Positions 1-64,000 of a stretch of DNA of 64,000 bases are shown in pieces (the first letter of the stretch is position 1; every line of letters starts with the position of its first letter). A program made the position numbers and the translations under genes. The notes under the pieces were generated by a model. The model was not told the origin of the DNA. It ran no database searches and saw only the letters and a program-made list of their open reading frames with translations. The stretch covers positions 63,391 through 127,390 of the forward strand of contig JACOXI010000005.1 in assembly GCA_016176335.1 (NCBI GenBank), read 5' to 3'. The stretch comes from Candidatus Daviesbacteria bacterium. GTDB lineage: Bacteria; Patescibacteriota; Microgenomatia; Daviesbacterales; UBA10151.

Positions 1-119
1 TCGGATTTTGGTAAATCCCTGACATGTCCCATTGAGGCTTCTATTTGATACTGGTCGCCCAAAAATTTCTGTAGTGTCCTAGCTTTAGTGGGTGATTCCA
101 CAATAACCAAATTATTCAT
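1..119 (-). CDS. topA: DNA topoisomerase I, N-terminal fragment (runs off window start)
   Basis: Reverse-strand translation from ATG at 119: [39 protein letters not shown]. This matches the Toprim N-terminus of bacterial topoisomerase I. Confidence 0.6.
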
Positions 120-156
120 AATATAAACTTTGGGTTAATTGTATATTGCTTGTCAA

Positions 157-414
157 CTACTCAAAATCAGAGTCTAAAACTTGAGGATTAATTTTTTCCA
201 GTTCTTGTTTTAAATCTGTAGAGGAGTCAAACTTAAAAGTTTTTGGAGCTTGTGGTGGAAGTGGAGTTGGGGTGGGAGAGACAGAAACGTTCTTCAGTCT
301 TCCTAGATTGGGACTGGTAAGACTTTGCACTGCTTCCTTATTTAATTTGACATAAACTAACACGATTGTTACAGATAATGTCAATAATATGATCAAAAGC
401 AGTTTACGGCTCAT
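157..414 (-). CDS. small hypothetical membrane protein (TM then Pro-rich tail)
   Basis: 85 aa ORF with N-terminal hydrophobic helix. Last gene of a same-strand operon with the Clp-like ATPase. Confidence 0.35.
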   Translation of the reverse strand: MSRKLLLIILLTLSVTIVLVYVKLNKEAVQSLTSPNLGRLKNVSVSPTPTPLPPQAPKTFKFDSSTDLKQELEKINPQVLDSDFE

Positions 415-778
415 CCTCTAATACCTTTCCCACCTCATTTTTAGCTCTTAAAACTTTATTCTTCAAAACCTCTAAACTGTATCTTAACTCATTTTTAGAA
501 GAATACTTCTGTGCTCGCTGATAAGCTATTGCTTCTGCAGCATAAGTTATCCAATAATCAGCTGATTTTATGGGTGTATCCACTCCCCCAAAAGCCACCC
601 TGGTTTCTGTAATTCCCTGTCTTCTTCTTACTTCCTCCATAATTGCAGCCAGTCGGGAAACATCATCCTCAAGCCTGCTACAAATTTTTTGATTTACTTC
701 ATCCAAGGTAAACGCATAAACTGGAGACATTGGCAACAACAATAAAAATAAAATAATTACAGGATAAATAATTTTCAT
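404..778 (-). CDS. hypothetical secreted protein (signal peptide)
   Basis: 124 aa ORF with N-terminal signal-like hydrophobic segment. Overlaps start and stop codons with its neighbours (operon). Confidence 0.4.
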   Translation of the reverse strand: MKIIYPVIILFLLLLPMSPVYAFTLDEVNQKICSRLEDDVSRLAAIMEEVRRRQGITETRVAFGGVDTPIKSADYWITYAAEAIAYQRAQKYSSKNELRYSLEVLKNKVLRAKNEVGKVLEDEP

Positions 779-3282
779 CAGGCTAACATCTCCGCGCCTA
801 CTTTAATAACTTGCCCTTTAACCATTTTTTCTTGCAAAATTAACTTGGAAAGTTTGCCCTCTAGGGTATCTTGGATTAAACGGCGTAAGGGCCGGGCTCC
901 TAGCACTGGATCAAAACCGCGCCTGCCAAGTTCAGCAACCAAGCTTTGATCAAATTGAACCAAATATCCTTTTGTTTTTAGATTATTTTGCAAAGCGGAA
1001 AGTTTTAGTGTAACAATTTTTTCCAAATCTATTTGTGACAAAGGCTTAAATAACACCACCTCATCAAACCTGTTTATAAGCTCGGGTTTGAAAGTTTTTA
1101 AAAGTTCATCGTTAACCTGCCTGTCTATTTCATCCAGAGTGCGACCTTGTTGTAACCCTTGAGCAATGATCAGCGAAGCCACGTTTGATGTGGCAATAAT
1201 AATGGTATTTTCAAAATCAATCAGTTTTCCTGCTCCATCAGTTAATCTTCCATCATCCAAAACCTGCAAAAAAAGAGTTAAAACCTTATCATTGGCTTTC
1301 TCAAATTCATCCAAAAGTAATAAAGCATATGGCCTATTCTTTACAGCCTCCGTCAACAATCCACCCTCACTTGGCCCACCTATTAACCTTACTACAGACT
1401 CCGGATTTTGGTACTCGGACATATCAAATCTTAAAAATGCTCCGGCAGTTTTAAAGTATACATCTGCCAAAGTTTTGGCCAGCTCGGTTTTACCAACTCC
1501 TGTCGGTCCTACAAATAAAAATGAACCAATTGGTCTGCCGTCCTCGTTCATGCCGGTTGCAGATCTCCTTAAAGCATCAGACACCCCCTTGACTGCTTGC
1601 TCCTGACCAATCAACCTGTGATGAAGTTCTTGCTCAAAATGCAAAAGCCGAAGTTTATCCACTGTCCCGACTTCCCAAATCGGCACTTTGACCCTGGATG
1701 ACACAACTTTCCTGACAATATCTCCTGTTACCCAGCCGTTCACAGATTTTGTCATGGCTTCTTTCAAAACCGAAATTGCGGAATCCGGCAAAACCCGATC
1801 ATGTACCAATTTTTTAGCTAAATCTATGGCAGTTTTTATGGCAATAAAAGAAATTTTGAGTTTATCCGTTCTCTCGGCATTAATACTTCTATATTCCAAA
1901 ACTTCCAGAGTTTCCTCATCCGTTGCGGCAGGCATTTCAATTTTTCTAAAAATTCTGGCAAATGAACCATTTTTCTCTAAAATTCTGGAATAATTTTCCG
2001 GCTCTGTTGTGCCTACAAATTGGAAAGTATCGGATTCAAGGTAGGGCTGAAGCAGAGAATATAGATTTAAACTGCTACCAACCTCCCCTACTCCCAACTG
2101 GTGAATTTCATCAATAACAATAATGATATTTTGGGCAAAAGACACTTCTTCAAAGATATTTTTAATCCTGTCTGCCAGATCGCCTTGGGTGCGCATTCCT
2201 GATAAGAGTTTTGTTAAATCCAAACTGACCACCCTTTTTGTGGCAAGTGATAAAGGTGCATCACCGGCAATGATCATCTTGGCCAAATGCCTTATCAGTG
2301 TGGATTTGCCGCAACCTGCGGGGCCAACCAAAATAACATTCCGACCGGAGGTCTGCGATAAAATATTTACCACCTCGGAAACAACAGACGAAGATCTGAC
2401 AAATCTGGCGCTTGTTTCTTTGCTGACCAACTTTGTCAAATCATCTCCCACCACATCCAAAGCAGGAGTAGGCACCCCAAGCCAGCCCCTGTTCACCCCT
2501 TTTAAGTGACGTACGCTGAAATCATCATCCCAAATCCACACTTTTCTCCAAAATTCCCTCTTTCTTTCCAAATAATATAGGGCTCCCAAAAAATCTGCCG
2601 GTTTTAGATCAAGTTTTAAAAGGGCATTTTCAATATTGGGAACATCTAAAATAGCCGCTACAAAAAAATGTCTTGGGCCAATATGTGCGCTGCCAATCTT
2701 TTTTGCATACTCAAATGCACTTCTGCCTGTTTTCTCCGGGTTACTGATCTCAAATTGTGGAAGGCTCTGAAGTTGCAGCTCTAAATTTGCCAGAAGATCC
2801 AAAACTTCTCTTCGAGCTAACAGCTTTTTTAATGTTAGGTCCTGACTTTTAACTGATGCCGCATCCCAAAAACTATCATTTGCGATCTGCCAGACTTTTT
2901 TATGTGGTAGAGAACTGATCTGAATTATAAAAAGACCTACTCCCGATAAAAAAATAATTCTGCTTAAAAATGGCGGCGTATCCAAAATGGCCAAAACCGG
3001 CAAGGACAACCAATATCCGGCTATGGCCAAAAGAACGATAGTTGCGATGATAAATGCAAATAAACCTATTAGAATCCGCAGAGTGCGGAAGAGAAAACTT
3101 AAGAATCTACCCACAAAGGTGGAATCATGAAAAAGAGGAACAAACAAGAGCCGCATCATGAGCTTTACCGCCAAATCTTCTTCCAGATAAAGCATCAAAT
3201 TCTTCCATGTCCGAACAAAAAACTGTATACCTTCAGGATACCAAAACTCGATTAAATATACGGGCAGTTTCAAGTATTTCAT
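778..3282 (-). CDS. membrane-anchored Clp-family double AAA+ ATPase (ClpA/B/C-like)
   Basis: 834 aa. Two Walker A motifs (GPAGCGKST, GPTGVGKTELAKT). Clp D2 signature (LLLDEFEKA...IIATSN). One Clp_N-like repeat (HIGPRHFFVAAILD). N-terminal about 130 aa hold two predicted TM helices. Confidence 0.8.
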   Translation of the reverse strand: MKYLKLPVYLIEFWYPEGIQFFVRTWKNLMLYLEEDLAVKLMMRLLFVPLFHDSTFVGRFLSFLFRTLRILIGLFAFIIATIVLLAIAGYWLSLPVLAILDTPPFLSRIIFLSGVGLFIIQISSLPHKKVWQIANDSFWDAASVKSQDLTLKKLLARREVLDLLANLELQLQSLPQFEISNPEKTGRSAFEYAKKIGSAHIGPRHFFVAAILDVPNIENALLKLDLKPADFLGALYYLERKREFWRKVWIWDDDFSVRHLKGVNRGWLGVPTPALDVVGDDLTKLVSKETSARFVRSSSVVSEVVNILSQTSGRNVILVGPAGCGKSTLIRHLAKMIIAGDAPLSLATKRVVSLDLTKLLSGMRTQGDLADRIKNIFEEVSFAQNIIIVIDEIHQLGVGEVGSSLNLYSLLQPYLESDTFQFVGTTEPENYSRILEKNGSFARIFRKIEMPAATDEETLEVLEYRSINAERTDKLKISFIAIKTAIDLAKKLVHDRVLPDSAISVLKEAMTKSVNGWVTGDIVRKVVSSRVKVPIWEVGTVDKLRLLHFEQELHHRLIGQEQAVKGVSDALRRSATGMNEDGRPIGSFLFVGPTGVGKTELAKTLADVYFKTAGAFLRFDMSEYQNPESVVRLIGGPSEGGLLTEAVKNRPYALLLLDEFEKANDKVLTLFLQVLDDGRLTDGAGKLIDFENTIIIATSNVASLIIAQGLQQGRTLDEIDRQVNDELLKTFKPELINRFDEVVLFKPLSQIDLEKIVTLKLSALQNNLKTKGYLVQFDQSLVAELGRRGFDPVLGARPLRRLIQDTLEGKLSKLILQEKMVKGQVIKVGAEMLA

Positions 3283-3288
3283 ACTCCA

Positions 3289-3648
3289 CTACTTCGCTCT
3301 CACAAAATTACCATCAATATCAAGTTCCACAAAATGCTTTGCACTGCCTTCAACATATGCGGAGCATTGATTTTCCAAAAGATCATCAATCGCTTTTCGG
3401 GGCCGGTGTACAATATCAACTACCCAACCGGGCATTAAGGCATTAGACAAACAAGGACCGTTTGAAAAATCCTCCCCTCTCATTTTTTTCTGATTATAAA
3501 AGTATTTTGCCTGATTTATGGCGGTATCAAGTTCCCTCTTTGGGACCACCTCCGAAGAGCCGATATTAAATACCAAAGTGAGATAGGCTGTCAGCAGGAT
3601 CACTATTAAAGCCAGGATAAAGACAATTCTTTTGGGCATCAACTTCAT
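3289..3648 (-). CDS. hypothetical membrane protein
   Basis: ORF with TM helix (IVFILALIVILLTAYLTLVF). Start trimmed to internal Met to avoid overlap with dprA. Confidence 0.35.
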   Translation of the reverse strand: MKLMPKRIVFILALIVILLTAYLTLVFNIGSSEVVPKRELDTAINQAKYFYNQKKMRGEDFSNGPCLSNALMPGWVVDIVHRPRKAIDDLLENQCSAYVEGSAKHFVELDIDGNFVRAK

Positions 3649-3652
3649 TATC

Positions 3653-4735
3653 TCATATTCTGCAATATGTCCCGTTACCCAAGTTTTGCACCAAACCCGC
3701 AATCTCCATTTTTAATAGTGTGCCGGAAACTTGCGCAGCAGACATTTTTAAATTTCTGCAAATCTCATCCATATGCAATTGTTCATTTCCCAAATACTCC
3801 AAAATCTTCTTCTCCTCTTCTGAAAGATTAACATCATTTGTATTTTTGATATTTGAATTTTGATTTTGTTTGAAACCCATTTCCTCCAAAATCTCTTGAG
3901 GGTCAAAAATGGGCCTTGCCCCTTCTTTCATTAAATCTACCGGGCCGCGGGATAAAGTGGATGTGACAGGACCCGGCACTGCAAAAACTTCCCTTCCTTG
4001 CTCCAAAGCTATACGAGCCGTAATTAACGAACCGGAATCTTCTGCTGCCTCAACCACTAAAACTCCCAAAGACAGTCCTGAAATAATTCTGTTTCTTGCG
4101 GGAAAATTGCCAGGCATTGACGGGTAATCAGGCGGAAATTCGGATAGTACTAATCCCCCTCTATCAATGATTCTCTCCGCCAGAGACCTGTTTTCCGGAG
4201 GGTAGATATTTTTCAACCCTCCCCCCAAAACAGCGATAGTCCTGCCTCCAGCTCTGATTGTTGATAAATGTGCTTCCGCATCTATCCCTCTTGCCAGTCC
4301 CGAAACAATAGTTAGCCCCCCGTCAACCAACCTTTTAACAAACTGCTCTGTCACTGCCCGGCCATAGCCTGTGATCTTTCTTGTTCCCACAACAGCGATA
4401 GCTTTTTCATCCTTTTTAATCTGCCCTTTATAATAAATCACGACCGGCGGATCATAAATTTGTTTTAATAGGTACGGATAGTGTTCATCAAAAATAGTCA
4501 ACCAGGAAATGCCTGCTTTCTTAATAGACTCTGCATAAAGGGCAGGGTCAAGTTTCCTCCTCTCTGCTGCCAGAAGATCCGCTACATTTTGCGGTATTCC
4601 AATTTCCCTAATCACTCCAATATTTGCCTCCCAGGCAAGGCGCGGATCTTTAAAATAATTTAAAATAGCCTTAAGCCTGATTGGCCCCAGCCCATCTATG
4701 GAATGAAGAGCCAGAAGATACGGAATGTTTCCCAT
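3653..4735 (-). CDS. dprA: DNA processing protein DprA/Smf
   Basis: 360 aa. Rossmann-fold DprA core (GLARGIDAEAHLSTIRAGGRTIAVLGGGL), N-terminal HhH/SAM-like part and C-terminal winged-helix-like tail. Confidence 0.85.
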   Translation of the reverse strand: MGNIPYLLALHSIDGLGPIRLKAILNYFKDPRLAWEANIGVIREIGIPQNVADLLAAERRKLDPALYAESIKKAGISWLTIFDEHYPYLLKQIYDPPVVIYYKGQIKKDEKAIAVVGTRKITGYGRAVTEQFVKRLVDGGLTIVSGLARGIDAEAHLSTIRAGGRTIAVLGGGLKNIYPPENRSLAERIIDRGGLVLSEFPPDYPSMPGNFPARNRIISGLSLGVLVVEAAEDSGSLITARIALEQGREVFAVPGPVTSTLSRGPVDLMKEGARPIFDPQEILEEMGFKQNQNSNIKNTNDVNLSEEEKKILEYLGNEQLHMDEICRNLKMSAAQVSGTLLKMEIAGLVQNLGNGTYCRI

Positions 4736-4763
4736 GATAATTACCTCTATGGTAACATAACAG

Positions 4764-6683
4764 TTATTCCCCTAAAGTGTGACCTGAATTAGTTGCTTGG
4801 GTATATACATCCTGGATCAGTTTATTTTTATCAGGAGAAAAATACCAGCGGAAAGTTTCTTTAACAACAGGTGCGGCAACAGATGAACCCTCCCCTCCTC
4901 CTTCTATTAAAACCGTCATTGCTATTTTGGGGTTATCGGAGGGGCCGTATCCTGTATACCATGCATGAACCCTATTTTTTGGGTCGCCAAACTCCGCTGT
5001 GCCAGTTTTTCCCGCGGTGGGAATGGGAAAAGTAAAAAACGGCCATGCTGTTCCCCCATTTCTTGTAACCAGATTTAATCCTTGTCGAATAAGTTCAATT
5101 TTATCCGAAGATATAATATCCGAAACCAACACTTTTGGTTTATATTCAAAAACAACTTGCTCGCCCTTGACAATTTTTTCCACCAGTTGCGGTTTGTATA
5201 AGATCCCGTCTGAAGCAACAAAAGATGTGATCCCTAAAATTTGCAAAGGAGTTGTCAGCACAAATCCCTGCCCTATTGCCATATGTAAGGTATCCCCGGG
5301 ATACCAAACTTCTCCAATAGTTTGCCTTTTCCAGGCATCTTCAGGCACTAAACCTGTTTCTTCGGAAGGAAGATCTATGTCCAGTCTTCCACCCAATCTC
5401 AATTTCTTGGACCAATCAACCAAAGCTTTCTCTCCAATTAACCTTCCCACCTCATAAAAGTAAGTATCATTTGACCTTTGCAGAGCTTTAATAAGATTGA
5501 CCGGCCCTTCTGTTCTGCCGTATTGATTGAAGTACCAGTTGGTAAATCTAAAAGTCCCCAAATACAAAACACCGTTGTCTACAAATATTGTTTGGGGAGT
5601 AATTTTGGAAGATGCGAGGGCGGCAAGAGATGACACAATCTTGTATGTTGAGCCCGGCGGATAAGTTCCAGCAATGCTTCTGTTTAGAACCGGTGAATCT
5701 TTTTGGTTTAAAATCTGGAGAATACTGCTTTCGTCTGTGGGGTTGGTAAAATTATTAGGATCAAAGGTGGGGAAAGAAACCAAGGATAAGATTTTGCCAC
5801 TTTTCGGATCCTCTGCCAAAGCTGCAGCACAACAACTACCCACCTTTGCCAGTGTGTTTTTGGTTAACTCAAAAACTTGATCCTGTAACTGCGCATCAAT
5901 TGTCAGATAAACGTTTTGTCCGGGGGTAGGAAGTTCTATACGCAGCGTCCGCAATTTCGATCCCCTAGATTCAACCTCAACAATCTCTCCGCCATCTACT
6001 CCTTTTAAAACTTTTTCATATTGCGCTTCAATCCCGCTTTTTCCAATTCTATCTCCCAATTTGTAACCTTGAAACTGATCACTTGTTAATTGCTCCTGGG
6101 AAATTTCACCCACATAACCTAGAACGTGAGCCATTCTTTCACCCTGCGGGTAGGTTCTAACATTATCTATTTCCAAATTTTGCGCCCTCGGGTCGTTTTT
6201 AACCTCCAATTCCAAAGCCTGCTCTCTTGTGATCAGCCTTGTTTTCTTACTCTGTTCATCAAACAGCCTAAAAGCAGGGGAGTTGGCTGCCAAAACTCTG
6301 CCTTCCCTATCAAAGATCACTCCTCTGGGCGCGTGAATTATGCGGATTTGAATCCTGTTACCGTCTGCCAAACTTCTATTGGCTTCGCCCTTCACAATTT
6401 GTAAATTAAACATTTTCAAAAAAAGGGTAAAAAATATTACCAGACTGATTGCGGCAAGTACCGCAACACGCCAACCGCTGTTCGAATTTAAACCTACCCC
6501 TTTATATTCAAAATTAGGTATTAGTGAATCTATCCAGTCCGCCCCAGTGTGGTTATTTTTAGAATAGGTGCGTTTGCCGGCTATTTTGGAAATCTCATCT
6601 GAAAATCCCAAGCCCAAGCTTTTCCTTTTTTTGATCATACCTTCAGCTTGATATCTGCTCTTACGATAAATCTTTCCTCCCAA
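4764..6683 (-). CDS. mrdA: penicillin-binding protein 2 (class B transpeptidase)
   Basis: 639 aa. N-terminal TM. SxxK (STYK), SxN (SND) and KTG (KTGTA) motifs. Located next to mreC and mreD. Confidence 0.85.
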   Translation of the reverse strand: MGGKIYRKSRYQAEGMIKKRKSLGLGFSDEISKIAGKRTYSKNNHTGADWIDSLIPNFEYKGVGLNSNSGWRVAVLAAISLVIFFTLFLKMFNLQIVKGEANRSLADGNRIQIRIIHAPRGVIFDREGRVLAANSPAFRLFDEQSKKTRLITREQALELEVKNDPRAQNLEIDNVRTYPQGERMAHVLGYVGEISQEQLTSDQFQGYKLGDRIGKSGIEAQYEKVLKGVDGGEIVEVESRGSKLRTLRIELPTPGQNVYLTIDAQLQDQVFELTKNTLAKVGSCCAAALAEDPKSGKILSLVSFPTFDPNNFTNPTDESSILQILNQKDSPVLNRSIAGTYPPGSTYKIVSSLAALASSKITPQTIFVDNGVLYLGTFRFTNWYFNQYGRTEGPVNLIKALQRSNDTYFYEVGRLIGEKALVDWSKKLRLGGRLDIDLPSEETGLVPEDAWKRQTIGEVWYPGDTLHMAIGQGFVLTTPLQILGITSFVASDGILYKPQLVEKIVKGEQVVFEYKPKVLVSDIISSDKIELIRQGLNLVTRNGGTAWPFFTFPIPTAGKTGTAEFGDPKNRVHAWYTGYGPSDNPKIAMTVLIEGGGEGSSVAAPVVKETFRWYFSPDKNKLIQDVYTQATNSGHTLGE

Positions 6684-7081
6684 AGTCGAATTAAATATAA
6701 AATCGGCAAAGATATAATACTTTCAATCAAAATTCTGGGGAAAATTTGGATAGTTTGTTGCAAAAGAAAGACATTGGTAATTTGGTTTGCGGAAAGCAGT
6801 ACAAACACAAGCGGAATTAAACTTACTGAATTTCCTGCCAGTCTGGATTTGGAAAGCACTTGAGTGATCTGAATAAGAATTAAATATAAGACACTTTTAA
6901 CACCGATCAAAGTAAGGGTCAGGTGCGATATTAAAAGACCAAATAAAAAAGCAAGGTATAAATTTTCCTTGCCGGTTTTAATATAAGCTCTGCAGATTAA
7001 AATTATTAAAAGCAAATCTAAAGGCAGAAGAGTAGTCTGAATAAATGCGGCAATAATTAAAACAATAATTAAAGTCTTCAT
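6635..7081 (-). CDS. mreD: rod shape-determining protein MreD-like
   Basis: 148 aa polytopic membrane protein immediately downstream of mreC and upstream of PBP2. Confidence 0.5.
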   Translation of the reverse strand: MKTLIIVLIIAAFIQTTLLPLDLLLIILICRAYIKTGKENLYLAFLFGLLISHLTLTLIGVKSVLYLILIQITQVLSKSRLAGNSVSLIPLVFVLLSANQITNVFLLQQTIQIFPRILIESIISLPILYLIRLWEERFIVRADIKLKV

Positions 7082-7082
7082 G

Positions 7083-7871
7083 TTACTCCCCTATTACAAA
7101 CACTAACTCCAGATCCCTGATATCAAAAATCTGTTCTACTTTTGCCTGTTTGAAGATCTCATTCTCTCTGCTTAAAACTTCTTTTACCCTGCCTAAAATT
7201 AATCCTCTTGGTAAAAATCCTTCCGTTCCTTCGGAATAAACCAAATCCCCCACAGTAATTTCTTCCTCATGCAAAATTTTATCCATCAAGAGGTCTGTTC
7301 CAAACTGGCCCAACAAAACACCTTTAGCCCGTCTTTCTTTCCCGATGGAAAAAGCGGATACTTTTGAATCCGGATCTGTCAGCAGTTGAATTAAACTGGC
7401 CTTTTCCGAAACCTGAATTATTTTGCCTACATAGTTGTCGTTTACCACCACCGCCTGGTTTTGTGCGACTTTGGAGATTTGCCCTTGATCGATTTTTAAA
7501 TACCTGCCTAAACCAATAGGCCTTGCTGCTATCAGATTATAAGTTCCTGCATCAATATACTTTTCCTGTGAGATTTGAGCTTCTGTCTCTGACAGTCTTT
7601 TGCGCAAAGTGGCGTTTTCTGAAAGTAACTCCCCTAATTGTGCCTTTAACGCCTTGTTTTCTTGGGCAGCGAAGCGGGCCAAGAAAACAAAATTTAATTG
7701 GCTGATGGATTTGTTTGATGACTTATATAAGCCGAAAGATACCGGATTAGTGATATAAAAAGCCCATTGCTTTGGCAAACTTAAAAGATTTAAACTATCA
7801 AGTAGTATTAATGCCAAAGAGGCAAAAAACAAAATAAGAAAAATTTGTAAGTTGGGGACAGCCTTTATCAT
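7083..7871 (-). CDS. mreC: rod shape-determining protein MreC
   Basis: 262 aa. N-terminal TM, coiled-coil segment and beta-rich C-terminal domain. Conserved position between mreD and PBP2. Confidence 0.7.
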   Translation of the reverse strand: MIKAVPNLQIFLILFFASLALILLDSLNLLSLPKQWAFYITNPVSFGLYKSSNKSISQLNFVFLARFAAQENKALKAQLGELLSENATLRKRLSETEAQISQEKYIDAGTYNLIAARPIGLGRYLKIDQGQISKVAQNQAVVVNDNYVGKIIQVSEKASLIQLLTDPDSKVSAFSIGKERRAKGVLLGQFGTDLLMDKILHEEEITVGDLVYSEGTEGFLPRGLILGRVKEVLSRENEIFKQAKVEQIFDIRDLELVFVIGE

Positions 7872-7959
7872 AAGACTGGCTTAATATAACATAATTTTCC
7901 CAGGGTGTCTTTTGGACTTGCAAAGATTTTTGCAACAGGTTATAGTTTTTTTAAATTGA

Positions 7960-8727
7960 ATGACAAATACATCTTTTTCCGACAAACTGGCTACAAAATG
8001 GAATGAGGGTAAATTTGTCTGTGTTGGTCTGGATTCTTCCAATTATTCACTTATCCAAAAAGTTGTTGATCAAACTCACGATATAGTCTGTACTTATAAA
8101 ACAAACAGCGCTTTTTTTGAGGCAGATTCTGCTGCAGGGTGGGAATCTCTAAAAAGGATTATTCAACATATTAAAACAAATTATCCTGATATTCCAATTA
8201 TTTTAGATGCCAAAAGAGGTGATATTGGCAATACTAATGAGGCTTATGCAAAAGCTATCTTTGATGAGTTAGGAGTAGATGCTGTTACAGTTTCCCCATA
8301 TTTAGGTAAAGAATCTTTAGCTCCATTTTTAGAAAGAGCAGATAAAGGTATTTTTGTTTTAGTTAAAACTTCAAATGAGGGGGCAGGAGAATTCCAAGAT
8401 CTAACAACTGAAGGCAAACCACTTTATCAGGTTGTAGCAGAACATGTAAAAGAATGGAATACCAATAATCATTTAGCAGTGGTGGTTGGAGCAACTTATC
8501 CAGAAGAATTATCCAAAGTCAGGAGAATTGTCGGAGATATGCCTATTTTGGTTCCGGGGATTGGGGCACAGGGTGGAGATTTGGAACAAACTATAAAAAA
8601 TGGTTTGGATAGTAATAAACAGGGTTTGATAATCTCCTCTTCCAGAAGCATTATTTTTGCCCCCAATCCCAAAGAAGCTGCTCTAACTTTACATTCCCGA
8701 ATTCAGGAGATTTTGAAAAATGTCTAA
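7960..8727 (+). CDS. pyrF: orotidine 5'-phosphate decarboxylase
   Basis: 255 aa. Motifs VGLDSS and ILDAKRGDIGNT. Sits in a pyr gene cluster. Confidence 0.8.
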   Translation: MTNTSFSDKLATKWNEGKFVCVGLDSSNYSLIQKVVDQTHDIVCTYKTNSAFFEADSAAGWESLKRIIQHIKTNYPDIPIILDAKRGDIGNTNEAYAKAIFDELGVDAVTVSPYLGKESLAPFLERADKGIFVLVKTSNEGAGEFQDLTTEGKPLYQVVAEHVKEWNTNNHLAVVVGATYPEELSKVRRIVGDMPILVPGIGAQGGDLEQTIKNGLDSNKQGLIISSSRSIIFAPNPKEAALTLHSRIQEILKNV

Positions 8728-9445
8728 CCTCACCAAATCTCAAGAGGAACTGGCAGATTTACTTTTAAATACTCGCACCCACGCCAAGGTTAGAAGACGA
8801 AAACACACCAACGGAAAAGTAGAATTTTATTATGTAATCCGTGATACCAGTCCTGTTGATTTTAGAGTTGATCCTTCTGAATTTGCCTTTGTCCATCATG
8901 AAAAACATCCTGATGCGCCACTTTCTCCAATTATTGTTAATCTAAGAAACCTCCCTGAAAGTCTAAATAAAAAGATTGCAAAGTGCATGGCTGAAGTCCC
9001 TTTAAAACAGGTTCCAGATTTTTGTACGGGGATACCAAATGCTGCTATCCCTTATGCTCAAGAATTTTCCCATATCACAAATATTCCCTATGTGACAATT
9101 TTTGAAAAGGATGATAACCCCGCAAGTCCCAGGATTGTACCTGCCAAAGATGCGCCAAATGGAGATGGGAAAACTTTATTAATAGTTGATGATGTTATCA
9201 CAAAAGGTGAGTCAAAATTTAGGGCTTTTAAAGTTGCTGAAGAGTTGAGTTATAAAGTAATTGGTTTAGTTGTTTTAGTGGATAGAGGAGAAGGAGGCAA
9301 AGAAATAATTGAACAGGCAGGTTATCAGTTTTATGCTCCTTTATCCTTAAAAGGGCTGCTGGATTATTACCTTGAAAAGAACAGTATAAATAAAGATCAA
9401 TATGATGAAGTAATAGAATATATAAAGCAGTCACAAGATGTCTAA
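8720..9445 (+). CDS. pyrE: orotate phosphoribosyltransferase-like type I PRTase
   Basis: 241 aa. PRPP-binding motif LLIVDDVITKGES. Lies between pyrF and pyrC. Confidence 0.6.
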   Translation: MSNLTKSQEELADLLLNTRTHAKVRRRKHTNGKVEFYYVIRDTSPVDFRVDPSEFAFVHHEKHPDAPLSPIIVNLRNLPESLNKKIAKCMAEVPLKQVPDFCTGIPNAAIPYAQEFSHITNIPYVTIFEKDDNPASPRIVPAKDAPNGDGKTLLIVDDVITKGESKFRAFKVAEELSYKVIGLVVLVDRGEGGKEIIEQAGYQFYAPLSLKGLLDYYLEKNSINKDQYDEVIEYIKQSQDV

Positions 9446-10502
9446 TCTTAAACTTCCAGGACTAATTGATATACACGTACATCTTAGAACTCCGGGACAG
9501 GAACATAAAGAGGATTTCACAACTGGCACCTCTGCTGCAATAGCCGGAGGCTTTACCACTGTTTTGGATATGCCCAATAACGAAGTTCCTATCACCACTT
9601 TGGGGAAACTTCGGGCCAAAATAGAGCTGGCTAGACAAAATGCAGTTTGCGATGTAGGTTTTTATTTTGGATCTTTGGGAGATAACTTCCAAGAATTTGA
9701 CAAAATCAAGCAGTTGGTTTTTGGAATTAAGCTTTATTTAAATGTCACCACCGGCAATTTCTTAATTGATGAAGTAAAACTGGCAGCCATCTACTCTGCC
9801 TGGCCAGGCCATCAGCCCATACTGTTGCATTGCGAGGGGGAAACTTTACCAATGGCTTTAAAGATCATCAGGCAAACTAATAAAAAAACTCACATCTGTC
9901 ATGTGTCCGGCAAAGATGAACTATCACAGATCATCCGGGCCAAACAAGCTGGTTTACCGATAACTTGCGGAGTTACCCCTCACCATTTATTTTTAACCGA
10001 AGAGGATGCTAAAAAATTAGGGCCATATGGCAGAATGAAACCATTTTTAAAAACTAAAACTGATCAGAACTTTTTATGGGAAAATCTGAAATGGATTGAC
10101 GCAGTAGAATCAGATCACGCGCCTCATACTACAGTGGAAAAAGAATTTGCTAAAAACCCTCCTTTTGGAGTACCGGGACTGGAAACTACCCTGCCGCTAC
10201 TGTTAACAGCAGTTTTTGAAGGTAAACTAACGCTTGATGATGTCATCCGCCTATGCCACACAAACCCTACCAAAATCTTTAATATACCAACAGATGAACA
10301 AACTTATGTAGAAATTGATCCCGATGAACAATATACGATAAACAATAAACATTTATTTACCAAATGCGGCTGGAGCCCGTTTAAAGGGAAAAGCGTAAAG
10401 GGTAAAGTAAAAAAGGTCTTTTTAAGGGGAGAGAAAGTTTTTGACAATGGTCAAATTTTAACTCAACCAGGATCTGGAAAAGTTATTTACCCATCTTTCT
10501 AA
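9438..10502 (+). CDS. pyrC: dihydroorotase
   Basis: 354 aa. Amidohydrolase metal-binding start (IDIHVHLR), GGFTTVLDMPN, HHLFLTEED. Confidence 0.8.
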   Translation: MSNLKLPGLIDIHVHLRTPGQEHKEDFTTGTSAAIAGGFTTVLDMPNNEVPITTLGKLRAKIELARQNAVCDVGFYFGSLGDNFQEFDKIKQLVFGIKLYLNVTTGNFLIDEVKLAAIYSAWPGHQPILLHCEGETLPMALKIIRQTNKKTHICHVSGKDELSQIIRAKQAGLPITCGVTPHHLFLTEEDAKKLGPYGRMKPFLKTKTDQNFLWENLKWIDAVESDHAPHTTVEKEFAKNPPFGVPGLETTLPLLLTAVFEGKLTLDDVIRLCHTNPTKIFNIPTDEQTYVEIDPDEQYTINNKHLFTKCGWSPFKGKSVKGKVKKVFLRGEKVFDNGQILTQPGSGKVIYPSF

Positions 10503-11598
10503 TCTCTTGGGCCAGCAAAGGCTCCCACATAGCACCTGTGGCGCTCATTACACAATCTGCCCCAGCATCCTTATATTCAAAATAATCTTCTGCTTTGGTA
10601 ACTCCTCCCACACCAATTACGTTTATCGTAAATCGTAAATCGTTTATCGTTTTTCGCAGTCTCTTCACCATATCCAAGCCTGCCCATTTTATTGATGCTC
10701 CGCAAACCCCAGAGCGGGCTCTGTTTTTGCCGAGCAGCGCCTGATTTCCATCTTTATCAACAATCTCCGCTTGAATGGTATTGATGGAAGCAATAGCCTG
10801 GGCATATTGTTCACCAATTTCCACTAACTTCTTCAGATCTTCATCGCTTTGGTAATACCCCACTTTCAAAATTAAAGGAGTGACCCCAATTTCTTCTCTT
10901 ATAGCCTGACAAACCCTCTCTGTCGTCTCCAGGTTGTAACAAACCAACCCTTCATTTCCGATATTAGGACAGGACAAATTCACTTCCAAGATTTTTGCGT
11001 TTGTTTGCATCGATTGTTTTGCGGCTAAAGCATAATCCCTAACAAACTCATCCGTTGTTTGATTCTCCCTGACAGTTCCCATAAAACTTAAAACCAGAAC
11101 TTGTCCTCTTCCCGCATAAGAAATTGCCTTCTTAACATCCTCCTGCCAAACTGCCGGTTCCTTGGAAGGCACTCCAAAAGAATTAGTTATGGAAATCGGC
11201 TGCGAGTAATTATTGTCTGCCAAAAGAGGATTTTGGGCCTTCTCCAAAGTCAAATCTCCCTCAACTTTTACAGCTAAAACATTGGGGAAAGGATGGCAGG
11301 GAAAAACATCTGACCTGACTGTTTTATAGACACAAATATCAAAGCCTTTTTCAAAAGCAGCTTTACAGAATTTAGAATTGATTAAAGGCCCAGCTGGAAT
11401 ACCAAATGGCAGATGCACTTTTTGTCCTAAGAAATTGAACCTTGGTTCACCCTGAGCGAAGTCGAAGGGCTTCCCATTTGCAAATGCCCCAAACGGCCCC
11501 TGATCATAATTATCTTCATAGGATTTATTTGGATCGTAGAAAGGATCTTTAAGCATTAGGGGTATTTTAACACAAAAGTTAGACTTTCTTCTTTGCAT
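10483..11598 (-). CDS. pyrD: dihydroorotate dehydrogenase
   Basis: 371 aa. Motifs GIPAGP, LSCPN, IGVGGV. Convergent with pyrC and overlaps it by 20 nt. Carries an in-frame heptamer-repeat insert (KTINDLRFTINV). Confidence 0.75.
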   Translation of the reverse strand: MQRRKSNFCVKIPLMLKDPFYDPNKSYEDNYDQGPFGAFANGKPFDFAQGEPRFNFLGQKVHLPFGIPAGPLINSKFCKAAFEKGFDICVYKTVRSDVFPCHPFPNVLAVKVEGDLTLEKAQNPLLADNNYSQPISITNSFGVPSKEPAVWQEDVKKAISYAGRGQVLVLSFMGTVRENQTTDEFVRDYALAAKQSMQTNAKILEVNLSCPNIGNEGLVCYNLETTERVCQAIREEIGVTPLILKVGYYQSDEDLKKLVEIGEQYAQAIASINTIQAEIVDKDGNQALLGKNRARSGVCGASIKWAGLDMVKRLRKTINDLRFTINVIGVGGVTKAEDYFEYKDAGADCVMSATGAMWEPLLAQEIRKMGK

Positions 11599-11998
11599 GC
11601 TCTTTCAACCACTTGGCAATTTTTTCAACAGATAATTTTTCATTTTCGAGCTTGTGAGAAAATAGTCCACGTCTATTTTCTACTTTTAAAGCAAACTTGA
11701 CTACTTCTTTTTGCCTTGCATTGAAGAGATATCCATTTAATTCTAAAAATGTCATGGCCGAAAACATCGAGGTACGTTTATTCCCATCCACAAATGGATG
11801 ATTCCTCAATAGTACATGGATTAAAGCTCCTGTTTTTAAAAAAATATCAGGATATAAATCTTCTCCTCCAAATGAAGCTTGAGGCCTGGCCACAGCTGAT
11901 TCTAGAAGACCCAAATCACGGAGTCCGTGAGAGCCACCACTCTCATCAACTGCCATATTATGCAAAAGTAATACATCTTTGACAGATAAGTACTTCAT
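11579..11998 (-). CDS. doc: Doc (Fic-family) toxin
   Basis: 139 aa with the Fic/Doc motif HPFVDGNKRT. Confidence 0.8.
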   Translation of the reverse strand: MKYLSVKDVLLLHNMAVDESGGSHGLRDLGLLESAVARPQASFGGEDLYPDIFLKTGALIHVLLRNHPFVDGNKRTSMFSAMTFLELNGYLFNARQKEVVKFALKVENRRGLFSHKLENEKLSVEKIAKWLKEHAKKKV

Positions 11999-12011
11999 CA
12001 GTCATCCCGAA

Positions 12012-12260
12012 TTATTTTTTTGCAAGCTCTTTGAAAGCAGGCAAATATCTTTTGAGGAGTTTTTTTGCTACCATATAAACTTCAGTGTCCACAATTTCAT
12101 CTGTTGAGTCTTCGGTTACAAAGCTAATAACTACTCTCTTCTTTTTAGGCTCCTCGTAAAGATTGACAAATTTTTCCTTTGCCACACCATACGCTTCAAT
12201 AATACTTTTAGGAATAGTCACCGCATATGAGTTGCCTACCTGAATAATTTTTTGTAACAT
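12012..12260 (-). CDS. AbrB/MazE-fold antitoxin of the Doc toxin
   Basis: 82 aa. Swapped-hairpin motif VGNSYAVTIPKSI. Directly upstream of doc on the same strand. Confidence 0.55.
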   Translation of the reverse strand: MLQKIIQVGNSYAVTIPKSIIEAYGVAKEKFVNLYEEPKKKRVVISFVTEDSTDEIVDTEVYMVAKKLLKRYLPAFKELAKK

Positions 12261-12310
12261 AGTTCACCTCCTTTTTCGCGTTATAACATAATTATAACAT
12301 AATAGTCGGT

Positions 12311-13375
12311 CTAACGGAGTCCCCCGGTTACCCTGACCTTGGAAAGCAAATCTAAATTTTCCAGCACTTCACCGCAGCCCCTGACAACTGAAGTTAGGGG
12401 ATCATCCGCAATATAAACCGGCAATTTTGTTTCCTCCGCAATTTTTTTATCCAATCCACGAATGAGCGCTCCTCCCCCTGCCAAGTAGACTCCGCGTTCC
12501 ACAATATCAGTGAGCAGCTCCGGAGGAGTTTCTTCTAAAACTTCTTGGATGGCGGAAACTATTTGAGAAATTGTCGGAGTTAAGGCTTCTCTTATTTCTG
12601 AAGCTGTAATCTTTAAAGATTTAGGCAGACCTGATGCTAAATCCCGGCCGCGGACAACAGTTGCCAAATCATCTTTACCCAAAGGGTATGCTGAACCAAT
12701 CTCAATCTTGGCCTCCTCTGCACTCTTCTCACCAATCAGCATGCCATATCTTATCCTCATGTAATTTACAATTGCCTCATCCAACTCATCTCCTGCCACC
12801 CGCAAAGATTTATTTATCACCATCCCTCCAAGTGAGATTACAGCGATCTCTGCAGTGCCCCCCCCAATATCCACCATCATCACTCCTTCCGGTTCTTCAA
12901 CCGGCAGTTTTGCTCCAATTGCTGCTGCCATAGGCTCTTCTATCAAATATGCTTCTCTTGCTCCGGCCGAAAGACATGCATCTTGTACTGCCCTTCTTTC
13001 CACTTCTGTCACGCCTGAAGGAATTCCTACAACAATTCTTGGTTTGGGAATTTTAGGCAAAGAAAAAAAGCCGCCTTTTCCAGGGGTTTGGTGAACCTTA
13101 TGGATAAAATAACGGAGCATTGCCTCGGTGGTATCAAAGTCAGAGATTACTCCATCCCGTAACGGGCGTACTGTCTCAATAGCCGCAGGAGTTCTCCCCA
13201 GCATTCTTTTAGCCTCCACCCCAATTGCCAAAACCTGCCTGGTCTTTTTGTGCAGCGCCACCACAGTGGGCTCGCGGATTAAAATCCCTTTGCCTTTAAC
13301 TAAAACTAAAGTATTAACTGTGCCTAAATCAATGCCGATATCATGGGAAAAAAATTGCCAAAACTTATCTAACAT
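12311..13375 (-). CDS. mreB: rod shape-determining protein MreB
   Basis: 354 aa. Actin-fold motifs (IGIDLGT, DIGGGTAEIAV). Confidence 0.9.
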   Translation of the reverse strand: MLDKFWQFFSHDIGIDLGTVNTLVLVKGKGILIREPTVVALHKKTRQVLAIGVEAKRMLGRTPAAIETVRPLRDGVISDFDTTEAMLRYFIHKVHQTPGKGGFFSLPKIPKPRIVVGIPSGVTEVERRAVQDACLSAGAREAYLIEEPMAAAIGAKLPVEEPEGVMMVDIGGGTAEIAVISLGGMVINKSLRVAGDELDEAIVNYMRIRYGMLIGEKSAEEAKIEIGSAYPLGKDDLATVVRGRDLASGLPKSLKITASEIREALTPTISQIVSAIQEVLEETPPELLTDIVERGVYLAGGGALIRGLDKKIAEETKLPVYIADDPLTSVVRGCGEVLENLDLLSKVRVTGGLR

Positions 13376-13434
13376 GAGGGGAGTTTAACACATGACGTTG
13401 AATTCTCACAACAATTTCTGTTAGCATAACTTTA

Positions 13435-14139
13435 ATGATTAATTACCTTGAGCCACATCTGGCTAACACCACAGCAAAATTAAATTGGCTTAGGGCTTCT
13501 GTTTTAGGAGCCAACGATGGCATTGTTTCTATTGCTGGTTTAGTATTAGGTATTGCTGGTGCAACAGATTCACCGGGCATTATTTTTACAGCAGGGATGA
13601 CAGGAATTATTGCTGGGGCAATTTCTATGGCAGCCGGTGAATATGTCTCTGTTTCAAGCTCAAGGGATACGGAAAGAGCTCTAATTAAAAAAGAACGTAA
13701 GGAACTTAGGGAACACCCGGAGCAAGAACTGGAGGAACTGATATTAATCTATGAGAGAAAAGGACTCAGCAAAAAAACAGCCACAACTGTGGCAAATGAA
13801 TTAACTAAACATGATCCGATTGCTGCCCATTTAGATGCAGAGTTAAATCTTGATCCTGAAAATCTGACAAATCCCTGGCATGCAGCATTTGCTTCAGCTT
13901 CATCTTTTCTAATAGGCGGTATTATACCTCTGATGACTATTTCTACGCCCCCTCTTCCACTTCGAATCCCTGCTACTGTTATATCTGTAGTACTGGCTTT
14001 AGCAATAACAGGATCAATCAGTGCTAGCATAGGCGGTGCAAGTATCCCAAGAGCTACAGCAAGAGTTGTTTTGGGAGGAATATTCGCTATGGCCATTACC
14101 TATAGCATAGGAAGGTTCTTTGGAATATCAGGCATATGA
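13435..14139 (+). CDS. VIT1/CCC1-family membrane iron/manganese transporter
   Basis: 234 aa. LRASVLGANDGIVSIAGLVLG motif and TM-rich C-terminus. Confidence 0.65.
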   Translation: MINYLEPHLANTTAKLNWLRASVLGANDGIVSIAGLVLGIAGATDSPGIIFTAGMTGIIAGAISMAAGEYVSVSSSRDTERALIKKERKELREHPEQELEELILIYERKGLSKKTATTVANELTKHDPIAAHLDAELNLDPENLTNPWHAAFASASSFLIGGIIPLMTISTPPLPLRIPATVISVVLALAITGSISASIGGASIPRATARVVLGGIFAMAITYSIGRFFGISGI

Positions 14140-16217
14140 TAGATCAAATTATCACTTACTCCTTTTACTTACTCTTTTTCCTAACCCCCCTTTTTTGGAC
14201 TTCTCAAAACTTTGAGCTTTTTGAATACAACAAAATGATTTTGACTTATGGAATCACAGTAATCATTGTCGGAGCCTGGATCCTTAAAGCCATAAACGAC
14301 AAACGATTAACGATCAAACGTACACCTTTAGATATACCGCTTCTTTTATTCCTAACAGCCAACATTTTATCAACTATTTTCTCCATAGACCCCCACACCT
14401 CCATTTGGGGCTATTATTCCCGCTCAAATGGCGGGCTTTTATCCATAATATCCTACCTATTATTATATTGGGCTTTTGTTTCCAATATAACTTCCGATCA
14501 AATTAAACCATTACTAAAAATTGGGCTTGTATCAGGTTTAATAATTTCCATCTGGGGTATTTCGGAACATTTTGGAGTCTCTCCCTCCTGTGTAATTTTA
14601 CGGGGACAATTTAGTGCCAATTGTTGGGTGCAAGATGTCCAAGCCAGGGTGTTTGCCACCTTGGGTCAGCCAAACTGGCTGGCAGCATATCTTGCCATGC
14701 TCATTTTCCCGGCCCTTTATTTCTTTTTGACTGCCACCACAAGATTAACCCGTACTACTTACTACTTACTACTTACTACTTACTACCTGGCCTTCACTTT
14801 TACCTATTCCAGAGGACCAACTTTGGGGCTAATTGGGGGATTTGTAGTATTTCTGTCGTTCTGGCTTGTCCAGAATCGATTCTGGAGTCGTCGCTCCGCT
14901 CCTCCCCAGAATGACACTGCTAAATTATTTGGTATTATCATTACTTCCTTCCTGGCTATTAACCTTCTCTTTGGCTCTGCCCTAACCAGCTTTAGATTAG
15001 TTTCCAAATTTGCTCCGCCTCCAAGACCTACCCTAACACTGCCTACCACCTCTGCTACCCAACTTGAGACCGGAGGCACGGAATCCGGAAAAATCAGATT
15101 AATTGTTTGGCAGGGAGCTTTGGATATTTTTAAAAACTATCCGATATTCGGCTCAGGAGTTGAGACTTTTGCTTATTCCTACTATCAATATCGTCCCTCC
15201 TCACATAACTTGACCAGTGAATGGGACTTTTTATACAACAAAGCTCATAATGAGTACTTAAATTACCTAGCAACAACTGGTTTAACAGGCTTTATTATAT
15301 ACATGGGAATAATTTTTACTTTTGTTTTTTGGAGTCTTTCAAGAATTTTAAATTTTAAATTTTCAATTTTCAATAAAAATTTTAAATTAGAAATTAAAAA
15401 TTACAAAAACGATAATTCAATAAATCTTTTATTAATAGCTCTGCTTGCATCCTATATCAGCTATCTTGTCTACAACTTTTTCTTATTCTCTGTTGTCATT
15501 ATTGCCATCTTTTTCTACCTCTTTCCCGCTCTTGCTTTTGTGGCAACAGAATCAACTAAGGTTTTTAAATGGCCTAAAAAACTATACCCTATACCCTATA
15601 CTCTATACTCTATACTTTACCGCCGTCCCATCTATACCAAAATGGTCAAAGGTATCGTGATTTTTTCTGTGCTCTTCTTTCTATATTCTATTTTCCAGCT
15701 CTGGTATGCCGACACGATTTTCAACCGTGGGCAACAAGCATCCGAGGCAGGCAATCCGGGCAGAGCTTATAATCTTTTAACAACCGCCTCGCAGTTAAAT
15801 CAGGCCGAGCCTTTTTATAGATCAGAGCTGGCTTTTTCAGCAGCTCAAGCTGCAGCTGCTTTAAAAGATACTGACGCCTCTCTTTCTGCCAAGCTTTCGG
15901 ATCAGGCCATATCTGATATGGACAGAGTTTTGCAGCAAAGTCCCCACAATGTTTCATATCTTCGAACCGCAATAAGAACCTATTTTGAGCTGGGTAGTAC
16001 TGACAAAGTCTATATAGAGAAAGCGTTGGAAGCTTTGGATAAAGCAATTTATTTGGCTCCCACCGATCCAAAACTGTATTATAACAAGGCATTAATTTTA
16101 CAATCCATGGATAAACACGATGAGGCCATAAAAGCCTTTGGGAAAGCTTTGGAATTAAAGCCTAATTATATTCAGGTTGAGGAACAACTTAAGGAAACAA
16201 CTGGATCTGCAAAATAG
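14136..16217 (+). CDS. O-antigen ligase/polymerase-like membrane protein with C-terminal TPR repeats
   Basis: 693 aa polytopic protein. Wzy_C-like segment (YNKAHNEYLNYLATTGLTGFIIY). C-terminal TPR (AIKAFGKALELKPNY). Contains three in-frame heptamer-repeat tracts. Confidence 0.6.
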   Translation: MIDQIITYSFYLLFFLTPLFWTSQNFELFEYNKMILTYGITVIIVGAWILKAINDKRLTIKRTPLDIPLLLFLTANILSTIFSIDPHTSIWGYYSRSNGGLLSIISYLLLYWAFVSNITSDQIKPLLKIGLVSGLIISIWGISEHFGVSPSCVILRGQFSANCWVQDVQARVFATLGQPNWLAAYLAMLIFPALYFFLTATTRLTRTTYYLLLTTYYLAFTFTYSRGPTLGLIGGFVVFLSFWLVQNRFWSRRSAPPQNDTAKLFGIIITSFLAINLLFGSALTSFRLVSKFAPPPRPTLTLPTTSATQLETGGTESGKIRLIVWQGALDIFKNYPIFGSGVETFAYSYYQYRPSSHNLTSEWDFLYNKAHNEYLNYLATTGLTGFIIYMGIIFTFVFWSLSRILNFKFSIFNKNFKLEIKNYKNDNSINLLLIALLASYISYLVYNFFLFSVVIIAIFFYLFPALAFVATESTKVFKWPKKLYPIPYTLYSILYRRPIYTKMVKGIVIFSVLFFLYSIFQLWYADTIFNRGQQASEAGNPGRAYNLLTTASQLNQAEPFYRSELAFSAAQAAAALKDTDASLSAKLSDQAISDMDRVLQQSPHNVSYLRTAIRTYFELGSTDKVYIEKALEALDKAIYLAPTDPKLYYNKALILQSMDKHDEAIKAFGKALELKPNYIQVEEQLKETTGSAK

Positions 16218-16251
16218 CTTTCAGCTATCAGCTTTCAGACTGACGACTACT

Positions 16252-16512
16252 ATGAAATCCATTAACAAAATTATCGGAGAAACAAAGTTTAAAGATAGAC
16301 CCAAGAATATCTCAAAAGAATTCCAAATGTACGGAGTATACCTTGCTGAAACCCTGGGCGATACTAAACATTATTCTTTATATATTAAACTTGCAAAGGA
16401 GGTTGACAGAAAACTTTTGGAAGAAGCGCTAAATTTTACCAAAGGTTACTATGGGGCCAAGTCCAAAGCCAAAATCTTTATGTGGAAACTGACAGAACTT
16501 AGAAAAATTTAA
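16252..16512 (+). CDS. hypothetical protein
   Basis: ORF 16177..16512 trimmed to the internal Met, because the 5' part is repeat DNA. Confidence 0.3.
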   Translation: MKSINKIIGETKFKDRPKNISKEFQMYGVYLAETLGDTKHYSLYIKLAKEVDRKLLEEALNFTKGYYGAKSKAKIFMWKLTELRKI

Positions 16513-16526
16513 CCTTTTTTGGTACA

Positions 16527-17051
16527 ATGTCACCCATGGAAGTAGTCAAAGCACCGGATCCAAGATTGAGAGTTAAAACTAAACCAGTCAAAAAGATTAA
16601 CCAGGCTCTAAAAAATATCTTAAAACAAATGATTAAGCTTACTCAAACCTTTAAAGACCCTGAAGGAGTAGGTTTGGCTGCAACCCAGATAGGGCTGGAT
16701 GGCCGTTTTTTTGTGGCCAAAAATGAACAGCAATTTATTTCTGTGGTAGATCCGAGGATATTATCTTTGGGCAAGCGGACCAAAAAATATTTTGAAGGTT
16801 GTTTGTCTATCCCCAATATGTGGGGTGAAGTCAGAAGGCATACCAATATTAAGGTACAATATCAGGATCAAACAGGAAAAAATATCATACTGTCTTTAAA
16901 AGGGGTACTGGCTTGGATTTTCCAACATGAAATAGATCATTTAAACGGAATTTTATTTTCAGATCGAGTTTTGCAACAAAAAGGCCAGTTCTATAAATAT
17001 ACCGGCAAAGATAAAACAGGCACAGATACATTCGAGCTCGTTGAGCTCTAA
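16527..17051 (+). CDS. def: peptide deformylase
   Basis: 174 aa. Motifs GVGLAATQIG, EGCLSIP, QHEIDHLNG. Confidence 0.9.
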   Translation: MSPMEVVKAPDPRLRVKTKPVKKINQALKNILKQMIKLTQTFKDPEGVGLAATQIGLDGRFFVAKNEQQFISVVDPRILSLGKRTKKYFEGCLSIPNMWGEVRRHTNIKVQYQDQTGKNIILSLKGVLAWIFQHEIDHLNGILFSDRVLQQKGQFYKYTGKDKTGTDTFELVEL

Positions 17052-17064
17052 ACTTAAAAGTCAA

Positions 17065-17790
17065 ATGTCAAAAGTCAAAATTATTTTTTTAGGAACTCCG
17101 CTTTTTGTTAAACTTATTAAAGATACACTGGCTAAGCATTTTACATTGGTAAAGTCACTAAAGGAGGCTGATTTAGCAGTGGTGGCGGCTTATGGCAGGA
17201 TTTTAACAAAAGATGAACTGGATATCCCTCAATATGGTTTTTTAAACATCCACCCCTCCCTTTTACCAAAATACCGGGGGCCGTCCCCAATTCAACAAGC
17301 CATCTTAAATGGAGACAAAGTATCCGGCATCACCATCATTAAAATGGATGAAGATGTGGACCATGGACCGATAATTTATCAAGAAAAATTAGAGCTTTCC
17401 GATAATGATAACTTTGATACTTTGAGTAAAAAGATGTTTCAGCTTGCAGCTCAAGTTTCACCCAAAATTATTGAAGATTTTGTATCCGGAAGAATACAAC
17501 CTACTCCACAAAATCATGATCAGGCCACCTACTGTGTTCGTCTCACCAGAGAAAGTGGGTATTTTCCTATTGATAATCCCCTCTCTGCTGAAAAATTGGA
17601 CAGGATGATTCGCGCCTATCATCCTTGGCCAGGGGTGTGGACTGTATGGGAAATCAAAAATCAAAAATCAAAAATCAAAAAGATTGTAAAGTTTCTCCCT
17701 GATGGAAGGATCCAAATGGAAGGGAAAAAAGCTATGCCGATGCGGGATTTTCTAAACGGCTACCCAGATTTTCCTTTAAAGGAACTTTAA
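17065..17790 (+). CDS. fmt: methionyl-tRNA formyltransferase (short form)
   Basis: Motifs HPSLLPKYRGPSPIQ and formyltransferase core. ATG at 17065 gives MSKVKIIFLGTP. Contains an in-frame (aatcaaa)4 tract. Confidence 0.8.
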   Translation: MSKVKIIFLGTPLFVKLIKDTLAKHFTLVKSLKEADLAVVAAYGRILTKDELDIPQYGFLNIHPSLLPKYRGPSPIQQAILNGDKVSGITIIKMDEDVDHGPIIYQEKLELSDNDNFDTLSKKMFQLAAQVSPKIIEDFVSGRIQPTPQNHDQATYCVRLTRESGYFPIDNPLSAEKLDRMIRAYHPWPGVWTVWEIKNQKSKIKKIVKFLPDGRIQMEGKKAMPMRDFLNGYPDFPLKEL

Positions 17791-17971
17791 CTACTCTTAA
17801 ACATTTAGTGCAGTATTTTTTGCCTTTGTAAACATGCAGATTGGGCTTTTGTACTCTTTTGTGAATGGGGGCGCGCAAAGCCCAAACACCTCCTGCTCCG
17901 GAGGAACCTTTCTTATGACGGGAATATGACAGAGTATTTTTACCTTTTCCACACCTAATACATGCTAACAT
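17732..17971 (-). CDS. rpmB: 50S ribosomal protein L28 (zinc-ribbon form)
   Basis: CIRCGKG...SYSRHKK...KRVQKPNLH...CTKCLR resembles L28 conserved segments. Start trimmed to internal Met. Confidence 0.5.
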   Translation of the reverse strand: MLACIRCGKGKNTLSYSRHKKGSSGAGGVWALRAPIHKRVQKPNLHVYKGKKYCTKCLRVVKVPLKENLGSRLENPASA

Positions 17972-18022
17972 GTGGTAAACTATAACATGAGTTGATTTAT
18001 GATTCAAGATTCTTAAATCTAT

Positions 18023-18664
18023 TTGATCATGCCAGAATTCTTCGCCTTATCTATAATAGTTCTTTTATTTTCCGTCATAGTCCATGAAGTGATGCACGGA
18101 GTAGTGGCTTTAAAATTTGGTGATACAACTGCCCAAAAAGCAGGCAGATTAACCTTAAATCCCCTCCCTCATATTGATCTTTTTGGCACAATTCTTTTAC
18201 CTGCTCTGTTGATGTTTACCGGCTCCCCCATTCTTTTTGGCTGGGCCAAGCCCGTTCCTGTTAACCCCTTGAATTTTTCCAATTTAAGGCGCGGCGAGCT
18301 TCTGGTATCAGCTGCAGGCATCTTGGCCAATTTTTCTTTGGCAATAGCTGCAGCAATCATCTACCATATCCTAAATGCCCTCCCTCAAACTTTTCCAGCT
18401 ATTTTAGGAGAATTGCTTCGTTTTACAGTCCTAATTAATCTTGTTTTGGGAATTTTTAATCTGTTTCCCATCCCGCCATTGGACGGGTCAAAAATTTTAA
18501 TATCTCAATTGCCATATAATTTGGCCAAACAATATCAAAAAATTGAACCTTACGGTATGCTGATTCTCTTGATTCTTTTGATGATTCCATTTGGCAAAAC
18601 TTCTCTGCTACAGGGAGTGTTGGGATTTTTGATCAGGTTACTTAGCCGGTTTTTGGGATTTTAA
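18023..18664 (+). CDS. site-2 protease family (peptidase M50) membrane metalloprotease
   Basis: 213 aa. HEVMHG zinc motif in first TM and a second motif region (LNPLPHIDLFGT). Confidence 0.7.
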   Translation: MIMPEFFALSIIVLLFSVIVHEVMHGVVALKFGDTTAQKAGRLTLNPLPHIDLFGTILLPALLMFTGSPILFGWAKPVPVNPLNFSNLRRGELLVSAAGILANFSLAIAAAIIYHILNALPQTFPAILGELLRFTVLINLVLGIFNLFPIPPLDGSKILISQLPYNLAKQYQKIEPYGMLILLILLMIPFGKTSLLQGVLGFLIRLLSRFLGF

Positions 18665-18675
18665 ATTAAATCTTT

Positions 18676-19191
18676 TTAAGGTTTTCCTGTAACCTCTGTC
18701 ATCCGGGCCGCCAGTAGGCATTCAAAAGCTCCGAAAAGAAGTTTCTTTTGTTGATCCGGCGTTCCTTCCGTAAAAAATCTTTCATGTCCTTCAGGCATAG
18801 GTTCTTTCAGTTCGAGACCTGTTACCCTAGAACCGTCTACCGTTCCATTAACCTGCTCACAGGATCCAAAGAAGCGAAATACTCCATTTGTAATATCAAA
18901 AACTCCCCTACTTGATATCCTAGTGATTTCTCTTGTCCTGGTATCTACGGCAGACAGCCTATATGTTCCCGACAATTCAATTCCTTGTATCCACTGCTGG
19001 CTTTCTCCAAGATAAAATAGGCTTAGTTTTTTAATCTTCCTTGCTTCTTTTAACACCACACTGAGTGCATCTTCTGTCTCCCCTCGATCAACTAATTCAG
19101 TTATTCTGATCTTCCGTAACTCTAAAACCTGTTTGTATAGGTTTGTTACTATTTCGGTCATATATTCCTCTGGGCAGTTGCGGGAAGACAT
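18676..19191 (-). CDS. hypothetical protein
   Basis: 171 aa ORF with no recognisable motif. Confidence 0.3.
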   Translation of the reverse strand: MSSRNCPEEYMTEIVTNLYKQVLELRKIRITELVDRGETEDALSVVLKEARKIKKLSLFYLGESQQWIQGIELSGTYRLSAVDTRTREITRISSRGVFDITNGVFRFFGSCEQVNGTVDGSRVTGLELKEPMPEGHERFFTEGTPDQQKKLLFGAFECLLAARMTEVTGKP

Positions 19192-19206
19192 AATCTAACA
19201 TATTTC

Positions 19207-20418
19207 TTATGGTTTAACAAGAAGACTCTTTACTTCCGGTTTCAAAAACTTCTTTTTAAAAACCACATAAATGAGCATTGCGGCAATAGAAATTACCACC
19301 ATTAAAAATGCCGCATGGTATCCGAAGGAATAAAAAACCAATCCGCCCGAAATTGGCCCAATTATCCTCCCCATACTTTCAAAAGAGGCGGCAATCCCCA
19401 TGGTGGTGCCCTGACCTTCGTGAGTTTTTTTGGAGATTAGGGTTTGAACTGTGGGCCTGGTTATGGCGGAGCCAAAACTGGCAATCATCATTAGGGCAGC
19501 TAATACCAAAGCTGAAGGGGAGAAAGGCATTAAAAACAAACTCAAAGCCATAATTGAAAGACCCAAAACAGCAGTGTGGTGCTCTCCGATCTTTTGGGCA
19601 ATTTTAGAAAGAAAAAACCACTGGACCAATGCTGATGCAGCACCCTGTAAAGAGAAAAATATACCAATAAGTGTGGCCGAGGTAAGTAAAACTTCCGCCC
19701 CAAAAAGAGGAATTGTCACCTGATTATTTGACATTCCATATGACCAAAGGAAAATTAGAATAAAAAGAGCCGCCAATTCTCCTCTTAAACCATGATACAT
19801 TTGCCTAATATTCAAAAAACCTTCTTTAATAACCAAAATTTCTGCCTTTTTGCTTAAAGATTCGGGTAAAAATGCCAAAACCAAAATAAAATTGAGGAAA
19901 GCCAAAGCAGATGCAGCGAAAAAGGGCATTTGATGATTTACGGAAGAAAGAGTTCCCCCAATTGCCGGCCCGAATATAAAGCCTAAAGCAACAGATGCTC
20001 CAAGCCTACTCATACCCTTAATCCTGTCATTTCTTCCTGTGACATCTGCAACATATGCCGAAGCGGAAGTGAAGGTGGCGGAGGAAAATACCCCCTGTAA
20101 AAACCTGGAGATAAAAAGCCACAACAGATTATTGGCTAGAGCAAAAGATAAAAAGGCCAAGCTGACCCCGATTAAAGCCAAAAGAATAATTGGTTTTCTG
20201 CCAAATCTGTCGGAAAGTCTTCCCCAAAAAGGGGCAAAGAAAAACTCGCCTATGGCAAAGGAGGCTGCCAAAAGTCCGATTGTTAACTCCGAGGCTTGAA
20301 ATTCCCTGGCATAAAAAGGCAAAAGCGGGAAAACCATGCCAAAGCCAATGATAGTGACAAAAGTGGCAAAATAAATAAAAAGTAGCCTGGGCTTTTTCTT
20401 GGCATGATTTTTCATCAA
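19207..20418 (-). CDS. MFS transporter
   Basis: 403 aa. About 12 TM. MFS signature-like GRLSDRFGRK between TM2 and TM3. Confidence 0.8.
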   Translation of the reverse strand: MMKNHAKKKPRLLFIYFATFVTIIGFGMVFPLLPFYAREFQASELTIGLLAASFAIGEFFFAPFWGRLSDRFGRKPIILLALIGVSLAFLSFALANNLLWLFISRFLQGVFSSATFTSASAYVADVTGRNDRIKGMSRLGASVALGFIFGPAIGGTLSSVNHQMPFFAASALAFLNFILVLAFLPESLSKKAEILVIKEGFLNIRQMYHGLRGELAALFILIFLWSYGMSNNQVTIPLFGAEVLLTSATLIGIFFSLQGAASALVQWFFLSKIAQKIGEHHTAVLGLSIMALSLFLMPFSPSALVLAALMMIASFGSAITRPTVQTLISKKTHEGQGTTMGIAASFESMGRIIGPISGGLVFYSFGYHAAFLMVVISIAAMLIYVVFKKKFLKPEVKSLLVKP

Positions 20419-20798
20419 AACAGTATAGCACAGGCAAAGAACGACACTACCCCTCTTGACAAAACAAGTCTATTAGTTTTATGATTAATGAGTCTAAAGG
20501 ACATTTAGTAGATGGCCCAAAGACACTGCCCTTAACAGGCATCCCTGCGTAGCACGTTTAAAGTCGGAATATTTTTCTTCACTGTTTTGTAACTTTACGG
20601 GAGTCTGGAGTCCATGCACCATTACGGTACACGGCAGGACACCCACCTCAAATTACTGAGGAGAAATCCGACTAACGGCTATTGTAGGGAGAACTTATTT
20701 TTTGGATAAGTATCCGCAGTAATGCGGAATTATCCATTTTCCACCCCACTCTCGTAAATACCTTTAATTTTTTGATAGAATATACTATGTATGCTTAA

Positions 20799-20872
20799 GC
20801 CCTCTTAGCTTAGTGGTAAAGCAGCGGTTTTGTAAACCGTCGACGACAGTTCAATTCTGTCAGAGGGCTCCA
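20799..20872 (+). tRNA. tRNA-Thr (anticodon UGU)
   Basis: Cloverleaf folded by hand. Acceptor gccctct/agagggc, anticodon loop tttgtaa, T-arm gacag-ttcaatt-ctgtc, encoded CCA. Confidence 0.7.
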
Positions 20873-20876
20873 TTTC

Positions 20877-20948
20877 GCCGAAGTGGCTCAGTGGTAGAGC
20901 ACGTTCTTGGTAAGAACGGGGTCACGGGTCCGATTCCCGTCTTCGGCT
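20877..20948 (+). tRNA. tRNA-Thr (anticodon GGU)
   Basis: Acceptor gccgaag/cttcggc, anticodon stem cgttc/gaacg with loop ttggtaa. 4 nt after the first tRNA. Confidence 0.7.
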
Positions 20949-21133
20949 CACGAGCAAAGCGAGTGAGACAAGATGGGAACAAGATCTTCGAGTGAAACGA
21001 GAAGTAGACTTATTCCCGTCTTCGGCTCCAAGGCCGCGGGTTCAGCAATTTCGAGCATTTGCGAGAAATTGGGCGTATTATCCACCACCTGCTCCTCCCT
21101 AAATTTGCTTACCATAAGATGTATAATTAGTTT

Positions 21134-21826
21134 ATGACCTTTAAAATAAAGAATCTTAAATATATTTTCCCTGTTTTACTTATTATTTTATTTATAGTTT
21201 TAGTAAAAGTTCAGAATCGGGTGGCTACCTGTACGATTACACCAGCTGTTTTAAATACATCTGATGTTGATGGTTCAACTGTTAATCTGACTTGGGCAAA
21301 TGGTCAAAACAGCAAAATAACTTATTTAAATGTCTCTACTTCCAGAACTCTAAATCCTGACGGATCTTTAGAAACGCCAGATATTGTAAATGATGTTGTT
21401 ACAAACAAAAATTCATATTCAAAGAGTGATTTTAGATCAGGAACATATTACTGGAATATTGTAAGTGATGGCTGTAGGCAAAGAAAAGTTTCAAATCAGG
21501 AAACATTTACTGTCTATTCAAAGGTTAAAGCCGATTGCGAACTTAAATCAGCAGTTTTAGGTACACCAGTTGTAAAAGGCGCAAACGTTACCTTTAACTG
21601 GACAAATGATCAAAACACAGAAGCCACTTATATAAATGTCTCCAGCTCAAATACCGTAAATGCTAATGGAGTGTTAGAGAAAGTAGATATTGCAAATGAT
21701 GTTGTTACCAGTAAAACCTATTCTATGAAAGAGATTTCATCTCCTGGAACTTATTATTGGAATATTGCAAGTGATGGTTGCGGACAAAGAAAAATGTCTG
21801 ACCTTGGCGCCTTTACTGTCCAATAG
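21134..21826 (+). CDS. secreted protein with two tandem ~95-aa repeat domains
   Basis: 230 aa with signal/TM. Two internal copies of ...VNLTWANGQN..TYLNVS...GTYYWNI.SDGC.QRK... Confidence 0.5.
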   Translation: MTFKIKNLKYIFPVLLIILFIVLVKVQNRVATCTITPAVLNTSDVDGSTVNLTWANGQNSKITYLNVSTSRTLNPDGSLETPDIVNDVVTNKNSYSKSDFRSGTYYWNIVSDGCRQRKVSNQETFTVYSKVKADCELKSAVLGTPVVKGANVTFNWTNDQNTEATYINVSSSNTVNANGVLEKVDIANDVVTSKTYSMKEISSPGTYYWNIASDGCGQRKMSDLGAFTVQ

Positions 21827-21881
21827 TCCGCGAGTCCAACTCTAACACCGACTCCCGCTCCATTATGCTATACTATCGCCT

Positions 21882-22055
21882 ATGGCAAAAAAAGGTAACA
21901 GACAATTATTTCAACTTCAATGCTCTGTTTGTAAAAACAGGAATTATACCCAATCCAAAAATACCGTAAATATTAAGGATAAACTTACTTTGAGTAAATT
22001 TTGTAAACATTGTAAGAAACACACCCCGCATAACGAAGTAAAAATCGGGAAATAA
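21882..22055 (+). CDS. rpmG: 50S ribosomal protein L33
   Basis: 57 aa found by manual translation (below the ORF-track cutoff): MAKKGNRQLFQLQCSVCKNRNYTQSKNT...LTLSKFCKHCKKHTPHNEVKIGK. L33 zinc-ribbon pattern. Confidence 0.75.
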   Translation: MAKKGNRQLFQLQCSVCKNRNYTQSKNTVNIKDKLTLSKFCKHCKKHTPHNEVKIGK

Positions 22056-22341
22056 TTATTTCTTACTGCGTTTGGAGCGCTTCCACAATGTGGGAGCTAC
22101 CACAATAGAAATGGCAAGAACCAGAATTGAAACTGTTAAATAGAATGCTTGCAATTCAGTCATAGATTTTTTTCAAACCAGCTGTTTATTGTTTAGTTCA
22201 GGAATGAACAAGTTCTTGCTTCGCAATAATATCCATCCTTGTTATATAATACATCATGTTTAGGGATGTGATGAAATGGTATCATGGGGGTCTCCAAAAC
22301 CCCTCTTCCAGGTCCGAATCCTGGCATCCCTGCTTGGATGG

Positions 22342-22614
22342 TTATTGTACCTGAATAATTAATTTGGAGCCTAGGGCTTGGGTTAGCTTATCTAAGAAGT
22401 CTACCGAAGGGTTTGAATTACCTGATTCTAATCTTGCGATAGCAGACTGTTTTGTACCTACTTTTTTGGCAAGATCTGCTTGAGTTAATCCCCTTTTATT
22501 CCTTGTCTCAATTAGTTGCGAGATCAAAGCATAACGAGGTTTGAGTCTTTCGTACTCTCTTTTAACCTCTTCATTCTTTAATAATTCCTTCTTAACTGTT
22601 TTCCAATTTTCCAT
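22342..22614 (-). CDS. higA: XRE-family HTH antitoxin (HigA-like)
   Basis: 90 aa. HTH segment LTQADLAKKVGTKQSAIARLESG. Downstream of the toxin gene. Confidence 0.7.
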   Translation of the reverse strand: MENWKTVKKELLKNEEVKREYERLKPRYALISQLIETRNKRGLTQADLAKKVGTKQSAIARLESGNSNPSVDFLDKLTQALGSKLIIQVQ

Positions 22615-22651
22615 AAACTTATTATATCATATACGTTATACTGTTTGCGTA

Positions 22652-22984
22652 TTATTTATTTAAACTATTAAAACGCTGCTCTGCTGTTTTTATTTCTTTA
22701 GAAGGTGTTTTCTCAGTTTTCTTCAAAAATACATGCAATAAATATATATTTTTCTTCACGAATCCATAAATTATCCGTACTTCTTGCCTACCTCTAATTC
22801 TCAATTCATAAAAATCCTGAGTTATCTTCTTACTGTGAGGCATGCCCAAAAATGGACCATGTGTTTCTAATAGATCAATTTCATTAGAAATTTTGGAAAC
22901 TGTTGAGTCATCAAGAGTTTTAATAAATTCTTTAACAACTTTCTCACCTCTGGCTGTTTCAAAGAAAAGTATTTCCCAATTCAT
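22652..22984 (-). CDS. higB: RelE/HigB-family (Gp49-like) toxin
   Basis: 110 aa. Conserved ELRIRGRQEVRIIY and LLHVFLKKTEKTP segments. Toxin gene precedes the antitoxin gene, as in higBA. Confidence 0.65.
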   Translation of the reverse strand: MNWEILFFETARGEKVVKEFIKTLDDSTVSKISNEIDLLETHGPFLGMPHSKKITQDFYELRIRGRQEVRIIYGFVKKNIYLLHVFLKKTEKTPSKEIKTAEQRFNSLNK

Positions 22985-23166
22985 AAGTTGATGATACCAG
23001 ATTATTTTCTTTTATACTTAGTAATTTAACTGATTTTTGATATACTAACTCTGGGTATTTGATATTCTGGGCCCAATTAAAGGTTCTGAAATCATTTACT
23101 AATCCCTGCATTTTTTTATCCTTAAGAGATGAGATGTAAATAAACTACAATGATATAATCTGATTA

Positions 23167-23469
23167 ATGATTAAGGATATTTCTGCAATACTTATCTGGT
23201 CTGAAAATTATAGAAAACTAGCTGATTGGTATATTGAAAAACTTGGTTTGGAAGTATTAGAAGAGTTAAACCATTCTGAAGACACAGGAGTTGGATTTCA
23301 GGTTGGTCATGTTTATCTCTGGATAGGACAACATTCAAAAGTAAAAGGGAAAAATGAAGATATTCATAGACATATGTTTAACTTTGTTTATGAGGAATTG
23401 AAATCTAAAGGAGTAAGATTTTTAGCCAAACCTTTTAAAGCTCCAACATTTGACAAAGTGTATATTTAA
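23167..23469 (+). CDS. VOC/glyoxalase-family fragment
   Basis: 100 aa. Start resembles a VOC beta-alpha-beta-beta-beta module. Too short for a full enzyme, so possibly a remnant. Confidence 0.3.
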   Translation: MIKDISAILIWSENYRKLADWYIEKLGLEVLEELNHSEDTGVGFQVGHVYLWIGQHSKVKGKNEDIHRHMFNFVYEELKSKGVRFLAKPFKAPTFDKVYI

Positions 23470-23487
23470 GTGTACATTTAAGTATAT

Positions 23488-23763
23488 ATGGAATATATTA
23501 CAACAACCCATTTAAGGACGAGATCTTCTCAACTTGTTGCTACCCTTCAAAAAGGTGGTTCGGTTTCGCTCATTCACCGATCAAAAGTGATTGGAAAAAT
23601 TGAGCCAGCTCAAAAAAGCCCTATTACAATAACCGATATTAAGGCGTTTGAAAAAGCTCTTGCAGGAATAAAACCAAAAAAGCTTATTCCCAGAAAAGAC
23701 AGGGACAAGGTGTATAGGCAACGCCTTATGGAAAAATATGGCAAAAATATTTCTAGACACTAA
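23488..23763 (+). CDS. Phd/YefM-like antitoxin
   Basis: 91 aa. N-terminus ITTTHLRTRSSQLVATLQKGGSVSLIHRSKVIGKIEP fits the Phd/YefM pattern. Overlaps the downstream PIN gene. Confidence 0.5.
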   Translation: MEYITTTHLRTRSSQLVATLQKGGSVSLIHRSKVIGKIEPAQKSPITITDIKAFEKALAGIKPKKLIPRKDRDKVYRQRLMEKYGKNISRH

Positions 23764-24106
23764 TGTCTTTGTTGATCTGGCAGAAAAAAGAAAACAAATA
23801 ACTCTAGCTGATTTTCTGGAACATGAGTTATATATTTCTCCTCTATCAATTCATATTCTAATCTATTTATATAAATATCAGATTCCTAGTAAGAAATTGA
23901 CTAATTTATTAAAAAAATTCATCAACCTTGTTCCTTTTGATAAAGGAATTACAGAATCTTCTTCTCAAGGCCCTACGGAAGACTTTGAGGATAATGTACA
24001 ACTGCATAGTGCTGCAGAAGCAGAATGTGATCTTTTCTTAACCAGTGATACAAAGTTATTAAGTTTGAAATTTTTTGGCAAGGCCCGGCTTGTCTCTACC
24101 CTATAA
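23738..24106 (+). CDS. vapC: PIN-domain toxin (VapC-like)
   Basis: 122 aa. N-terminal IFLDTNVF acidic motif and C-terminal LTSD. Confidence 0.7.
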   Translation: MAKIFLDTNVFVDLAEKRKQITLADFLEHELYISPLSIHILIYLYKYQIPSKKLTNLLKKFINLVPFDKGITESSSQGPTEDFEDNVQLHSAAEAECDLFLTSDTKLLSLKFFGKARLVSTL

Positions 24107-24158
24107 ACCCCTGCCTGATTGATTTCTCAAGCTTAACCAGTGTATAATCCCACCTACC

Positions 24159-24560
24159 ATGAGTGCTGAACAAACAGAGCTTAAAAGACATGTTCATCAG
24201 TTAGCATGGGATAATTTACAAGCTAGTGCCTTCCCCAATTTAACTGCGGCTAAGGTTTTGGCCGACCCACGACGCATACACCGAGAGCTATTTGGTGAGA
24301 GGTTTGAAAGTTGGAGGGAAGAACATGGTCAAGGGGAAGGAAACAAAGTAGGTATTCGACTGAGCTGGCAGGATTCGAATCAAGTTAGACGCATTGTTGA
24401 GATCATCTCTGAACCAAACGGGGGATTTATGGTTCGTGGAGGTATCCTTGGTTCCACTCAAATAATGCCACGTTCAACAGCAGAGTATCAAAGACAAGCC
24501 CTTGAAAAGGCTTGTACACATCCCATCAGAGTTCTCCTATCTCCACCATCTCCTCAGTAA
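24159..24560 (+). CDS. hypothetical protein (locally GC-richer)
   Basis: 133 aa ORF. Noticeably higher GC than its neighbours. Confidence 0.3.
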   Translation: MSAEQTELKRHVHQLAWDNLQASAFPNLTAAKVLADPRRIHRELFGERFESWREEHGQGEGNKVGIRLSWQDSNQVRRIVEIISEPNGGFMVRGGILGSTQIMPRSTAEYQRQALEKACTHPIRVLLSPPSPQ

Positions 24561-24580
24561 ATAGGGACACAGCTTTGGGG

Positions 24581-25303
24581 TTAAAAATTCACCTTGATTC
24601 TGGCAAATTGGATATACAGATTGGTGCCTTGAGAGCTTTTGACTTGTAATTTGTAGGTTTTGCTACCTTGGGGTAAGGTAAAGGAGGAAGATGTTTTCAA
24701 ACTAAAAGAGGTGGAGGTGGTGTCTAGTTGTGCTGAAACAGCAGATGAATCTGTCACATTATACAGTCTGACCGAACCTGTGCCTGCAGCTTCCACTAAC
24801 CTAAACGTCACCTCCAAAATCATGCCTTTATAGCCCGGGTAATTGGCCGTATCTAAAGCAATTTCATATTCAGCAGTGGTATACCAATCTTTATCCCCCC
24901 AAGGTCCTCCGCCTGAACCTAAAGGGATATAAACTGTGGGCTTTGATGATGTAGCAGTTGTGGTAGGTTGTCCTAAAGAAGCAACCTGCACTTTAAGATC
25001 AGTAATGGAGGCCTCAATTGAGTTCAACCTGGAATTGATGGAGCTGTCGCCTGCATCTTTACCGCTTAATCCATTTACTTTTTTTACAACTTCAATTAAA
25101 GCATCCTCCAAAACTTTAACCCTGGCCTCCAGCGTGGCATTTGGCAAGGTTTTTGGTACCTCAACAGGACCTTGAGTTTCGCTCACTTTCGACCCGATCA
25201 AATTGCTGCTACTGCCGCTTGATTTGATGGCAAAAAATCTCCAGTAAATAAGACCTGTACCTATTAAAATTATTAGTAAAACTGCGGGCAGGATTCTAAT
25301 CAC
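24581..25303 (-). CDS. hypothetical membrane-anchored protein with coiled coil
   Basis: 240 aa. N-terminal TM, coiled-coil segment, Ser/Thr-rich beta C-terminus. Confidence 0.4.
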   Translation of the reverse strand: MIRILPAVLLIILIGTGLIYWRFFAIKSSGSSSNLIGSKVSETQGPVEVPKTLPNATLEARVKVLEDALIEVVKKVNGLSGKDAGDSSINSRLNSIEASITDLKVQVASLGQPTTTATSSKPTVYIPLGSGGGPWGDKDWYTTAEYEIALDTANYPGYKGMILEVTFRLVEAAGTGSVRLYNVTDSSAVSAQLDTTSTSFSLKTSSSFTLPQGSKTYKLQVKSSQGTNLYIQFARIKVNF

Positions 25304-25327
25304 ACACTAATAATACACCATTCCATT

Positions 25328-26014
25328 TTGCTTGCAAAACAACCCATAGTGTGCTATACTACCCAGTTCATGTCAAACATACGTAAAAACATACAATTTT
25401 TGGCATTTCTTCCAATCCCCTTCTCCGTGATTTTTGGTAACACAGAGAAAGTTTTGGCTGAATACGAAATGTCTTTGGATAACCGTTATCCGGAAAAATT
25501 CGTCAACGAGGTTTTTAAAAATAATATTTTGCTCAATCTGGCATATCTGGATGGCAAAGTCACTTCCCCTAAAGATATAAAATGGGATGAGGTGACAAAA
25601 CCTTTCAAATATGAATTCAAGCTGGACCCAAACAAGACCTTTGCCTTTCATGAAGATGTGGAAGAGAAATATAAAGATAGCCTAGTCAAAACTACCAATG
25701 CTCACTTTAATGCTCAAGAAGGCTTTAAAACCGATGGCTACTTATTCGGGGATGGAGTTTGTCATTTGGCCTCACTGATAAACATTGTCGCCCAAAAAGC
25801 CGGCCTGGATGTGAAGGCTCCAACTTCCCATGATTTTGCCCAAATTCCTGATATCCCCAAAGAATATGGAGTGTCTATTTATAGTAATCCATATGCCAAA
25901 GGATCCAATGCCCAACAGAATTTGTATATTAGAAACAACAAAGGCAAACCAGTAACCTTTAGGTTTGAATACCAAGATAACAAAGTAAAAGTTTCCATAT
26001 TGGAATCAATCTAA
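25328..26014 (+). CDS. hypothetical protein, possibly VanW-like
   Basis: 228 aa. GDGVCHLASLINIVAQKAGL weakly resembles the VanW core. Confidence 0.3.
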   Translation: MLAKQPIVCYTTQFMSNIRKNIQFLAFLPIPFSVIFGNTEKVLAEYEMSLDNRYPEKFVNEVFKNNILLNLAYLDGKVTSPKDIKWDEVTKPFKYEFKLDPNKTFAFHEDVEEKYKDSLVKTTNAHFNAQEGFKTDGYLFGDGVCHLASLINIVAQKAGLDVKAPTSHDFAQIPDIPKEYGVSIYSNPYAKGSNAQQNLYIRNNKGKPVTFRFEYQDNKVKVSILESI

Positions 26015-26064
26015 CCTCTCAAGGAGCCTTTACATAAGCTCCTAAATTATCCTACTATGTAGGT

Positions 26065-27375
26065 ATGCACAAAACTCATCTTAAGGAAAAGCATGACCAC
26101 CAAACTTTAAAATTTCCACAAGGTTTCTTATGGGGTGCTGCAACGAGTGCCCACCAGGTTGAGGGCGGAAATATTTACAATGACTGGTGGAAGTGGGAAC
26201 AGGATAGGCCCCCCCATCTTCGTTCAGGAGCAGCCTGTGATCAATATAACCGCTACAGGGAAGATTTTGAGATGGCCAAGGATCTAAACCACAACGCCCA
26301 CAGGCTGTCAATTGAATGGTCCAGAATTGAGCCTCGCGAGGGTGAATTTAACCTTGCCGAGATTGAGCATTATGTTAAGTTACTTAAGCACCTTAAGTCA
26401 CTTAATATGACAGTCATGTTAACCCTATGGCACTTTACACTGCCTGGCTGGTTAGCGGACTGCGGCGGGTGGGAGAACTTTAAAGCCCCTTTTTACTTTG
26501 AGCGTTTTGTTAAAAAAATTGCGCCTGAACTGGGAGAATACGTAGATTTCTGGGTGACCATCAACGAGCCGGGAGTTTATATTTACGAAACTTACATTGA
26601 AAGGGTTTGGCCGCATTCCAAAAAAAGCCTGATTGGCCAGATTAAAACTTATTTAAACCTTGCCTCCGCTCATAGAAAGACTTACAGATTTCTACATTCC
26701 AAAAATGCTTTGGGCAAACCAGTCGGCATGGCCCAAAACATCATGTCATTTGAACCTTACCACAAACATTCAATCATGGAGCAGCTGGCTGTTGTTGTAA
26801 ACGATATATTCACCAATCATCTTTTTTATTTTTTAACCCGAGGCACGCACGATTTCCTGGGAATAAATTACTATTTTCATGCCCGTTTAAAACACCAAGG
26901 TTTAATACCCCAAAAGGTAGACTTTTCTCCTCCAACGCACGAGGTGTCCGATTTAGGCTGGGAAATATACCCCGAGGGTCTTTTTGATGTTTTGAGTGAC
27001 CTTTCCGATGATGTGCCTATTTATATCACCGAGTGCGGCATTGCCTCAACCAACGACGATCGGAGAAACCGCTTTCTTGTAGCCTACTTACAAGAGGTTG
27101 TGAGGGCCATAAAATCAGGTGTAAATGTCAGAGGATTTTTCTATTGGTCTTTAATTGATAATTTTGAGTGGCATTTGGGATTTACACCTAGATTTGGTCT
27201 TATTGAAGTAGATTATGAAACCCAAAAAAGGCACATTCGGCCATCCGCATTAACCTTTGCGGAAATTATTGCTGCAAACGGCATTCCTCACACTTTGATG
27301 AGGTTTTTGGGACACACAGTCACATCAGAAGAGGTTTTAAAAAGATTTCAGAAAATGGAACCACAGCATAAATAA
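26065..27375 (+). CDS. glycoside hydrolase family 1 (beta-glucosidase-like)
   Basis: 436 aa. Acid/base TINEP and nucleophile ITECGIA (ITENG-type) motifs. N-terminal FLWGAATSAHQVEG. Confidence 0.8.
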   Translation: MHKTHLKEKHDHQTLKFPQGFLWGAATSAHQVEGGNIYNDWWKWEQDRPPHLRSGAACDQYNRYREDFEMAKDLNHNAHRLSIEWSRIEPREGEFNLAEIEHYVKLLKHLKSLNMTVMLTLWHFTLPGWLADCGGWENFKAPFYFERFVKKIAPELGEYVDFWVTINEPGVYIYETYIERVWPHSKKSLIGQIKTYLNLASAHRKTYRFLHSKNALGKPVGMAQNIMSFEPYHKHSIMEQLAVVVNDIFTNHLFYFLTRGTHDFLGINYYFHARLKHQGLIPQKVDFSPPTHEVSDLGWEIYPEGLFDVLSDLSDDVPIYITECGIASTNDDRRNRFLVAYLQEVVRAIKSGVNVRGFFYWSLIDNFEWHLGFTPRFGLIEVDYETQKRHIRPSALTFAEIIAANGIPHTLMRFLGHTVTSEEVLKRFQKMEPQHK

Positions 27376-27489
27376 TGCCAAAACTCAAATGTCAAAACTT
27401 AAAACTTAAAGATTTTAGCGCGTAGCGCGAACTTGTTCAGATTTGAGTTGTAGATTTGCGATTTGAGATCTAAGATTTAAGATAAACAA
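27376..27489. repeat. same heptamer-repeat palindromic element family, centre gcgcgtagcgcg
   Basis: aaactcaaatgtcaaaacttaaaacttaaag ... tagcgcgtagcgcga ... agatttgagttgtagatttgcgatttgagatctaagatttaagat. Confidence 0.75.
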
Positions 27490-28386
27490 ATGTACTTACC
27501 AATTTCTATTCTGGCCTTCATTTTAAACGGCATTGCCGTAACAACAGATAAATTCCTGCTTGTAAAAGTTATTCCGGATCCCTTATTTTATGTTTTTTAT
27601 TTCAGCCTGGTAAGTTTTTTGGCTGTATTGCTTCTGCCTTTTACCCATATCCCCACGAGGGAAGTACTTCTTCTTTCATCCGCATCAACCGTGCTTTGGA
27701 CACTCGGTGCCCATTTTATGTTCAAAGCCTTAAAGGTTGGTCAGATTGAAAGAGTGATCCCTGTTATTGGCAGTGTAAATCCCCTGATACTTTTCCTGAT
27801 TGCTTTAGCTAGTGGGACAATATTAACCAATGAGATTTGGGGGATTTTAGTACTCATATTAGGGTTCATATTTTTAACTCTCTCTGCGTGGAAAGGCAAA
27901 ATCCAAAAGGATGAGCTGTTGTTTGAAGGGTTATCCGCCACCCTTTTGGCTTTGTCATATCTGATTTTGAGGCAGGCATATTTAAGAGAAAATTTTATCA
28001 CTGTTTTGGTTTGGTCCAGATTTATCCTGATTCCTGTTGCAATAGTTTTTCTTATGGTACCCCTTCTGCGAAGCAAGGTTATACCCAGTCAATCCCAAGG
28101 TGTCTCACTAATTAAAAAAGGCGGATTGCTTTTTATCATTGGACAAGTTTCGGCAGGAATTTCTCAACTCCTTATCTTTTTTGCCATATCTTTGGCAAAT
28201 CCGGCTTTGGTAAATTCCCTTCAGGGAATTCAATATGTCTTTCTGTTTATAGCGGCACTGCTGCTTTCCAAAAAATTCCCGTTTATTTTCAAAGAGACCT
28301 ATTCAAAAAAAGTTTTGCTGTTTAAAATTTTTGGGATTTTACTGATTGGTTTAGGGCTTTATACATTAGCTTTCTCTTCAGGATAA
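27490..28386 (+). CDS. DMT/EamA-like polytopic membrane protein
   Basis: 298 aa, about 10 TM helices. Confidence 0.45.
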   Translation: MYLPISILAFILNGIAVTTDKFLLVKVIPDPLFYVFYFSLVSFLAVLLLPFTHIPTREVLLLSSASTVLWTLGAHFMFKALKVGQIERVIPVIGSVNPLILFLIALASGTILTNEIWGILVLILGFIFLTLSAWKGKIQKDELLFEGLSATLLALSYLILRQAYLRENFITVLVWSRFILIPVAIVFLMVPLLRSKVIPSQSQGVSLIKKGGLLFIIGQVSAGISQLLIFFAISLANPALVNSLQGIQYVFLFIAALLLSKKFPFIFKETYSKKVLLFKIFGILLIGLGLYTLAFSSG

Positions 28387-28460
28387 ATTTGCCTCTTGCA
28401 GGCTATACAAGGATTCATTTAGAATGGCCGCATAATCTTTCTGTCCTAACATAATCTAAC

Positions 28461-30854
28461 ATGCCAAAAGGACAAAGAAAAACCAATTTTAAAAACAACC
28501 CTTCTTCTCTTATCCTCCTTTTGGTTCAATTTATCCTGATAAAAATAGGCCAGGCACCTATCTGGGTGATCAAATTATTATTATCTATAGCTGTGGGAGG
28601 CTACCTCCGAGCGCGGCGAGCCCTAGACAAGCCACGTCTGACGTGGCGAGCGTATCCGAGCCATGCACCAAGCGGTGCGTGGCGCAGGACGCTAGCGTTG
28701 GCGAGCAAGAGAGTGTGGTTGCCGACCGAAGCCACAAAGAGGCAGTATCTATTCAATCAATTCTTTCATCGTCGTCGTGGCCGGCCCAGAAAATCTTCAT
28801 TTATTCCCTACTATTTAAATAAATTTAAGTTGTTTGTCAAAAGAAGGGTGCCCAAAAAAACTAAAATAGCCGTAGTTTTTGGAGTGGGTTTAATCATACT
28901 TACTCTTTACACTCAATTCATTCTTAATGCCGCAGATACCCTGCCAAACCCTGATAAACTCATCTCTCCCAGACCTGCCACCACAGAAATATTTGACAGA
29001 AATGGCAAACTTTTATACAGAATTTATGAGGGTACAAATAGAAGTCTTGTCAGAATGGATGAATTACCAAAACATTTAATTTTGGCAACTCTTGCCTCCG
29101 AAGATAAAAATTTTTACAACCATCCGGGAGTGGATCCTGTTGCCATATTCAGGGCTTTCTATCACAATTTAAGGTTTGGCAGGACCGAGGGAGCCTCCAC
29201 CATCACCCAACAACTGATCAAAAACTCTTTTCTTACTCCGGAAAAAACTTACAGTAGAAAAATCAAAGAGGTAATTTTATCTCTGTGGACAGAAACCAGA
29301 TATTCAAAAGAGGAGATTCTTAAAATGTATTTTAATGAAGCTCCATACGGAGGGCCCAACTGGGGAATTAAGGCTGCGGCCAGATCCTACTTTGGCAAGA
29401 AACCCGTAGATTTAACTCTTGCGGAAGCAGCTTTTTTGGCAGGACTTCCCGCCTCCCCCAGCCAATTTTCCCCATATGGCGTCAGAGCCGATTTGGGAAT
29501 AGCGCGTCAAAAACAGGTTTTAAAAAGGATGTTAGATGAACATTACATCACTGACGGGGAGTATACTCAAGCAATATCGGAAAAACTGACATTCAGACCC
29601 CAAAATCAAGACATCAATGCCCCTCATTTTGTGTTCTATATCAGAGATATTCTCGCTCAACGTTACGGAGAGAAAACTGTTTCCCAGGGAGGATTAAAGG
29701 TGATCACCACTTTAGATTTGGGATTGCAAAAGGAAGTTGAAAAAATTATTTCAGATGAAATTGCAAACCTTGCCGGACTTGATGTTAAAAACGGAGCAAG
29801 CATGGTTTTGGATGCAAAAGAGGGCCAGATTTTAGCCATGGTAGGATCGCGGGATTATTCTTACCCGGAATTTGGAAATTTCAATGCCACGCTCGCCCTT
29901 CGTCAACCAGGCTCTTCAATAAAACCCATAACTTATGCCACGGCTTTCAAAGAAGGTTACTTTCCGGGAAATACTATCTTGGATTCTCCTGTCACATTCC
30001 CAGATGGAGCCAGAAATTATTCACCGATAAATTATGACGGGGTGTTTCATGGACCTGTCTCCATCCGCACTGCTTTGGGTTCATCCTTAAATGTCCCTGC
30101 TGTTAAGCTTTTGGCCAGTGTGGGTATTCCCGATATGATCAAAACCGCCCAGGATTTAGGTATCACCACCTTTGATGATCCTAAACGATTTGGTCTGTCT
30201 TTAACATTGGGTGGAGGGGAAGTAAAAATGATGGAGATGATGGGAGTTTATCAAGCTTTTTCCCAGATGGGGCTTGCTCAAAAACCTACCGGCATCTTAA
30301 AAGTGACGGATTCTGTGGGCAATATATTGGAAGAATATGAATCCCAACCCAAACAGGTACTGCAACCGGAGGTGGCATATCTTATTACCAGTATACTTTC
30401 CGATAATACGGCAAGAACTCCGGCTTTCGGACCTAATTCCCTGCTACTTATCAGAGGCAATGAAGTGGCTGTAAAAACAGGCACCTCGGATAATAAAAGG
30501 GATAATTGGACTTTTGGATACACTCCTGATTTTGTGGTTGGGGTTTGGGTGGGCAATAATGACAATACTCCCATGAACCCGCAATTAACATCAGGAATAA
30601 CCGGTGCTACCCCAATTTGGAATAAGATCATAAGAGGGCTTTTGGCACAAAAACCCAGCCTCGGATTCATCAAACCCAGTGGCATCATTGAGGCGCAAAT
30701 TGACGGCAGGAGGGATCTGGCCATTTCAGGCTTCATCCCCAAAGGATTGGTCAAGGTCCGAACCCAAGATGTTCAAACCATCTATTTTGACTCTTTTTCA
30801 TCTTATGCCACTCAATCTGCCCAGGCTGCATTGGAAAGTGGAACTAGGAACTAG
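28461..30854 (+). CDS. penicillin-binding protein 1A (bifunctional GT51 glycosyltransferase / transpeptidase)
   Basis: 797 aa. GT51 motifs (ASEDKNFYNHPGVD, TITQQL). Transpeptidase SxxK (SSIK) and KTGTS. The N-terminal cytoplasmic region contains a GC-rich in-frame element. Confidence 0.85.
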   Translation: MPKGQRKTNFKNNPSSLILLLVQFILIKIGQAPIWVIKLLLSIAVGGYLRARRALDKPRLTWRAYPSHAPSGAWRRTLALASKRVWLPTEATKRQYLFNQFFHRRRGRPRKSSFIPYYLNKFKLFVKRRVPKKTKIAVVFGVGLIILTLYTQFILNAADTLPNPDKLISPRPATTEIFDRNGKLLYRIYEGTNRSLVRMDELPKHLILATLASEDKNFYNHPGVDPVAIFRAFYHNLRFGRTEGASTITQQLIKNSFLTPEKTYSRKIKEVILSLWTETRYSKEEILKMYFNEAPYGGPNWGIKAAARSYFGKKPVDLTLAEAAFLAGLPASPSQFSPYGVRADLGIARQKQVLKRMLDEHYITDGEYTQAISEKLTFRPQNQDINAPHFVFYIRDILAQRYGEKTVSQGGLKVITTLDLGLQKEVEKIISDEIANLAGLDVKNGASMVLDAKEGQILAMVGSRDYSYPEFGNFNATLALRQPGSSIKPITYATAFKEGYFPGNTILDSPVTFPDGARNYSPINYDGVFHGPVSIRTALGSSLNVPAVKLLASVGIPDMIKTAQDLGITTFDDPKRFGLSLTLGGGEVKMMEMMGVYQAFSQMGLAQKPTGILKVTDSVGNILEEYESQPKQVLQPEVAYLITSILSDNTARTPAFGPNSLLLIRGNEVAVKTGTSDNKRDNWTFGYTPDFVVGVWVGNNDNTPMNPQLTSGITGATPIWNKIIRGLLAQKPSLGFIKPSGIIEAQIDGRRDLAISGFIPKGLVKVRTQDVQTIYFDSFSSYATQSAQAALESGTRN
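28596..28735. repeat. GC-rich ~140-bp hairpin-containing element inserted in-frame in the PBP1A N-terminal coding region (homologous to 31640..31775 in nusG)
   Basis: ggaggctacctccgagcgcggcgagccctagacaagccacgtctgacgtggc...gttggcgagcaagagagtgtggttgccgaccgaagcc. Shared blocks with the nusG copy. Internal palindrome gccacgtctgacgtggc. Confidence 0.7.
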
Positions 30855-31242
30855 TTCCTTCCAACACCACCCAGCCTCTTAAATCTTTCTTGGGAAATTT
30901 TATGGGTGAGGTGATAAAGGGATCAACCTCGCCTATAAAGATTAAAGTGCCATATCTTGAGTCCTGCTTTTGCTGCCAGTAGCCTTCTCCTGCGGCTAGC
31001 TGTCTGCCATATCGTTTTCTTAAGTTACTTAAATCACTTAAGTCTAACCCGTCATAAAAGATCACTTTTTTTACTCTAAATTGTCCGATTATGTCTTCCC
31101 CTGAAGGTTTTATATAAACCAAATCCCCTGTTGCAATCTGCCCGAAAGGAGGGTTACGCCTTTTGGAAAAGCGGCTTTCTATTGTTTTTTTGCCGGACAG
31201 AATTTTTTTTGCCCCGTCTCCCTTAAAAATTGCCAGGTGTTT
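30844..31242 (-). CDS. ASCH/PUA-like domain protein
   Basis: About 130 aa. ASCH-like N-terminus (LAIFKGDGAKKILSGKKTIESR). Confidence 0.4.
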   Translation of the reverse strand, partial: KHLAIFKGDGAKKILSGKKTIESRFSKRRNPPFGQIATGDLVYIKPSGEDIIGQFRVKKVIFYDGLDLSDLSNLRKRYGRQLAAGEGYWQQKQDSRYGTLIFIGEVDPFITSPIKFPKKDLRGWVVLEGTSS

Positions 31243-31359
31243 CATAACTCTGGCCAGATTATACACCATCCAGTGGGGAAAACAGATAGTTGCCAACTAA
31301 TAATTAATCTGTTATACTTGACAAATTGCCTCCAATAATATGGAGGATTTTTTAGACCC

Positions 31360-31554
31360 ATGAAAAAAGGAGTTAGTTTTATTAAGGAAGTTTACGAAGA
31401 GTTAGTAAAAGTGGCCTGGCCCACCAGAGAACAAACTATCCGCTACACTGTTTTGGTAATCATTGTCACTTTGGTTGTGGGAGTTTTTTTGGGAGGATTT
31501 GATTATATTTTGACAGCAATAACAGCATTTATACTAGAACACTATGGACGATGA
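31360..31554 (+). CDS. secE: preprotein translocase subunit SecE
   Basis: 64 aa. VKVAWPTREQT motif followed by a single TM. Immediately upstream of nusG. Confidence 0.7.
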   Translation: MKKGVSFIKEVYEELVKVAWPTREQTIRYTVLVIIVTLVVGVFLGGFDYILTAITAFILEHYGR

Positions 31555-32308
31555 TTTAAAACTCAAAACTCAAATGTCAAATGTCAAAGCTGGAGAGGAT
31601 CAGACAGCAAAATCTGAACCAGTTAATGATATAAGCGAAGGGAGACTGCCTCCGAACGCAGCGAGCCCTAGAGTCGCCGAAGGCGACCGTACCCGAGGCG
31701 AAGCCGAAGGCGAGCCGCAGGGCGTAAGTACCGAAGGTACAGTTGGCGAGCAAGAGAGCGGGGCGGTCGACCGATCAGGCAATCCTAACGCCAAATGGTA
31801 TGTTGTTCATACTTATTCCGGTCATGAAAACAAAGTGGCGCACACTTTAAAGCAGCGGATTGAATCCGAACATTTGGAAGAGAAAATTTTAGATGTTTTG
31901 GTGCCTATGCAGGATAAAATTGAAATAAAAGGCGGCAAAAAAGTAAGCATTAAAGAAAAAATCTTCCCCGGCTATATTTTGGTAAAAATGGTTTTGGAAG
32001 ATAGTTCCTGGCTGGCTGTCAGAACAACTCAAGGTGTCACCTCCTTTGTGGGTATGGGTAATAAACCCACCCCGATCTCCGATGCGGAGGTGGCCACCAT
32101 AGTCAAATTTACCCAAGAGGAGGCTCCTGTTTATAAGCAGGTTTTCTCTGTTTCGGATACTATCAAAATTGTGGACGGGCCTTTTGCAGATTTTATTGGT
32201 AAAGTGGATAATGTGGATGAGGAAAAAGGCAAGGTTAAGGTTTTGGTATCAATATTCGGGCGTGAAACACCAGTGGAGTTGGATTTTCTGCAGGTGCAGA
32301 AGATATGA
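31544..32308 (+). CDS. nusG: transcription termination/antitermination factor NusG with ~75-aa repeat-derived N-terminal extension
   Basis: NGN start KWYVVHTYSGHENKV and KOW C-terminus. No in-frame start codon near the NGN domain, so the extension (heptamer tract plus GC-rich element) appears to be translated. Confidence 0.85.
   Translation: MDDDLKLKTQMSNVKAGEDQTAKSEPVNDISEGRLPPNAASPRVAEGDRTRGEAEGEPQGVSTEGTVGEQESGAVDRSGNPNAKWYVVHTYSGHENKVAHTLKQRIESEHLEEKILDVLVPMQDKIEIKGGKKVSIKEKIFPGYILVKMVLEDSSWLAVRTTQGVTSFVGMGNKPTPISDAEVATIVKFTQEEAPVYKQVFSVSDTIKIVDGPFADFIGKVDNVDEEKGKVKVLVSIFGRETPVELDFLQVQKI
31640..31775. repeat. GC-rich element copy inside the nusG N-terminal extension
   Basis: gggagactgcctccgaacgcagcgagccctagagtcgccgaaggcgac...gttggcgagcaagagagcggggcggtcgaccgatcagg. 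Palindrome gtcgccgaaggcgac. Read in a different frame than the PBP1A copy. Confidence 0.7.
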
Positions 32309-32368
32309 TCGGCTCTTCGTATATCGAATATTGGTCATCCGATAAACGATAAACGATATTCCAAACAA

Positions 32369-32794
32369 ATGGCTAAAAAAGTTAAAACCTATATTAAACT
32401 AACTATCCCTGCAGGAGTAGCAACTGCAGCTCCTCCAGTGGGAACAGCCTTAGGCCCGCACGGTTTACCTATCATGGAGTTTGTCAAGGCATTTAATGAA
32501 AGAACCAAAGATAAACAGGGTACTGTTTTACCTGTGGTGATCACAGTTTATGAGGATAGAACCTTTTCTTTTATTACCAAAGAGCCTCCTGTTGCTGAAA
32601 TGATTAAAAAAGCCCTCAAGCTGGAGAAAGGCTCTGGCCAAGCCTTAAAAGAACCTGTTGGAACCCTGACAGCAACCCAAGTTGAAGAAATTGCCAAAGC
32701 CAAAATGCCTGATTTGAATGCAAATTCGGTAGAGGCTGCTATAAAAATTGTTGAAGGAACAGCCAAAAGTATGGGAGTAAAAATTAGTAGTTAG
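32369..32794 (+). CDS. rplK: 50S ribosomal protein L11
   Basis: 141 aa. Motif [19 protein letters not shown]. Confidence 0.9.
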
Positions 32795-32805
32795 TATTAA
32801 GTATT

Positions 32806-33723
32806 ATGGGCAAGACAAAAGTAGCCATCATTGATGATTCAGCGCAAGAAGAGAATAGAGAATCAAGAATAAAGAATAAAGCCTCTAAGAAAAGGGCTAA
32901 AGCGACCGAAGTGAAGTCTGATGCAGCTTCTCGACTGTTTGAGCCAGGCGAGGATGGCCAAAAGGCTCAAGCTTTGACGAGCGTGACGCCATCCGAGCCG
33001 ATTCCGCCAAAGGCGGAAGGCGAGTTGGAGAAGCAAATTCAGACGAACGAGAGAGTACAACCTAAAAAACCTCAAAAACCAGGCAAAGCTAAGCCCCGCT
33101 CCAAGAAATACCAAGAGGTCGTAAAAGATTTGGATAGAACTAAATCCTACCCTTTAGGTGAGGCTATAGAACTTAGTAAAAAACTGTCCTATTCTAAATT
33201 CACAGGTACACTTGAAGCACATATCAATACCACTCAAACAGGAATCCGTGGTTTAGCCTCCCTTCCCTATTCTTCAGGTAAAAAATTACGCATCCTGGTC
33301 TTTGGAAAAGGTGCCAAAGACGCAGGTGCAGATCTGGTGGGTGATGATTCCACCATTGAGGCTATCTCCCAGGGCAAAATTGATTTTGACCTTCTGATAA
33401 GCACTCCTGAATGGATGCCAAAGCTTGCCAAAGTGGCAAGGGTTTTGGGACCTAAGGGGCTCATGCCCAATCCCAAAAATGGCACCATCACAGACGACCT
33501 CAAAAAAGCAGTGGAAGGATTTCAAGCCGGAAAAACAGAATACAAAACAGAGGCCAAAGCAGCAGTAATCCACCTTGGGCTGGGAAAGTTGAATCAACCT
33601 ACCGAGGAGTTATCTGCCAATGTTCAAACTTTGCTTCAAACTTTAGGCAAAACCAGAGTTAAAAAAGTCACTCTTTCCCCCACCATGGGACCATCAGTTA
33701 AAGTTGATCTAGCTTCCATGTAA
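32806..33723 (+). CDS. rplA: 50S ribosomal protein L1 with ~90-aa N-terminal extension
   Basis: L1 core starts near KKYQEVVK...EAIELSKK. N-terminal Lys/Glu-rich extension carries a GC-rich stretch. Confidence 0.85.
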   Translation: MGKTKVAIIDDSAQEENRESRIKNKASKKRAKATEVKSDAASRLFEPGEDGQKAQALTSVTPSEPIPPKAEGELEKQIQTNERVQPKKPQKPGKAKPRSKKYQEVVKDLDRTKSYPLGEAIELSKKLSYSKFTGTLEAHINTTQTGIRGLASLPYSSGKKLRILVFGKGAKDAGADLVGDDSTIEAISQGKIDFDLLISTPEWMPKLAKVARVLGPKGLMPNPKNGTITDDLKKAVEGFQAGKTEYKTEAKAAVIHLGLGKLNQPTEELSANVQTLLQTLGKTRVKKVTLSPTMGPSVKVDLASM

Positions 33724-33729
33724 AATAGT

Positions 33730-34317
33730 TTACCCTTGCGAATGAGTTTTGGCTATTTTCTCTATAGCTTCCTCTACATATTCTTCTATCTGTCTTGCTA
33801 ACCTTATGTGAACTTTAAGCACTGCCTGCTCGTCAGTCGGATGAACATAACCAGTTATGCCATAAAAAGGCGGTTTTAACAAAGGGGGCAAACTGTTAAT
33901 AACCCCAGAAAGCCAGGTGGCTCTGATCAAGCTATGCGGATCAGGAATCTCCTGCTCTGGGAAACCAACGTACTCCGGCAAGGTATAAACATTACCGGCC
34001 TCTCCTATTCCTGTTAAAGCTCTGACTTGCCTTACCTGGTCACGCTCAAAACATAACACCAGATCGGAATTTCCTAAAAGTTCGGCTGTTGCCCTTGTCG
34101 GTATATGGTGCTTGGGAGGTTGATATCCCAGTCTCTCCAAAGCAGAACGCATTTCATAGCTTAGATCCATAAAAGGAGGTTCAATTAAACCGGCCGACGC
34201 ACACTTAACACCAAGAAGACCTTTTTCTTCAGCCATAGCTTTAGCAATGCATTCGGCAACCGGACTTCTGCTTATATTGGCCCAGCAGACAAAGGTCACG
34301 CTGTTGATCTGTTCCAT
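33730..34317 (-). CDS. low-molecular-weight protein tyrosine phosphatase / ArsC-fold
   Basis: 195 aa. P-loop CX5R(S) motif VCWANISRSP at the N-terminus. Confidence 0.55.
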   Translation of the reverse strand: MEQINSVTFVCWANISRSPVAECIAKAMAEEKGLLGVKCASAGLIEPPFMDLSYEMRSALERLGYQPPKHHIPTRATAELLGNSDLVLCFERDQVRQVRALTGIGEAGNVYTLPEYVGFPEQEIPDPHSLIRATWLSGVINSLPPLLKPPFYGITGYVHPTDEQAVLKVHIRLARQIEEYVEEAIEKIAKTHSQG

Positions 34318-34339
34318 AAGTCCAAGTATTATAGCAGTT

Positions 34340-35323
34340 CTATTTTCTACGTAAGGCCTTCTTCAGTATCAGGTTCAAATCCAACTTTAGATTAAATATA
34401 GATATCAAACCAAGTATTATCACAAATATAGCTGTTGTTATATGCGATAAAACTACCATGGATGAAGCTACATTTACTTCAAATCCAAACACTCCGGACA
34501 AAATTAAACTTCCTGATACCTCCGCAGACCCCACATAACCTGGAGCTGCCGGAATAAGATAAGTTAAGGCAGAAAGCATCTGACCAAAATACATCGTGAG
34601 ATATCCCGGGTTAACCCCCAGTGATTGAAAGGTAAAAAACCAAATCCCCGCATCAGCCACATAAGCCAACAATGTTAAAACAATTAAAGTCATCAGATCT
34701 TTTTTGCTTCTTTTTAAAATAGAAAAAGACTCTAAAATAAATGACGTAAACCTAACAAAAGGTATCTTAATAAGATTAAATATAAATAGTGGTGTCAAAA
34801 AAACGACCAATTTTTTAGAAAAATCTAATCTGAATATTGCCAAATATGTGACCAGCAGGAATAAACAGAATACACTCGATATAATAATGATAAAATTTTT
34901 AGGCAAAGTTGTGGGGATAACAAGCAAAAAAATTGACGATGCAGCCAAAACAGTTAAAAAATCAATAAACCTGTCCATAAACACCCAAATTATTGATTTT
35001 CCAAAGCTTAACTCATATTTTGTATTAAGATATACACCTTTGCCAAAATCCCCTGCTCTAATCGGAATAAAAAAATTCAACAGTATTGCCGCACCATTTA
35101 AAAACACCAAATTCCAAAGGGGAATTTGTTTGATTTCCGAAAGGAAAACCTTCAGTCTTATTGCCCGAATGAACGGCGAGGCAAACATACAAAAAAATGC
35201 AGGAAGAAGAAAAATAAGATTGGCCTCGGATAATTTTTGCCATATTTGAGTAAGGTCAACAAATCGAGACCAAATAAAAATTAAGACTAATCCCACAATT
35301 GTATTGAAAATAATCTTTATCAT
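34340..35323 (-). CDS. polytopic membrane protein (UPF0104 / lysyl-PG-synthase-TM-like)
   Basis: 327 aa, 8 or more TM helices. Confidence 0.35.
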   Translation of the reverse strand: MIKIIFNTIVGLVLIFIWSRFVDLTQIWQKLSEANLIFLLPAFFCMFASPFIRAIRLKVFLSEIKQIPLWNLVFLNGAAILLNFFIPIRAGDFGKGVYLNTKYELSFGKSIIWVFMDRFIDFLTVLAASSIFLLVIPTTLPKNFIIIISSVFCLFLLVTYLAIFRLDFSKKLVVFLTPLFIFNLIKIPFVRFTSFILESFSILKRSKKDLMTLIVLTLLAYVADAGIWFFTFQSLGVNPGYLTMYFGQMLSALTYLIPAAPGYVGSAEVSGSLILSGVFGFEVNVASSMVVLSHITTAIFVIILGLISIFNLKLDLNLILKKALRRK

Positions 35324-35362
35324 TAGTTGCCAAACTCTCCCTTTTAAATATACACTATTAAT

Positions 35363-35436
35363 AGCTATCAGTCTTCAGCTATCAGCTTTCAGACTGAAAA
35401 ATTGTCTGACGACTGATGACTGACAGCTGACGACTA
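35363..35436. repeat. palindromic heptamer-repeat element of the ctgatag/gctatca family
   Basis: agctatcagtcttcagctatcagctttcagactgaaaaattgtctgacgactgatgactgacagctgacgac. Lies between the divergent starts of the membrane-protein and dockerin genes. Confidence 0.75.
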
Positions 35437-35442
35437 ATTACC

Positions 35443-36339
35443 ATGTTTTCTACCTTTAAGCAAAGAGTGCTTCTTATAATATATACTATTGTTATACTGT
35501 CCATCCCTGTGGGCACGTATCTTATTTCTCAATATCAAACTATCCGAAGCAGGGCGGAAGAAGCCAAGCCAACCACACCACCTGTGGAAAGAATTACACC
35601 TGTACCTGAAAGCTCTTCCAGCAGTAATCTTACCAATCTATCCGAAGCGGATTCCACTTTGGAAGATCTGTTAAAGATCACTCCCACTCCCTCACCCCAA
35701 GCAACCATAAGCCCGACAATTGCCACATCTTTCGGCCCCACTCTATCATTTAAAATCACCATTGAAGGAAGGCCAAAAGAAAAACAGGCAGGGAAAGTTT
35801 TTGTAGGGGTTTTGGAAGGTGATTTGGTGACAAACCCCAAGTTTTTATTAACCTTTTTGGCTGATGTCCCCGCGAGCGGTGAATACGGCAATCTGTCAAT
35901 TGCAGGATTAAACCCCGGCAGCAAATACACGGCGCTTTTGAAGGGCAGAGGACAAATTGCCAAAGCTTCCACATTTATTATGTCTCCTGCAGAATCTAAA
36001 TTAAACGGAGGTCAAGCCTTAAATCTTGTTTCAGGAGATTTAAATGAAGATAACATCATCAATACAGCGGATTATTCTATTGCTCAAAAAGCCTTCAACT
36101 CAACTCCAACTCAATCAAACTGGAATAAAAATGCCGATATAAATGATGATGGAGTTGTCAATATATTTGATATCTCTGTAATCATTAAAAATTTGGGCCA
36201 AGTTGGAGATTCCGGAGTTTGGGTTTCACCTATTCCAACCGCCACATCATCGGGAGCGCTGACAGAAGATTCAAATAATCTTCCTGTTGGTTCTTCTGGA
36301 GGATCAAACAATGGCTACTGGCTATGGATACCCAAGTGA
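35443..36339 (+). CDS. secreted dockerin-domain protein
   Basis: 298 aa. N-terminal TM/signal and Pro/Thr linker. C-terminal paired dockerin type-I calcium-binding repeats (DLNEDNIINTADYS... DINDDGVVNIFDIS). Confidence 0.6.
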   Translation: MFSTFKQRVLLIIYTIVILSIPVGTYLISQYQTIRSRAEEAKPTTPPVERITPVPESSSSSNLTNLSEADSTLEDLLKITPTPSPQATISPTIATSFGPTLSFKITIEGRPKEKQAGKVFVGVLEGDLVTNPKFLLTFLADVPASGEYGNLSIAGLNPGSKYTALLKGRGQIAKASTFIMSPAESKLNGGQALNLVSGDLNEDNIINTADYSIAQKAFNSTPTQSNWNKNADINDDGVVNIFDISVIIKNLGQVGDSGVWVSPIPTATSSGALTEDSNNLPVGSSGGSNNGYWLWIPK

Positions 36340-36403
36340 TATTGCAACCACACAACGCTAATTGACAAATGCAAGCCCATAGTTTATACTTATTCATTAT
36401 CAT

Positions 36404-37045
36404 ATGAGTGTTTTAGAAAAACTTGCCCGAGTCGGTCTTAGCTCCGCAATGCTTTTAACTGCATGTGATTCCGGACCTAGTACGTAAGAATCATCAATCC
36501 AACCACCGGTCAAACCGAACGCAACCGTAATAAGTCAAGCTCAAGCTACGCCAACCCCGCCATCAAAGCCTGGAGAAAGAGTTGTTTTTGAAACCCCTGA
36601 ACCAACACCTCCTTCCCTAAGACTTCCAGACCTTCACGCTTACCTTGGATATCCAACCATTATATCTATCAACGGAGAAAGCTATACAAGCTTTATGGAG
36701 AAAAGAGGATATAAAATTAATATATATGAGTCACAAATCCCATATAAAGGAACGGTTGTACCACAAGAAGGGCTAATCACTCATCTTCTACCAACAACCG
36801 ATAGTAAGATCAGCAGCTTAGGTGGAGAATATTCTCTAAAACAGGGTCATATCCAGGTTGGATTAAAATATTTTGTGGAAATTAAAAAAAGAGATGGGAC
36901 AAGAAAGGAACTTTGGGTGGCCCGATTCCTAATGGTCAGAATGGGTAATAACCCACCAGTTCTTACCTTAGGATTTAACGCCGTTGAATTTAAAGAGGGT
37001 GAAAGTGGAAAAACCAACACATATATCAACCTCCTTCCAGGATGA
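36404..37045 (+). pseudogene. lipoprotein gene interrupted by in-frame TAA (signal peptide MSVLEKLARVGLSSAMLLTAC then stop at 36485..36487, frame continues to 37045)
   Basis: Lipobox LLTAC. The same frame stays open through a Pro/Thr linker into the 116-aa ORF 36695..37045. Confidence 0.35.
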
Positions 37046-37136
37046 CTACCGGGAAATACTGAATAGTTACATGATTGGCCTATTGACAAGGAGGAAAAAG
37101 TTATTTTAAACTGAAAGTAGCAGACGGGCAAACCAA

Positions 37137-40100
37137 ATGGTTAGCCCAAAAAAATCTCTGGTGGCCATTATTGGCCTGATAGCAGTTTCCCTGTGGATTT
37201 TAATTCCCCAGTCTGCTTTTGCCACTTCAAGTAAATATTATGATTTTGGCCCATATTATGGCGGTTCTTCTGTTTTAGGTTTTTCCTTCTCCAACTTGGA
37301 AAACCTGCCTGTCCCTCAAATTGCGGATAGCCTGATGCCACCTAAAGCAGGCGGTATTTTGCCTGACAATCCTTTTTATGCTTTGGAAAAGGTGGTGGAG
37401 AATGTCCAACTTACTTTTACATTTGATCCTGTAAAAAAAGAGCAGTTGAGGCTTGATATTGCTAGCGAAAGATTATCTGAAGCTAAAACTTTAATGGATC
37501 AAGGTAAAACCCAAGCAGCCTCTCAAGCCCTGGATGATTACGGCCAGACCTTAACTGCCCTCAGCCAAAATCTAGCGGCCATTGCTCAAAGAACCGATCC
37601 TGCTGCCCAAGCTTTAGTCAACAAAGCAGAGGAGGTATCTGCTACCCAGGCAGTGGTTACTCAAGCCTTAAGTTTAACTTCTTCTCCTGCTCAAGCTGAA
37701 AGCTGGACCCAAGCCACCAACATCACCAGATACTCTCTTGACAAGGTAGCCGAGGCCAAAGGCGAACCTGCTATACCTACGGAGTTTTCTTCCAGTATCC
37801 AACAACTCAAAGAACAGGGGCTGATTTCGGAAGAAGAAAGTAATAAGTTATACAGTTTCAAAAACCGAAGCGAAGTCAGGGACGAGCTTAACAAACTCTC
37901 TTCCTCGGGCCAATTTCCTATTTCGGAAGCTGTTAGATTAGACGATGCTGTCACCAAATATTTCCCGGATGTACAGAAACAGTACCTAACTAATTTACAG
38001 GTTGTAGAATTAAAATCCTATCAAACTTTACCCCAGCCTGACAGCAAAACGGCAGAAGAGCTGAAAAAGTGGCAAGCTAATCCAGCTACCCCCCCATCAA
38101 ATGATATCAAACCATATTTGTGGTATAACCGAGCCCAGGATTTAGCCCGCGATGTTGACCTGTCGAACTTTTCACCAACCCAGCAGGGAGACTTAGTCAA
38201 ATTCTACCCTCAAGCTGTTCAAACTAACCCAACTTATTCCCCTCCGCCCAGCCCTTCTCCTGTACCAGCTGACGCCTCGCCTGCCCCCTCACCCACCTCT
38301 GCTGTTCCTGCCTCACCTACACCTTCCCCCACACCTCCTGCTGCCGAACCTTATCTGCAAGGTACAGGTGGAGCTTTGCCTGGTGAGCCTTTCTATTTTA
38401 TAAAGCAGTGGGGAGAGGGTTTAACCTATACCTTTACTTTTGATCCGGCCCAGAAAGCCAGACTGAGGATGCAGGAGGCTGAACGCCGTCTGGCTGAAGC
38501 CGAAGCACTGGCCAATGATCCCAAGAAAGCCACCTTATATGAATCTACCCTCAAAAGTTACCAGCAAACTCTCGCTGATGCTTCAAACATCGTCAAAAAT
38601 CTGAAAGATACCAAAGCATCTGAAGAGGCGGCAGCCAGATTAGAAGCTCAGGCAGCCAGACATGAGGTGGTTTTTGAAAAAGGGCTCTTGCCTCCTCCTC
38701 CTCAAAATCCCACACTGACCTCTGATGTTATCAGGACAGCGGAGGATGCCATGGACAGAAGCGCTGATGTTTTGGACCGACCGGCGCTGCCGCCTGTCTT
38801 GGCCTCTCGTCTGCAAGATCTCAAAGCCCAGGGCCTGATCCTGCCTGAAGAAGCAGAAGATTTAACCCGATCTGCTTCGCGAGAAGAGGCGCGGGAAAAA
38901 ATTAGAAAATTGGTTGAGCTTAACACTTTTCCCCCGGCTGATGCCAAAAAACTGGATGAAGCCCAAGCTGTAGTTTCCCCTGCAGACTACAATCAGCTGG
39001 TGGAGGTCAGGAAAGTTGAGGAGTTGCAAAGTTTGAGATCAGTCCAAACTGATCTGGCTCAAACTCCCACCTTAAGATCCACAGCCACCACTTTAGCCCA
39101 AAAGGAGGTGGCTTTAACTAACTCTTTTGATCCTACACTGATCAAACCAGAAGATCTAGGAGGTAAAGAAAACTTAATTAAAGCCTATGAAAGACTGACA
39201 GCGGTTCCTCGTCCTATTAATGGCGGGCAATTTGGTCCCGAAGTCACACCTGGCGCTCAACCATCAGCTACTCCCAGACCTCAAGATGCGGTTTTGTCTG
39301 CTTGTCCTGAGGGGGCTACCTTCAAACAATCTGAAGGCTGTATTTGGGCAGATAATGGCAAGCGGATTAATGATTATGACCAGTATAAATGTGAAGGCCC
39401 AAGACAATATTATTCTTTTGCTGTTAAGAAATGTGTGGCTTCTGACTCAACTCGCGGTTATCAAGAAGATGCCCAGCCAATCTGTCCAGTAGGTTATTCC
39501 TGGAACTGGCAGGCTCAAAGCTGTCAGACAGCAACAGGCGGGATTCTTCCTTTCCCCAGCCCCTCGCCTGTAGTAGACCCTATTAATGATGAGGAACGAG
39601 AGGCCAGGTCAAAGAGTTGTCCTGAGGGAGCCTCCTATCAACCGCCCAATGGCTGTGTTTGGGATAAAACTGGCAAATCAGTTTATGATCCTGAGCAATA
39701 TAGATGCGGTCGAGGTCAATACTATTCATTTGAGGAAGGGAAATGTGTTGCCTCGCCAAAAGAGGGAGAACCTTATCCCAAAAATACCACTCCAGTTTGT
39801 AAAGAAGATGGAGCTTATTGGAGTTGGAACGAAGGAAAATGTATTCAAGCTGTTTTTCCATCAGAGCAAAAAGGAGGACCGGGGGCAATTATAATTGATG
39901 AGTTTAGACCTCCTTTTATCGCTCCCAACAGTCCATTCTATATTATTAAACAAGCAGCGGAAAGAGTACAACTTGCTATAGCATTTACTGCCCCAGCCAG
40001 AGAACGAGTCAGCTTGTCTCAAGCTAAAGAAAGATTAATTGAAGCTGCGGACGCTCTAAAAAGAAATGATGAAGGAGCTGTTAAAAAAGCTTTAGACACT

Positions 40101-41801
40101 TATACTTCTATGATGCAGGATATTGTATCTGACGTATCTAAGGAACAGCTGACAGAGGGGGCCAAAATCGAAATCGGGAAGCTGTTAGCCGAGAAATCAG
40201 TTGAGCAAAACCTGCTATTGCAGAAGCTTCAAGCTTTGGCCCCAAGTGCACAAGATACGGCCATCAGTGCTGCGGTATCAGCCACCATCTTAGGGGTGGA
40301 TAAAGCAGCAGATGTTGCTGGCGAGCCGCCAATTCCAGATGAACTCAGAAGCAAAATTGAAGCTTTGCCGGAAAAGATGATCTCAGAAGAAGACAAAAAG
40401 AAACTTTTGGAGATGAAGTCTCGAGTTGAAGCCAGACTCCAAATAGGAGGCTTGGTAGCAAACGGGGCTTTAACCCAAACTGACACCAGCTTCTTAAATG
40501 AGGATTTTGATGCTGTTGATCAAAACGCCAGAATCAAGGTGGAGGAACTCAAAAAACTAGAGGAGATTGCCGATGCTGCCGAGACCAAAGATAAACTGGA
40601 AGAAAAGATAGGTAAGAACGAAGAAATTGCCCAAAAACTCCAAGACTTTGAGAAAACCTTTGAGCCGGGCAAAGAGGTACCAGCTGAAATCCGTCCTTAT
40701 ATCCGGCTAACCCGCATTAACGAGATAGCCCAAACCGTCAGACCCGATACTATCAACCTTGAAGACTTCTCAAACCGCAAGGATCTTATGTTGGCAGTAG
40801 CCACTCTACAGGAAGAATACAGGCCCACCATAGATGCTTTAAGACAAGTAGAAGACTTTAGAAGAAGAAATCCCAATGCTGCCTTGCCGCTTACTTTGGC
40901 CCGGGTTGCGGCTTTATCCGTAAGCCTTGGGGTAAGAGAAAAAGCCGGACCATGTTATCTACCAACACCCCTCTTCCCGGCCAACACCCCTTGTCCGGCG
41001 CCGGGAGCAGCCATCCCCATTAGTTCCTTTACCGGGATCGGGCCTACCATTGTTGATGAGTTTCGCCCCGGCTGGCCAGGTTCAGCATATCCGTCAGCCT
41101 ATCAAACAGGTCCTACTACCGATAAAGATGGCAATCCCTTAGTCTATGGCCAAGGGCCTCAACCAACCAGCGCCGGGGTTTGTCCTTCAGGTTCTCACTG
41201 GATGTATGATAGTGGTGGCTGGTGTATGTCAAACAGTGGCAACTACAGTTCCTCCTATTCCTACACGCCTTCTGGCACTGGTTCCGGTTACACCCCTTAT
41301 AGTCCTTATTACACTGCCCCGGGAGCGCCTCCGGCAAGCTATGGCTACCCAGGATCCGGTTCTTATTCTAACTTCATAAACACTTACTCGCCTCCAAATT
41401 ACTGGAGTCCTGCCCCCACCAATTACACTACCACCCCACCTACTGGCACGGTGCCAGGATCTGGACCCAGGCCAACTGCTCCTGGTCAGTGTCCATCAGG
41501 GTATCATTGGATGTCTGATTCCGGTGGCTGGTGTATGGCTGACGGACCAACCTATGTACCCAGCGGCTCACCATACAATTATCCGGCGGGTACAACTACC
41601 AGTGGCGTGCCGTCAGGAAGCTTGAATTGCGGCTCCCAGAGCTTTAATCCGGCTACCGGAAGGTGCAATGATGGCGCCTGCCCCGGAGGCTTTAACTGGG
41701 ACGGCTCAAGATGTGTAGCCAGCAGTCCCAGTTACTATTCTCCTAACTTAAACCGGATATTACTGGGATGGCAGAGGCTGTATTCGCACAAGCCCTACTG
41801 A
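37137..41801 (+). CDS. giant secreted modular cysteine-rich protein (N-terminal 1554 aa before frameshift)
   Basis: Signal peptide. Three ~55-aa modules (P.NPFY.L/IK...TFTFDP...A.ERL.EA). Four Cys-rich ~45-aa modules (CPEG...C.W...GK..YD...Y.C....YYSF...KCVAS). G/S/Y/T-rich tail with CPSG[SY]HWM.DSGGWCM repeats. Confidence 0.7.
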   Translation: MVSPKKSLVAIIGLIAVSLWILIPQSAFATSSKYYDFGPYYGGSSVLGFSFSNLENLPVPQIADSLMPPKAGGILPDNPFYALEKVVENVQLTFTFDPVKKEQLRLDIASERLSEAKTLMDQGKTQAASQALDDYGQTLTALSQNLAAIAQRTDPAAQALVNKAEEVSATQAVVTQALSLTSSPAQAESWTQATNITRYSLDKVAEAKGEPAIPTEFSSSIQQLKEQGLISEEESNKLYSFKNRSEVRDELNKLSSSGQFPISEAVRLDDAVTKYFPDVQKQYLTNLQVVELKSYQTLPQPDSKTAEELKKWQANPATPPSNDIKPYLWYNRAQDLARDVDLSNFSPTQQGDLVKFYPQAVQTNPTYSPPPSPSPVPADASPAPSPTSAVPASPTPSPTPPAAEPYLQGTGGALPGEPFYFIKQWGEGLTYTFTFDPAQKARLRMQEAERRLAEAEALANDPKKATLYESTLKSYQQTLADASNIVKNLKDTKASEEAAARLEAQAARHEVVFEKGLLPPPPQNPTLTSDVIRTAEDAMDRSADVLDRPALPPVLASRLQDLKAQGLILPEEAEDLTRSASREEAREKIRKLVELNTFPPADAKKLDEAQAVVSPADYNQLVEVRKVEELQSLRSVQTDLAQTPTLRSTATTLAQKEVALTNSFDPTLIKPEDLGGKENLIKAYERLTAVPRPINGGQFGPEVTPGAQPSATPRPQDAVLSACPEGATFKQSEGCIWADNGKRINDYDQYKCEGPRQYYSFAVKKCVASDSTRGYQEDAQPICPVGYSWNWQAQSCQTATGGILPFPSPSPVVDPINDEEREARSKSCPEGASYQPPNGCVWDKTGKSVYDPEQYRCGRGQYYSFEEGKCVASPKEGEPYPKNTTPVCKEDGAYWSWNEGKCIQAVFPSEQKGGPGAIIIDEFRPPFIAPNSPFYIIKQAAERVQLAIAFTAPARERVSLSQAKERLIEAADALKRNDEGAVKKALDTYTSMMQDIVSDVSKEQLTEGAKIEIGKLLAEKSVEQNLLLQKLQALAPSAQDTAISAAVSATILGVDKAADVAGEPPIPDELRSKIEALPEKMISEEDKKKLLEMKSRVEARLQIGGLVANGALTQTDTSFLNEDFDAVDQNARIKVEELKKLEEIADAAETKDKLEEKIGKNEEIAQKLQDFEKTFEPGKEVPAEIRPYIRLTRINEIAQTVRPDTINLEDFSNRKDLMLAVATLQEEYRPTIDALRQVEDFRRRNPNAALPLTLARVAALSVSLGVREKAGPCYLPTPLFPANTPCPAPGAAIPISSFTGIGPTIVDEFRPGWPGSAYPSAYQTGPTTDKDGNPLVYGQGPQPTSAGVCPSGSHWMYDSGGWCMSNSGNYSSSYSYTPSGTGSGYTPYSPYYTAPGAPPASYGYPGSGSYSNFINTYSPPNYWSPAPTNYTTTPPTGTVPGSGPRPTAPGQCPSGYHWMSDSGGWCMADGPTYVPSGSPYNYPAGTTTSGVPSGSLNCGSQSFNPATGRCNDGACPGGFNWDGSRCVASSPSYYSPNLNRILLGWQRLYSHKPY

Positions 41802-42588
41802 TACTTCTTACTATTCTCCCAGCTCGTACTCGCAAGGTTGCACTCCAGGTTATTACTGGAATGGCAGTAAATGTGTGGCAGGTAGCAATGAAGGTTCAGG
41901 GTGGTCAGATACAGCTGCCAGATCCCAATCCTGGTGTCAACCTCCCTCAAACGGCTGTGGCTCTAATTCTTATTGGGATTATGGTAGCTGTTACTGCAGC
42001 AGCTCAACCACTTATTATGGAGGTAGTGGTCCCTCACCCAGCAATCAATGCCAGGGTCTAAGCTGCGGTGGAGGCGCATGGTTAGATTACTCAACCTGTA
42101 GTTGTAAGTATTCAGGTGGTTCTGGAACTAGTTCTACAGGATCTACCATCACTTGTTATCCTCCTTCCGCAGGTTGTCCAGGCGGCTGGTATGATTATGG
42201 CACTTGCAGCTGCAAAACCAGCTACTCCGGCACAAGTTCCGGCTCAGGAGGAACAACTACCACCGGTTCTTGTCCTTCAGGCTCCCATTGGATGAGTGAT
42301 AATGGTGGTTACTGCATGTCTGATACCGGAGGAGGCACATCCTCTTCCGGCTCTACCACCACTTCATCCGGAGGATCAACATCAAGCGGATCCTGTCCTT
42401 CGGGATATCATTGGATGAGCGATAATGGTGGCTGGTGCATGCAAGACGGCGGAGGCTCGACCTCAAGTAGCGGCTCAACAACTACTACCAGTGAACCGGC
42501 TCCGACCACTACCACCACTACCACATCTGAACCGGCCCCCACACCTACCAGTTCCGAACCTGCGCCAACACCTGCTCCCAGCCCTTAG
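41752..42588 (+). CDS. C-terminal continuation of the giant protein in the +1 frame (frameshift near 41745..41760)
   Basis: The frame holding ORF 41875..42588 encodes TGYYWDGRGC...CTPGYYWNGSKC, then CPSGSHWMSDNGGYCM and CPSGYHWMSDNGGWCM repeats identical in type to the upstream ORF. Ends in a T/P-rich tail. Confidence 0.55.
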   Translation, partial: TGYYWDGRGCIRTSPTDTSYYSPSSYSQGCTPGYYWNGSKCVAGSNEGSGWSDTAARSQSWCQPPSNGCGSNSYWDYGSCYCSSSTTYYGGSGPSPSNQCQGLSCGGGAWLDYSTCSCKYSGGSGTSSTGSTITCYPPSAGCPGGWYDYGTCSCKTSYSGTSSGSGGTTTTGSCPSGSHWMSDNGGYCMSDTGGGTSSSGSTTTSSGGSTSSGSCPSGYHWMSDNGGWCMQDGGGSTSSSGSTTTTSEPAPTTTTTTTSEPAPTPTSSEPAPTPAPSP

Positions 42589-42801
42589 TCCTTAATGTCA
42601 GTCAATACGACACATTGACAAACATGACATCATAAGTTAAAATAATTTGGCTTAAGACAGTGAGTGGAGCGAAGCGACATCCTGAGCATAGTCGAAGGAT
42701 GCTTTACACCATAAATCTCACCGAGGCAGTTTAGTATATCGTAAGATTGAATATCGTATATCGGAAAACCGATAAACAATAAACGATTAACGATAAACCA
42801 A

Positions 42802-42826
42802 AAACGCCTCAGAAAGGCGTTTTTTA
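42802..42826 (+). terminator. rho-independent terminator-like hairpin plus T-run abutting the rplJ start codon
   Basis: aaacgcc-tcagaaa-ggcgttttttaa, then ATG of rplJ 2 nt later. A-run on the 5' side makes it bidirectional in form. Confidence 0.5.
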
Positions 42827-42827
42827 A

Positions 42828-43364
42828 ATGGCTAAAACTAAACAACAAAAAGAGCAAGCAGTACAACAAATACAAGAAAAGCTGGGCAAGGCCAAAGCTA
42901 TAGTTTTTGCTGACTATAAAGGCTTGACCATGAAGCATTTATCCGATTTAAGAAATAAATTGCGTGATGTTAATGGCGAATTCAGTATAACCAAAAATAG
43001 CTTACTTGAACGTGCTCTTCCCGCCTCCAACTTTGAAGGTCCAACAGCCACTCTTTTTGCGTATGATGATCAAATTACCCCTATTAAAATTTTGGTCAAA
43101 GCGCTAAAGGATGCTGCCATTGGTAAAGTTAAGGCGGGGTTTTTAGGAGTTGATGTCCTGGATGAAAACAAGATTCTTACACTGGCCAGTCTGCCCTCTA
43201 AAGATGAACTGAAAGGTCAAGTTGTGGGACTATTGGCAGCTCCACTTCAAGGTATGGTATCAGTACTACAAGGAAATCTAAGAAATTTAGTGCACGTAGT
43301 GCGCGAACTTCGTTCAGTATATACATTATCAGAAATTCAAAAAGCGAAAGGAGGTGAAAGTTAG
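42828..43364 (+). CDS. rplJ: 50S ribosomal protein L10
   Basis: 178 aa. Start MAKTKQQKEQAVQQIQEKLGKAKAIVFADYKGLTMKHLSDLR. Confidence 0.85.
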   Translation: MAKTKQQKEQAVQQIQEKLGKAKAIVFADYKGLTMKHLSDLRNKLRDVNGEFSITKNSLLERALPASNFEGPTATLFAYDDQITPIKILVKALKDAAIGKVKAGFLGVDVLDENKILTLASLPSKDELKGQVVGLLAAPLQGMVSVLQGNLRNLVHVVRELRSVYTLSEIQKAKGGES

Positions 43365-43440
43365 TATATCGTAAATCGGTTATCGTATATCGGAAACACA
43401 CAAACCATAAACGATAAACCATAGACGATCAAACAACCAT

Positions 43441-44088
43441 ATGGCAGATGATCAACAAAAACAAGATCAACAATCAGAACAGCCTAAAACTGAAGAATCA
43501 ACAGAGGGAGCGAAGGCTGCCGCAGATTCTCAACTGTCAGAGGCAGGCGAGATCAGCAGCGAGAGCACAAGTTCTGACGTGCACGAGCCTGGTCGAGCTG
43601 GTGGCGAACCGCCAGCTGGCGGTGAGCCAGCCGAGTTGGAGAATCAAGGCCAGCCGAGCGACCAAAGCGCACCAGCCAAGAAAAAACCTGCTCCTAAACC
43701 AGTTTCAGCAAACTTAGAAAAGATAATTGAACAAATTGAAAAATTATCAGTTCTAGAACTGGCTGATTTAGTACATGCTTTAGAGGATAGATTTGGGGTT
43801 TCAGCATCCGCACCAGTTATGGCAGCAGGACCAGCAGCCGCCTCGCCTTCGGCGGGCGAGCCAACGGAGGAAAAAACTACTTTCAATGTGGTTTTAACAG
43901 CAGCAGGTGCCAATAAAATTGCAGTGATAAAAGCTGTCAGGGAATTAGTCCAGACTTTAGGGTTAAAAGAGGCAAAAGATTTGGTGGAGTCAGCTCCAAA
44001 ACCTGTTTTGGAATCAGTTAATAAGCAGACTGCTGAAGAGGCAAAACAGAAGCTTACGGCAGCAGGAGCGACAGTAGAACTTCAATAA
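43441..44088 (+). CDS. rplL: 50S ribosomal protein L7/L12 with ~90-aa GC-rich N-terminal extension
   Basis: L12 core from [28 protein letters not shown] to ...AAGATVELQ. Acidic/Pro-rich N-terminal extension. Confidence 0.85.
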
Positions 44089-44214
44089 CCCTATTGACAC
44101 CATCTGTTTTGTTGTGATATACAAAGAAATAGATCATCTTATTATTGAACCAGAATACCTCGCCAAGTCAGACTTGGCAGGGATGAATGGTTCGATAAGA
44201 ACTTGTTCGTTCGT

Positions 44215-44454
44215 ATGGCTAATAATAAATTATCACTGGAAAATCTCCCTGATTTACTAACTGTTAAAGAAGTTGCAGAAGTTTTGCGTGTTTCACCCTT
44301 AACCATTAAAAGGTGGGGCAAAAGAGGAAAATTACCTGCTATAAGAATTAATAGTAGAGGTGACAGGCGTTATAAAAAAGAGGCGGTGCTATGGCTTTTA
44401 GGTATAACCCAGAAACAAGTTTCAGGTGAATCCACTACACCTACTTCATACTAA
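44215..44454 (+). CDS. helix-turn-helix DNA-binding protein (excisionase/MerR-like HTH)
   Basis: LTVKEVAEVLRVSPLTIKRWGKRGKLPAIRI. Confidence 0.5.
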   Translation: MANNKLSLENLPDLLTVKEVAEVLRVSPLTIKRWGKRGKLPAIRINSRGDRRYKKEAVLWLLGITQKQVSGESTTPTSY

Positions 44455-44650
44455 ATATCTCAAAACTCAAATCGCAAAACATCAATGCTGCCTTCGGCAG
44501 AACAAAAATACAATTCAAATCTAAAATCTTTTAACGGTTTTGAGATTTAGGATGTAGATTTGACCCATTCGGCTTCGTTCAGGGTCATCCTGAGCATTGT
44601 CGAAGGATGCCATTTGAGATCTAAGATTTGAGATTTAGCACTTAAGTACT
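44455..44650. repeat. heptamer-repeat arms flanking a conserved core (ggtcatcctgagcattgtcgaaggatgc)
   Basis: Arms tctcaaaactcaaatcgcaaaac ... gatttgagatctaagatttgagatttag. Core has hairpin catcc/ggatg. Related cores at 42667..42702 and 61174..61220. Confidence 0.75.
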
Positions 44651-44697
44651 CTATTCTGCTAATTGCCATTGAAAAGGTTATCCGAAAAGCATAATCT

Positions 44698-45207
44698 TCA
44701 TTCTGTTGTTATTTGCGGGTGTAGTTTGTAGTGGGAATTTTGTTCAAAACCAATTTCTCCCTTTTTCTCAATAATATAGTAAGCAAGTCCCTTTTTCGTA
44801 ATGATTGGTTTAGAATCAATATTATTTGATTCCAAGTCTATATTTCCCACAACTACCAAAAATGCTTTCCCTATATTTACCAAAGACATTGCCCAACCAG
44901 CCGGTATACCAACTTGTCTTCCGGGATTTAAAGTGACAACCTTAAACTCTTTTGCCTCACCCAAAGTATCATTTCTTTGCATAAGCAAAACCCCCTGACC
45001 ATACAGGCATTGATAAACTTGCACTCCCGGATAATTACTTAAATATCCTTCGGTCTTGTTGTATTCTACCCCGTTTTGTCCTGCGGAAATTACAAAAATA
45101 ATTTGATCTTTTTCTACAATAAGATTGTAAGGTTCCTTTATAATGGGTCTGGCCCGAGGATCCATTAACACATCTTTTATATCTTTATACTTTTTTGTAA
45201 TGATCAT
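44698..45207 (-). CDS. cupin-fold hypothetical protein
   Basis: 169 aa, beta-rich. Weak resemblance to small cupin sugar isomerases, no metal-binding His seen. Confidence 0.3.
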   Translation of the reverse strand: MIITKKYKDIKDVLMDPRARPIIKEPYNLIVEKDQIIFVISAGQNGVEYNKTEGYLSNYPGVQVYQCLYGQGVLLMQRNDTLGEAKEFKVVTLNPGRQVGIPAGWAMSLVNIGKAFLVVVGNIDLESNNIDSKPIITKKGLAYYIIEKKGEIGFEQNSHYKLHPQITTE

Positions 45208-45238
45208 AATTTCAGCTTAAACGGAATAAATAGGATAG

Positions 45239-46030
45239 TCAACCCTTCAGCTGAGCTCTCAAAAGCAAATACAGGTATTGTATTAAAGCCAGCTGCCTTT
45301 TGATCCTCCATGGTTGAAGACACAACCTGAACAACCACTCAAATCCTAAATGTTGTATCCAAATTGGAGCTCTGGGAACCTTGCCGCTTATTATATCAAA
45401 TGCTCCCCCCACCCCCATAGCCACTTTAACAGGAATTTTGGGCAAATTTTTAGCAATCCATTTTTCTTGTTTTGGAGGACCAAGCGCCACAAACAAAATA
45501 CCTGTTTGTGGCAGATTTAAGATATAAGATTTAGGATTTATGATTTTCTCTCTATTCTTAAATCTTAAATCATAAATCATATCTCCATCATCATTAAAAA
45601 TCCCAACTTCACTGGCAAACGAGACTTTAAGTTTTGGATATTTCCTCTTCAAGCACTCAGCCGTTTTTTCTGCTATCTTCCCTCTCCCTCCTAAAAAGCC
45701 TGTTGTAAAACCCTTTTCTTCGGCCATCTTTACCAACCCTTCCATTACATCTATACCAGGGGTAGTCATAACTATATCACCAGTAAGTTTCAACCCTACC
45801 CCATCAGGAACTGCTAAATCCGCGTTATTTAATATCCTTTTAAATACAAGGTCTTTTTGGGCCGCGACGATAAACTCCGGATTAGGAGTTACTATGTAAT
45901 GTTTACCGGGATTCCAAATCCAATGCTCTACTATCGTAAGCGCTTCATTAAGACTTACATCATCAATTTTGATTCCCAGAACATCTACTTTCATAAATTC
46001 TCCAATACCCCAAGTGTTTCTTTTGCGCAT
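45239..46030 (-). CDS. tagA: WecB/TagA/CpsF-family glycosyltransferase
   Basis: 263 aa. Family motifs (IVTPNPEFIV, DLAVPDGVG). Contains an in-frame heptamer-repeat insert (YDLRFKNREKIINPKSYILNL). Confidence 0.75.
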   Translation of the reverse strand: MRKRNTWGIGEFMKVDVLGIKIDDVSLNEALTIVEHWIWNPGKHYIVTPNPEFIVAAQKDLVFKRILNNADLAVPDGVGLKLTGDIVMTTPGIDVMEGLVKMAEEKGFTTGFLGGRGKIAEKTAECLKRKYPKLKVSFASEVGIFNDDGDMIYDLRFKNREKIINPKSYILNLPQTGILFVALGPPKQEKWIAKNLPKIPVKVAMGVGGAFDIISGKVPRAPIWIQHLGFEWLFRLCLQPWRIKRQLALIQYLYLLLRAQLKG

Positions 46031-47160
46031 TTCTCCCAGCTAAATCTTTCTATATTATCAAGTCCCGCCTTAATAAGCTTAATTCTTAATTCTTGATTCT
46101 TTATTCTTATCATTCCCTTTACTATATCATCTACACTATATGGATTAACATAAACTGCTCCTTTACCAGCCACCTCCGGCATGGATGAAAGATTAGAAGT
46201 GATCACCGGACAACCACAAGCCTGGGCCTCCAAGATTGGCAAACCAAAACCTTCAAAAAGCGAAGGAAAAAGTAATGCTATTGCTCCGAAGTACAGTGCA
46301 GATAAATCTTTATCAGGCACATACCCCAAAAATTTTACCCTGTCCTCTATCCCTAATTTCTTTGGCAACTGATAAATTTCATCAGACAGCCAGCCTTTAG
46401 AACCTGCTATAACTAATTTCAGTGATTTATGATTTATGATTAAAGATTTATGATTTTTTATTCGTAAATCAGTATTCTTAAATCGTAAATCTTGCTCATA
46501 AATTAATTTTTCTTCAGATATAAACTTACTGAATGCAATAATTAAACGCTCGAGATTTTTACGAGGCTGTACTGTCCCCACAAACAAAAAATAACTATGA
46601 TACTTTAAATTATATTTCTTAATACTTTGAGTGTCTTTGAACTTTTCTTTATCATATCCTTCATAACTCACGCTGATTTTATCCGGTTTAATTCCCACCC
46701 TTTTGATAAGATCATCCTTAGTGGCCCGGGACACAGCAATCAAGGCAGTTGCGCTTTTTAGCTGGGAGCGGGTCATGAAATTTAAATACAACCTTTGTTT
46801 TAGCTGGTGCATGGCCGGAAGATATTCTGATCCCAAATCATGAACAGTCACCAAAGTCTTAAGTCCTGGCTTTCTAATAACCGGCAAGGTATGGGCAGGT
46901 ACAAATAACACATCAATATTGTCTTTGAAGGTCTGCAAAGCCAACCCCCCTTGAGTCCATAAAAATTTAAAATTTAAAGTTGAAAATTGAAAATTGTCAG
47001 GGAAATCTTTTTTAACAAAATTAACACCTGGCCTTAAATAAACTTGGTAAGTATTTTTCCTATCAATCCTTGCCAAAGCCTTAAGCAGTTGATAAGAATA
47101 ATTCTCTGTACCTGTTTTCTCTTTAATAAAGGCCCTGGAAGCATCAAATCCAATAATCAT
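45991..47160 (-). CDS. GT4-family glycosyltransferase
   Basis: 389 aa. EGFGLPILEAQACGCPVITS motif. Contains an in-frame heptamer-repeat insert (DLRFKNTDLRIKNHKSLIINHKSL). Confidence 0.8.
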   Translation of the reverse strand: MIIGFDASRAFIKEKTGTENYSYQLLKALARIDRKNTYQVYLRPGVNFVKKDFPDNFQFSTLNFKFLWTQGGLALQTFKDNIDVLFVPAHTLPVIRKPGLKTLVTVHDLGSEYLPAMHQLKQRLYLNFMTRSQLKSATALIAVSRATKDDLIKRVGIKPDKISVSYEGYDKEKFKDTQSIKKYNLKYHSYFLFVGTVQPRKNLERLIIAFSKFISEEKLIYEQDLRFKNTDLRIKNHKSLIINHKSLKLVIAGSKGWLSDEIYQLPKKLGIEDRVKFLGYVPDKDLSALYFGAIALLFPSLFEGFGLPILEAQACGCPVITSNLSSMPEVAGKGAVYVNPYSVDDIVKGMIRIKNQELRIKLIKAGLDNIERFSWEKCAKETLGVLENL

Positions 47161-47249
47161 ATTCCAACTATATCACAATAGAATGGAATTTCTTGACTTT
47201 AATCTGAATGAGGATAGAGTAGTTAATGTTTTTGACTTGCTGAAGTAGA

Positions 47250-47516
47250 TTAAGGTTGGTGGTTGTTGGATCCATTCTCCGTTACTCGAAACACCCTTAT
47301 TGGTCTTAGAATCTCTCTTTCCACAGCCGTTTCTTGCCCTTGCAAACCCTGATGTAGTCTACCACCTAACTCCGGATGCCAACCTCTGTAAAAGTTAACT
47401 ACTCGTTTGAATGACCCTCCATCAAAAATCACTGTGGTACCCAATAAGTCGGGTTGGTCCTTAACTATTTCTACCATCTTAATTTTAGTATGGACAAAGT
47501 TGATAGAATTTGTCAA
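47250..47516 (-). CDS. hypothetical protein
   Basis: 88 aa ORF downstream of the mreB-like gene. Confidence 0.3.
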   Translation of the reverse strand: MTNSINFVHTKIKMVEIVKDQPDLLGTTVIFDGGSFKRVVNFYRGWHPELGGRLHQGLQGQETAVEREILRPIRVFRVTENGSNNHQP

Positions 47517-47525
47517 GTAACTTAA

Positions 47526-48542
47526 TTAGCGCTTAGAAACCGACCGCTTATATAAATCCAAATTTTCCAAAGCAATGCCTGTGCCTAAGGCCACACACAG
47601 CAGTGGGTTTTCTGCCAAAGCCGCAGGTACCCCCAAAGAATCTGTTAAATGTTTATCCAAATTCCTAAGCAGCGACGTCCCGCCGCTCATCACAATTCCT
47701 TTATCAATAATGTCTGATGCCAGCTCCGGTGGAACTTGCTCTAAAACCTCTTTAACTGCCCCGATTATTTTGTGTGTTATATCGGCAATTGCCTCCGTTA
47801 CCTCATCACTGTTTATTTCAACTGTCCGAGGCAATCCTGAAAAAGCATCTCTGCCTCTCACCTCTGCTTTTTCAACTTCGGCAGGTTTAAGTTTGACTGC
47901 AGAACCAATCTTTATTTTTACATCTTCCGCCATTCTTTCCCCAATTATCAAATTATGCTTTTTGCGAACATAAGTTTGGATAGCCTCATCAATTTTATTG
48001 CCGCCAACCCGAACAGACGAGTGAACTACCACTCCTCCCAAACAAATCACCGCGGCCTCTGTGGTCCCTCCGCCAATATCCACAATCATATTGCCGGAAG
48101 GATTGGCAATGGGGATCCTGGCTCCGATTGCGGCAGCTAGAGGCTCGTCAATCAAAAAAGCTGTTTTTGCCCCAGCTGAAAGTGTGGCATCCAAAATTGC
48201 TCTTTTTTCCACAGATGTCACTCCGGCCGGTGCACAAACCATCACCTCCGGTTTAAAAATCCTGCTTGGTCCGCACACCTTGTCCAAAAAATAGCGGATC
48301 ATGGCTTCGGTGATCACATAATCCGCAATAACCCCGTCTTTCATCGGACGGGAAGCAATAATATTTCCAGGAGTTCTTCCCAACATCTCTTTGGCCTCAT
48401 TACCAACAGCCAACACCCGAGCATCATCTGTGGTGATTGCCACCACTGTCGGCTCATTGAGAACTATTCCTGTTCCCGCCAAGTAAACTAAGGAGTTTGC
48501 AGTACCTAAATCAATACCAACTCTTTTGGATAAGCCAAACAT
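47526..48542 (-). CDS. MreB/Mbl-family actin-like protein (second paralog)
   Basis: 338 aa. Motifs GIDLGTANSLVY and DIGGGTTEAAVI. Confidence 0.85.
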   Translation of the reverse strand: MFGLSKRVGIDLGTANSLVYLAGTGIVLNEPTVVAITTDDARVLAVGNEAKEMLGRTPGNIIASRPMKDGVIADYVITEAMIRYFLDKVCGPSRIFKPEVMVCAPAGVTSVEKRAILDATLSAGAKTAFLIDEPLAAAIGARIPIANPSGNMIVDIGGGTTEAAVICLGGVVVHSSVRVGGNKIDEAIQTYVRKKHNLIIGERMAEDVKIKIGSAVKLKPAEVEKAEVRGRDAFSGLPRTVEINSDEVTEAIADITHKIIGAVKEVLEQVPPELASDIIDKGIVMSGGTSLLRNLDKHLTDSLGVPAALAENPLLCVALGTGIALENLDLYKRSVSKR

Positions 48543-48600
48543 TGCGCCAACATTTTAACAGTCAAGGAAATCAGTCACAAGATATACTAAATGGAGCAAA

Positions 48601-48672
48601 AGCTATCAGTCGTCAGTCGTCAGACAGAAAATTGTATAAGTCTGATAGCTGAAAGCTGAAGTCTGATGACTA
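48601..48672. repeat. palindromic heptamer-repeat element of the ctgatag family
   Basis: agctatcagtcgtcagtcgtcagacagaaaattgtataagtctgatagctgaaagctgaagtctgatgac. A half copy lies at 16216..16250. Confidence 0.75.
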
Positions 48673-49836
48673 CCTTAAATTAATCCCATACAAATTAGGT
48701 TCTGAAGCTGTTGGTGTTGGGGATGAGGAAACTATCACGAGTTTCGATGAATCCGGCCAGGGGAAAACAAAATTATCTTCAAAATTACCTGCATAAATTA
48801 CAGACCTATTTTTGCCATCGAACTCCACCAGTGAGATGGTATCTTTTTCTACCAGAATTATATGAGTGGAGTTGGGAAGCCACATAAATGATTTAGCTTC
48901 AGGCAGTACATACTGAATGTTTCCCTCCAAGTCATAAACTTTAACATCCCCAATCAATTCTTTTTCCTGACCTGAAATCGGTTTTTCTCTTGCCATGAAT
49001 TTTGTTTCGTCCGGCGACCATCTTAAAAAGGCCGAATCCGATGCTGTTTTTCTCAAACTTATATCTTTAATATTTTTAATAAGCAGCGCATCAGAGGCTC
49101 TCGTGCTTTCTTCCCAATCATTTAAGGTTGCCGAAAGTATCGGAGTTATATCCCTTGGATCCGAATTTGTGGTATCCGCATTTAAAAGATAGTTGTTGTT
49201 TGAAATAGTTGCCATGATTTGTTTTGAATCGGAAGACCAACGAAGAGTGGCATTTGAAAAATCTATACTTAACGAGGTTATTATTTGATGAGGCTCGGAA
49301 GATCTGGCAAAAGCAATTGGTTGATTTTTAATCATCGTCCAAACCCAAATTCCGCCTTTTTTATTATCACCTGCAGCACTACTCCTGGGAACAATAAAGG
49401 CCAGCTTTGAACTATCCGCAGAAAGAGTGGGATTTTTAATCCCGCTAAATGTCAGCGGATAAATGGTGGGTATGGCAGGAAATAGCGTTATTTTTACCTC
49501 TGTCACTAAACCCTCTTTAACATTAATCGATTTCTCCCAGGGAATAAAGCCTTCTTTGATAACCCTGACAGAGTAAGTTTTTGGTGTTAAAGACGCCACC
49601 GTGGCGTTAGTGGCAGTGGTTAGGTGTCCGTCAATAAAAACAGAGGCTGCATCAGGCTCTGATGAAATATTAATTATGCCCGTGCCTACAATCCTTTTTT
49701 CTCCGGGTGAAAATCTGTAGCCCCTGGCCAAAAATATGGCCAGGCCAGCAACAATACCAATTACTGCTAATGTGCTGATGGTAATAATAAATCGTTTGCT
49801 CATGTTCTTAATTGTACACCAATTTTGCCCTGACAA
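48670..49836 (-). CDS. membrane-anchored PEGA-domain / beta-propeller (TolB-like) protein
   Basis: 388 aa. N-terminal TM, PEGA-like segment (YSVRVIKEGFIPWEKSINVKEG), repeated beta-propeller-like blades. Confidence 0.45.
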   Translation of the reverse strand: MSGQNWCTIKNMSKRFIITISTLAVIGIVAGLAIFLARGYRFSPGEKRIVGTGIINISSEPDAASVFIDGHLTTATNATVASLTPKTYSVRVIKEGFIPWEKSINVKEGLVTEVKITLFPAIPTIYPLTFSGIKNPTLSADSSKLAFIVPRSSAAGDNKKGGIWVWTMIKNQPIAFARSSEPHQIITSLSIDFSNATLRWSSDSKQIMATISNNNYLLNADTTNSDPRDITPILSATLNDWEESTRASDALLIKNIKDISLRKTASDSAFLRWSPDETKFMAREKPISGQEKELIGDVKVYDLEGNIQYVLPEAKSFMWLPNSTHIILVEKDTISLVEFDGKNRSVIYAGNFEDNFVFPWPDSSKLVIVSSSPTPTASEPNLYGINLR

Positions 49837-50485
49837 CCAACCTTCTTAAAAGCGTTCCGGGCGGATCGCAGGTTTGCAAAGTCAAGACCGGTTGATCGTA
49901 GCGGTTTGTTAAATATGAAGTATCACTGGGACTCACTATATTTTTATCAAAAACCACATAATCGAATCTTTTATTATCGCGGAATATCACTACCCTATCC
50001 CCAACTTCCAGCTCTTTGAGAAGATAAAAGATGGCATTAAAGCGGATTATATTCCATGGCGCATCTGTTGAGTGGGAAAAAAGATATAAATTCCCAGGTT
50101 GCCCCGGAGAGGTTGAACCCCTTGCCTCGGCCACACCTTGAGTTAGTGCCGCAACATATGCTTTTTCATCAGATGGGTCCACATTTGGCACAATCTTGGC
50201 ATTAGCATTAATTTTTTCAATCACAATGCCGTAGTCTGTGGAAACAGGAGTAATAATATTTTCAGCAGTTGAAACATTACCGAAACTGCTTGGACCCCCC
50301 GTTCCCTGGGAAGTGACGATATTGCCGGATAAGGTTCTTTTGATACCCAAGATTTTATCTGTCCTGTAATTTAGTTCGGCTTGGACCAAAGGTCCCAAAA
50401 TAAATATAAAACCAATCAGGCCAATAAAGAAAATCAAGTATCCTAAAAATCTTATAAAAAGAACTATTTTGTAATATTTTGACAT
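49808..50485 (-). CDS. sortase-family transpeptidase
   Basis: 225 aa. N-terminal TM. Catalytic TLxTC motif (VLTLQTCDPPG) and upstream His. Confidence 0.7.
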   Translation of the reverse strand: MSKYYKIVLFIRFLGYLIFFIGLIGFIFILGPLVQAELNYRTDKILGIKRTLSGNIVTSQGTGGPSSFGNVSTAENIITPVSTDYGIVIEKINANAKIVPNVDPSDEKAYVAALTQGVAEARGSTSPGQPGNLYLFSHSTDAPWNIIRFNAIFYLLKELEVGDRVVIFRDNKRFDYVVFDKNIVSPSDTSYLTNRYDQPVLTLQTCDPPGTLLRRLVVRAKLVYN

Positions 50486-50493
50486 AATAAAAG

Positions 50494-50566
50494 CGCCGTT
50501 GAGAGGAATCGAACCCCCAACCTATCCCTTAGGACGGGATTGCTCTGTCCATTGAGCTACAACGGC
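50494..50566 (-). tRNA. tRNA-Arg (anticodon CCU)
   Basis: Reverse complement folds as a cloverleaf: acceptor gccgttg/caacggc, D-stem gctc/gagc, anticodon stem atccc/gggat with loop gtcctaa. Confidence 0.65.
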
Positions 50567-50667
50567 AAAATGGTCCAATAGATATTTTAGCACTTCAGGA
50601 GGTATAATGCTTTAAACGGGGTGTAGTGAATCGGTATCACGCTGCGTTCGGCCTGCCCGCCAGAACT

Positions 50668-50739
50668 ACGGAGACTAGGTCATCGGTAGACCGCTCGGTT
50701 CGGGTCCGAGAGGTACGGGGTTCAATTCCCCGGTCTCCG
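50668..50739 (+). tRNA. tRNA-Pro (anticodon CGG)
   Basis: Acceptor cggagac/gtctccg (C1:G72, A73 as in bacterial tRNA-Pro), D-stem ggtc/gacc, anticodon stem ctcgg/ccgag with loop ttcgggt, T-arm cgggg-ttcaatt-ccccg. Confidence 0.6.
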
Positions 50740-50819
50740 ACAGGCAAGTGCAGGCGGGGTCGCAGAAACAAGTAAGTTAGATAGAAGAGTTAATAGACAT
50801 AAATCAGGAGACGGAGAAA

Positions 50820-51755
50820 TTAAGCTGCAGGTACAAGTGTACTATTAACTAAGGCTTTTACAAAATACTCGGGTCTTTGCTGATTTCCAGGATCAATTAT
50901 AGCCTGAATTTCTCTACAAATTGCATTTGATACAACTGGTTGCCAGTAAGCGTAATTTCTGGGCCATCGTAAATTAGGAGTAACCATTGTTATATCTTGT
51001 ATAGGAGTTACATCTCCCTTTGGATCAAATGCTAATCCTTCTTTCCATAAAAATGGATATCTAGTTGGAAATTCTGAAGCTATCATCCTTTCCCAAGTGG
51101 TTAAATAAACTGTTAATGGTCTTTTTCCTGAAAGAGGTATACTAGTCGAAGTCATATCATCAGCCAAATGAATTATTTTCTCAGCCATCTTGTTCGGTAC
51201 TAAAGATGGAATACCATCAGATAATGTTAAAAAGTCTCCAATACTTAAATGCGCCGTTTCTTTTCCAGCTCCAGCCATATAATTAACTAGTTCTGGATCT
51301 ATTCCCTGGGCTGTCAGTATAGGTCTAATAGTTTCATATGCTTGAGGGGTATATGCTTCTCTGACAGCACCCTCCCTAACTGCATTTCTTCGCATAATTT
51401 CAATTCTCTTGTTGGCATCATGAACTAAAGCACGGCTTGTAACTAATCCTGCTTCTTCCATTGATAAAACTCCTTTTTCATACAGTCTAAAAGCTAACGT
51501 GTTGGCTAAAGATGCAACTGCTAGACAGTGTTCACCAATATTAGTAAATGATTCATCATGAGGTTTACCAGTATATGGATTATCTATTCTTGCATCTTCC
51601 GTAGGGTGAACTCCGCCTATCCGTAAAATTTGAATGGCAAAGGGGAATCCTTCTGTAAATTCTGTTAGACGGGTCAGAGGGTCAAATGGTCTAGCCTCTG
51701 CTAAGATAGTTTCTCTTTCTAAAATGGGCATTACTTCACTTGCTTCTGCTAACAT
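50820..51755 (-). CDS. hypothetical protein (possible HD-domain hydrolase)
   Basis: 311 aa. H...HD-like residues (EHCLAVA, LVHDANK). Weak. Confidence 0.3.
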   Translation of the reverse strand: MLAEASEVMPILERETILAEARPFDPLTRLTEFTEGFPFAIQILRIGGVHPTEDARIDNPYTGKPHDESFTNIGEHCLAVASLANTLAFRLYEKGVLSMEEAGLVTSRALVHDANKRIEIMRRNAVREGAVREAYTPQAYETIRPILTAQGIDPELVNYMAGAGKETAHLSIGDFLTLSDGIPSLVPNKMAEKIIHLADDMTSTSIPLSGKRPLTVYLTTWERMIASEFPTRYPFLWKEGLAFDPKGDVTPIQDITMVTPNLRWPRNYAYWQPVVSNAICREIQAIIDPGNQQRPEYFVKALVNSTLVPAA

Positions 51756-51907
51756 ATTTCAAGAATTATATATGATTATAGGATAAAAATCAAATTCAGG
51801 TTGTTTTTCTGCTGGTTAAATCCTAACAGTTTACTCTTTCTTCTTAAACGCACTGCTGTAAGTTAACCCCTTTATGTTATGATTAAACCGGAACATTCAT
51901 TTTACTT

Positions 51908-53035
51908 ATGGATCAAAAGGATCAGGAAAACCTCCCTTCGCCTCCACCCTTAACCAGGCGGGAACTTTTTGCAAACCTTGCCCACTTTCAAAGGTCATTT
52001 GAAATAAGTGACCAAACCCAAGCTCAACGTCAACAATCCCCTCCCGAACCTTCTCCCACCCAAGAAACATTAAGTAGAAGATCCTTCTTAACAGGGGTGG
52101 CATCATTGTTAGTTGTTGCCCTGGCCGGATTTCTGGGTAAAAAAATGGGTGAAACTAACCCCTCTCCTTCCACATCACCCACCCCGGCTGTCATCCCTCC
52201 GCTCCCTGATAAGGATACCTCTTCAGGGAAACCGCTTGAGGATGAATTAACTTTAAAAAGCGAGCAGCCTACTCCAATAGCAGAGACTCCTCTATCGTCT
52301 TGGGAAAAGTCACTCAAAAACCATCCTCTTTTCTCCAAAAACACTCCCCAAGAACTAAAAACAGCAGCAGATTTGGTAAGTAAATTCTTCCAATATTATC
52401 AAAGCGAGCCCGGTGTAGAGAAAAAAATTAATAACACCATGGCTTACCGGGACAAAGCTTCCGGTCTGGCTAACCTGCTGGGTTTCTACCCTGACTCCTT
52501 TGCCAGAAAGATTATCTTACCGCTGATTTTTGCTGAAAGCAGCGGCAAGGCAGACGAAATCAGTCCTGCCGGCGCAGTGGGATTGTGCCAGCTGATGCAA
52601 GATGCTTTAGATTATGTCAGGAAGTTTGCTAAAGCATCAGATATTAAAAAATTAGGCATAACAAGTAATACTACCTTAGAAGCTTTAAGAGGAGACCTAA
52701 ATAAAAATATTGGCACAGCTCTGCTCTATCTACATTTACTCAATAATATTTTCGAAGATCCCAGTTTGGTAGTACTGGCTTACAACCGGGGTGGCGGGGA
52801 TCTGATAAAAATAATCAAACAGGAGTTATTGAGTGACAATTGGAACAAAGACCAAAAAGCAGAAGTAACCGGCATTACACCCGACCATCCTGGCCGGCTT
52901 GGCTACTTCATCCGACTCACCGGTATAAATGCTACCAGGCTTATTCAAAAACACCCTCGAAGCTTTGTCCCCGAGGCAAGGAACTATATTTTCAAGATTG
53001 CTGCCGCTGAAAAGATTCTCCAAACCACAGCTTAA
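51908..53035 (+). CDS. membrane-anchored lytic transglycosylase (SLT domain)
   Basis: 375 aa. SLT catalytic region (AESSGK...AGAVGLCQLMQDA, AYNRGGG). Confidence 0.7.
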   Translation: MDQKDQENLPSPPPLTRRELFANLAHFQRSFEISDQTQAQRQQSPPEPSPTQETLSRRSFLTGVASLLVVALAGFLGKKMGETNPSPSTSPTPAVIPPLPDKDTSSGKPLEDELTLKSEQPTPIAETPLSSWEKSLKNHPLFSKNTPQELKTAADLVSKFFQYYQSEPGVEKKINNTMAYRDKASGLANLLGFYPDSFARKIILPLIFAESSGKADEISPAGAVGLCQLMQDALDYVRKFAKASDIKKLGITSNTTLEALRGDLNKNIGTALLYLHLLNNIFEDPSLVVLAYNRGGGDLIKIIKQELLSDNWNKDQKAEVTGITPDHPGRLGYFIRLTGINATRLIQKHPRSFVPEARNYIFKIAAAEKILQTTA

Positions 53036-53516
53036 TCTCTTTTTTTGCTTCTTCTTCTGATCCTGATGCATGAATCAAATTATAAACAGGTCTTTCTTCC
53101 ATATTTGCCTTAAGAATTGAATCTGTCCCTAAATCACCCCTGATAGTGCCTTTTTCAGCACTTGATGGATCGGTAAAACCAGTCACCTCACGAGCAACAG
53201 ACACTGCATTTTTTCCTTCCAAAAGCAAAGCCACAATTGGACCGGAAGTGATAAATTTCCGAAGCCATGTCACTACTTTTCTGCCCTGATCCTGGGCGCT
53301 TTTAACTTTTTGACCGGCAGCAATAGTTTTCTCACCAATTGATCGCAAATACGAAGGCTCCATGGGATAATGCTTTTCTACCAAATCATGCGGAGCCATC
53401 AGATCACGCCTCTTGACCACCTTCAAACCTGCTTGCTCATATCTTTCTATTATTTCCTCGGTAAAACCACCCTGCACTCCATCCGGCTTAATTATTATCA
53501 AAGTCTGCTGTAGCAT
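52992..53516 (-). CDS. ndk: nucleoside diphosphate kinase
   Basis: 174 aa. Start TLIIIKPDGVQ, active site NLIHASGS. Confidence 0.85.
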   Translation of the reverse strand: MLQQTLIIIKPDGVQGGFTEEIIERYEQAGLKVVKRRDLMAPHDLVEKHYPMEPSYLRSIGEKTIAAGQKVKSAQDQGRKVVTWLRKFITSGPIVALLLEGKNAVSVAREVTGFTDPSSAEKGTIRGDLGTDSILKANMEERPVYNLIHASGSEEEAKKEIKLWFGESFQRQQS

Positions 53517-53519
53517 ATC

Positions 53520-53601
53520 AAAGTATTATACATAAAAAATCTCAAATGGTAAATCTCAAATGTCAAAACTAGATTTGCGTTTTGCGATTTGAGTTTTGAG
53601 A
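53520..53601. repeat. same heptamer-repeat palindromic element family
   Basis: aaatctcaaatggtaaatctcaaatgtcaaaactagatttgcgttttgcgatttgagttttgagatt. Confidence 0.75.
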
Positions 53602-54585
53602 TTACTTAATCTCCACATCGTCAACCATAGTTGACCCGTCCTCAAATACCGTGACTACTGCAAACCTTGGTAATTGCGGGTTTCGCTCGGTTCCAACCGC
53701 TCCGATTGTGACCATAGACAGGTTGGTTTCCGGTTCGTTGTATTGGCTGAAATAGTGGGTATCGCCTGCAAAGACTTTTTTCACCCCTACAAGCGCAAAA
53801 ATTAAACTTCTTGCCTGATTTTTTAACTCCTTTTCTACCCTCCCCATTATATGGTCGGATGAGGGGTGAAAAAGCGGTTCATGGACAAACACAAATATAG
53901 CCTTAACTTGCTCATCTTTTGATCTTTCCAGCTCACCTGCAACCCACTTAAGTTGTACCTCATCTATCCCTAGATAATTATCACTGTTGTCAAGCAGTAT
54001 AAATTTAAAGTTATGTAAACTGAAAGATTGATAAGTAGGACCAAAAATTTGTCTGAAATTTGTCAGCGGAGGTTGATTTTTATCTCTTGAGTCCCACAGA
54101 TCATGATCTCCGGGAATCAGAAAGTAACGCAAGTTTGCCTCATCAAACTCTTTTTTGGCTTTTTGCATCTCATCCAAAGTACCTACTTCTGTATAATCCC
54201 CCAACCCGATAACAAATTGAATATCCGGAAAGATCTGTTTGGCTTGAGAGATTGCTTTTTGCAGGTTGTTATTGTCACTGTGTGAATCCGCTACCAGCAA
54301 AAATTTAAAGACGCTCTTGGGACTTGTTTTGGGAACGGGGGTGGAAGCAGTTAGATTTTGGGGCAATAATTTTTGATCTCCAATTTTAACCTTGGAAAGC
54401 AAGGTTAATGCCTCATTCGCGACTGATTTTGGATCAAGCTTTAAAGGATCCAAACCGGAAAAGTGCTTGTACGCGGAATATACCCCGCCTAAAAGTATAG
54501 TAAATATAATAAGGCTTAATATAAACCTGAATAAAATAAATATGGGATTGGCAGATTTTCTACCGCTGTGTTTTCTAAACATCAC
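53602..54585 (-). CDS. calcineurin-like metallophosphoesterase (membrane-anchored)
   Basis: 327 aa. Motifs LVADSHSD, GLGDYTEVG, IPGDHDLW. Confidence 0.7.
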   Translation of the reverse strand: MMFRKHSGRKSANPIFILFRFILSLIIFTILLGGVYSAYKHFSGLDPLKLDPKSVANEALTLLSKVKIGDQKLLPQNLTASTPVPKTSPKSVFKFLLVADSHSDNNNLQKAISQAKQIFPDIQFVIGLGDYTEVGTLDEMQKAKKEFDEANLRYFLIPGDHDLWDSRDKNQPPLTNFRQIFGPTYQSFSLHNFKFILLDNSDNYLGIDEVQLKWVAGELERSKDEQVKAIFVFVHEPLFHPSSDHIMGRVEKELKNQARSLIFALVGVKKVFAGDTHYFSQYNEPETNLSMVTIGAVGTERNPQLPRFAVVTVFEDGSTMVDDVEIK

Positions 54586-56201
54586 ATCCTTTCTGGTGCC
54601 GAAACTCCCAAAAGTTTTAAAGTATTTGCTAAAGTGATTTTGCAGGATTTAACCAAAGCAAGCCTTGCTTTCACTAATCCTGAAGTTTCTGCAGATAGAA
54701 CCGGACAGGTTTCATAAAACTTATGGAAAAAGTCAGCTAGAGATATGGCATACTCTGTTAGCTGATGAACTTGGAGATTAATAGCTAATTCTGACACTAA
54801 ATCAGGAAAATATAAAAGATGTTTTATCAAATTAAGCTCATATTCGGTCTGTAATTGTCCAAAATCCACATTTTGGAATTTGGAATTTGTGATTTGAGAT
54901 TTGAGCAATATATTACTCATCCTGGCATGAGCATACTGAACATAGAAAACCGGATTCTTGCTTGATTGTTCTTTTACAAGCTCAAGATCAAAATCCATGT
55001 GAGTTTGAGGGGCAAACCGCAGAAGATAAAATCTGAAAGCATCCACCCCTACCTCATCCAACACCTCTCTGGCCGTAATAAAATTACCAGCTCTTTTACT
55101 CATTTTAACGATATCAGAACCCCTCTTTACTCGAACATACTGATACAAAATTACTTTTAATCTTTTGGGGTCAAACCCTAAAGCAGAAGCTGCAGCTTGT
55201 AATCTTGACACATGACCATGATGGTTACTCCCAAATACATCAATAATTGGATCTGCTCCAGATTCAAATTTGATTTTGTGATAAACAATGTCCGCAGTAA
55301 AATATGTATATCCTCCATCGGATTTTTGAATAACTGTCTCACGATCTTTTAAAAACTCATCTTTGGGTGCCAGCCACAAAGCACCCTCTTTTTCCTTTAA
55401 TACTCCTGCCTTTTTAAGTTGTGCCAAAACTTGGGCAGCCTCTTTTCTCAAATCGGATTCATGTACAACAAGATCAAATTTAATTCCCATTGAGTGACAG
55501 TCTGCCAAAATTTCCTGATGCAAAAGAGCAACTGCCATCATGCCTGTTTCCTCATCACTCTTTCCTTCCATATCAGCACCCAAATTTTTTACCAGATCAT
55601 CTATATACCCGCCTTTGTATTGTTTTTCCTCCGGCAAATCTTTGTGGTATTTTGCCCTGATAGTTGCCCCCAAAGCCTTAATTTGTTCACCAACATCATT
55701 ATTAAGAAATTCCCTAATCACCTCATACCCTTGAGATAATAAAACATTGGCAATCACATCACCTAAAGGCCCGCCTCGGGCATTACCCATATGCAAGGGA
55801 CCGGTGGGGTTGGCGGAAACATATTCCACTCTTGCTTTCTTATCTTCTCCCAAACTAGAGCTACCAAAGTTCTTGTCTTTTTCTAAGATTTCTTTTAAAT
55901 CTTGGGCTAATTTTTCAGCTTTTACAAAAAAATTTATAAAACCGCTACCGGCAATTTTAATTTCAGAGAAATTATCCTGAGCGGAGTCGAAGGACTTCAA
56001 CTTTTCAATAATTTCATTAGCAATTTCTGTTGGAGACTGCTTATTGGAAACTCCTTCCAGTTTAGCAAGCTGCAAAGCCAAATTCGTAGTATAATCTCCA
56101 AATTGGGGATTTTTAGGAATAGATAAAACTATATCAATGGCTAGAAAGCCTAAATCCCCAATTACCTTTTTTAAATCAGCTAAAATTTGATCCTTCACCA
56201 T
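54582..56201 (-). CDS. argS: arginyl-tRNA synthetase
   Basis: 539 aa. Class I motifs (SANPTGPLHMGNARGG, KMSKRAGN). Confidence 0.9.
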   Translation of the reverse strand: MVKDQILADLKKVIGDLGFLAIDIVLSIPKNPQFGDYTTNLALQLAKLEGVSNKQSPTEIANEIIEKLKSFDSAQDNFSEIKIAGSGFINFFVKAEKLAQDLKEILEKDKNFGSSSLGEDKKARVEYVSANPTGPLHMGNARGGPLGDVIANVLLSQGYEVIREFLNNDVGEQIKALGATIRAKYHKDLPEEKQYKGGYIDDLVKNLGADMEGKSDEETGMMAVALLHQEILADCHSMGIKFDLVVHESDLRKEAAQVLAQLKKAGVLKEKEGALWLAPKDEFLKDRETVIQKSDGGYTYFTADIVYHKIKFESGADPIIDVFGSNHHGHVSRLQAAASALGFDPKRLKVILYQYVRVKRGSDIVKMSKRAGNFITAREVLDEVGVDAFRFYLLRFAPQTHMDFDLELVKEQSSKNPVFYVQYAHARMSNILLKSQITNSKFQNVDFGQLQTEYELNLIKHLLYFPDLVSELAINLQVHQLTEYAISLADFFHKFYETCPVLSAETSGLVKARLALVKSCKITLANTLKLLGVSAPERM

Positions 56202-56340
56202 AAGTTAATAATAGCATATCTCAAATGTCAAAACTCAAATGTCAAATCTGAATCTTAAAACTTAAAACTAGACTAAAACAGTTTTGAGATTTAAGTTTTA
56301 GTTTTGAGTTTTGCGATTTGCGTTTTGAGTTAACATTAGC
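56202..56340. repeat. palindromic composite intergenic element built from degenerate heptamer repeats (tcaaatg arm / cattttga arm)
   Basis: Left arm tctcaaatgtcaaaactcaaatgtcaaatctgaatcttaaaacttaaaac, centre tagactaaaacag, right arm ttttgagatttaagttttagttttgagttttgcgatttgcgttttgag. The arms are reverse complements of each other. Confidence 0.8.
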
Positions 56341-57296
56341 AATACTCCACCCAATACCATATAATACCCCACCCAAACTACCCAAATTTGTTCCCCCACA
56401 TATTCCCAGGCAAAGGGCATGGAGGCAATGAATTGAACAATGTAAACAAAATAAGTTAATAAAATATTTAAGATCAGGGCCACAACTGTTCCTAAAATCT
56501 GCGAGATTGAACCTAAAATTAGCATAACTGCCCCCCCGATCATAATAAAAGGCACTGTCCAACCTACCAGTAAATTTGTTATAACCGCAACCAATGACAG
56601 CTGGTGAAAGTGTTGGATGATAATTGGCATAACCGCAATCTGTGCACCCATTGTAATTGCCAGATCCTGGCCGATCAGCGGCAAATATTTAAAATATTTA
56701 AGCAAGATCGGGGCTATTATAATAAGTCCCATGGTTGCCATAAATGAGAGTTGAAATGACAAATCAAAAAGCCATTGGGGATTTAGAAGCAACATAAAAG
56801 CTCCTGTTACAACCAAAGTCCAAAAACCACTGTTTTGTCTGCCAAAGATTTGAGCCAAAAAGGAAAGAGAAACCATAATAGTTGCACGGAGTACAGGCAC
56901 TTGGGCTCCGGTGAGTAGTGTATAAAAAATAATTGCCCCAAAAGCTAAAATAATGGCTGCTTTTCTTTTGATAAGGCCGGCAAGTGCCAGAAAAAACCCG
57001 GCCACCATGCTTAAATTTTGGCCGGACACAACAACAATATGTAATGTTGAGGTATCTCTTAAAGCAAGTTGGAATTTTGGCGGCAAACTCTTTTTCTCAC
57101 CTAAGACAATACCTGATAAAAGTTGAGCTTGGGGCGAGGGTAAAAATTTGGTTATAGTCTCATCTAGAGCTTGACGCTGATTTTGAAAGAGATCTGTCTT
57201 TATCTCCCAACCTCCCTGTAAAAATCTTAACCAAAATAGCAATAAATATAAAATAACAGATAAAATTAAAGGGAGATTTCTATTTAAAAAATACAT
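56298..57296 (-). CDS. comEC: ComEC/Rec2 competence-domain membrane protein (no beta-lactamase domain)
   Basis: 332 aa polytopic protein. Competence-domain core (LRDTSTLHIVVVSGQNLSMVAGFFLAL). Confidence 0.65.
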   Translation of the reverse strand: MYFLNRNLPLILSVILYLLLFWLRFLQGGWEIKTDLFQNQRQALDETITKFLPSPQAQLLSGIVLGEKKSLPPKFQLALRDTSTLHIVVVSGQNLSMVAGFFLALAGLIKRKAAIILAFGAIIFYTLLTGAQVPVLRATIMVSLSFLAQIFGRQNSGFWTLVVTGAFMLLLNPQWLFDLSFQLSFMATMGLIIIAPILLKYFKYLPLIGQDLAITMGAQIAVMPIIIQHFHQLSLVAVITNLLVGWTVPFIMIGGAVMLILGSISQILGTVVALILNILLTYFVYIVQFIASMPFAWEYVGEQIWVVWVGYYMVLGGVLLMLTQNANRKTQN

Positions 57297-57314
57297 TTGT
57301 TACACGATAAGTGG

Positions 57315-57899
57315 CTAGTAGATTGTTATAGAATCCTTAATTTGTTCAAATACAGACTTGCCGACTATTTTTTTATCTAGCAGGTCCTCTATTTTTTGAT
57401 ATGGCCTGTCCGAAATAATTTTTGATGCCCTACCAGAACCTATTCCCGAAAGAGATTCAAGTTCTGACTGGGAAGCAGTATTAATGTTTATTTTGGATTG
57501 AACTCCTGCTACTGCTTGGCTACTTTGAGACCCTGTTGTTTCCCCTTCAAATGGGACATAAACTTTACTTCCATCTGACAGTTTTTGTGCCATATTTAAA
57601 TACTTTGATATATATTCTCCGTTAGCTGTTTGGGCAAATCCTCCAGCTACTGCAATAGCCTCCTCTATTCTAGAACCTGTCATTAACTGGTACACGCCTG
57701 GTTTATTAACTGCCCCGGATACATCCACAGAAATCATTTTTTGGCTTTCTTCGACTAAACTTTCTTTTGGAAACTGGACCTGACGCGTCTGATTTAAACC
57801 GGAGGCAAATATTCCTCCCACAATCAACACCATACCTAAAATACTTAAGGCTATTGGCAGTTTGAATTTTTCAAGTTTTTCAAAAGAATTACCATCCAT
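57315..57899 (-). CDS. comEA: ComEA (SLBB plus tandem helix-hairpin-helix DNA-binding domain)
   Basis: 194 aa. N-terminal TM. C-terminal ININTASQSELESLSGIGSGRASKII. Confidence 0.75.
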   Translation of the reverse strand: MDGNSFEKLEKFKLPIALSILGMVLIVGGIFASGLNQTRQVQFPKESLVEESQKMISVDVSGAVNKPGVYQLMTGSRIEEAIAVAGGFAQTANGEYISKYLNMAQKLSDGSKVYVPFEGETTGSQSSQAVAGVQSKININTASQSELESLSGIGSGRASKIISDRPYQKIEDLLDKKIVGKSVFEQIKDSITIY

Positions 57900-58323
57900 G
57901 AGTAATCCTTACAGTTTGCCGATAACTTTTAATCCATTTTTTATAAGACTCATACAAATATCCCATTCCCCGCTCTGCCATCTCTTTTTTTACCACCCCT
58001 CCGGCATGAGGGTATTTGTGTAATCTTGGGTGTACTGATGAAAAACCATGGGCATAATGGACTAATTCATGACCAATGGTATGATCCACAACTTCCGGCG
58101 GAATGTTTGGATCTTTAAACATTGAAGTAATGGTAATGAAACTGATCTTTGTTTTTTTATCCAACCTGATAGATCCCAATCTATATTTGGCAAACCTGCC
58201 AAATTTTATAAAGACCTTGTTAGTCTGTAGGATATTGGGAAAGTATTGATCCCATATATGATCCAGCCTTGATAGTAACCATCTGTCATCCCTATTTATG
58301 GCAGTTTTTGATTTGCTTGTCAT
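57889..58323 (-). CDS. HExxH zinc metalloprotease (SprT/YgjP-like)
   Basis: 144 aa. TIGHELVHYAH motif. Confidence 0.5.
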   Translation of the reverse strand: MTSKSKTAINRDDRWLLSRLDHIWDQYFPNILQTNKVFIKFGRFAKYRLGSIRLDKKTKISFITITSMFKDPNIPPEVVDHTIGHELVHYAHGFSSVHPRLHKYPHAGGVVKKEMAERGMGYLYESYKKWIKSYRQTVRITHGW

Positions 58324-58367
58324 AACAATCCAAATTACTAACGAGTTTCTATTAGCAATATTAATTA

Positions 58368-60791
58368 TTAACTGCTAGTAACAAAGCTGATAATTTTTCC
58401 TGGAACGTATATGGTTTTTTTCACGGACTTTTCAGCCAAAAATTTCTGGGCTTTTTTACTGGCAATGGCCAAATTTTGCACTATCTCTTTATTATTTATT
58501 ATATCCTTTTGTATCAAGATTGTATCCCGAACTTTACCATTAACTTGTACTACCACCAAAGTTTCTTCCTCCTCCAAATATTTATTATCAAACTTGGGCC
58601 AAGACTGCTGATGGATTGAATATTTCCCTCGCAGCATCTCCCATAATTCTTCCGTAATATGCGGTGCAAAAGGTGCTAAGACTATTAAGAGTCTTCTCTT
58701 TTGATCGTTTGTTAATTTTGAATGAAACACTAAATTGATAAACTCCATCATGGAGGCCACAGCTGTATTGAATTTCATAACCTCAATGTCTTTTGCAACT
58801 TTAACAATAAGTTTGTTCAAAGCTGTTTCAACTTTTATCTCGGTTTCATTGCTCTCTTCTTTATTTATCACTTCCCACACTCTATTTAGGAATTTATAGA
58901 CTCCATTAATACTTGTTGGATCCCAAGAAATGGTATTTTCAAAAGGGCCCATGAATGCCTCGTACAGCCTTAAGGTATCTGCGCCATATTCTTTGACAAT
59001 CTCATTGGGAGTAATCACATTGTCCAGACTTTTGCTCATCTTCCTTCCATCGGCTGCCAAAACCAGACCCACGCTGGATAACTTTTGAAACGGCTCTTTG
59101 GTTGAAATAACGCCGATATCAAATAAGACTTTATGCCAAAAACGAGCGTAAAGTAGATGCAAAACAGCATGCTCTGCTCCGCCGATATACCAATCAACTG
59201 GCATCCAATACTTTTCTTTGTCTTTATCAACCAATACCTTGTCGTTTTTAGGATCAATAAAGCGCAGGTAATACCAACAAGAACCTGCCCATTGAGGCAT
59301 GGTATTACTTTCTCTTCTGGCCGGGCCGTCGCATTTTGGACAAGTTGTGTTAACCCACTCCGGAATTGCAGCCAAAGGTGATTCTCCGGTCCCGGTAGGC
59401 TCATATTTTTCAACGTCCGGCAATTTTAAAGGTAATTGATCTTCTGGTATAGCAACTACACCACACTTCTCACAATGCACCAGCGGAATAGGCTCTCCCC
59501 AATACCTTTGCCTGGAAAAAATCCAATCACGAAGATGATATGTAGTAACTCTTTCTCCCCATCCCTTTTCTTCTAAATAATTCATTATTTTGATGGTTGC
59601 TTCGTGAATATCCATCCCGTCTAGAAACTCAGAGTTAACCATTGTTCCTTCTTTTTCTTGCACTTGTTCAGCTCGAGTGATAGCAGATGTATCACCATCT
59701 TTGCCAACTACAACTCTGACGATTGACAGTTTAAATTCCCTAGCAAATTCAAAATCACGGATATCATGACCTGGTACCCCTACCACTGCTCCGGTCCCTA
59801 CATTACCCAATACAAAATCACTGACCCAGATTGGTAATTTTTTACCATTGAGATTATTAATGGCGTAGGAACCAATAAACTCACCTGTTTTCTTCCTGCC
59901 TTCCGCTATCCGGTCTAATTCAGACTTTTTCGTGGCTTGTTCAATATATCTGTTAACCCTGGATAAATGTTCCTTTTTTGTAATCTTCTTTATTAAAGGG
60001 TGTTCTGGGCCTAAAACAATAAAAGTAGCCCCAAAGTTAGTATCAGGTCTTGTAGTAAAACAAACAATTTTCTCTTTACTACCTTCTACTTCATAACTGA
60101 TATTGATACCTTCTTTTTTACCAATCCAGTTAACCTGCATCTCTTTAATAAACGGCGGCCAGTCTAAACTTTCTAAATCCTCCAACAGTTTTTCTGCGTA
60201 TTTAGTAATTTTTAAAATCCATTGCCTGATCTTTTTTTGTTCTACTTTTGTACCACAGCGTACACATTTACCATCTAGCACTTCTTCATTAGCCAAACCT
60301 GTTTTATCTTTGGGACACCAGTTGATAGGAGCATCATCTTCATATGCCAACCCTTCTTCAAATAATTTAATAAAAATCCATTGAGTCCATTTATAATAAT
60401 TTAGATCAGTAGTATTGATTTCTCTATTCCAGTCATAAGAAAGACTAACCATCTGCATCTGATTTTTGATATTGGCTATATTTTTAGCAGTGGTAATACT
60501 TGGGTGAATACCCATCTTGATGGCATAATTTTCTGCCGGCAGACCAAAAGCATCCCATCCCATGGGATGAAGTACATTATAGCCTTTAAACCTAAAGTAC
60601 CTGGAAATCACATCTGAGGCTACATAGCCTTTAAAATGACCAACATGCAACCCATCTCCCGAAGGGTATGGAAACATATCTAAAACATATTTCTTAGGCT
60701 TATCAGAGATATCAGGAGTCTCATGAATTCCACCTTTTTCCCACTTTTTTTGCCACTTGGGCTCAATTTGAGAAGGAATATATTTGTGCAT
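58368..60791 (-). CDS. leuS: leucyl-tRNA synthetase
   Basis: 807 aa. HIGH-type (HVGHFKGY) and KMSKS motifs. Confidence 0.9.
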   Translation of the reverse strand: MHKYIPSQIEPKWQKKWEKGGIHETPDISDKPKKYVLDMFPYPSGDGLHVGHFKGYVASDVISRYFRFKGYNVLHPMGWDAFGLPAENYAIKMGIHPSITTAKNIANIKNQMQMVSLSYDWNREINTTDLNYYKWTQWIFIKLFEEGLAYEDDAPINWCPKDKTGLANEEVLDGKCVRCGTKVEQKKIRQWILKITKYAEKLLEDLESLDWPPFIKEMQVNWIGKKEGINISYEVEGSKEKIVCFTTRPDTNFGATFIVLGPEHPLIKKITKKEHLSRVNRYIEQATKKSELDRIAEGRKKTGEFIGSYAINNLNGKKLPIWVSDFVLGNVGTGAVVGVPGHDIRDFEFAREFKLSIVRVVVGKDGDTSAITRAEQVQEKEGTMVNSEFLDGMDIHEATIKIMNYLEEKGWGERVTTYHLRDWIFSRQRYWGEPIPLVHCEKCGVVAIPEDQLPLKLPDVEKYEPTGTGESPLAAIPEWVNTTCPKCDGPARRESNTMPQWAGSCWYYLRFIDPKNDKVLVDKDKEKYWMPVDWYIGGAEHAVLHLLYARFWHKVLFDIGVISTKEPFQKLSSVGLVLAADGRKMSKSLDNVITPNEIVKEYGADTLRLYEAFMGPFENTISWDPTSINGVYKFLNRVWEVINKEESNETEIKVETALNKLIVKVAKDIEVMKFNTAVASMMEFINLVFHSKLTNDQKRRLLIVLAPFAPHITEELWEMLRGKYSIHQQSWPKFDNKYLEEEETLVVVQVNGKVRDTILIQKDIINNKEIVQNLAIASKKAQKFLAEKSVKKTIYVPGKIISFVTSS

Positions 60792-62084
<1,293 letters not shown>

Positions 62085-62138
62085 ATATAATCTTGTTTGC
62101 CTTTTGACCTTTGACTTTTAACTTGATATGATCGACTC

Positions 62139-62792
62139 ATGCCCATTCTGCCTGCAAATTTTGTTATTTTCATAATCGGTGCTATAGCAGTAATTACTAT
62201 TTTGCTTTATCTGCGAGAGTATTTTTTAAGAAAAAAAATCTTGCATGAACAACAAATAATCTCCCAACAAACCAGACAAAAAAGCGTGCAGCTTTTGGGA
62301 GCGGCAGAGCAGGCTGAAACTCAATTACTTTCCAGTAATATTTATTTTGCCCAAAAATTGGAATCTGAATTTAGAGCAAAGCTTGATAAGATGCTCCAAA
62401 ATTCCCAGGCAACAATTGATACCCAAACAAACGCATTAACAAAGTTTTTATCCAATTTACAAACAAAGAGTGTCGAATCGGAAGAGATGCAAAGGAAAAC
62501 CATTGAACAAACAATCAATCAGATGTTTGCCAACCTTGAGCAAAGGCTGTCCGATTTCCTTACCTCAACAGAACAAAAAACTACCCAATCTATTGAACTT
62601 GAATTAAAGGGGGCGAGGAATCTGATTGAATCCTACAAGGCACAACAATTAAAGCTTATTGACGAAAATATCATTGCCATGATGGAACAAACCTTAAACA
62701 TAGTTTTAGCAAAAAAACTGACCTTAAAAGACCAACTGGAACTTGTTTATGAAGCTTTGGAAAAAGCCAAAGTGGATAAATTCGTTGTATAA
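62139..62792 (+). CDS. atpF: ATP synthase F0 subunit b-like (N-terminal TM plus long coiled coil)
   Basis: 217 aa. Single N-terminal TM then Gln/Glu/Lys-rich helix. Position before delta and alpha. Confidence 0.5.
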   Translation: MPILPANFVIFIIGAIAVITILLYLREYFLRKKILHEQQIISQQTRQKSVQLLGAAEQAETQLLSSNIYFAQKLESEFRAKLDKMLQNSQATIDTQTNALTKFLSNLQTKSVESEEMQRKTIEQTINQMFANLEQRLSDFLTSTEQKTTQSIELELKGARNLIESYKAQQLKLIDENIIAMMEQTLNIVLAKKLTLKDQLELVYEALEKAKVDKFVV

Positions 62793-62802
62793 ATTAAAAA
62801 TT

Positions 62803-63276
62803 ATGGATGACCTATTAAACATTTTACTAAAAGATATTTATACTCTTTCCTTACTTAAACATCGGATTAGGGTGTTAAGGAGCTATTTTTCCAAGATTTT
62901 TTATGGCACGGCAGATCTAATCTTAAAAGAGAACGATATAGCTTGGATAAATGCCCTGCCAAAAGATTTTTTGGAAAAATTTGACAAAAACAATATCACC
63001 CAAAAAATCGCCGAACTGGAACAAACAATAAGTCAATTGCAACCTCTGACTGTCTACTTACCTTTCGAGGCCAATGATGAAGCTGTCAAGTCAATTGGAG
63101 GAATGGCCAGAAAACTATTTAATCCCAAACTATTTTTGGATATAAAATATGATCCCAAGCTTTTGGCAGGCTGCGCTCTGTCTTGGAAAGGAATATATAA
63201 AGATTATTCCCTACACGAAAAGATTACGGAAAAAAAACTGGCAATTTCACTGTCGTTTAATAAATTCTTAAGATGA
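62803..63276 (+). CDS. atpH: ATP synthase subunit delta (OSCP)-like
   Basis: Helical N-domain. C-terminal DPKLLAGCALSWKGIYKDYSL resembles the delta C-terminus. Stop overlaps the atpA ATG (ATGA). Confidence 0.45.
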   Translation: MDDLLNILLKDIYTLSLLKHRIRVLRSYFSKIFYGTADLILKENDIAWINALPKDFLEKFDKNNITQKIAELEQTISQLQPLTVYLPFEANDEAVKSIGGMARKLFNPKLFLDIKYDPKLLAGCALSWKGIYKDYSLHEKITEKKLAISLSFNKFLR

Positions 63277-64000
63277 ATCCTAAACCTCAAAACGAACAAA
63301 AAGAAATCGGTTATGTCACGAAAGTACGGGATTTTTTGACACGCCTTGACGGACTTCCCACCGTGAGAATTAACGACATGGTGGAATCGGATACAGGGCT
63401 GCGGGGCTGGATCAGCACCTTGGGTTTGGATTTTGCTGACGTTTTGATGCTGGATGAGGGCCAAATTACGCCCAGGCAAATGTTTAAAAGGACAAATTCC
63501 CGCTTAGGTGTTGGGACCGGAGATTTTCTGCTGGGACGGGCCATAAACCCTTTGGGAATACCTATTGACGGCAAAGGCATGTTAACAAAAACATCTCGCG
63601 AGACAATTTTAGATTTGGAACAAGGGGCACCAGGTATCGAAAGCAGAGAATATATTACCCGACAATTCTTAACAGGTATCACATTAATTGATACCCTAAT
63701 TCCTCTAGGACAGGGGCAGCGGGAACTGGTGATGGGTGATGCCCACTCCGGCAAAACCCAATTTTTGGTTGATACAATCGTCAATCAAAAAGGCACTGGT
63801 GTTATTTGCATATACGCATCAATCGGCAAACCGGCCGTGTCTGTTAGGGGGTTGATTAATATCTTAAGAGCCAACAAAGCATTAGATTATACTGTTGTTA
63901 TCGCCACCTCCTCCTCCGAACCTGCTCCTCTTATTTTTTTAACTCCAAAAACAGCTGTAACTGTGGCGGAGTATTTTCAAAAGCAGGGACGCGATGTACT
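63273..64000 (+). CDS. atpA: ATP synthase subunit alpha, N-terminal part (runs off window end)
   Basis: Manual translation MNPKPQNEQKEIGYVTKV...GRAINPLGIPIDGKG...GQRELVMGDAHSGKTQ (P-loop)... Confidence 0.8.
   Translation, partial: MNPKPQNEQKEIGYVTKVRDFLTRLDGLPTVRINDMVESDTGLRGWISTLGLDFADVLMLDEGQITPRQMFKRTNSRLGVGTGDFLLGRAINPLGIPIDGKGMLTKTSRETILDLEQGAPGIESREYITRQFLTGITLIDTLIPLGQGQRELVMGDAHSGKTQFLVDTIVNQKGTGVICIYASIGKPAVSVRGLINILRANKALDYTVVIATSSSEPAPLIFLTPKTAVTVAEYFQKQGRDV

What the first reader, a model, noticed from the sequence alone, without database searches (positions are those of the whole stretch)
56202..56340. Genome-wide family of palindromic intergenic elements assembled from degenerate 7-nt tandem repeats
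Five or more intergenic loci share one architecture: a run of degenerate heptamers, a short centre, then the reverse-complement heptamer run. For the tcaaatg family these are 27376..27489, 44455..44650, 53520..53601, 56202..56340 and 60840..61265. Each region can fold into a long imperfect hairpin. A second family uses different heptamers (ctgatag/gctatca) with the same layout at 35363..35436 and 48601..48672, and a half copy at 16216..16250. A third family (cgataaa/cgtaaat) flanks rplK, rplJ and rplL. A 7-nt unit shared by unrelated repeat sequences is not what ordinary REP/MITE families look like. It points to one generating mechanism, or to a DNA- or RNA-binding factor with heptad spacing.
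Basis: seen in the sequence. Interest (0 to 1): 0.85.

Follow-up and report, generated by a model that had tools for sequence, protein, structure and literature searches.

The report
Seven-base repeat hairpins in Daviesbacteria
This tiny groundwater bacterium (Candidatus Daviesbacteria) and its relatives are peppered with short runs of 7-base repeats, often as back-to-back mirror pairs that squeeze between genes and even into essential genes; the same unexplained kind of repeat is already known from cyanobacteria and Xanthomonas.

Summary
The window has 48 period-7 tandem arrays against 1.7 in shuffles. No neighbouring period is enriched. About a quarter of arrays sit next to their own reverse complement.

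The flagged element (56214-56332) is such a pair. It lies between a comEC-like gene and the argS promoter.

The organism is Candidatus Daviesbacteria (CPR/Patescibacteria), not a cyanobacterium. Syntenic relatives share the trait at 1-11 arrays per 10 kb, against 0-1.5 in unrelated loci. About 100 different 7-nt units occur.

- **Position:** the same gene junctions and protein segments carry different unit families in different species.
- **Turnover:** whole hairpins are present or absent between genomes 84-87% identical.
- **Coding regions:** arrays sit in frame in argS, fmt and glycosyltransferase genes.
- **Arm pairing:** arms are complementary only at a 4-5-nt core.
- **RNA structure:** there is no covariation and no Rfam match.
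- **Terminators:** the elements do not have terminator anatomy.

My best reading is lineage-specific heptanucleotide "long SSR"/STRR-like arrays. They would arise by 7-nt slippage or template switching, be copied between loci, and survive only at permissive sites.

The kind is known: Mrázek 2007; Xanthomonas inverted heptamer pairs; TAACTGA repeats. This is a new member in a new phylum. Why the unit is 7 nt remains open.

The parts
56214..56269 (.). Flagged element A4, left arm: about 8 degenerate heptamers (ATCTCAA, ATGTCAA, AACTCAA, ATCTGAA, TCTTAAA, ACTTAAA)
56270..56279 (.). A4 centre (loop)
56280..56332 (.). A4 right arm, reverse-complement heptamers (GTTTTGA, GATTTAA, GTTTTAG, GTTTTGC, GATTTGC). 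Bases 56298-56331 also encode the last 11 codons (TQNANRKTQN*) of the comEC-like ORF on the minus strand.
56208..56216 (-). Putative extended -10 (TGcTATTAT) of argS, 6 nt before the ATG (leaderless layout). The motif TRTGYTATNATTA is conserved in 10 genomes. The hairpin always lies upstream of it.
   Evidence: inference from conservation
27374..27486 (.). A1: family-A inverted pair that fills the gap between a GH1 glycosidase gene and the next gene
44455..44640 (.). A2: family-A outer arms (44455-44486 / 44610-44640), an inner small hairpin (44510-44562) and a nested GC-rich element (44563-44609). It lies between the convergent gene at 44203-44454(+), downstream of rplL, and a GPI-like cupin gene (44698-45207, -).
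53530..53606 (.). A3: family-A hairpin inserted between the metallophosphoesterase stop codon and the TATAAT box of ndk. The site is empty in 12 or more relatives.
61084..61246 (.). A5: family-A hairpin with a nested GC-rich element (61166-61215), between divergent leuS and the 61266 gene
35363..35436 (.). B1: family-B hairpin, [TCAGnnn]x4 CAGAC-loop-GTCTG [CTGAnnn]x4
48601..48672 (.). B2: family-B hairpin in the mreB|PEGA gap
16216..16250 (.). Truncated family-B copy. It shares a 24-nt identical run with B1.
32340..32358 (.). Family-C array (CGATAAA) between nusG and rplK
42730..42806 (.). C1: family-C inverted pair upstream of rplJ. A separate canonical terminator-like hairpin follows at 42806-42832.
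43362..43436 (.). C2: family-C inverted pair between rplJ and rplL
45510..45584 (-). D1: heptamer hairpin in frame inside the WecG/TagA-type glycosyltransferase gene (encodes DMIYDLRFKNREKIINPKSYILNL). It is an insertion relative to orthologs.
46420..46494 (-). D2: heptamer hairpin of the same family in frame inside the adjacent GT4 glycosyltransferase gene. It is an insertion relative to 5 orthologs. L006 carries a different family at the same site.
15340..15410 (+). E1: AATTTTC-type inverted arrays in frame inside the O-antigen-ligase-like gene, which also carries arrays at 14294-14320, 14753-14786 and 15582-15616
54872..54905 (-). Solo family-A array in frame in argS (LKSQITNSKFQN), in a length-variable segment. 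L001 has the same family there. L002 and L045 have other families.
31558..31588 (+). Solo family-A array in the N-terminal extension of the nusG ORF. It shares 20 identical nt with the A4 left arm.
46962..46996 (-). AATTTTC-type array encoding NFQFSTLNFKF in GT4. It replaces an equal-length NFQIKEIRWFR segment seen in three orthologs.

Best explanation
The flagged element is one copy of a large population of heptanucleotide tandem arrays in a Candidatus Daviesbacteria (CPR/Patescibacteria) chromosome. These are "long simple-sequence repeats" of the cyanobacterial STRR and Xanthomonas type.

**Proposed mechanism.**
1. A lineage-specific, sequence-independent mutational process duplicates or re-copies DNA in 7-nt steps. 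I take this to be replication slippage or short-range template switching. It seeds and homogenises arrays anywhere in the genome.
2. Fold-back or inter-arm template switching, or copying of whole elements between loci, yields an array next to its own reverse complement. This is the hairpin form.
3. Selection then keeps arrays only at permissive places:
   - the few bases between a stop codon and the next gene's -10 box;
   - gene ends;
   - length-variable protein segments, where only stop-free, in-frame versions survive.

On this reading the elements are largely selfish or neutral DNA, not RNA genes or terminators. Some may secondarily supply promoter -35-like hexamers.

**Shown here:** the period-7 excess, the unit diversity, the clade distribution, reuse of the same sites, presence/absence differences, in-frame occurrence, and the lack of arm-specific complementarity.

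**Inferred:** slippage as the generator, copying between loci, and neutrality.
For: - **Period specificity.** 48 arrays against 1.7 in shuffles. The pooled clade has 218 period-7 arrays against 9 (period 6) and 18 (period 8). Unrelated loci show no peak at 7.
- **Unit diversity.** About 100 canonical units occur. That argues for a length-specific, not a sequence-specific, process.
- **Clade trait with 10-fold variation among syntenic relatives**.
- **Real DNA.** Two independent short-read assemblies of the same organism are 100% identical and end inside hairpins A4 and A3.
- **Same site, different family.** This holds for the comEC|argS, ndk|metallophos, mreB|PEGA and rplJ|rplL junctions and for the argS, GT4 and WecG segments.
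- **Indels between close relatives.** Whole hairpins of 84 and 145 nt and a +21-nt array differ between genomes 87% identical.
- **Copying between loci.**
  - 20 of the 26 dispersed exact repeats of 16 nt or more in the window lie in these elements, with runs up to 24-25 nt.
  - The left arm of B1 is 31/32 identical to a copy at a non-orthologous site in L045.
- **No RNA-level signature.**
  - Arms of one copy match each other no better than arms of other copies: 0.78 against 0.97; 0.58 against 0.67.
  - The antisense strand folds better in 7 of 8 co-directional cases.
  - Only tRNAs reach Rfam gathering thresholds; sub-threshold hits at the element are generic microRNA-precursor hairpins.
- **Stop-codon filter.** Coding arrays never block all three sense frames, while 12 of 21 intergenic arrays block all three frames on one strand.
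- **Precedent.** Heptanucleotides are the commonest long-SSR class, and a polymerase-slippage idea exists (PMC4679880, citing Mrázek 2007). Xanthomonas has 70-75 inverted heptamer pairs whose positions are conserved while lengths vary (PMC4692102).
Against: - No close strain pairs were available, so +/-7-nt length polymorphism, the hallmark of slippage, was not observed directly.
- Slippage alone does not explain several observations:
  - why the unit is 7 nt;
  - the conserved 4-5-nt core with free spacers across species in families A and B;
  - the below-random complementarity of spacer positions;
  - equal-length replacement of coding sequence by arrays;
  - conservation of a 31-nt arm between species at non-orthologous sites, which suggests constraint or true mobility.
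- Neutrality is assumed, not tested. There are no expression data.
Confidence: 0.55

Rival explanations
1. The arrays are binding sites for an oligomeric DNA- or RNA-binding protein that reads a short core every 7 nt. This would resemble HutP reading NAG-N4 triplets or TRAP reading GAG repeats. Dyad symmetry would let it bind from either direction, for example as an insulator or regulator at tightly packed, leaderless genes.
For: - In family B the TCAG/CTGA core is 78-94% conserved and phased, while the three spacer positions are free.
- Family A varies only within AWSKYAA.
- Cores and arms are conserved between species at non-orthologous sites.
- Elements sit directly upstream of -10 boxes.
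- The same CTGA core occurs in TAACTGA repeats, for which a binding protein was proposed (PMC4679880).
Against: - About 100 unrelated units share only their length.
- Many arrays lie inside coding sequence.
- Relatives with empty sites keep the same genes and promoters.
- Hairpins occur in co-directional, convergent and divergent gaps alike.
- No candidate protein was identified.
Confidence: 0.15
2. The hairpin subset (families A, B, C and others) consists of miniature inverted-repeat transposable elements. A transposase or Y1/RAYT-type enzyme encoded elsewhere in the genome would mobilise them. Heptad periodicity would be a feature of their ends.
For: - The elements have dyad symmetry and conserved outer ends (AGCTATCAG...CTGATAGCT; ATATCTCAAA...).
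- Whole elements are present or absent between close genomes.
- Long identical runs are shared between loci, and assemblies break in the arms.
- Different elements insert at the same junctions.
Against: - No consistent target-site duplication was found at four filled/empty comparisons.
- No transposase lies in the 64-kb window.
- Copies are mosaics of shuffled unit variants rather than near-identical copies.
- This model does not explain solo arrays or the many unit families that share only the 7-nt length.
Confidence: 0.15
3. The hairpins act at the RNA level. They would be transcription terminators, RNase processing sites or 3'-end stabilisers between genes, like REP/BIME elements in enterobacteria.
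For: - They lie at gene boundaries and fold better than shuffles, with z from -3 to -7 for most.
- The 3' arms of family A are U-rich in either direction of transcription.
Against: - There is no arm-specific complementarity or covariation.
- The antisense strand folds better in 7 of 8 cases.
- Stems are long, AT-rich and mismatched, with no GC stem plus U tract. The only terminator-like match in 53300-56600 is not at a hairpin, and a canonical terminator-like hairpin exists separately at 42806-42832.
- Some hairpins sit between divergent genes or inside ORFs.
- Relatives lack the hairpins at the same junctions.
Confidence: 0.08
4. The pattern is an assembly artefact or chance AT-rich low complexity.
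For: The source is a metagenome-assembled genome. The arrays are AT-rich.
Against: - Shuffles give 1.7 arrays against 48 observed.
- Independent Logan assemblies reproduce the sequence.
- The same trait appears in 12 or more MAGs from different studies.
Confidence: 0.01

Closest known systems
Heptanucleotide long simple-sequence repeats (LSSR; Mrázek, Guo and Shah 2007, as summarised in PMC4679880 and PMC4692102)
   Same: - Tandem 7-nt units are far more common than other unit lengths.
- The phylogenetic distribution is sporadic.
- The arrays are mostly intergenic.
- Polymerase slippage with a 7-nt footprint has been proposed as the cause.
   Different: - The host is a CPR/Patescibacteria lineage with a very small genome.
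- Units are AT-rich and very diverse (about 100).
- Arrays are short (2-8 copies) and degenerate.
- Many lie in frame inside housekeeping genes.
Xanthomonas GGGAATC and Nostoc GGGGAYT heptamer repeats (Rehm et al. 2015, PMC4692102)
   Same: - Intergenic heptamer arrays occur.
- 70-75 cases in each Xanthomonas genome are pairs in convergent orientation on opposite strands, i.e. an array plus its reverse complement.
- Positions are conserved between species, while length and sequence vary.
   Different: - There it is one G-rich family able to form G-quadruplexes.
- Here there are many AT-rich families with no G4 potential.
- Here the unit family turns over at a given site.
TAACTGA direct repeats of marine Beggiatoaceae, cyanobacteria and Bacteroidetes (MacGregor 2015, PMC4679880)
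   Same: - The 7-nt unit has the same CTGA core as the family-B right arms (CTGATAG/CTGATGA against CTGATAA).
- The repeats lie just upstream of start codons.
- A few occur within ORFs.
- No mechanism is known.
   Different: - Almost all are direct repeats, with one indirect repeat out of 170 sets.
- That genome has a single unit.
- Here dyad-symmetric pairs are common and the units are many.
Cyanobacterial STRR sequences (Mazel et al. 1990; cited in PMC4692102; used for fingerprinting in PMC5088731) and small dispersed repeats nested in them (Elhai et al. 2008, recalled from memory, paper not held)
   Same: - Several heptamer families are dispersed at many loci.
- Intergenic regions are variable but repeat-built.
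- Small GC-rich hairpins are nested inside heptamer arrays and inside genes. Such nested hairpins are also seen here in relatives.
   Different: - The phylum and the unit sequences differ.
- The STRR units recalled from memory (CCCCAGT, TTGGTCA, CAACAGT) are not among the 45 most frequent units here.
Rickettsia palindromic elements (RPE; Ogata et al. 2000, from memory) and MITEs/REPINs
   Same: - Palindromic non-coding elements are inserted in frame into conserved protein genes and between genes.
- Elements are present or absent between relatives.
   Different: - Those are single-sequence families without internal 7-nt periodicity.
- No transposase link or target-site duplication was found here.

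Membership tests
Heptanucleotide long SSR / STRR-type arrays | Head-to-tail copies of a 7-nt unit, more and longer than chance | tested here: met
   48 TRF arrays against 1.7 in shuffles; 20 exact runs against 0 for periods 6 and 8-13
Heptanucleotide long SSR / STRR-type arrays | Excess specific to period 7 and shared by the lineage, absent from unrelated genomes | tested here: met
   Clade: 218 arrays (period 7) against 9 (period 6) and 18 (period 8). Controls: 24 against 31 and 15
Heptanucleotide long SSR / STRR-type arrays | Predominantly intergenic | tested here: inconclusive
   Arrays cover 10.8% of intergenic bases against 1.27% of ORF bases (8.5-fold), yet 55% of array bases lie in ORFs
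Heptanucleotide long SSR / STRR-type arrays | Copy number varies by whole units between strains (slippage) | not testable with these tools
   No relative closer than 84% nt identity was found. One +21-nt and one 84-nt (12 x 7) difference were seen between L005 and L045.
Cyanobacterial STRR (sensu Mazel 1990) | Host is a heterocystous cyanobacterium; units are STRR1-3 | tested here: not met
   The host is Candidatus Daviesbacteria. The recalled STRR units are not among the 45 commonest units.
MITE | Terminal inverted repeats | tested here: met
   Dyad symmetry with conserved outer ends
MITE | Target-site duplication of fixed length | tested here: inconclusive
   Filled/empty comparisons show no consistent duplication. 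The best candidate is an imperfect TTAAG/TTATG at A3.
MITE | Cognate transposase in the genome | not testable with these tools
   None among the window's genes. The rest of the genome was not available.
REP/BIME/REPIN | A 20-40-nt conserved imperfect palindrome associated with a RAYT gene | tested here: not met
   The elements are 70-165 nt, built of heptads, and belong to many families. No Y1 transposase lies in the window.
Intrinsic terminator | Short GC-rich stem followed by a U tract | tested here: not met
   No terminator-like site falls at A3 or A4. Stems are AT-rich and mismatched.
Structured RNA family | Rfam match at the gathering score, or covariation that preserves pairs | tested here: not met
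   Only tRNAs pass gathering thresholds. Sub-threshold hits are generic microRNA-precursor hairpins. Arms are not specifically complementary.
In-frame palindromic insertions (RPE-like behaviour) | A palindromic element is inserted in frame in a conserved gene and absent from orthologs | tested here: met
   WecG 45510-45584 and GT4 46420-46494 against orthologs. This is a resemblance in behaviour only; sequence relatedness to RPE was not tested.

The most novel reading that the evidence does not exclude
A dedicated, still unknown system in these CPR bacteria writes or maintains dyad-symmetric heptad arrays. Two candidate forms are a replication or repair enzyme that re-copies DNA with a 7-nt offset, and a protein that reads a 4-nt core every 7 nt on both arms.

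Such a system would actively install and replace arrays at gene boundaries and in tolerant protein segments. There they would act as insulators or as donors of -35 elements for leaderless genes.

The following observations would then be signatures of that system rather than of drift:
- the conserved core with deliberately non-complementary spacers;
- equal-length overwriting of coding sequence;
- replacement of one family by another at the same site in genomes only 13-16% diverged.
Probability: 0.12. Interest if true: 0.85.

Novelty: new member of a known kind. Interest (0 to 1): 0.45.

Why it matters
**An old open question.** Heptanucleotide arrays have been known since 1990 in cyanobacteria. 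They were shown in 2007 to be the commonest long-SSR class in several bacterial lineages. Nobody knows why the unit is 7 nt or what the arrays do.

**Why this lineage helps.**
- Daviesbacteria have minimal replication and repair gene sets.
- Gene order is highly conserved among them.
- Array density varies 10-fold among close relatives.
- These three properties make it practical to correlate gene presence or absence with array density, and to run population-level slippage tests.

**Practical consequences.**
- The arrays break short-read assemblies.
- They create low-complexity insertions and altered termini in essential proteins (ArgRS, Fmt and others).
- They can separate promoter elements.
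- All of this affects annotation and comparative analysis of CPR genomes.

Tried and rejected
1. **Cyanobacterial origin.** My first guess was a Nostocales genome with STRRs. ArgRS and MreB relatives are Candidatus Daviesbacteria, so this was rejected.
2. **Rfam.** At gathering thresholds only tRNAs match. In e-value mode only generic plant/animal microRNA-precursor hairpins appear, far below threshold.
3. **Terminator scan.** Nothing falls at the hairpins.
4. **RNA-level selection.**
   - Sense-versus-antisense folding went the wrong way, with antisense better in 7 of 8 cases.
   - Arm-specific complementarity was not above the between-copy level.
5. **Microevolution in near-identical pairs.** L054/L055, L056/L061 and L007/L057 are array-poor or identical, and no 7-nt indels were seen.
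6. **Closer relatives.** The metagenome scan gave none closer than 76% ArgRS identity. Via MreB the best is L181, at 84% nt identity.
7. **Target-site duplications.** None is consistent across sites.
8. **General polarity rule for inverted pairs** (open-frame arm first, stop-rich arm second). The count was 12 against 5 with 3 ties, which is not convincing. Outward -35-like hexamers numbered 20 against 8 inward, which is weak.
9. **Candidate enzymes in the window.** Only housekeeping genes are present.
10. **Literature.**
    - No paper in the library pairs heptanucleotide repeats with Patescibacteria/CPR.
    - Elhai 2008 and Mrázek 2007 are not held, so they are cited second-hand or from memory.
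Full report

At 56214-56332 the plus strand reads as follows. About eight degenerate heptamers come first (ATCTCAA ATGTCAA AACTCAA ATGTCAA ATCTGAA TCTTAAA ACTTAAA). A 10-nt centre follows. Then comes the reverse-complement run (GTTTTGA GATTTAA GTTTTAG TTTTGAG TTTTGCG ATTTGCG TTTTGAG).

The repeat finder reports arms 56215-56262 / 56280-56327, 48 nt and 75% complementary. Folded as single-stranded DNA the region gives -18.9 kcal/mol, z = -3.3. As the sense (minus-strand) RNA it gives -25.8 kcal/mol, z = -2.75.

- Family A (TCAAATG type) is at 27374-27486, 44455-44640, 53530-53606 and 61084-61246.
- Family B (TCAGnnn / CTGAnnn) is at 35363-35436 and 48601-48672, with a truncated copy at 16216-16250.
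- Family C (CGATAAA type) is at 32340-32358, 42730-42806 and 43362-43436. These flank rplK, rplJ and rplL.

The excess over chance is large.
- TRF finds 48 period-7 arrays against 1.7 per dinucleotide-preserving shuffle. Periods 6 and 8 give 0 and 2.
- Exact period-p runs number 20 for p = 7 and 0 for p = 6 and 8-13.

**2. Where does the window come from?**

I first assumed a heterocystous cyanobacterium, because heptamer "STRR" repeats are classic there. That was wrong.
- The ArgRS next to the element (54582-56201, minus strand) has its closest relatives, at 68-74% identity, in Candidatus Daviesbacteria / Microgenomates MAGs.
- The MreB at 47526-48542 is 100% identical to an NCBI protein of "Candidatus Daviesbacteria bacterium" on a 160-kb contig.

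The window is ordinary chromosome. It carries clpB-like, dprA, PBP2, mreBCD, pyr genes, def-fmt, nusG-rplKA, rplJL, glycosyltransferases, sortase, ndk, argS, comEC/comEA and leuS. No transposase or reverse transcriptase is present.

Two independent short-read assemblies of the same organism (Logan SRR12113430 and SRR12113420) are 100% identical to the window. Their contigs end about 30 nt inside hairpins A4 and A3. So the arrays are real, and the arm sequences are repeated elsewhere in the genome.

**3. How general is it?**

Twelve relatives are syntenic with window 42.8-64 kb. They carry 1.2 to 10.6 period-7 arrays per 10 kb. Twenty-five unrelated loci retrieved by the same search carry 0-1.5.

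About 0.48 Mb of clade DNA was pooled; it includes some duplicate contigs. It has 218 period-7 arrays, against 9 at period 6 and 18 at period 8. About 100 distinct canonical units occur. In 0.65 Mb of control DNA the counts are 24, 31 and 15.

Several unit families recur across species: CTCAAAT, TCAGnnn, CTAGAGT, TAGGGTA/CCTATAC, AATTTTC, AAAGTTC and GTATTAA.

In the window the arrays cover 2.1% of all bases, 10.8% of intergenic bases and 1.27% of ORF bases. Eleven of the 23 gaps of 60 nt or more contain them.

**4. Hairpin architecture.**

Of 164 arrays in 13 sequences, 39 have an inverted partner within 150 nt. The chance expectation is 1.4%. Intergenic arrays are mostly paired and coding arrays are mostly solo.

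Most pairs fold better than shuffles, with z between -3 and -7. The complementarity, however, is generic rather than specific to each copy.
- **Family A.** The two arms of one copy match each other no better than arms of different copies. Normalised local scores are 0.78 against 0.97.
- **Family B.** Eight copies were examined in the window, L003, L005 and L045. Their common layout is [TCAGnnn]x4-5, CAGAC, an A/T-rich loop, GTCTG, then [CTGAnnn]x4-5.
  - The four core positions are 78-94% Watson-Crick complementary across the dyad.
  - The three spacer positions are only 19-25% complementary. That is lower than between different copies, where it is 29-50%.
- **Strand test.** In 7 of 8 cases where flanking genes define the transcribed strand, the antisense strand folds better.
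- **Databases and scans.** No Rfam family matches. The terminator scan finds nothing at the hairpins. A canonical terminator-like hairpin exists separately at 42806-42832.

I conclude that these are not structured RNA genes or intrinsic terminators. What is maintained is the phased core motif and the dyad arrangement, not base pairing.

**5. Arrays inside genes.**

Twenty-four arrays lie in ORFs with clear Pfam identities.
- argS: 54872-54905, encoding LKSQITNSKFQN.
- fmt: 17056-17080 and 17651-17681.
- A DHODH-like gene: 10620-10656.
- An O-antigen-ligase-like gene, with four arrays.
- A WecG-type glycosyltransferase, with a full hairpin at 45510-45584.
- A GT4 glycosyltransferase, with a hairpin at 46420-46494 plus two solo arrays.
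- The N-terminal extensions of nusG and rplA.

Alignments with orthologs add detail.
- The argS array sits in a length-variable segment. L001 has the same unit family there, while L002 and L045 have other families.
- The WecG and GT4 hairpins are insertions relative to most orthologs.
- L006 has hairpins of a different family (AGTATAG/CTATACT) at the same two protein positions.
- Within each genome the two adjacent genes carry the same family.
- Two GT4 segments show arrays replacing sequence of equal length. NFQFSILNFKF stands against NFQIKEIRWFR. Four different units occupy the same columns of a C-terminal helix.

A 7-nt DNA repeat encodes a 7-residue peptide repeat. This may help tolerance in helices; that is my inference.

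A stop-codon filter is visible. Coding arrays never block all three sense frames. Twelve of 21 intergenic arrays block all three frames on one strand.

**6. Turnover and site reuse.**

Four orthologous junctions were compared in up to 25 genomes.
- **Baseline state.** The gap is 0-20 nt or the genes overlap. A TATAAT-like box lies 6-8 nt before the ATG, a leaderless layout. It is conserved at argS in 10 genomes and at ndk in about 25.
- **Filled state.** Inserts always lie between the upstream stop codon and that box.
- **Different species carry different inserts:**
  - ndk|metallophos has family A (window), CTAGAGT hairpins (L009, L011), a CCCTATA array (L003) and a GTAACAA array (L012).
  - mreB|PEGA has family B (window, L005), family-A-like hairpins (L003, L181), AAAGTTA (L006), CAGTTTA (L045) and a 14-mer hairpin (L055).
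  - Other genomes have a GC-rich element instead.

Genomes only 13-16% diverged still differ.
- L005 and L045 (87% identical) differ by whole hairpins of 145 and 84 nt. They also differ by a +21-nt array in argS and by unit family at two sites.
- L181 (84% identical to the window) has an empty ndk site. It also has a different small hairpin at the mreB|PEGA site.

No consistent target-site duplication was seen.

There is evidence of copying between loci.
- Of the 26 dispersed exact repeats of 16 nt or more in the window, 20 lie in heptamer elements, with runs up to 24-25 nt.
- The left arm of B1 is 31/32 identical to a copy at a non-orthologous site in L045.

**7. What it most likely is.**

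The unit length is the only property shared by about 100 unrelated sequences. The trait is lineage-wide and its density varies. The arrays arise in coding and non-coding DNA alike and are then filtered.

This fits a length-specific mutational process, most simply replication slippage or short template switching in 7-nt steps. That idea was proposed for heptanucleotide long SSRs (Mrázek 2007, as summarised in PMC4679880 and PMC4692102).

The inverted pairs, the long identical runs between loci and the all-or-none differences between close genomes show a second layer. Arrays or hairpins are copied or replaced as units. I cannot say whether this occurs by recombination-like conversion or by true transposition.

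Function is not required by any result.

One possible side effect concerns promoters.
- At ndk, the ancestral -35 (TTGACG, inside the upstream gene's last codons, 18 nt from TATAAT in L181) is displaced about 70 nt by hairpin A3.
- A variant unit of the hairpin supplies TTTACC at 17 nt from TATAAT.
- Families A and B present TTGACA-, TTGAGA- or CTGACA-like hexamers every 7 nt on their outward strands.
- Over 20 pairs the outward bias is weak, 20 against 8.

**8. Comparison with what is known.**

The kind is known.
- Heptanucleotide repeats are the most abundant long-SSR class in several lineages (PMC4679880, citing Mrázek 2007).
- Three tandem heptanucleotides were reported in Calothrix (PMC4692102, citing Mazel 1990).
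- Xanthomonas has about 185 GGGAATC arrays, of which 70-75 cases are convergent pairs on opposite strands. Positions are conserved between species while lengths vary (PMC4692102).
- TAACTGA (= CTGATAA) repeats sit upstream of start codons in Beggiatoaceae, cyanobacteria and Bacteroidetes (PMC4679880).
- A scan of IMG/VR with TCAGnnnTCAGnnnTCAGnnnTCAGAC returned 103 stretches, mostly of 50-67% GC. Several are full hairpins, and those contigs again show a period-7 peak: 383 arrays against 80 (period 6) and 74 (period 8).

So the phenomenon is widespread and sporadic.

What is new here is the host phylum. No paper in the library links heptanucleotide repeats with Patescibacteria. Also notable are the breadth of unit families, the frequency of in-frame copies in housekeeping genes, and the well-resolved pattern of "same site, different family".

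**9. Verdict.**

The element is a new member of a known but mechanistically unexplained class. It is moderately interesting, mainly because this small-genome clade could make the old "why seven?" question testable.

Noticed in passing
window 56202-56216 (argS) and 53517-53530 (ndk); L001-L009 upstream of argS; about 25 loci upstream of ndk: A conserved TATAAT-like box, with an extended TGn at argS, lies only 6-8 nt before the ATG and there is no Shine-Dalgarno sequence. These genes look leaderless. In relatives with empty sites, the ndk -35 (TTGACG) lies inside the last codons of the upstream gene.
   Followed up: partly
window 44563-44609 and 61166-61215; also 55968-55991 (argS, FDSAQDNF) and 11443-11466 (DHODH-like, FDFAQGEP); L003, L007, L009, L041, L047 and L052 at the metallophos|argS junction: A second dispersed element of about 50 nt is GC-rich (…CCTTCGACTyCGCTCAGGATGA… plus a small hairpin). 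It is nested in the centres of family-A hairpins. It is also inserted at gene junctions in relatives and occurs in frame inside proteins.
   Followed up: partly
L005/L045 alignment (e.g. L045 ~3139, ~3212; L005 ~16532, ~16790); L002 and L005 rplL 5' region; window 43608-43623: Tiny GC-rich hairpins of 21-30 nt (CCCCGATnnAATCGGGG, CCGCCAAAGGCGG, ACCGCCAGCTGGCGGT) are inserted in frame in genes and nested inside heptamer hairpins. They are present or absent between genomes 87% identical.
   Followed up: no
window 43441-44088 (rplL), 32806-33723 (rplA), 31544-32308 (nusG): L7/L12, L1 and NusG ORFs carry low-complexity N-terminal extensions of 80-130 residues. The L7/L12 start (MADDQ…) is conserved in relatives, so that extension seems to be real.
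   Followed up: partly
L038 and L039 ends; L181 end (11234-11259): Short-read (Logan) contigs stop inside heptamer arrays. These repeats fragment assemblies of this clade.
   Followed up: yes
L078-L180 (IMG/VR contigs), e.g. L081, L086, L093, L095, L096, L106: More than 100 viral-collection contigs, mostly high-GC, carry TCAG-N3 heptamer arrays. Several are full hairpins, and L093 has 24 period-7 arrays in 9.9 kb. The hosts are unknown.
   Followed up: partly
window 42806-42832: A canonical terminator-like hairpin (GCCTCAGAAAGGCG followed by TTTTTT) lies immediately upstream of rplJ. It may be an L10-leader or attenuator-type element and is distinct from the heptamer hairpin beside it.
   Followed up: no
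window 12311-13375 and 47526-48542: There are two MreB paralogs about 50% identical to each other. The second is 87-91% identical to its orthologs across the related loci.
   Followed up: no
L011, L012, L058, L060, L062: These loci are syntenic with the window but encode an ArgRS only about 30% identical at the same position. This looks like displacement of argS by a distant homolog within the clade.
   Followed up: no
L181 3235-7787: The closest relative has a DUF4238 / serine-recombinase (resolvase) island between ndk and the sortase gene. The window has an SLT gene and tRNAs there instead.
   Followed up: no
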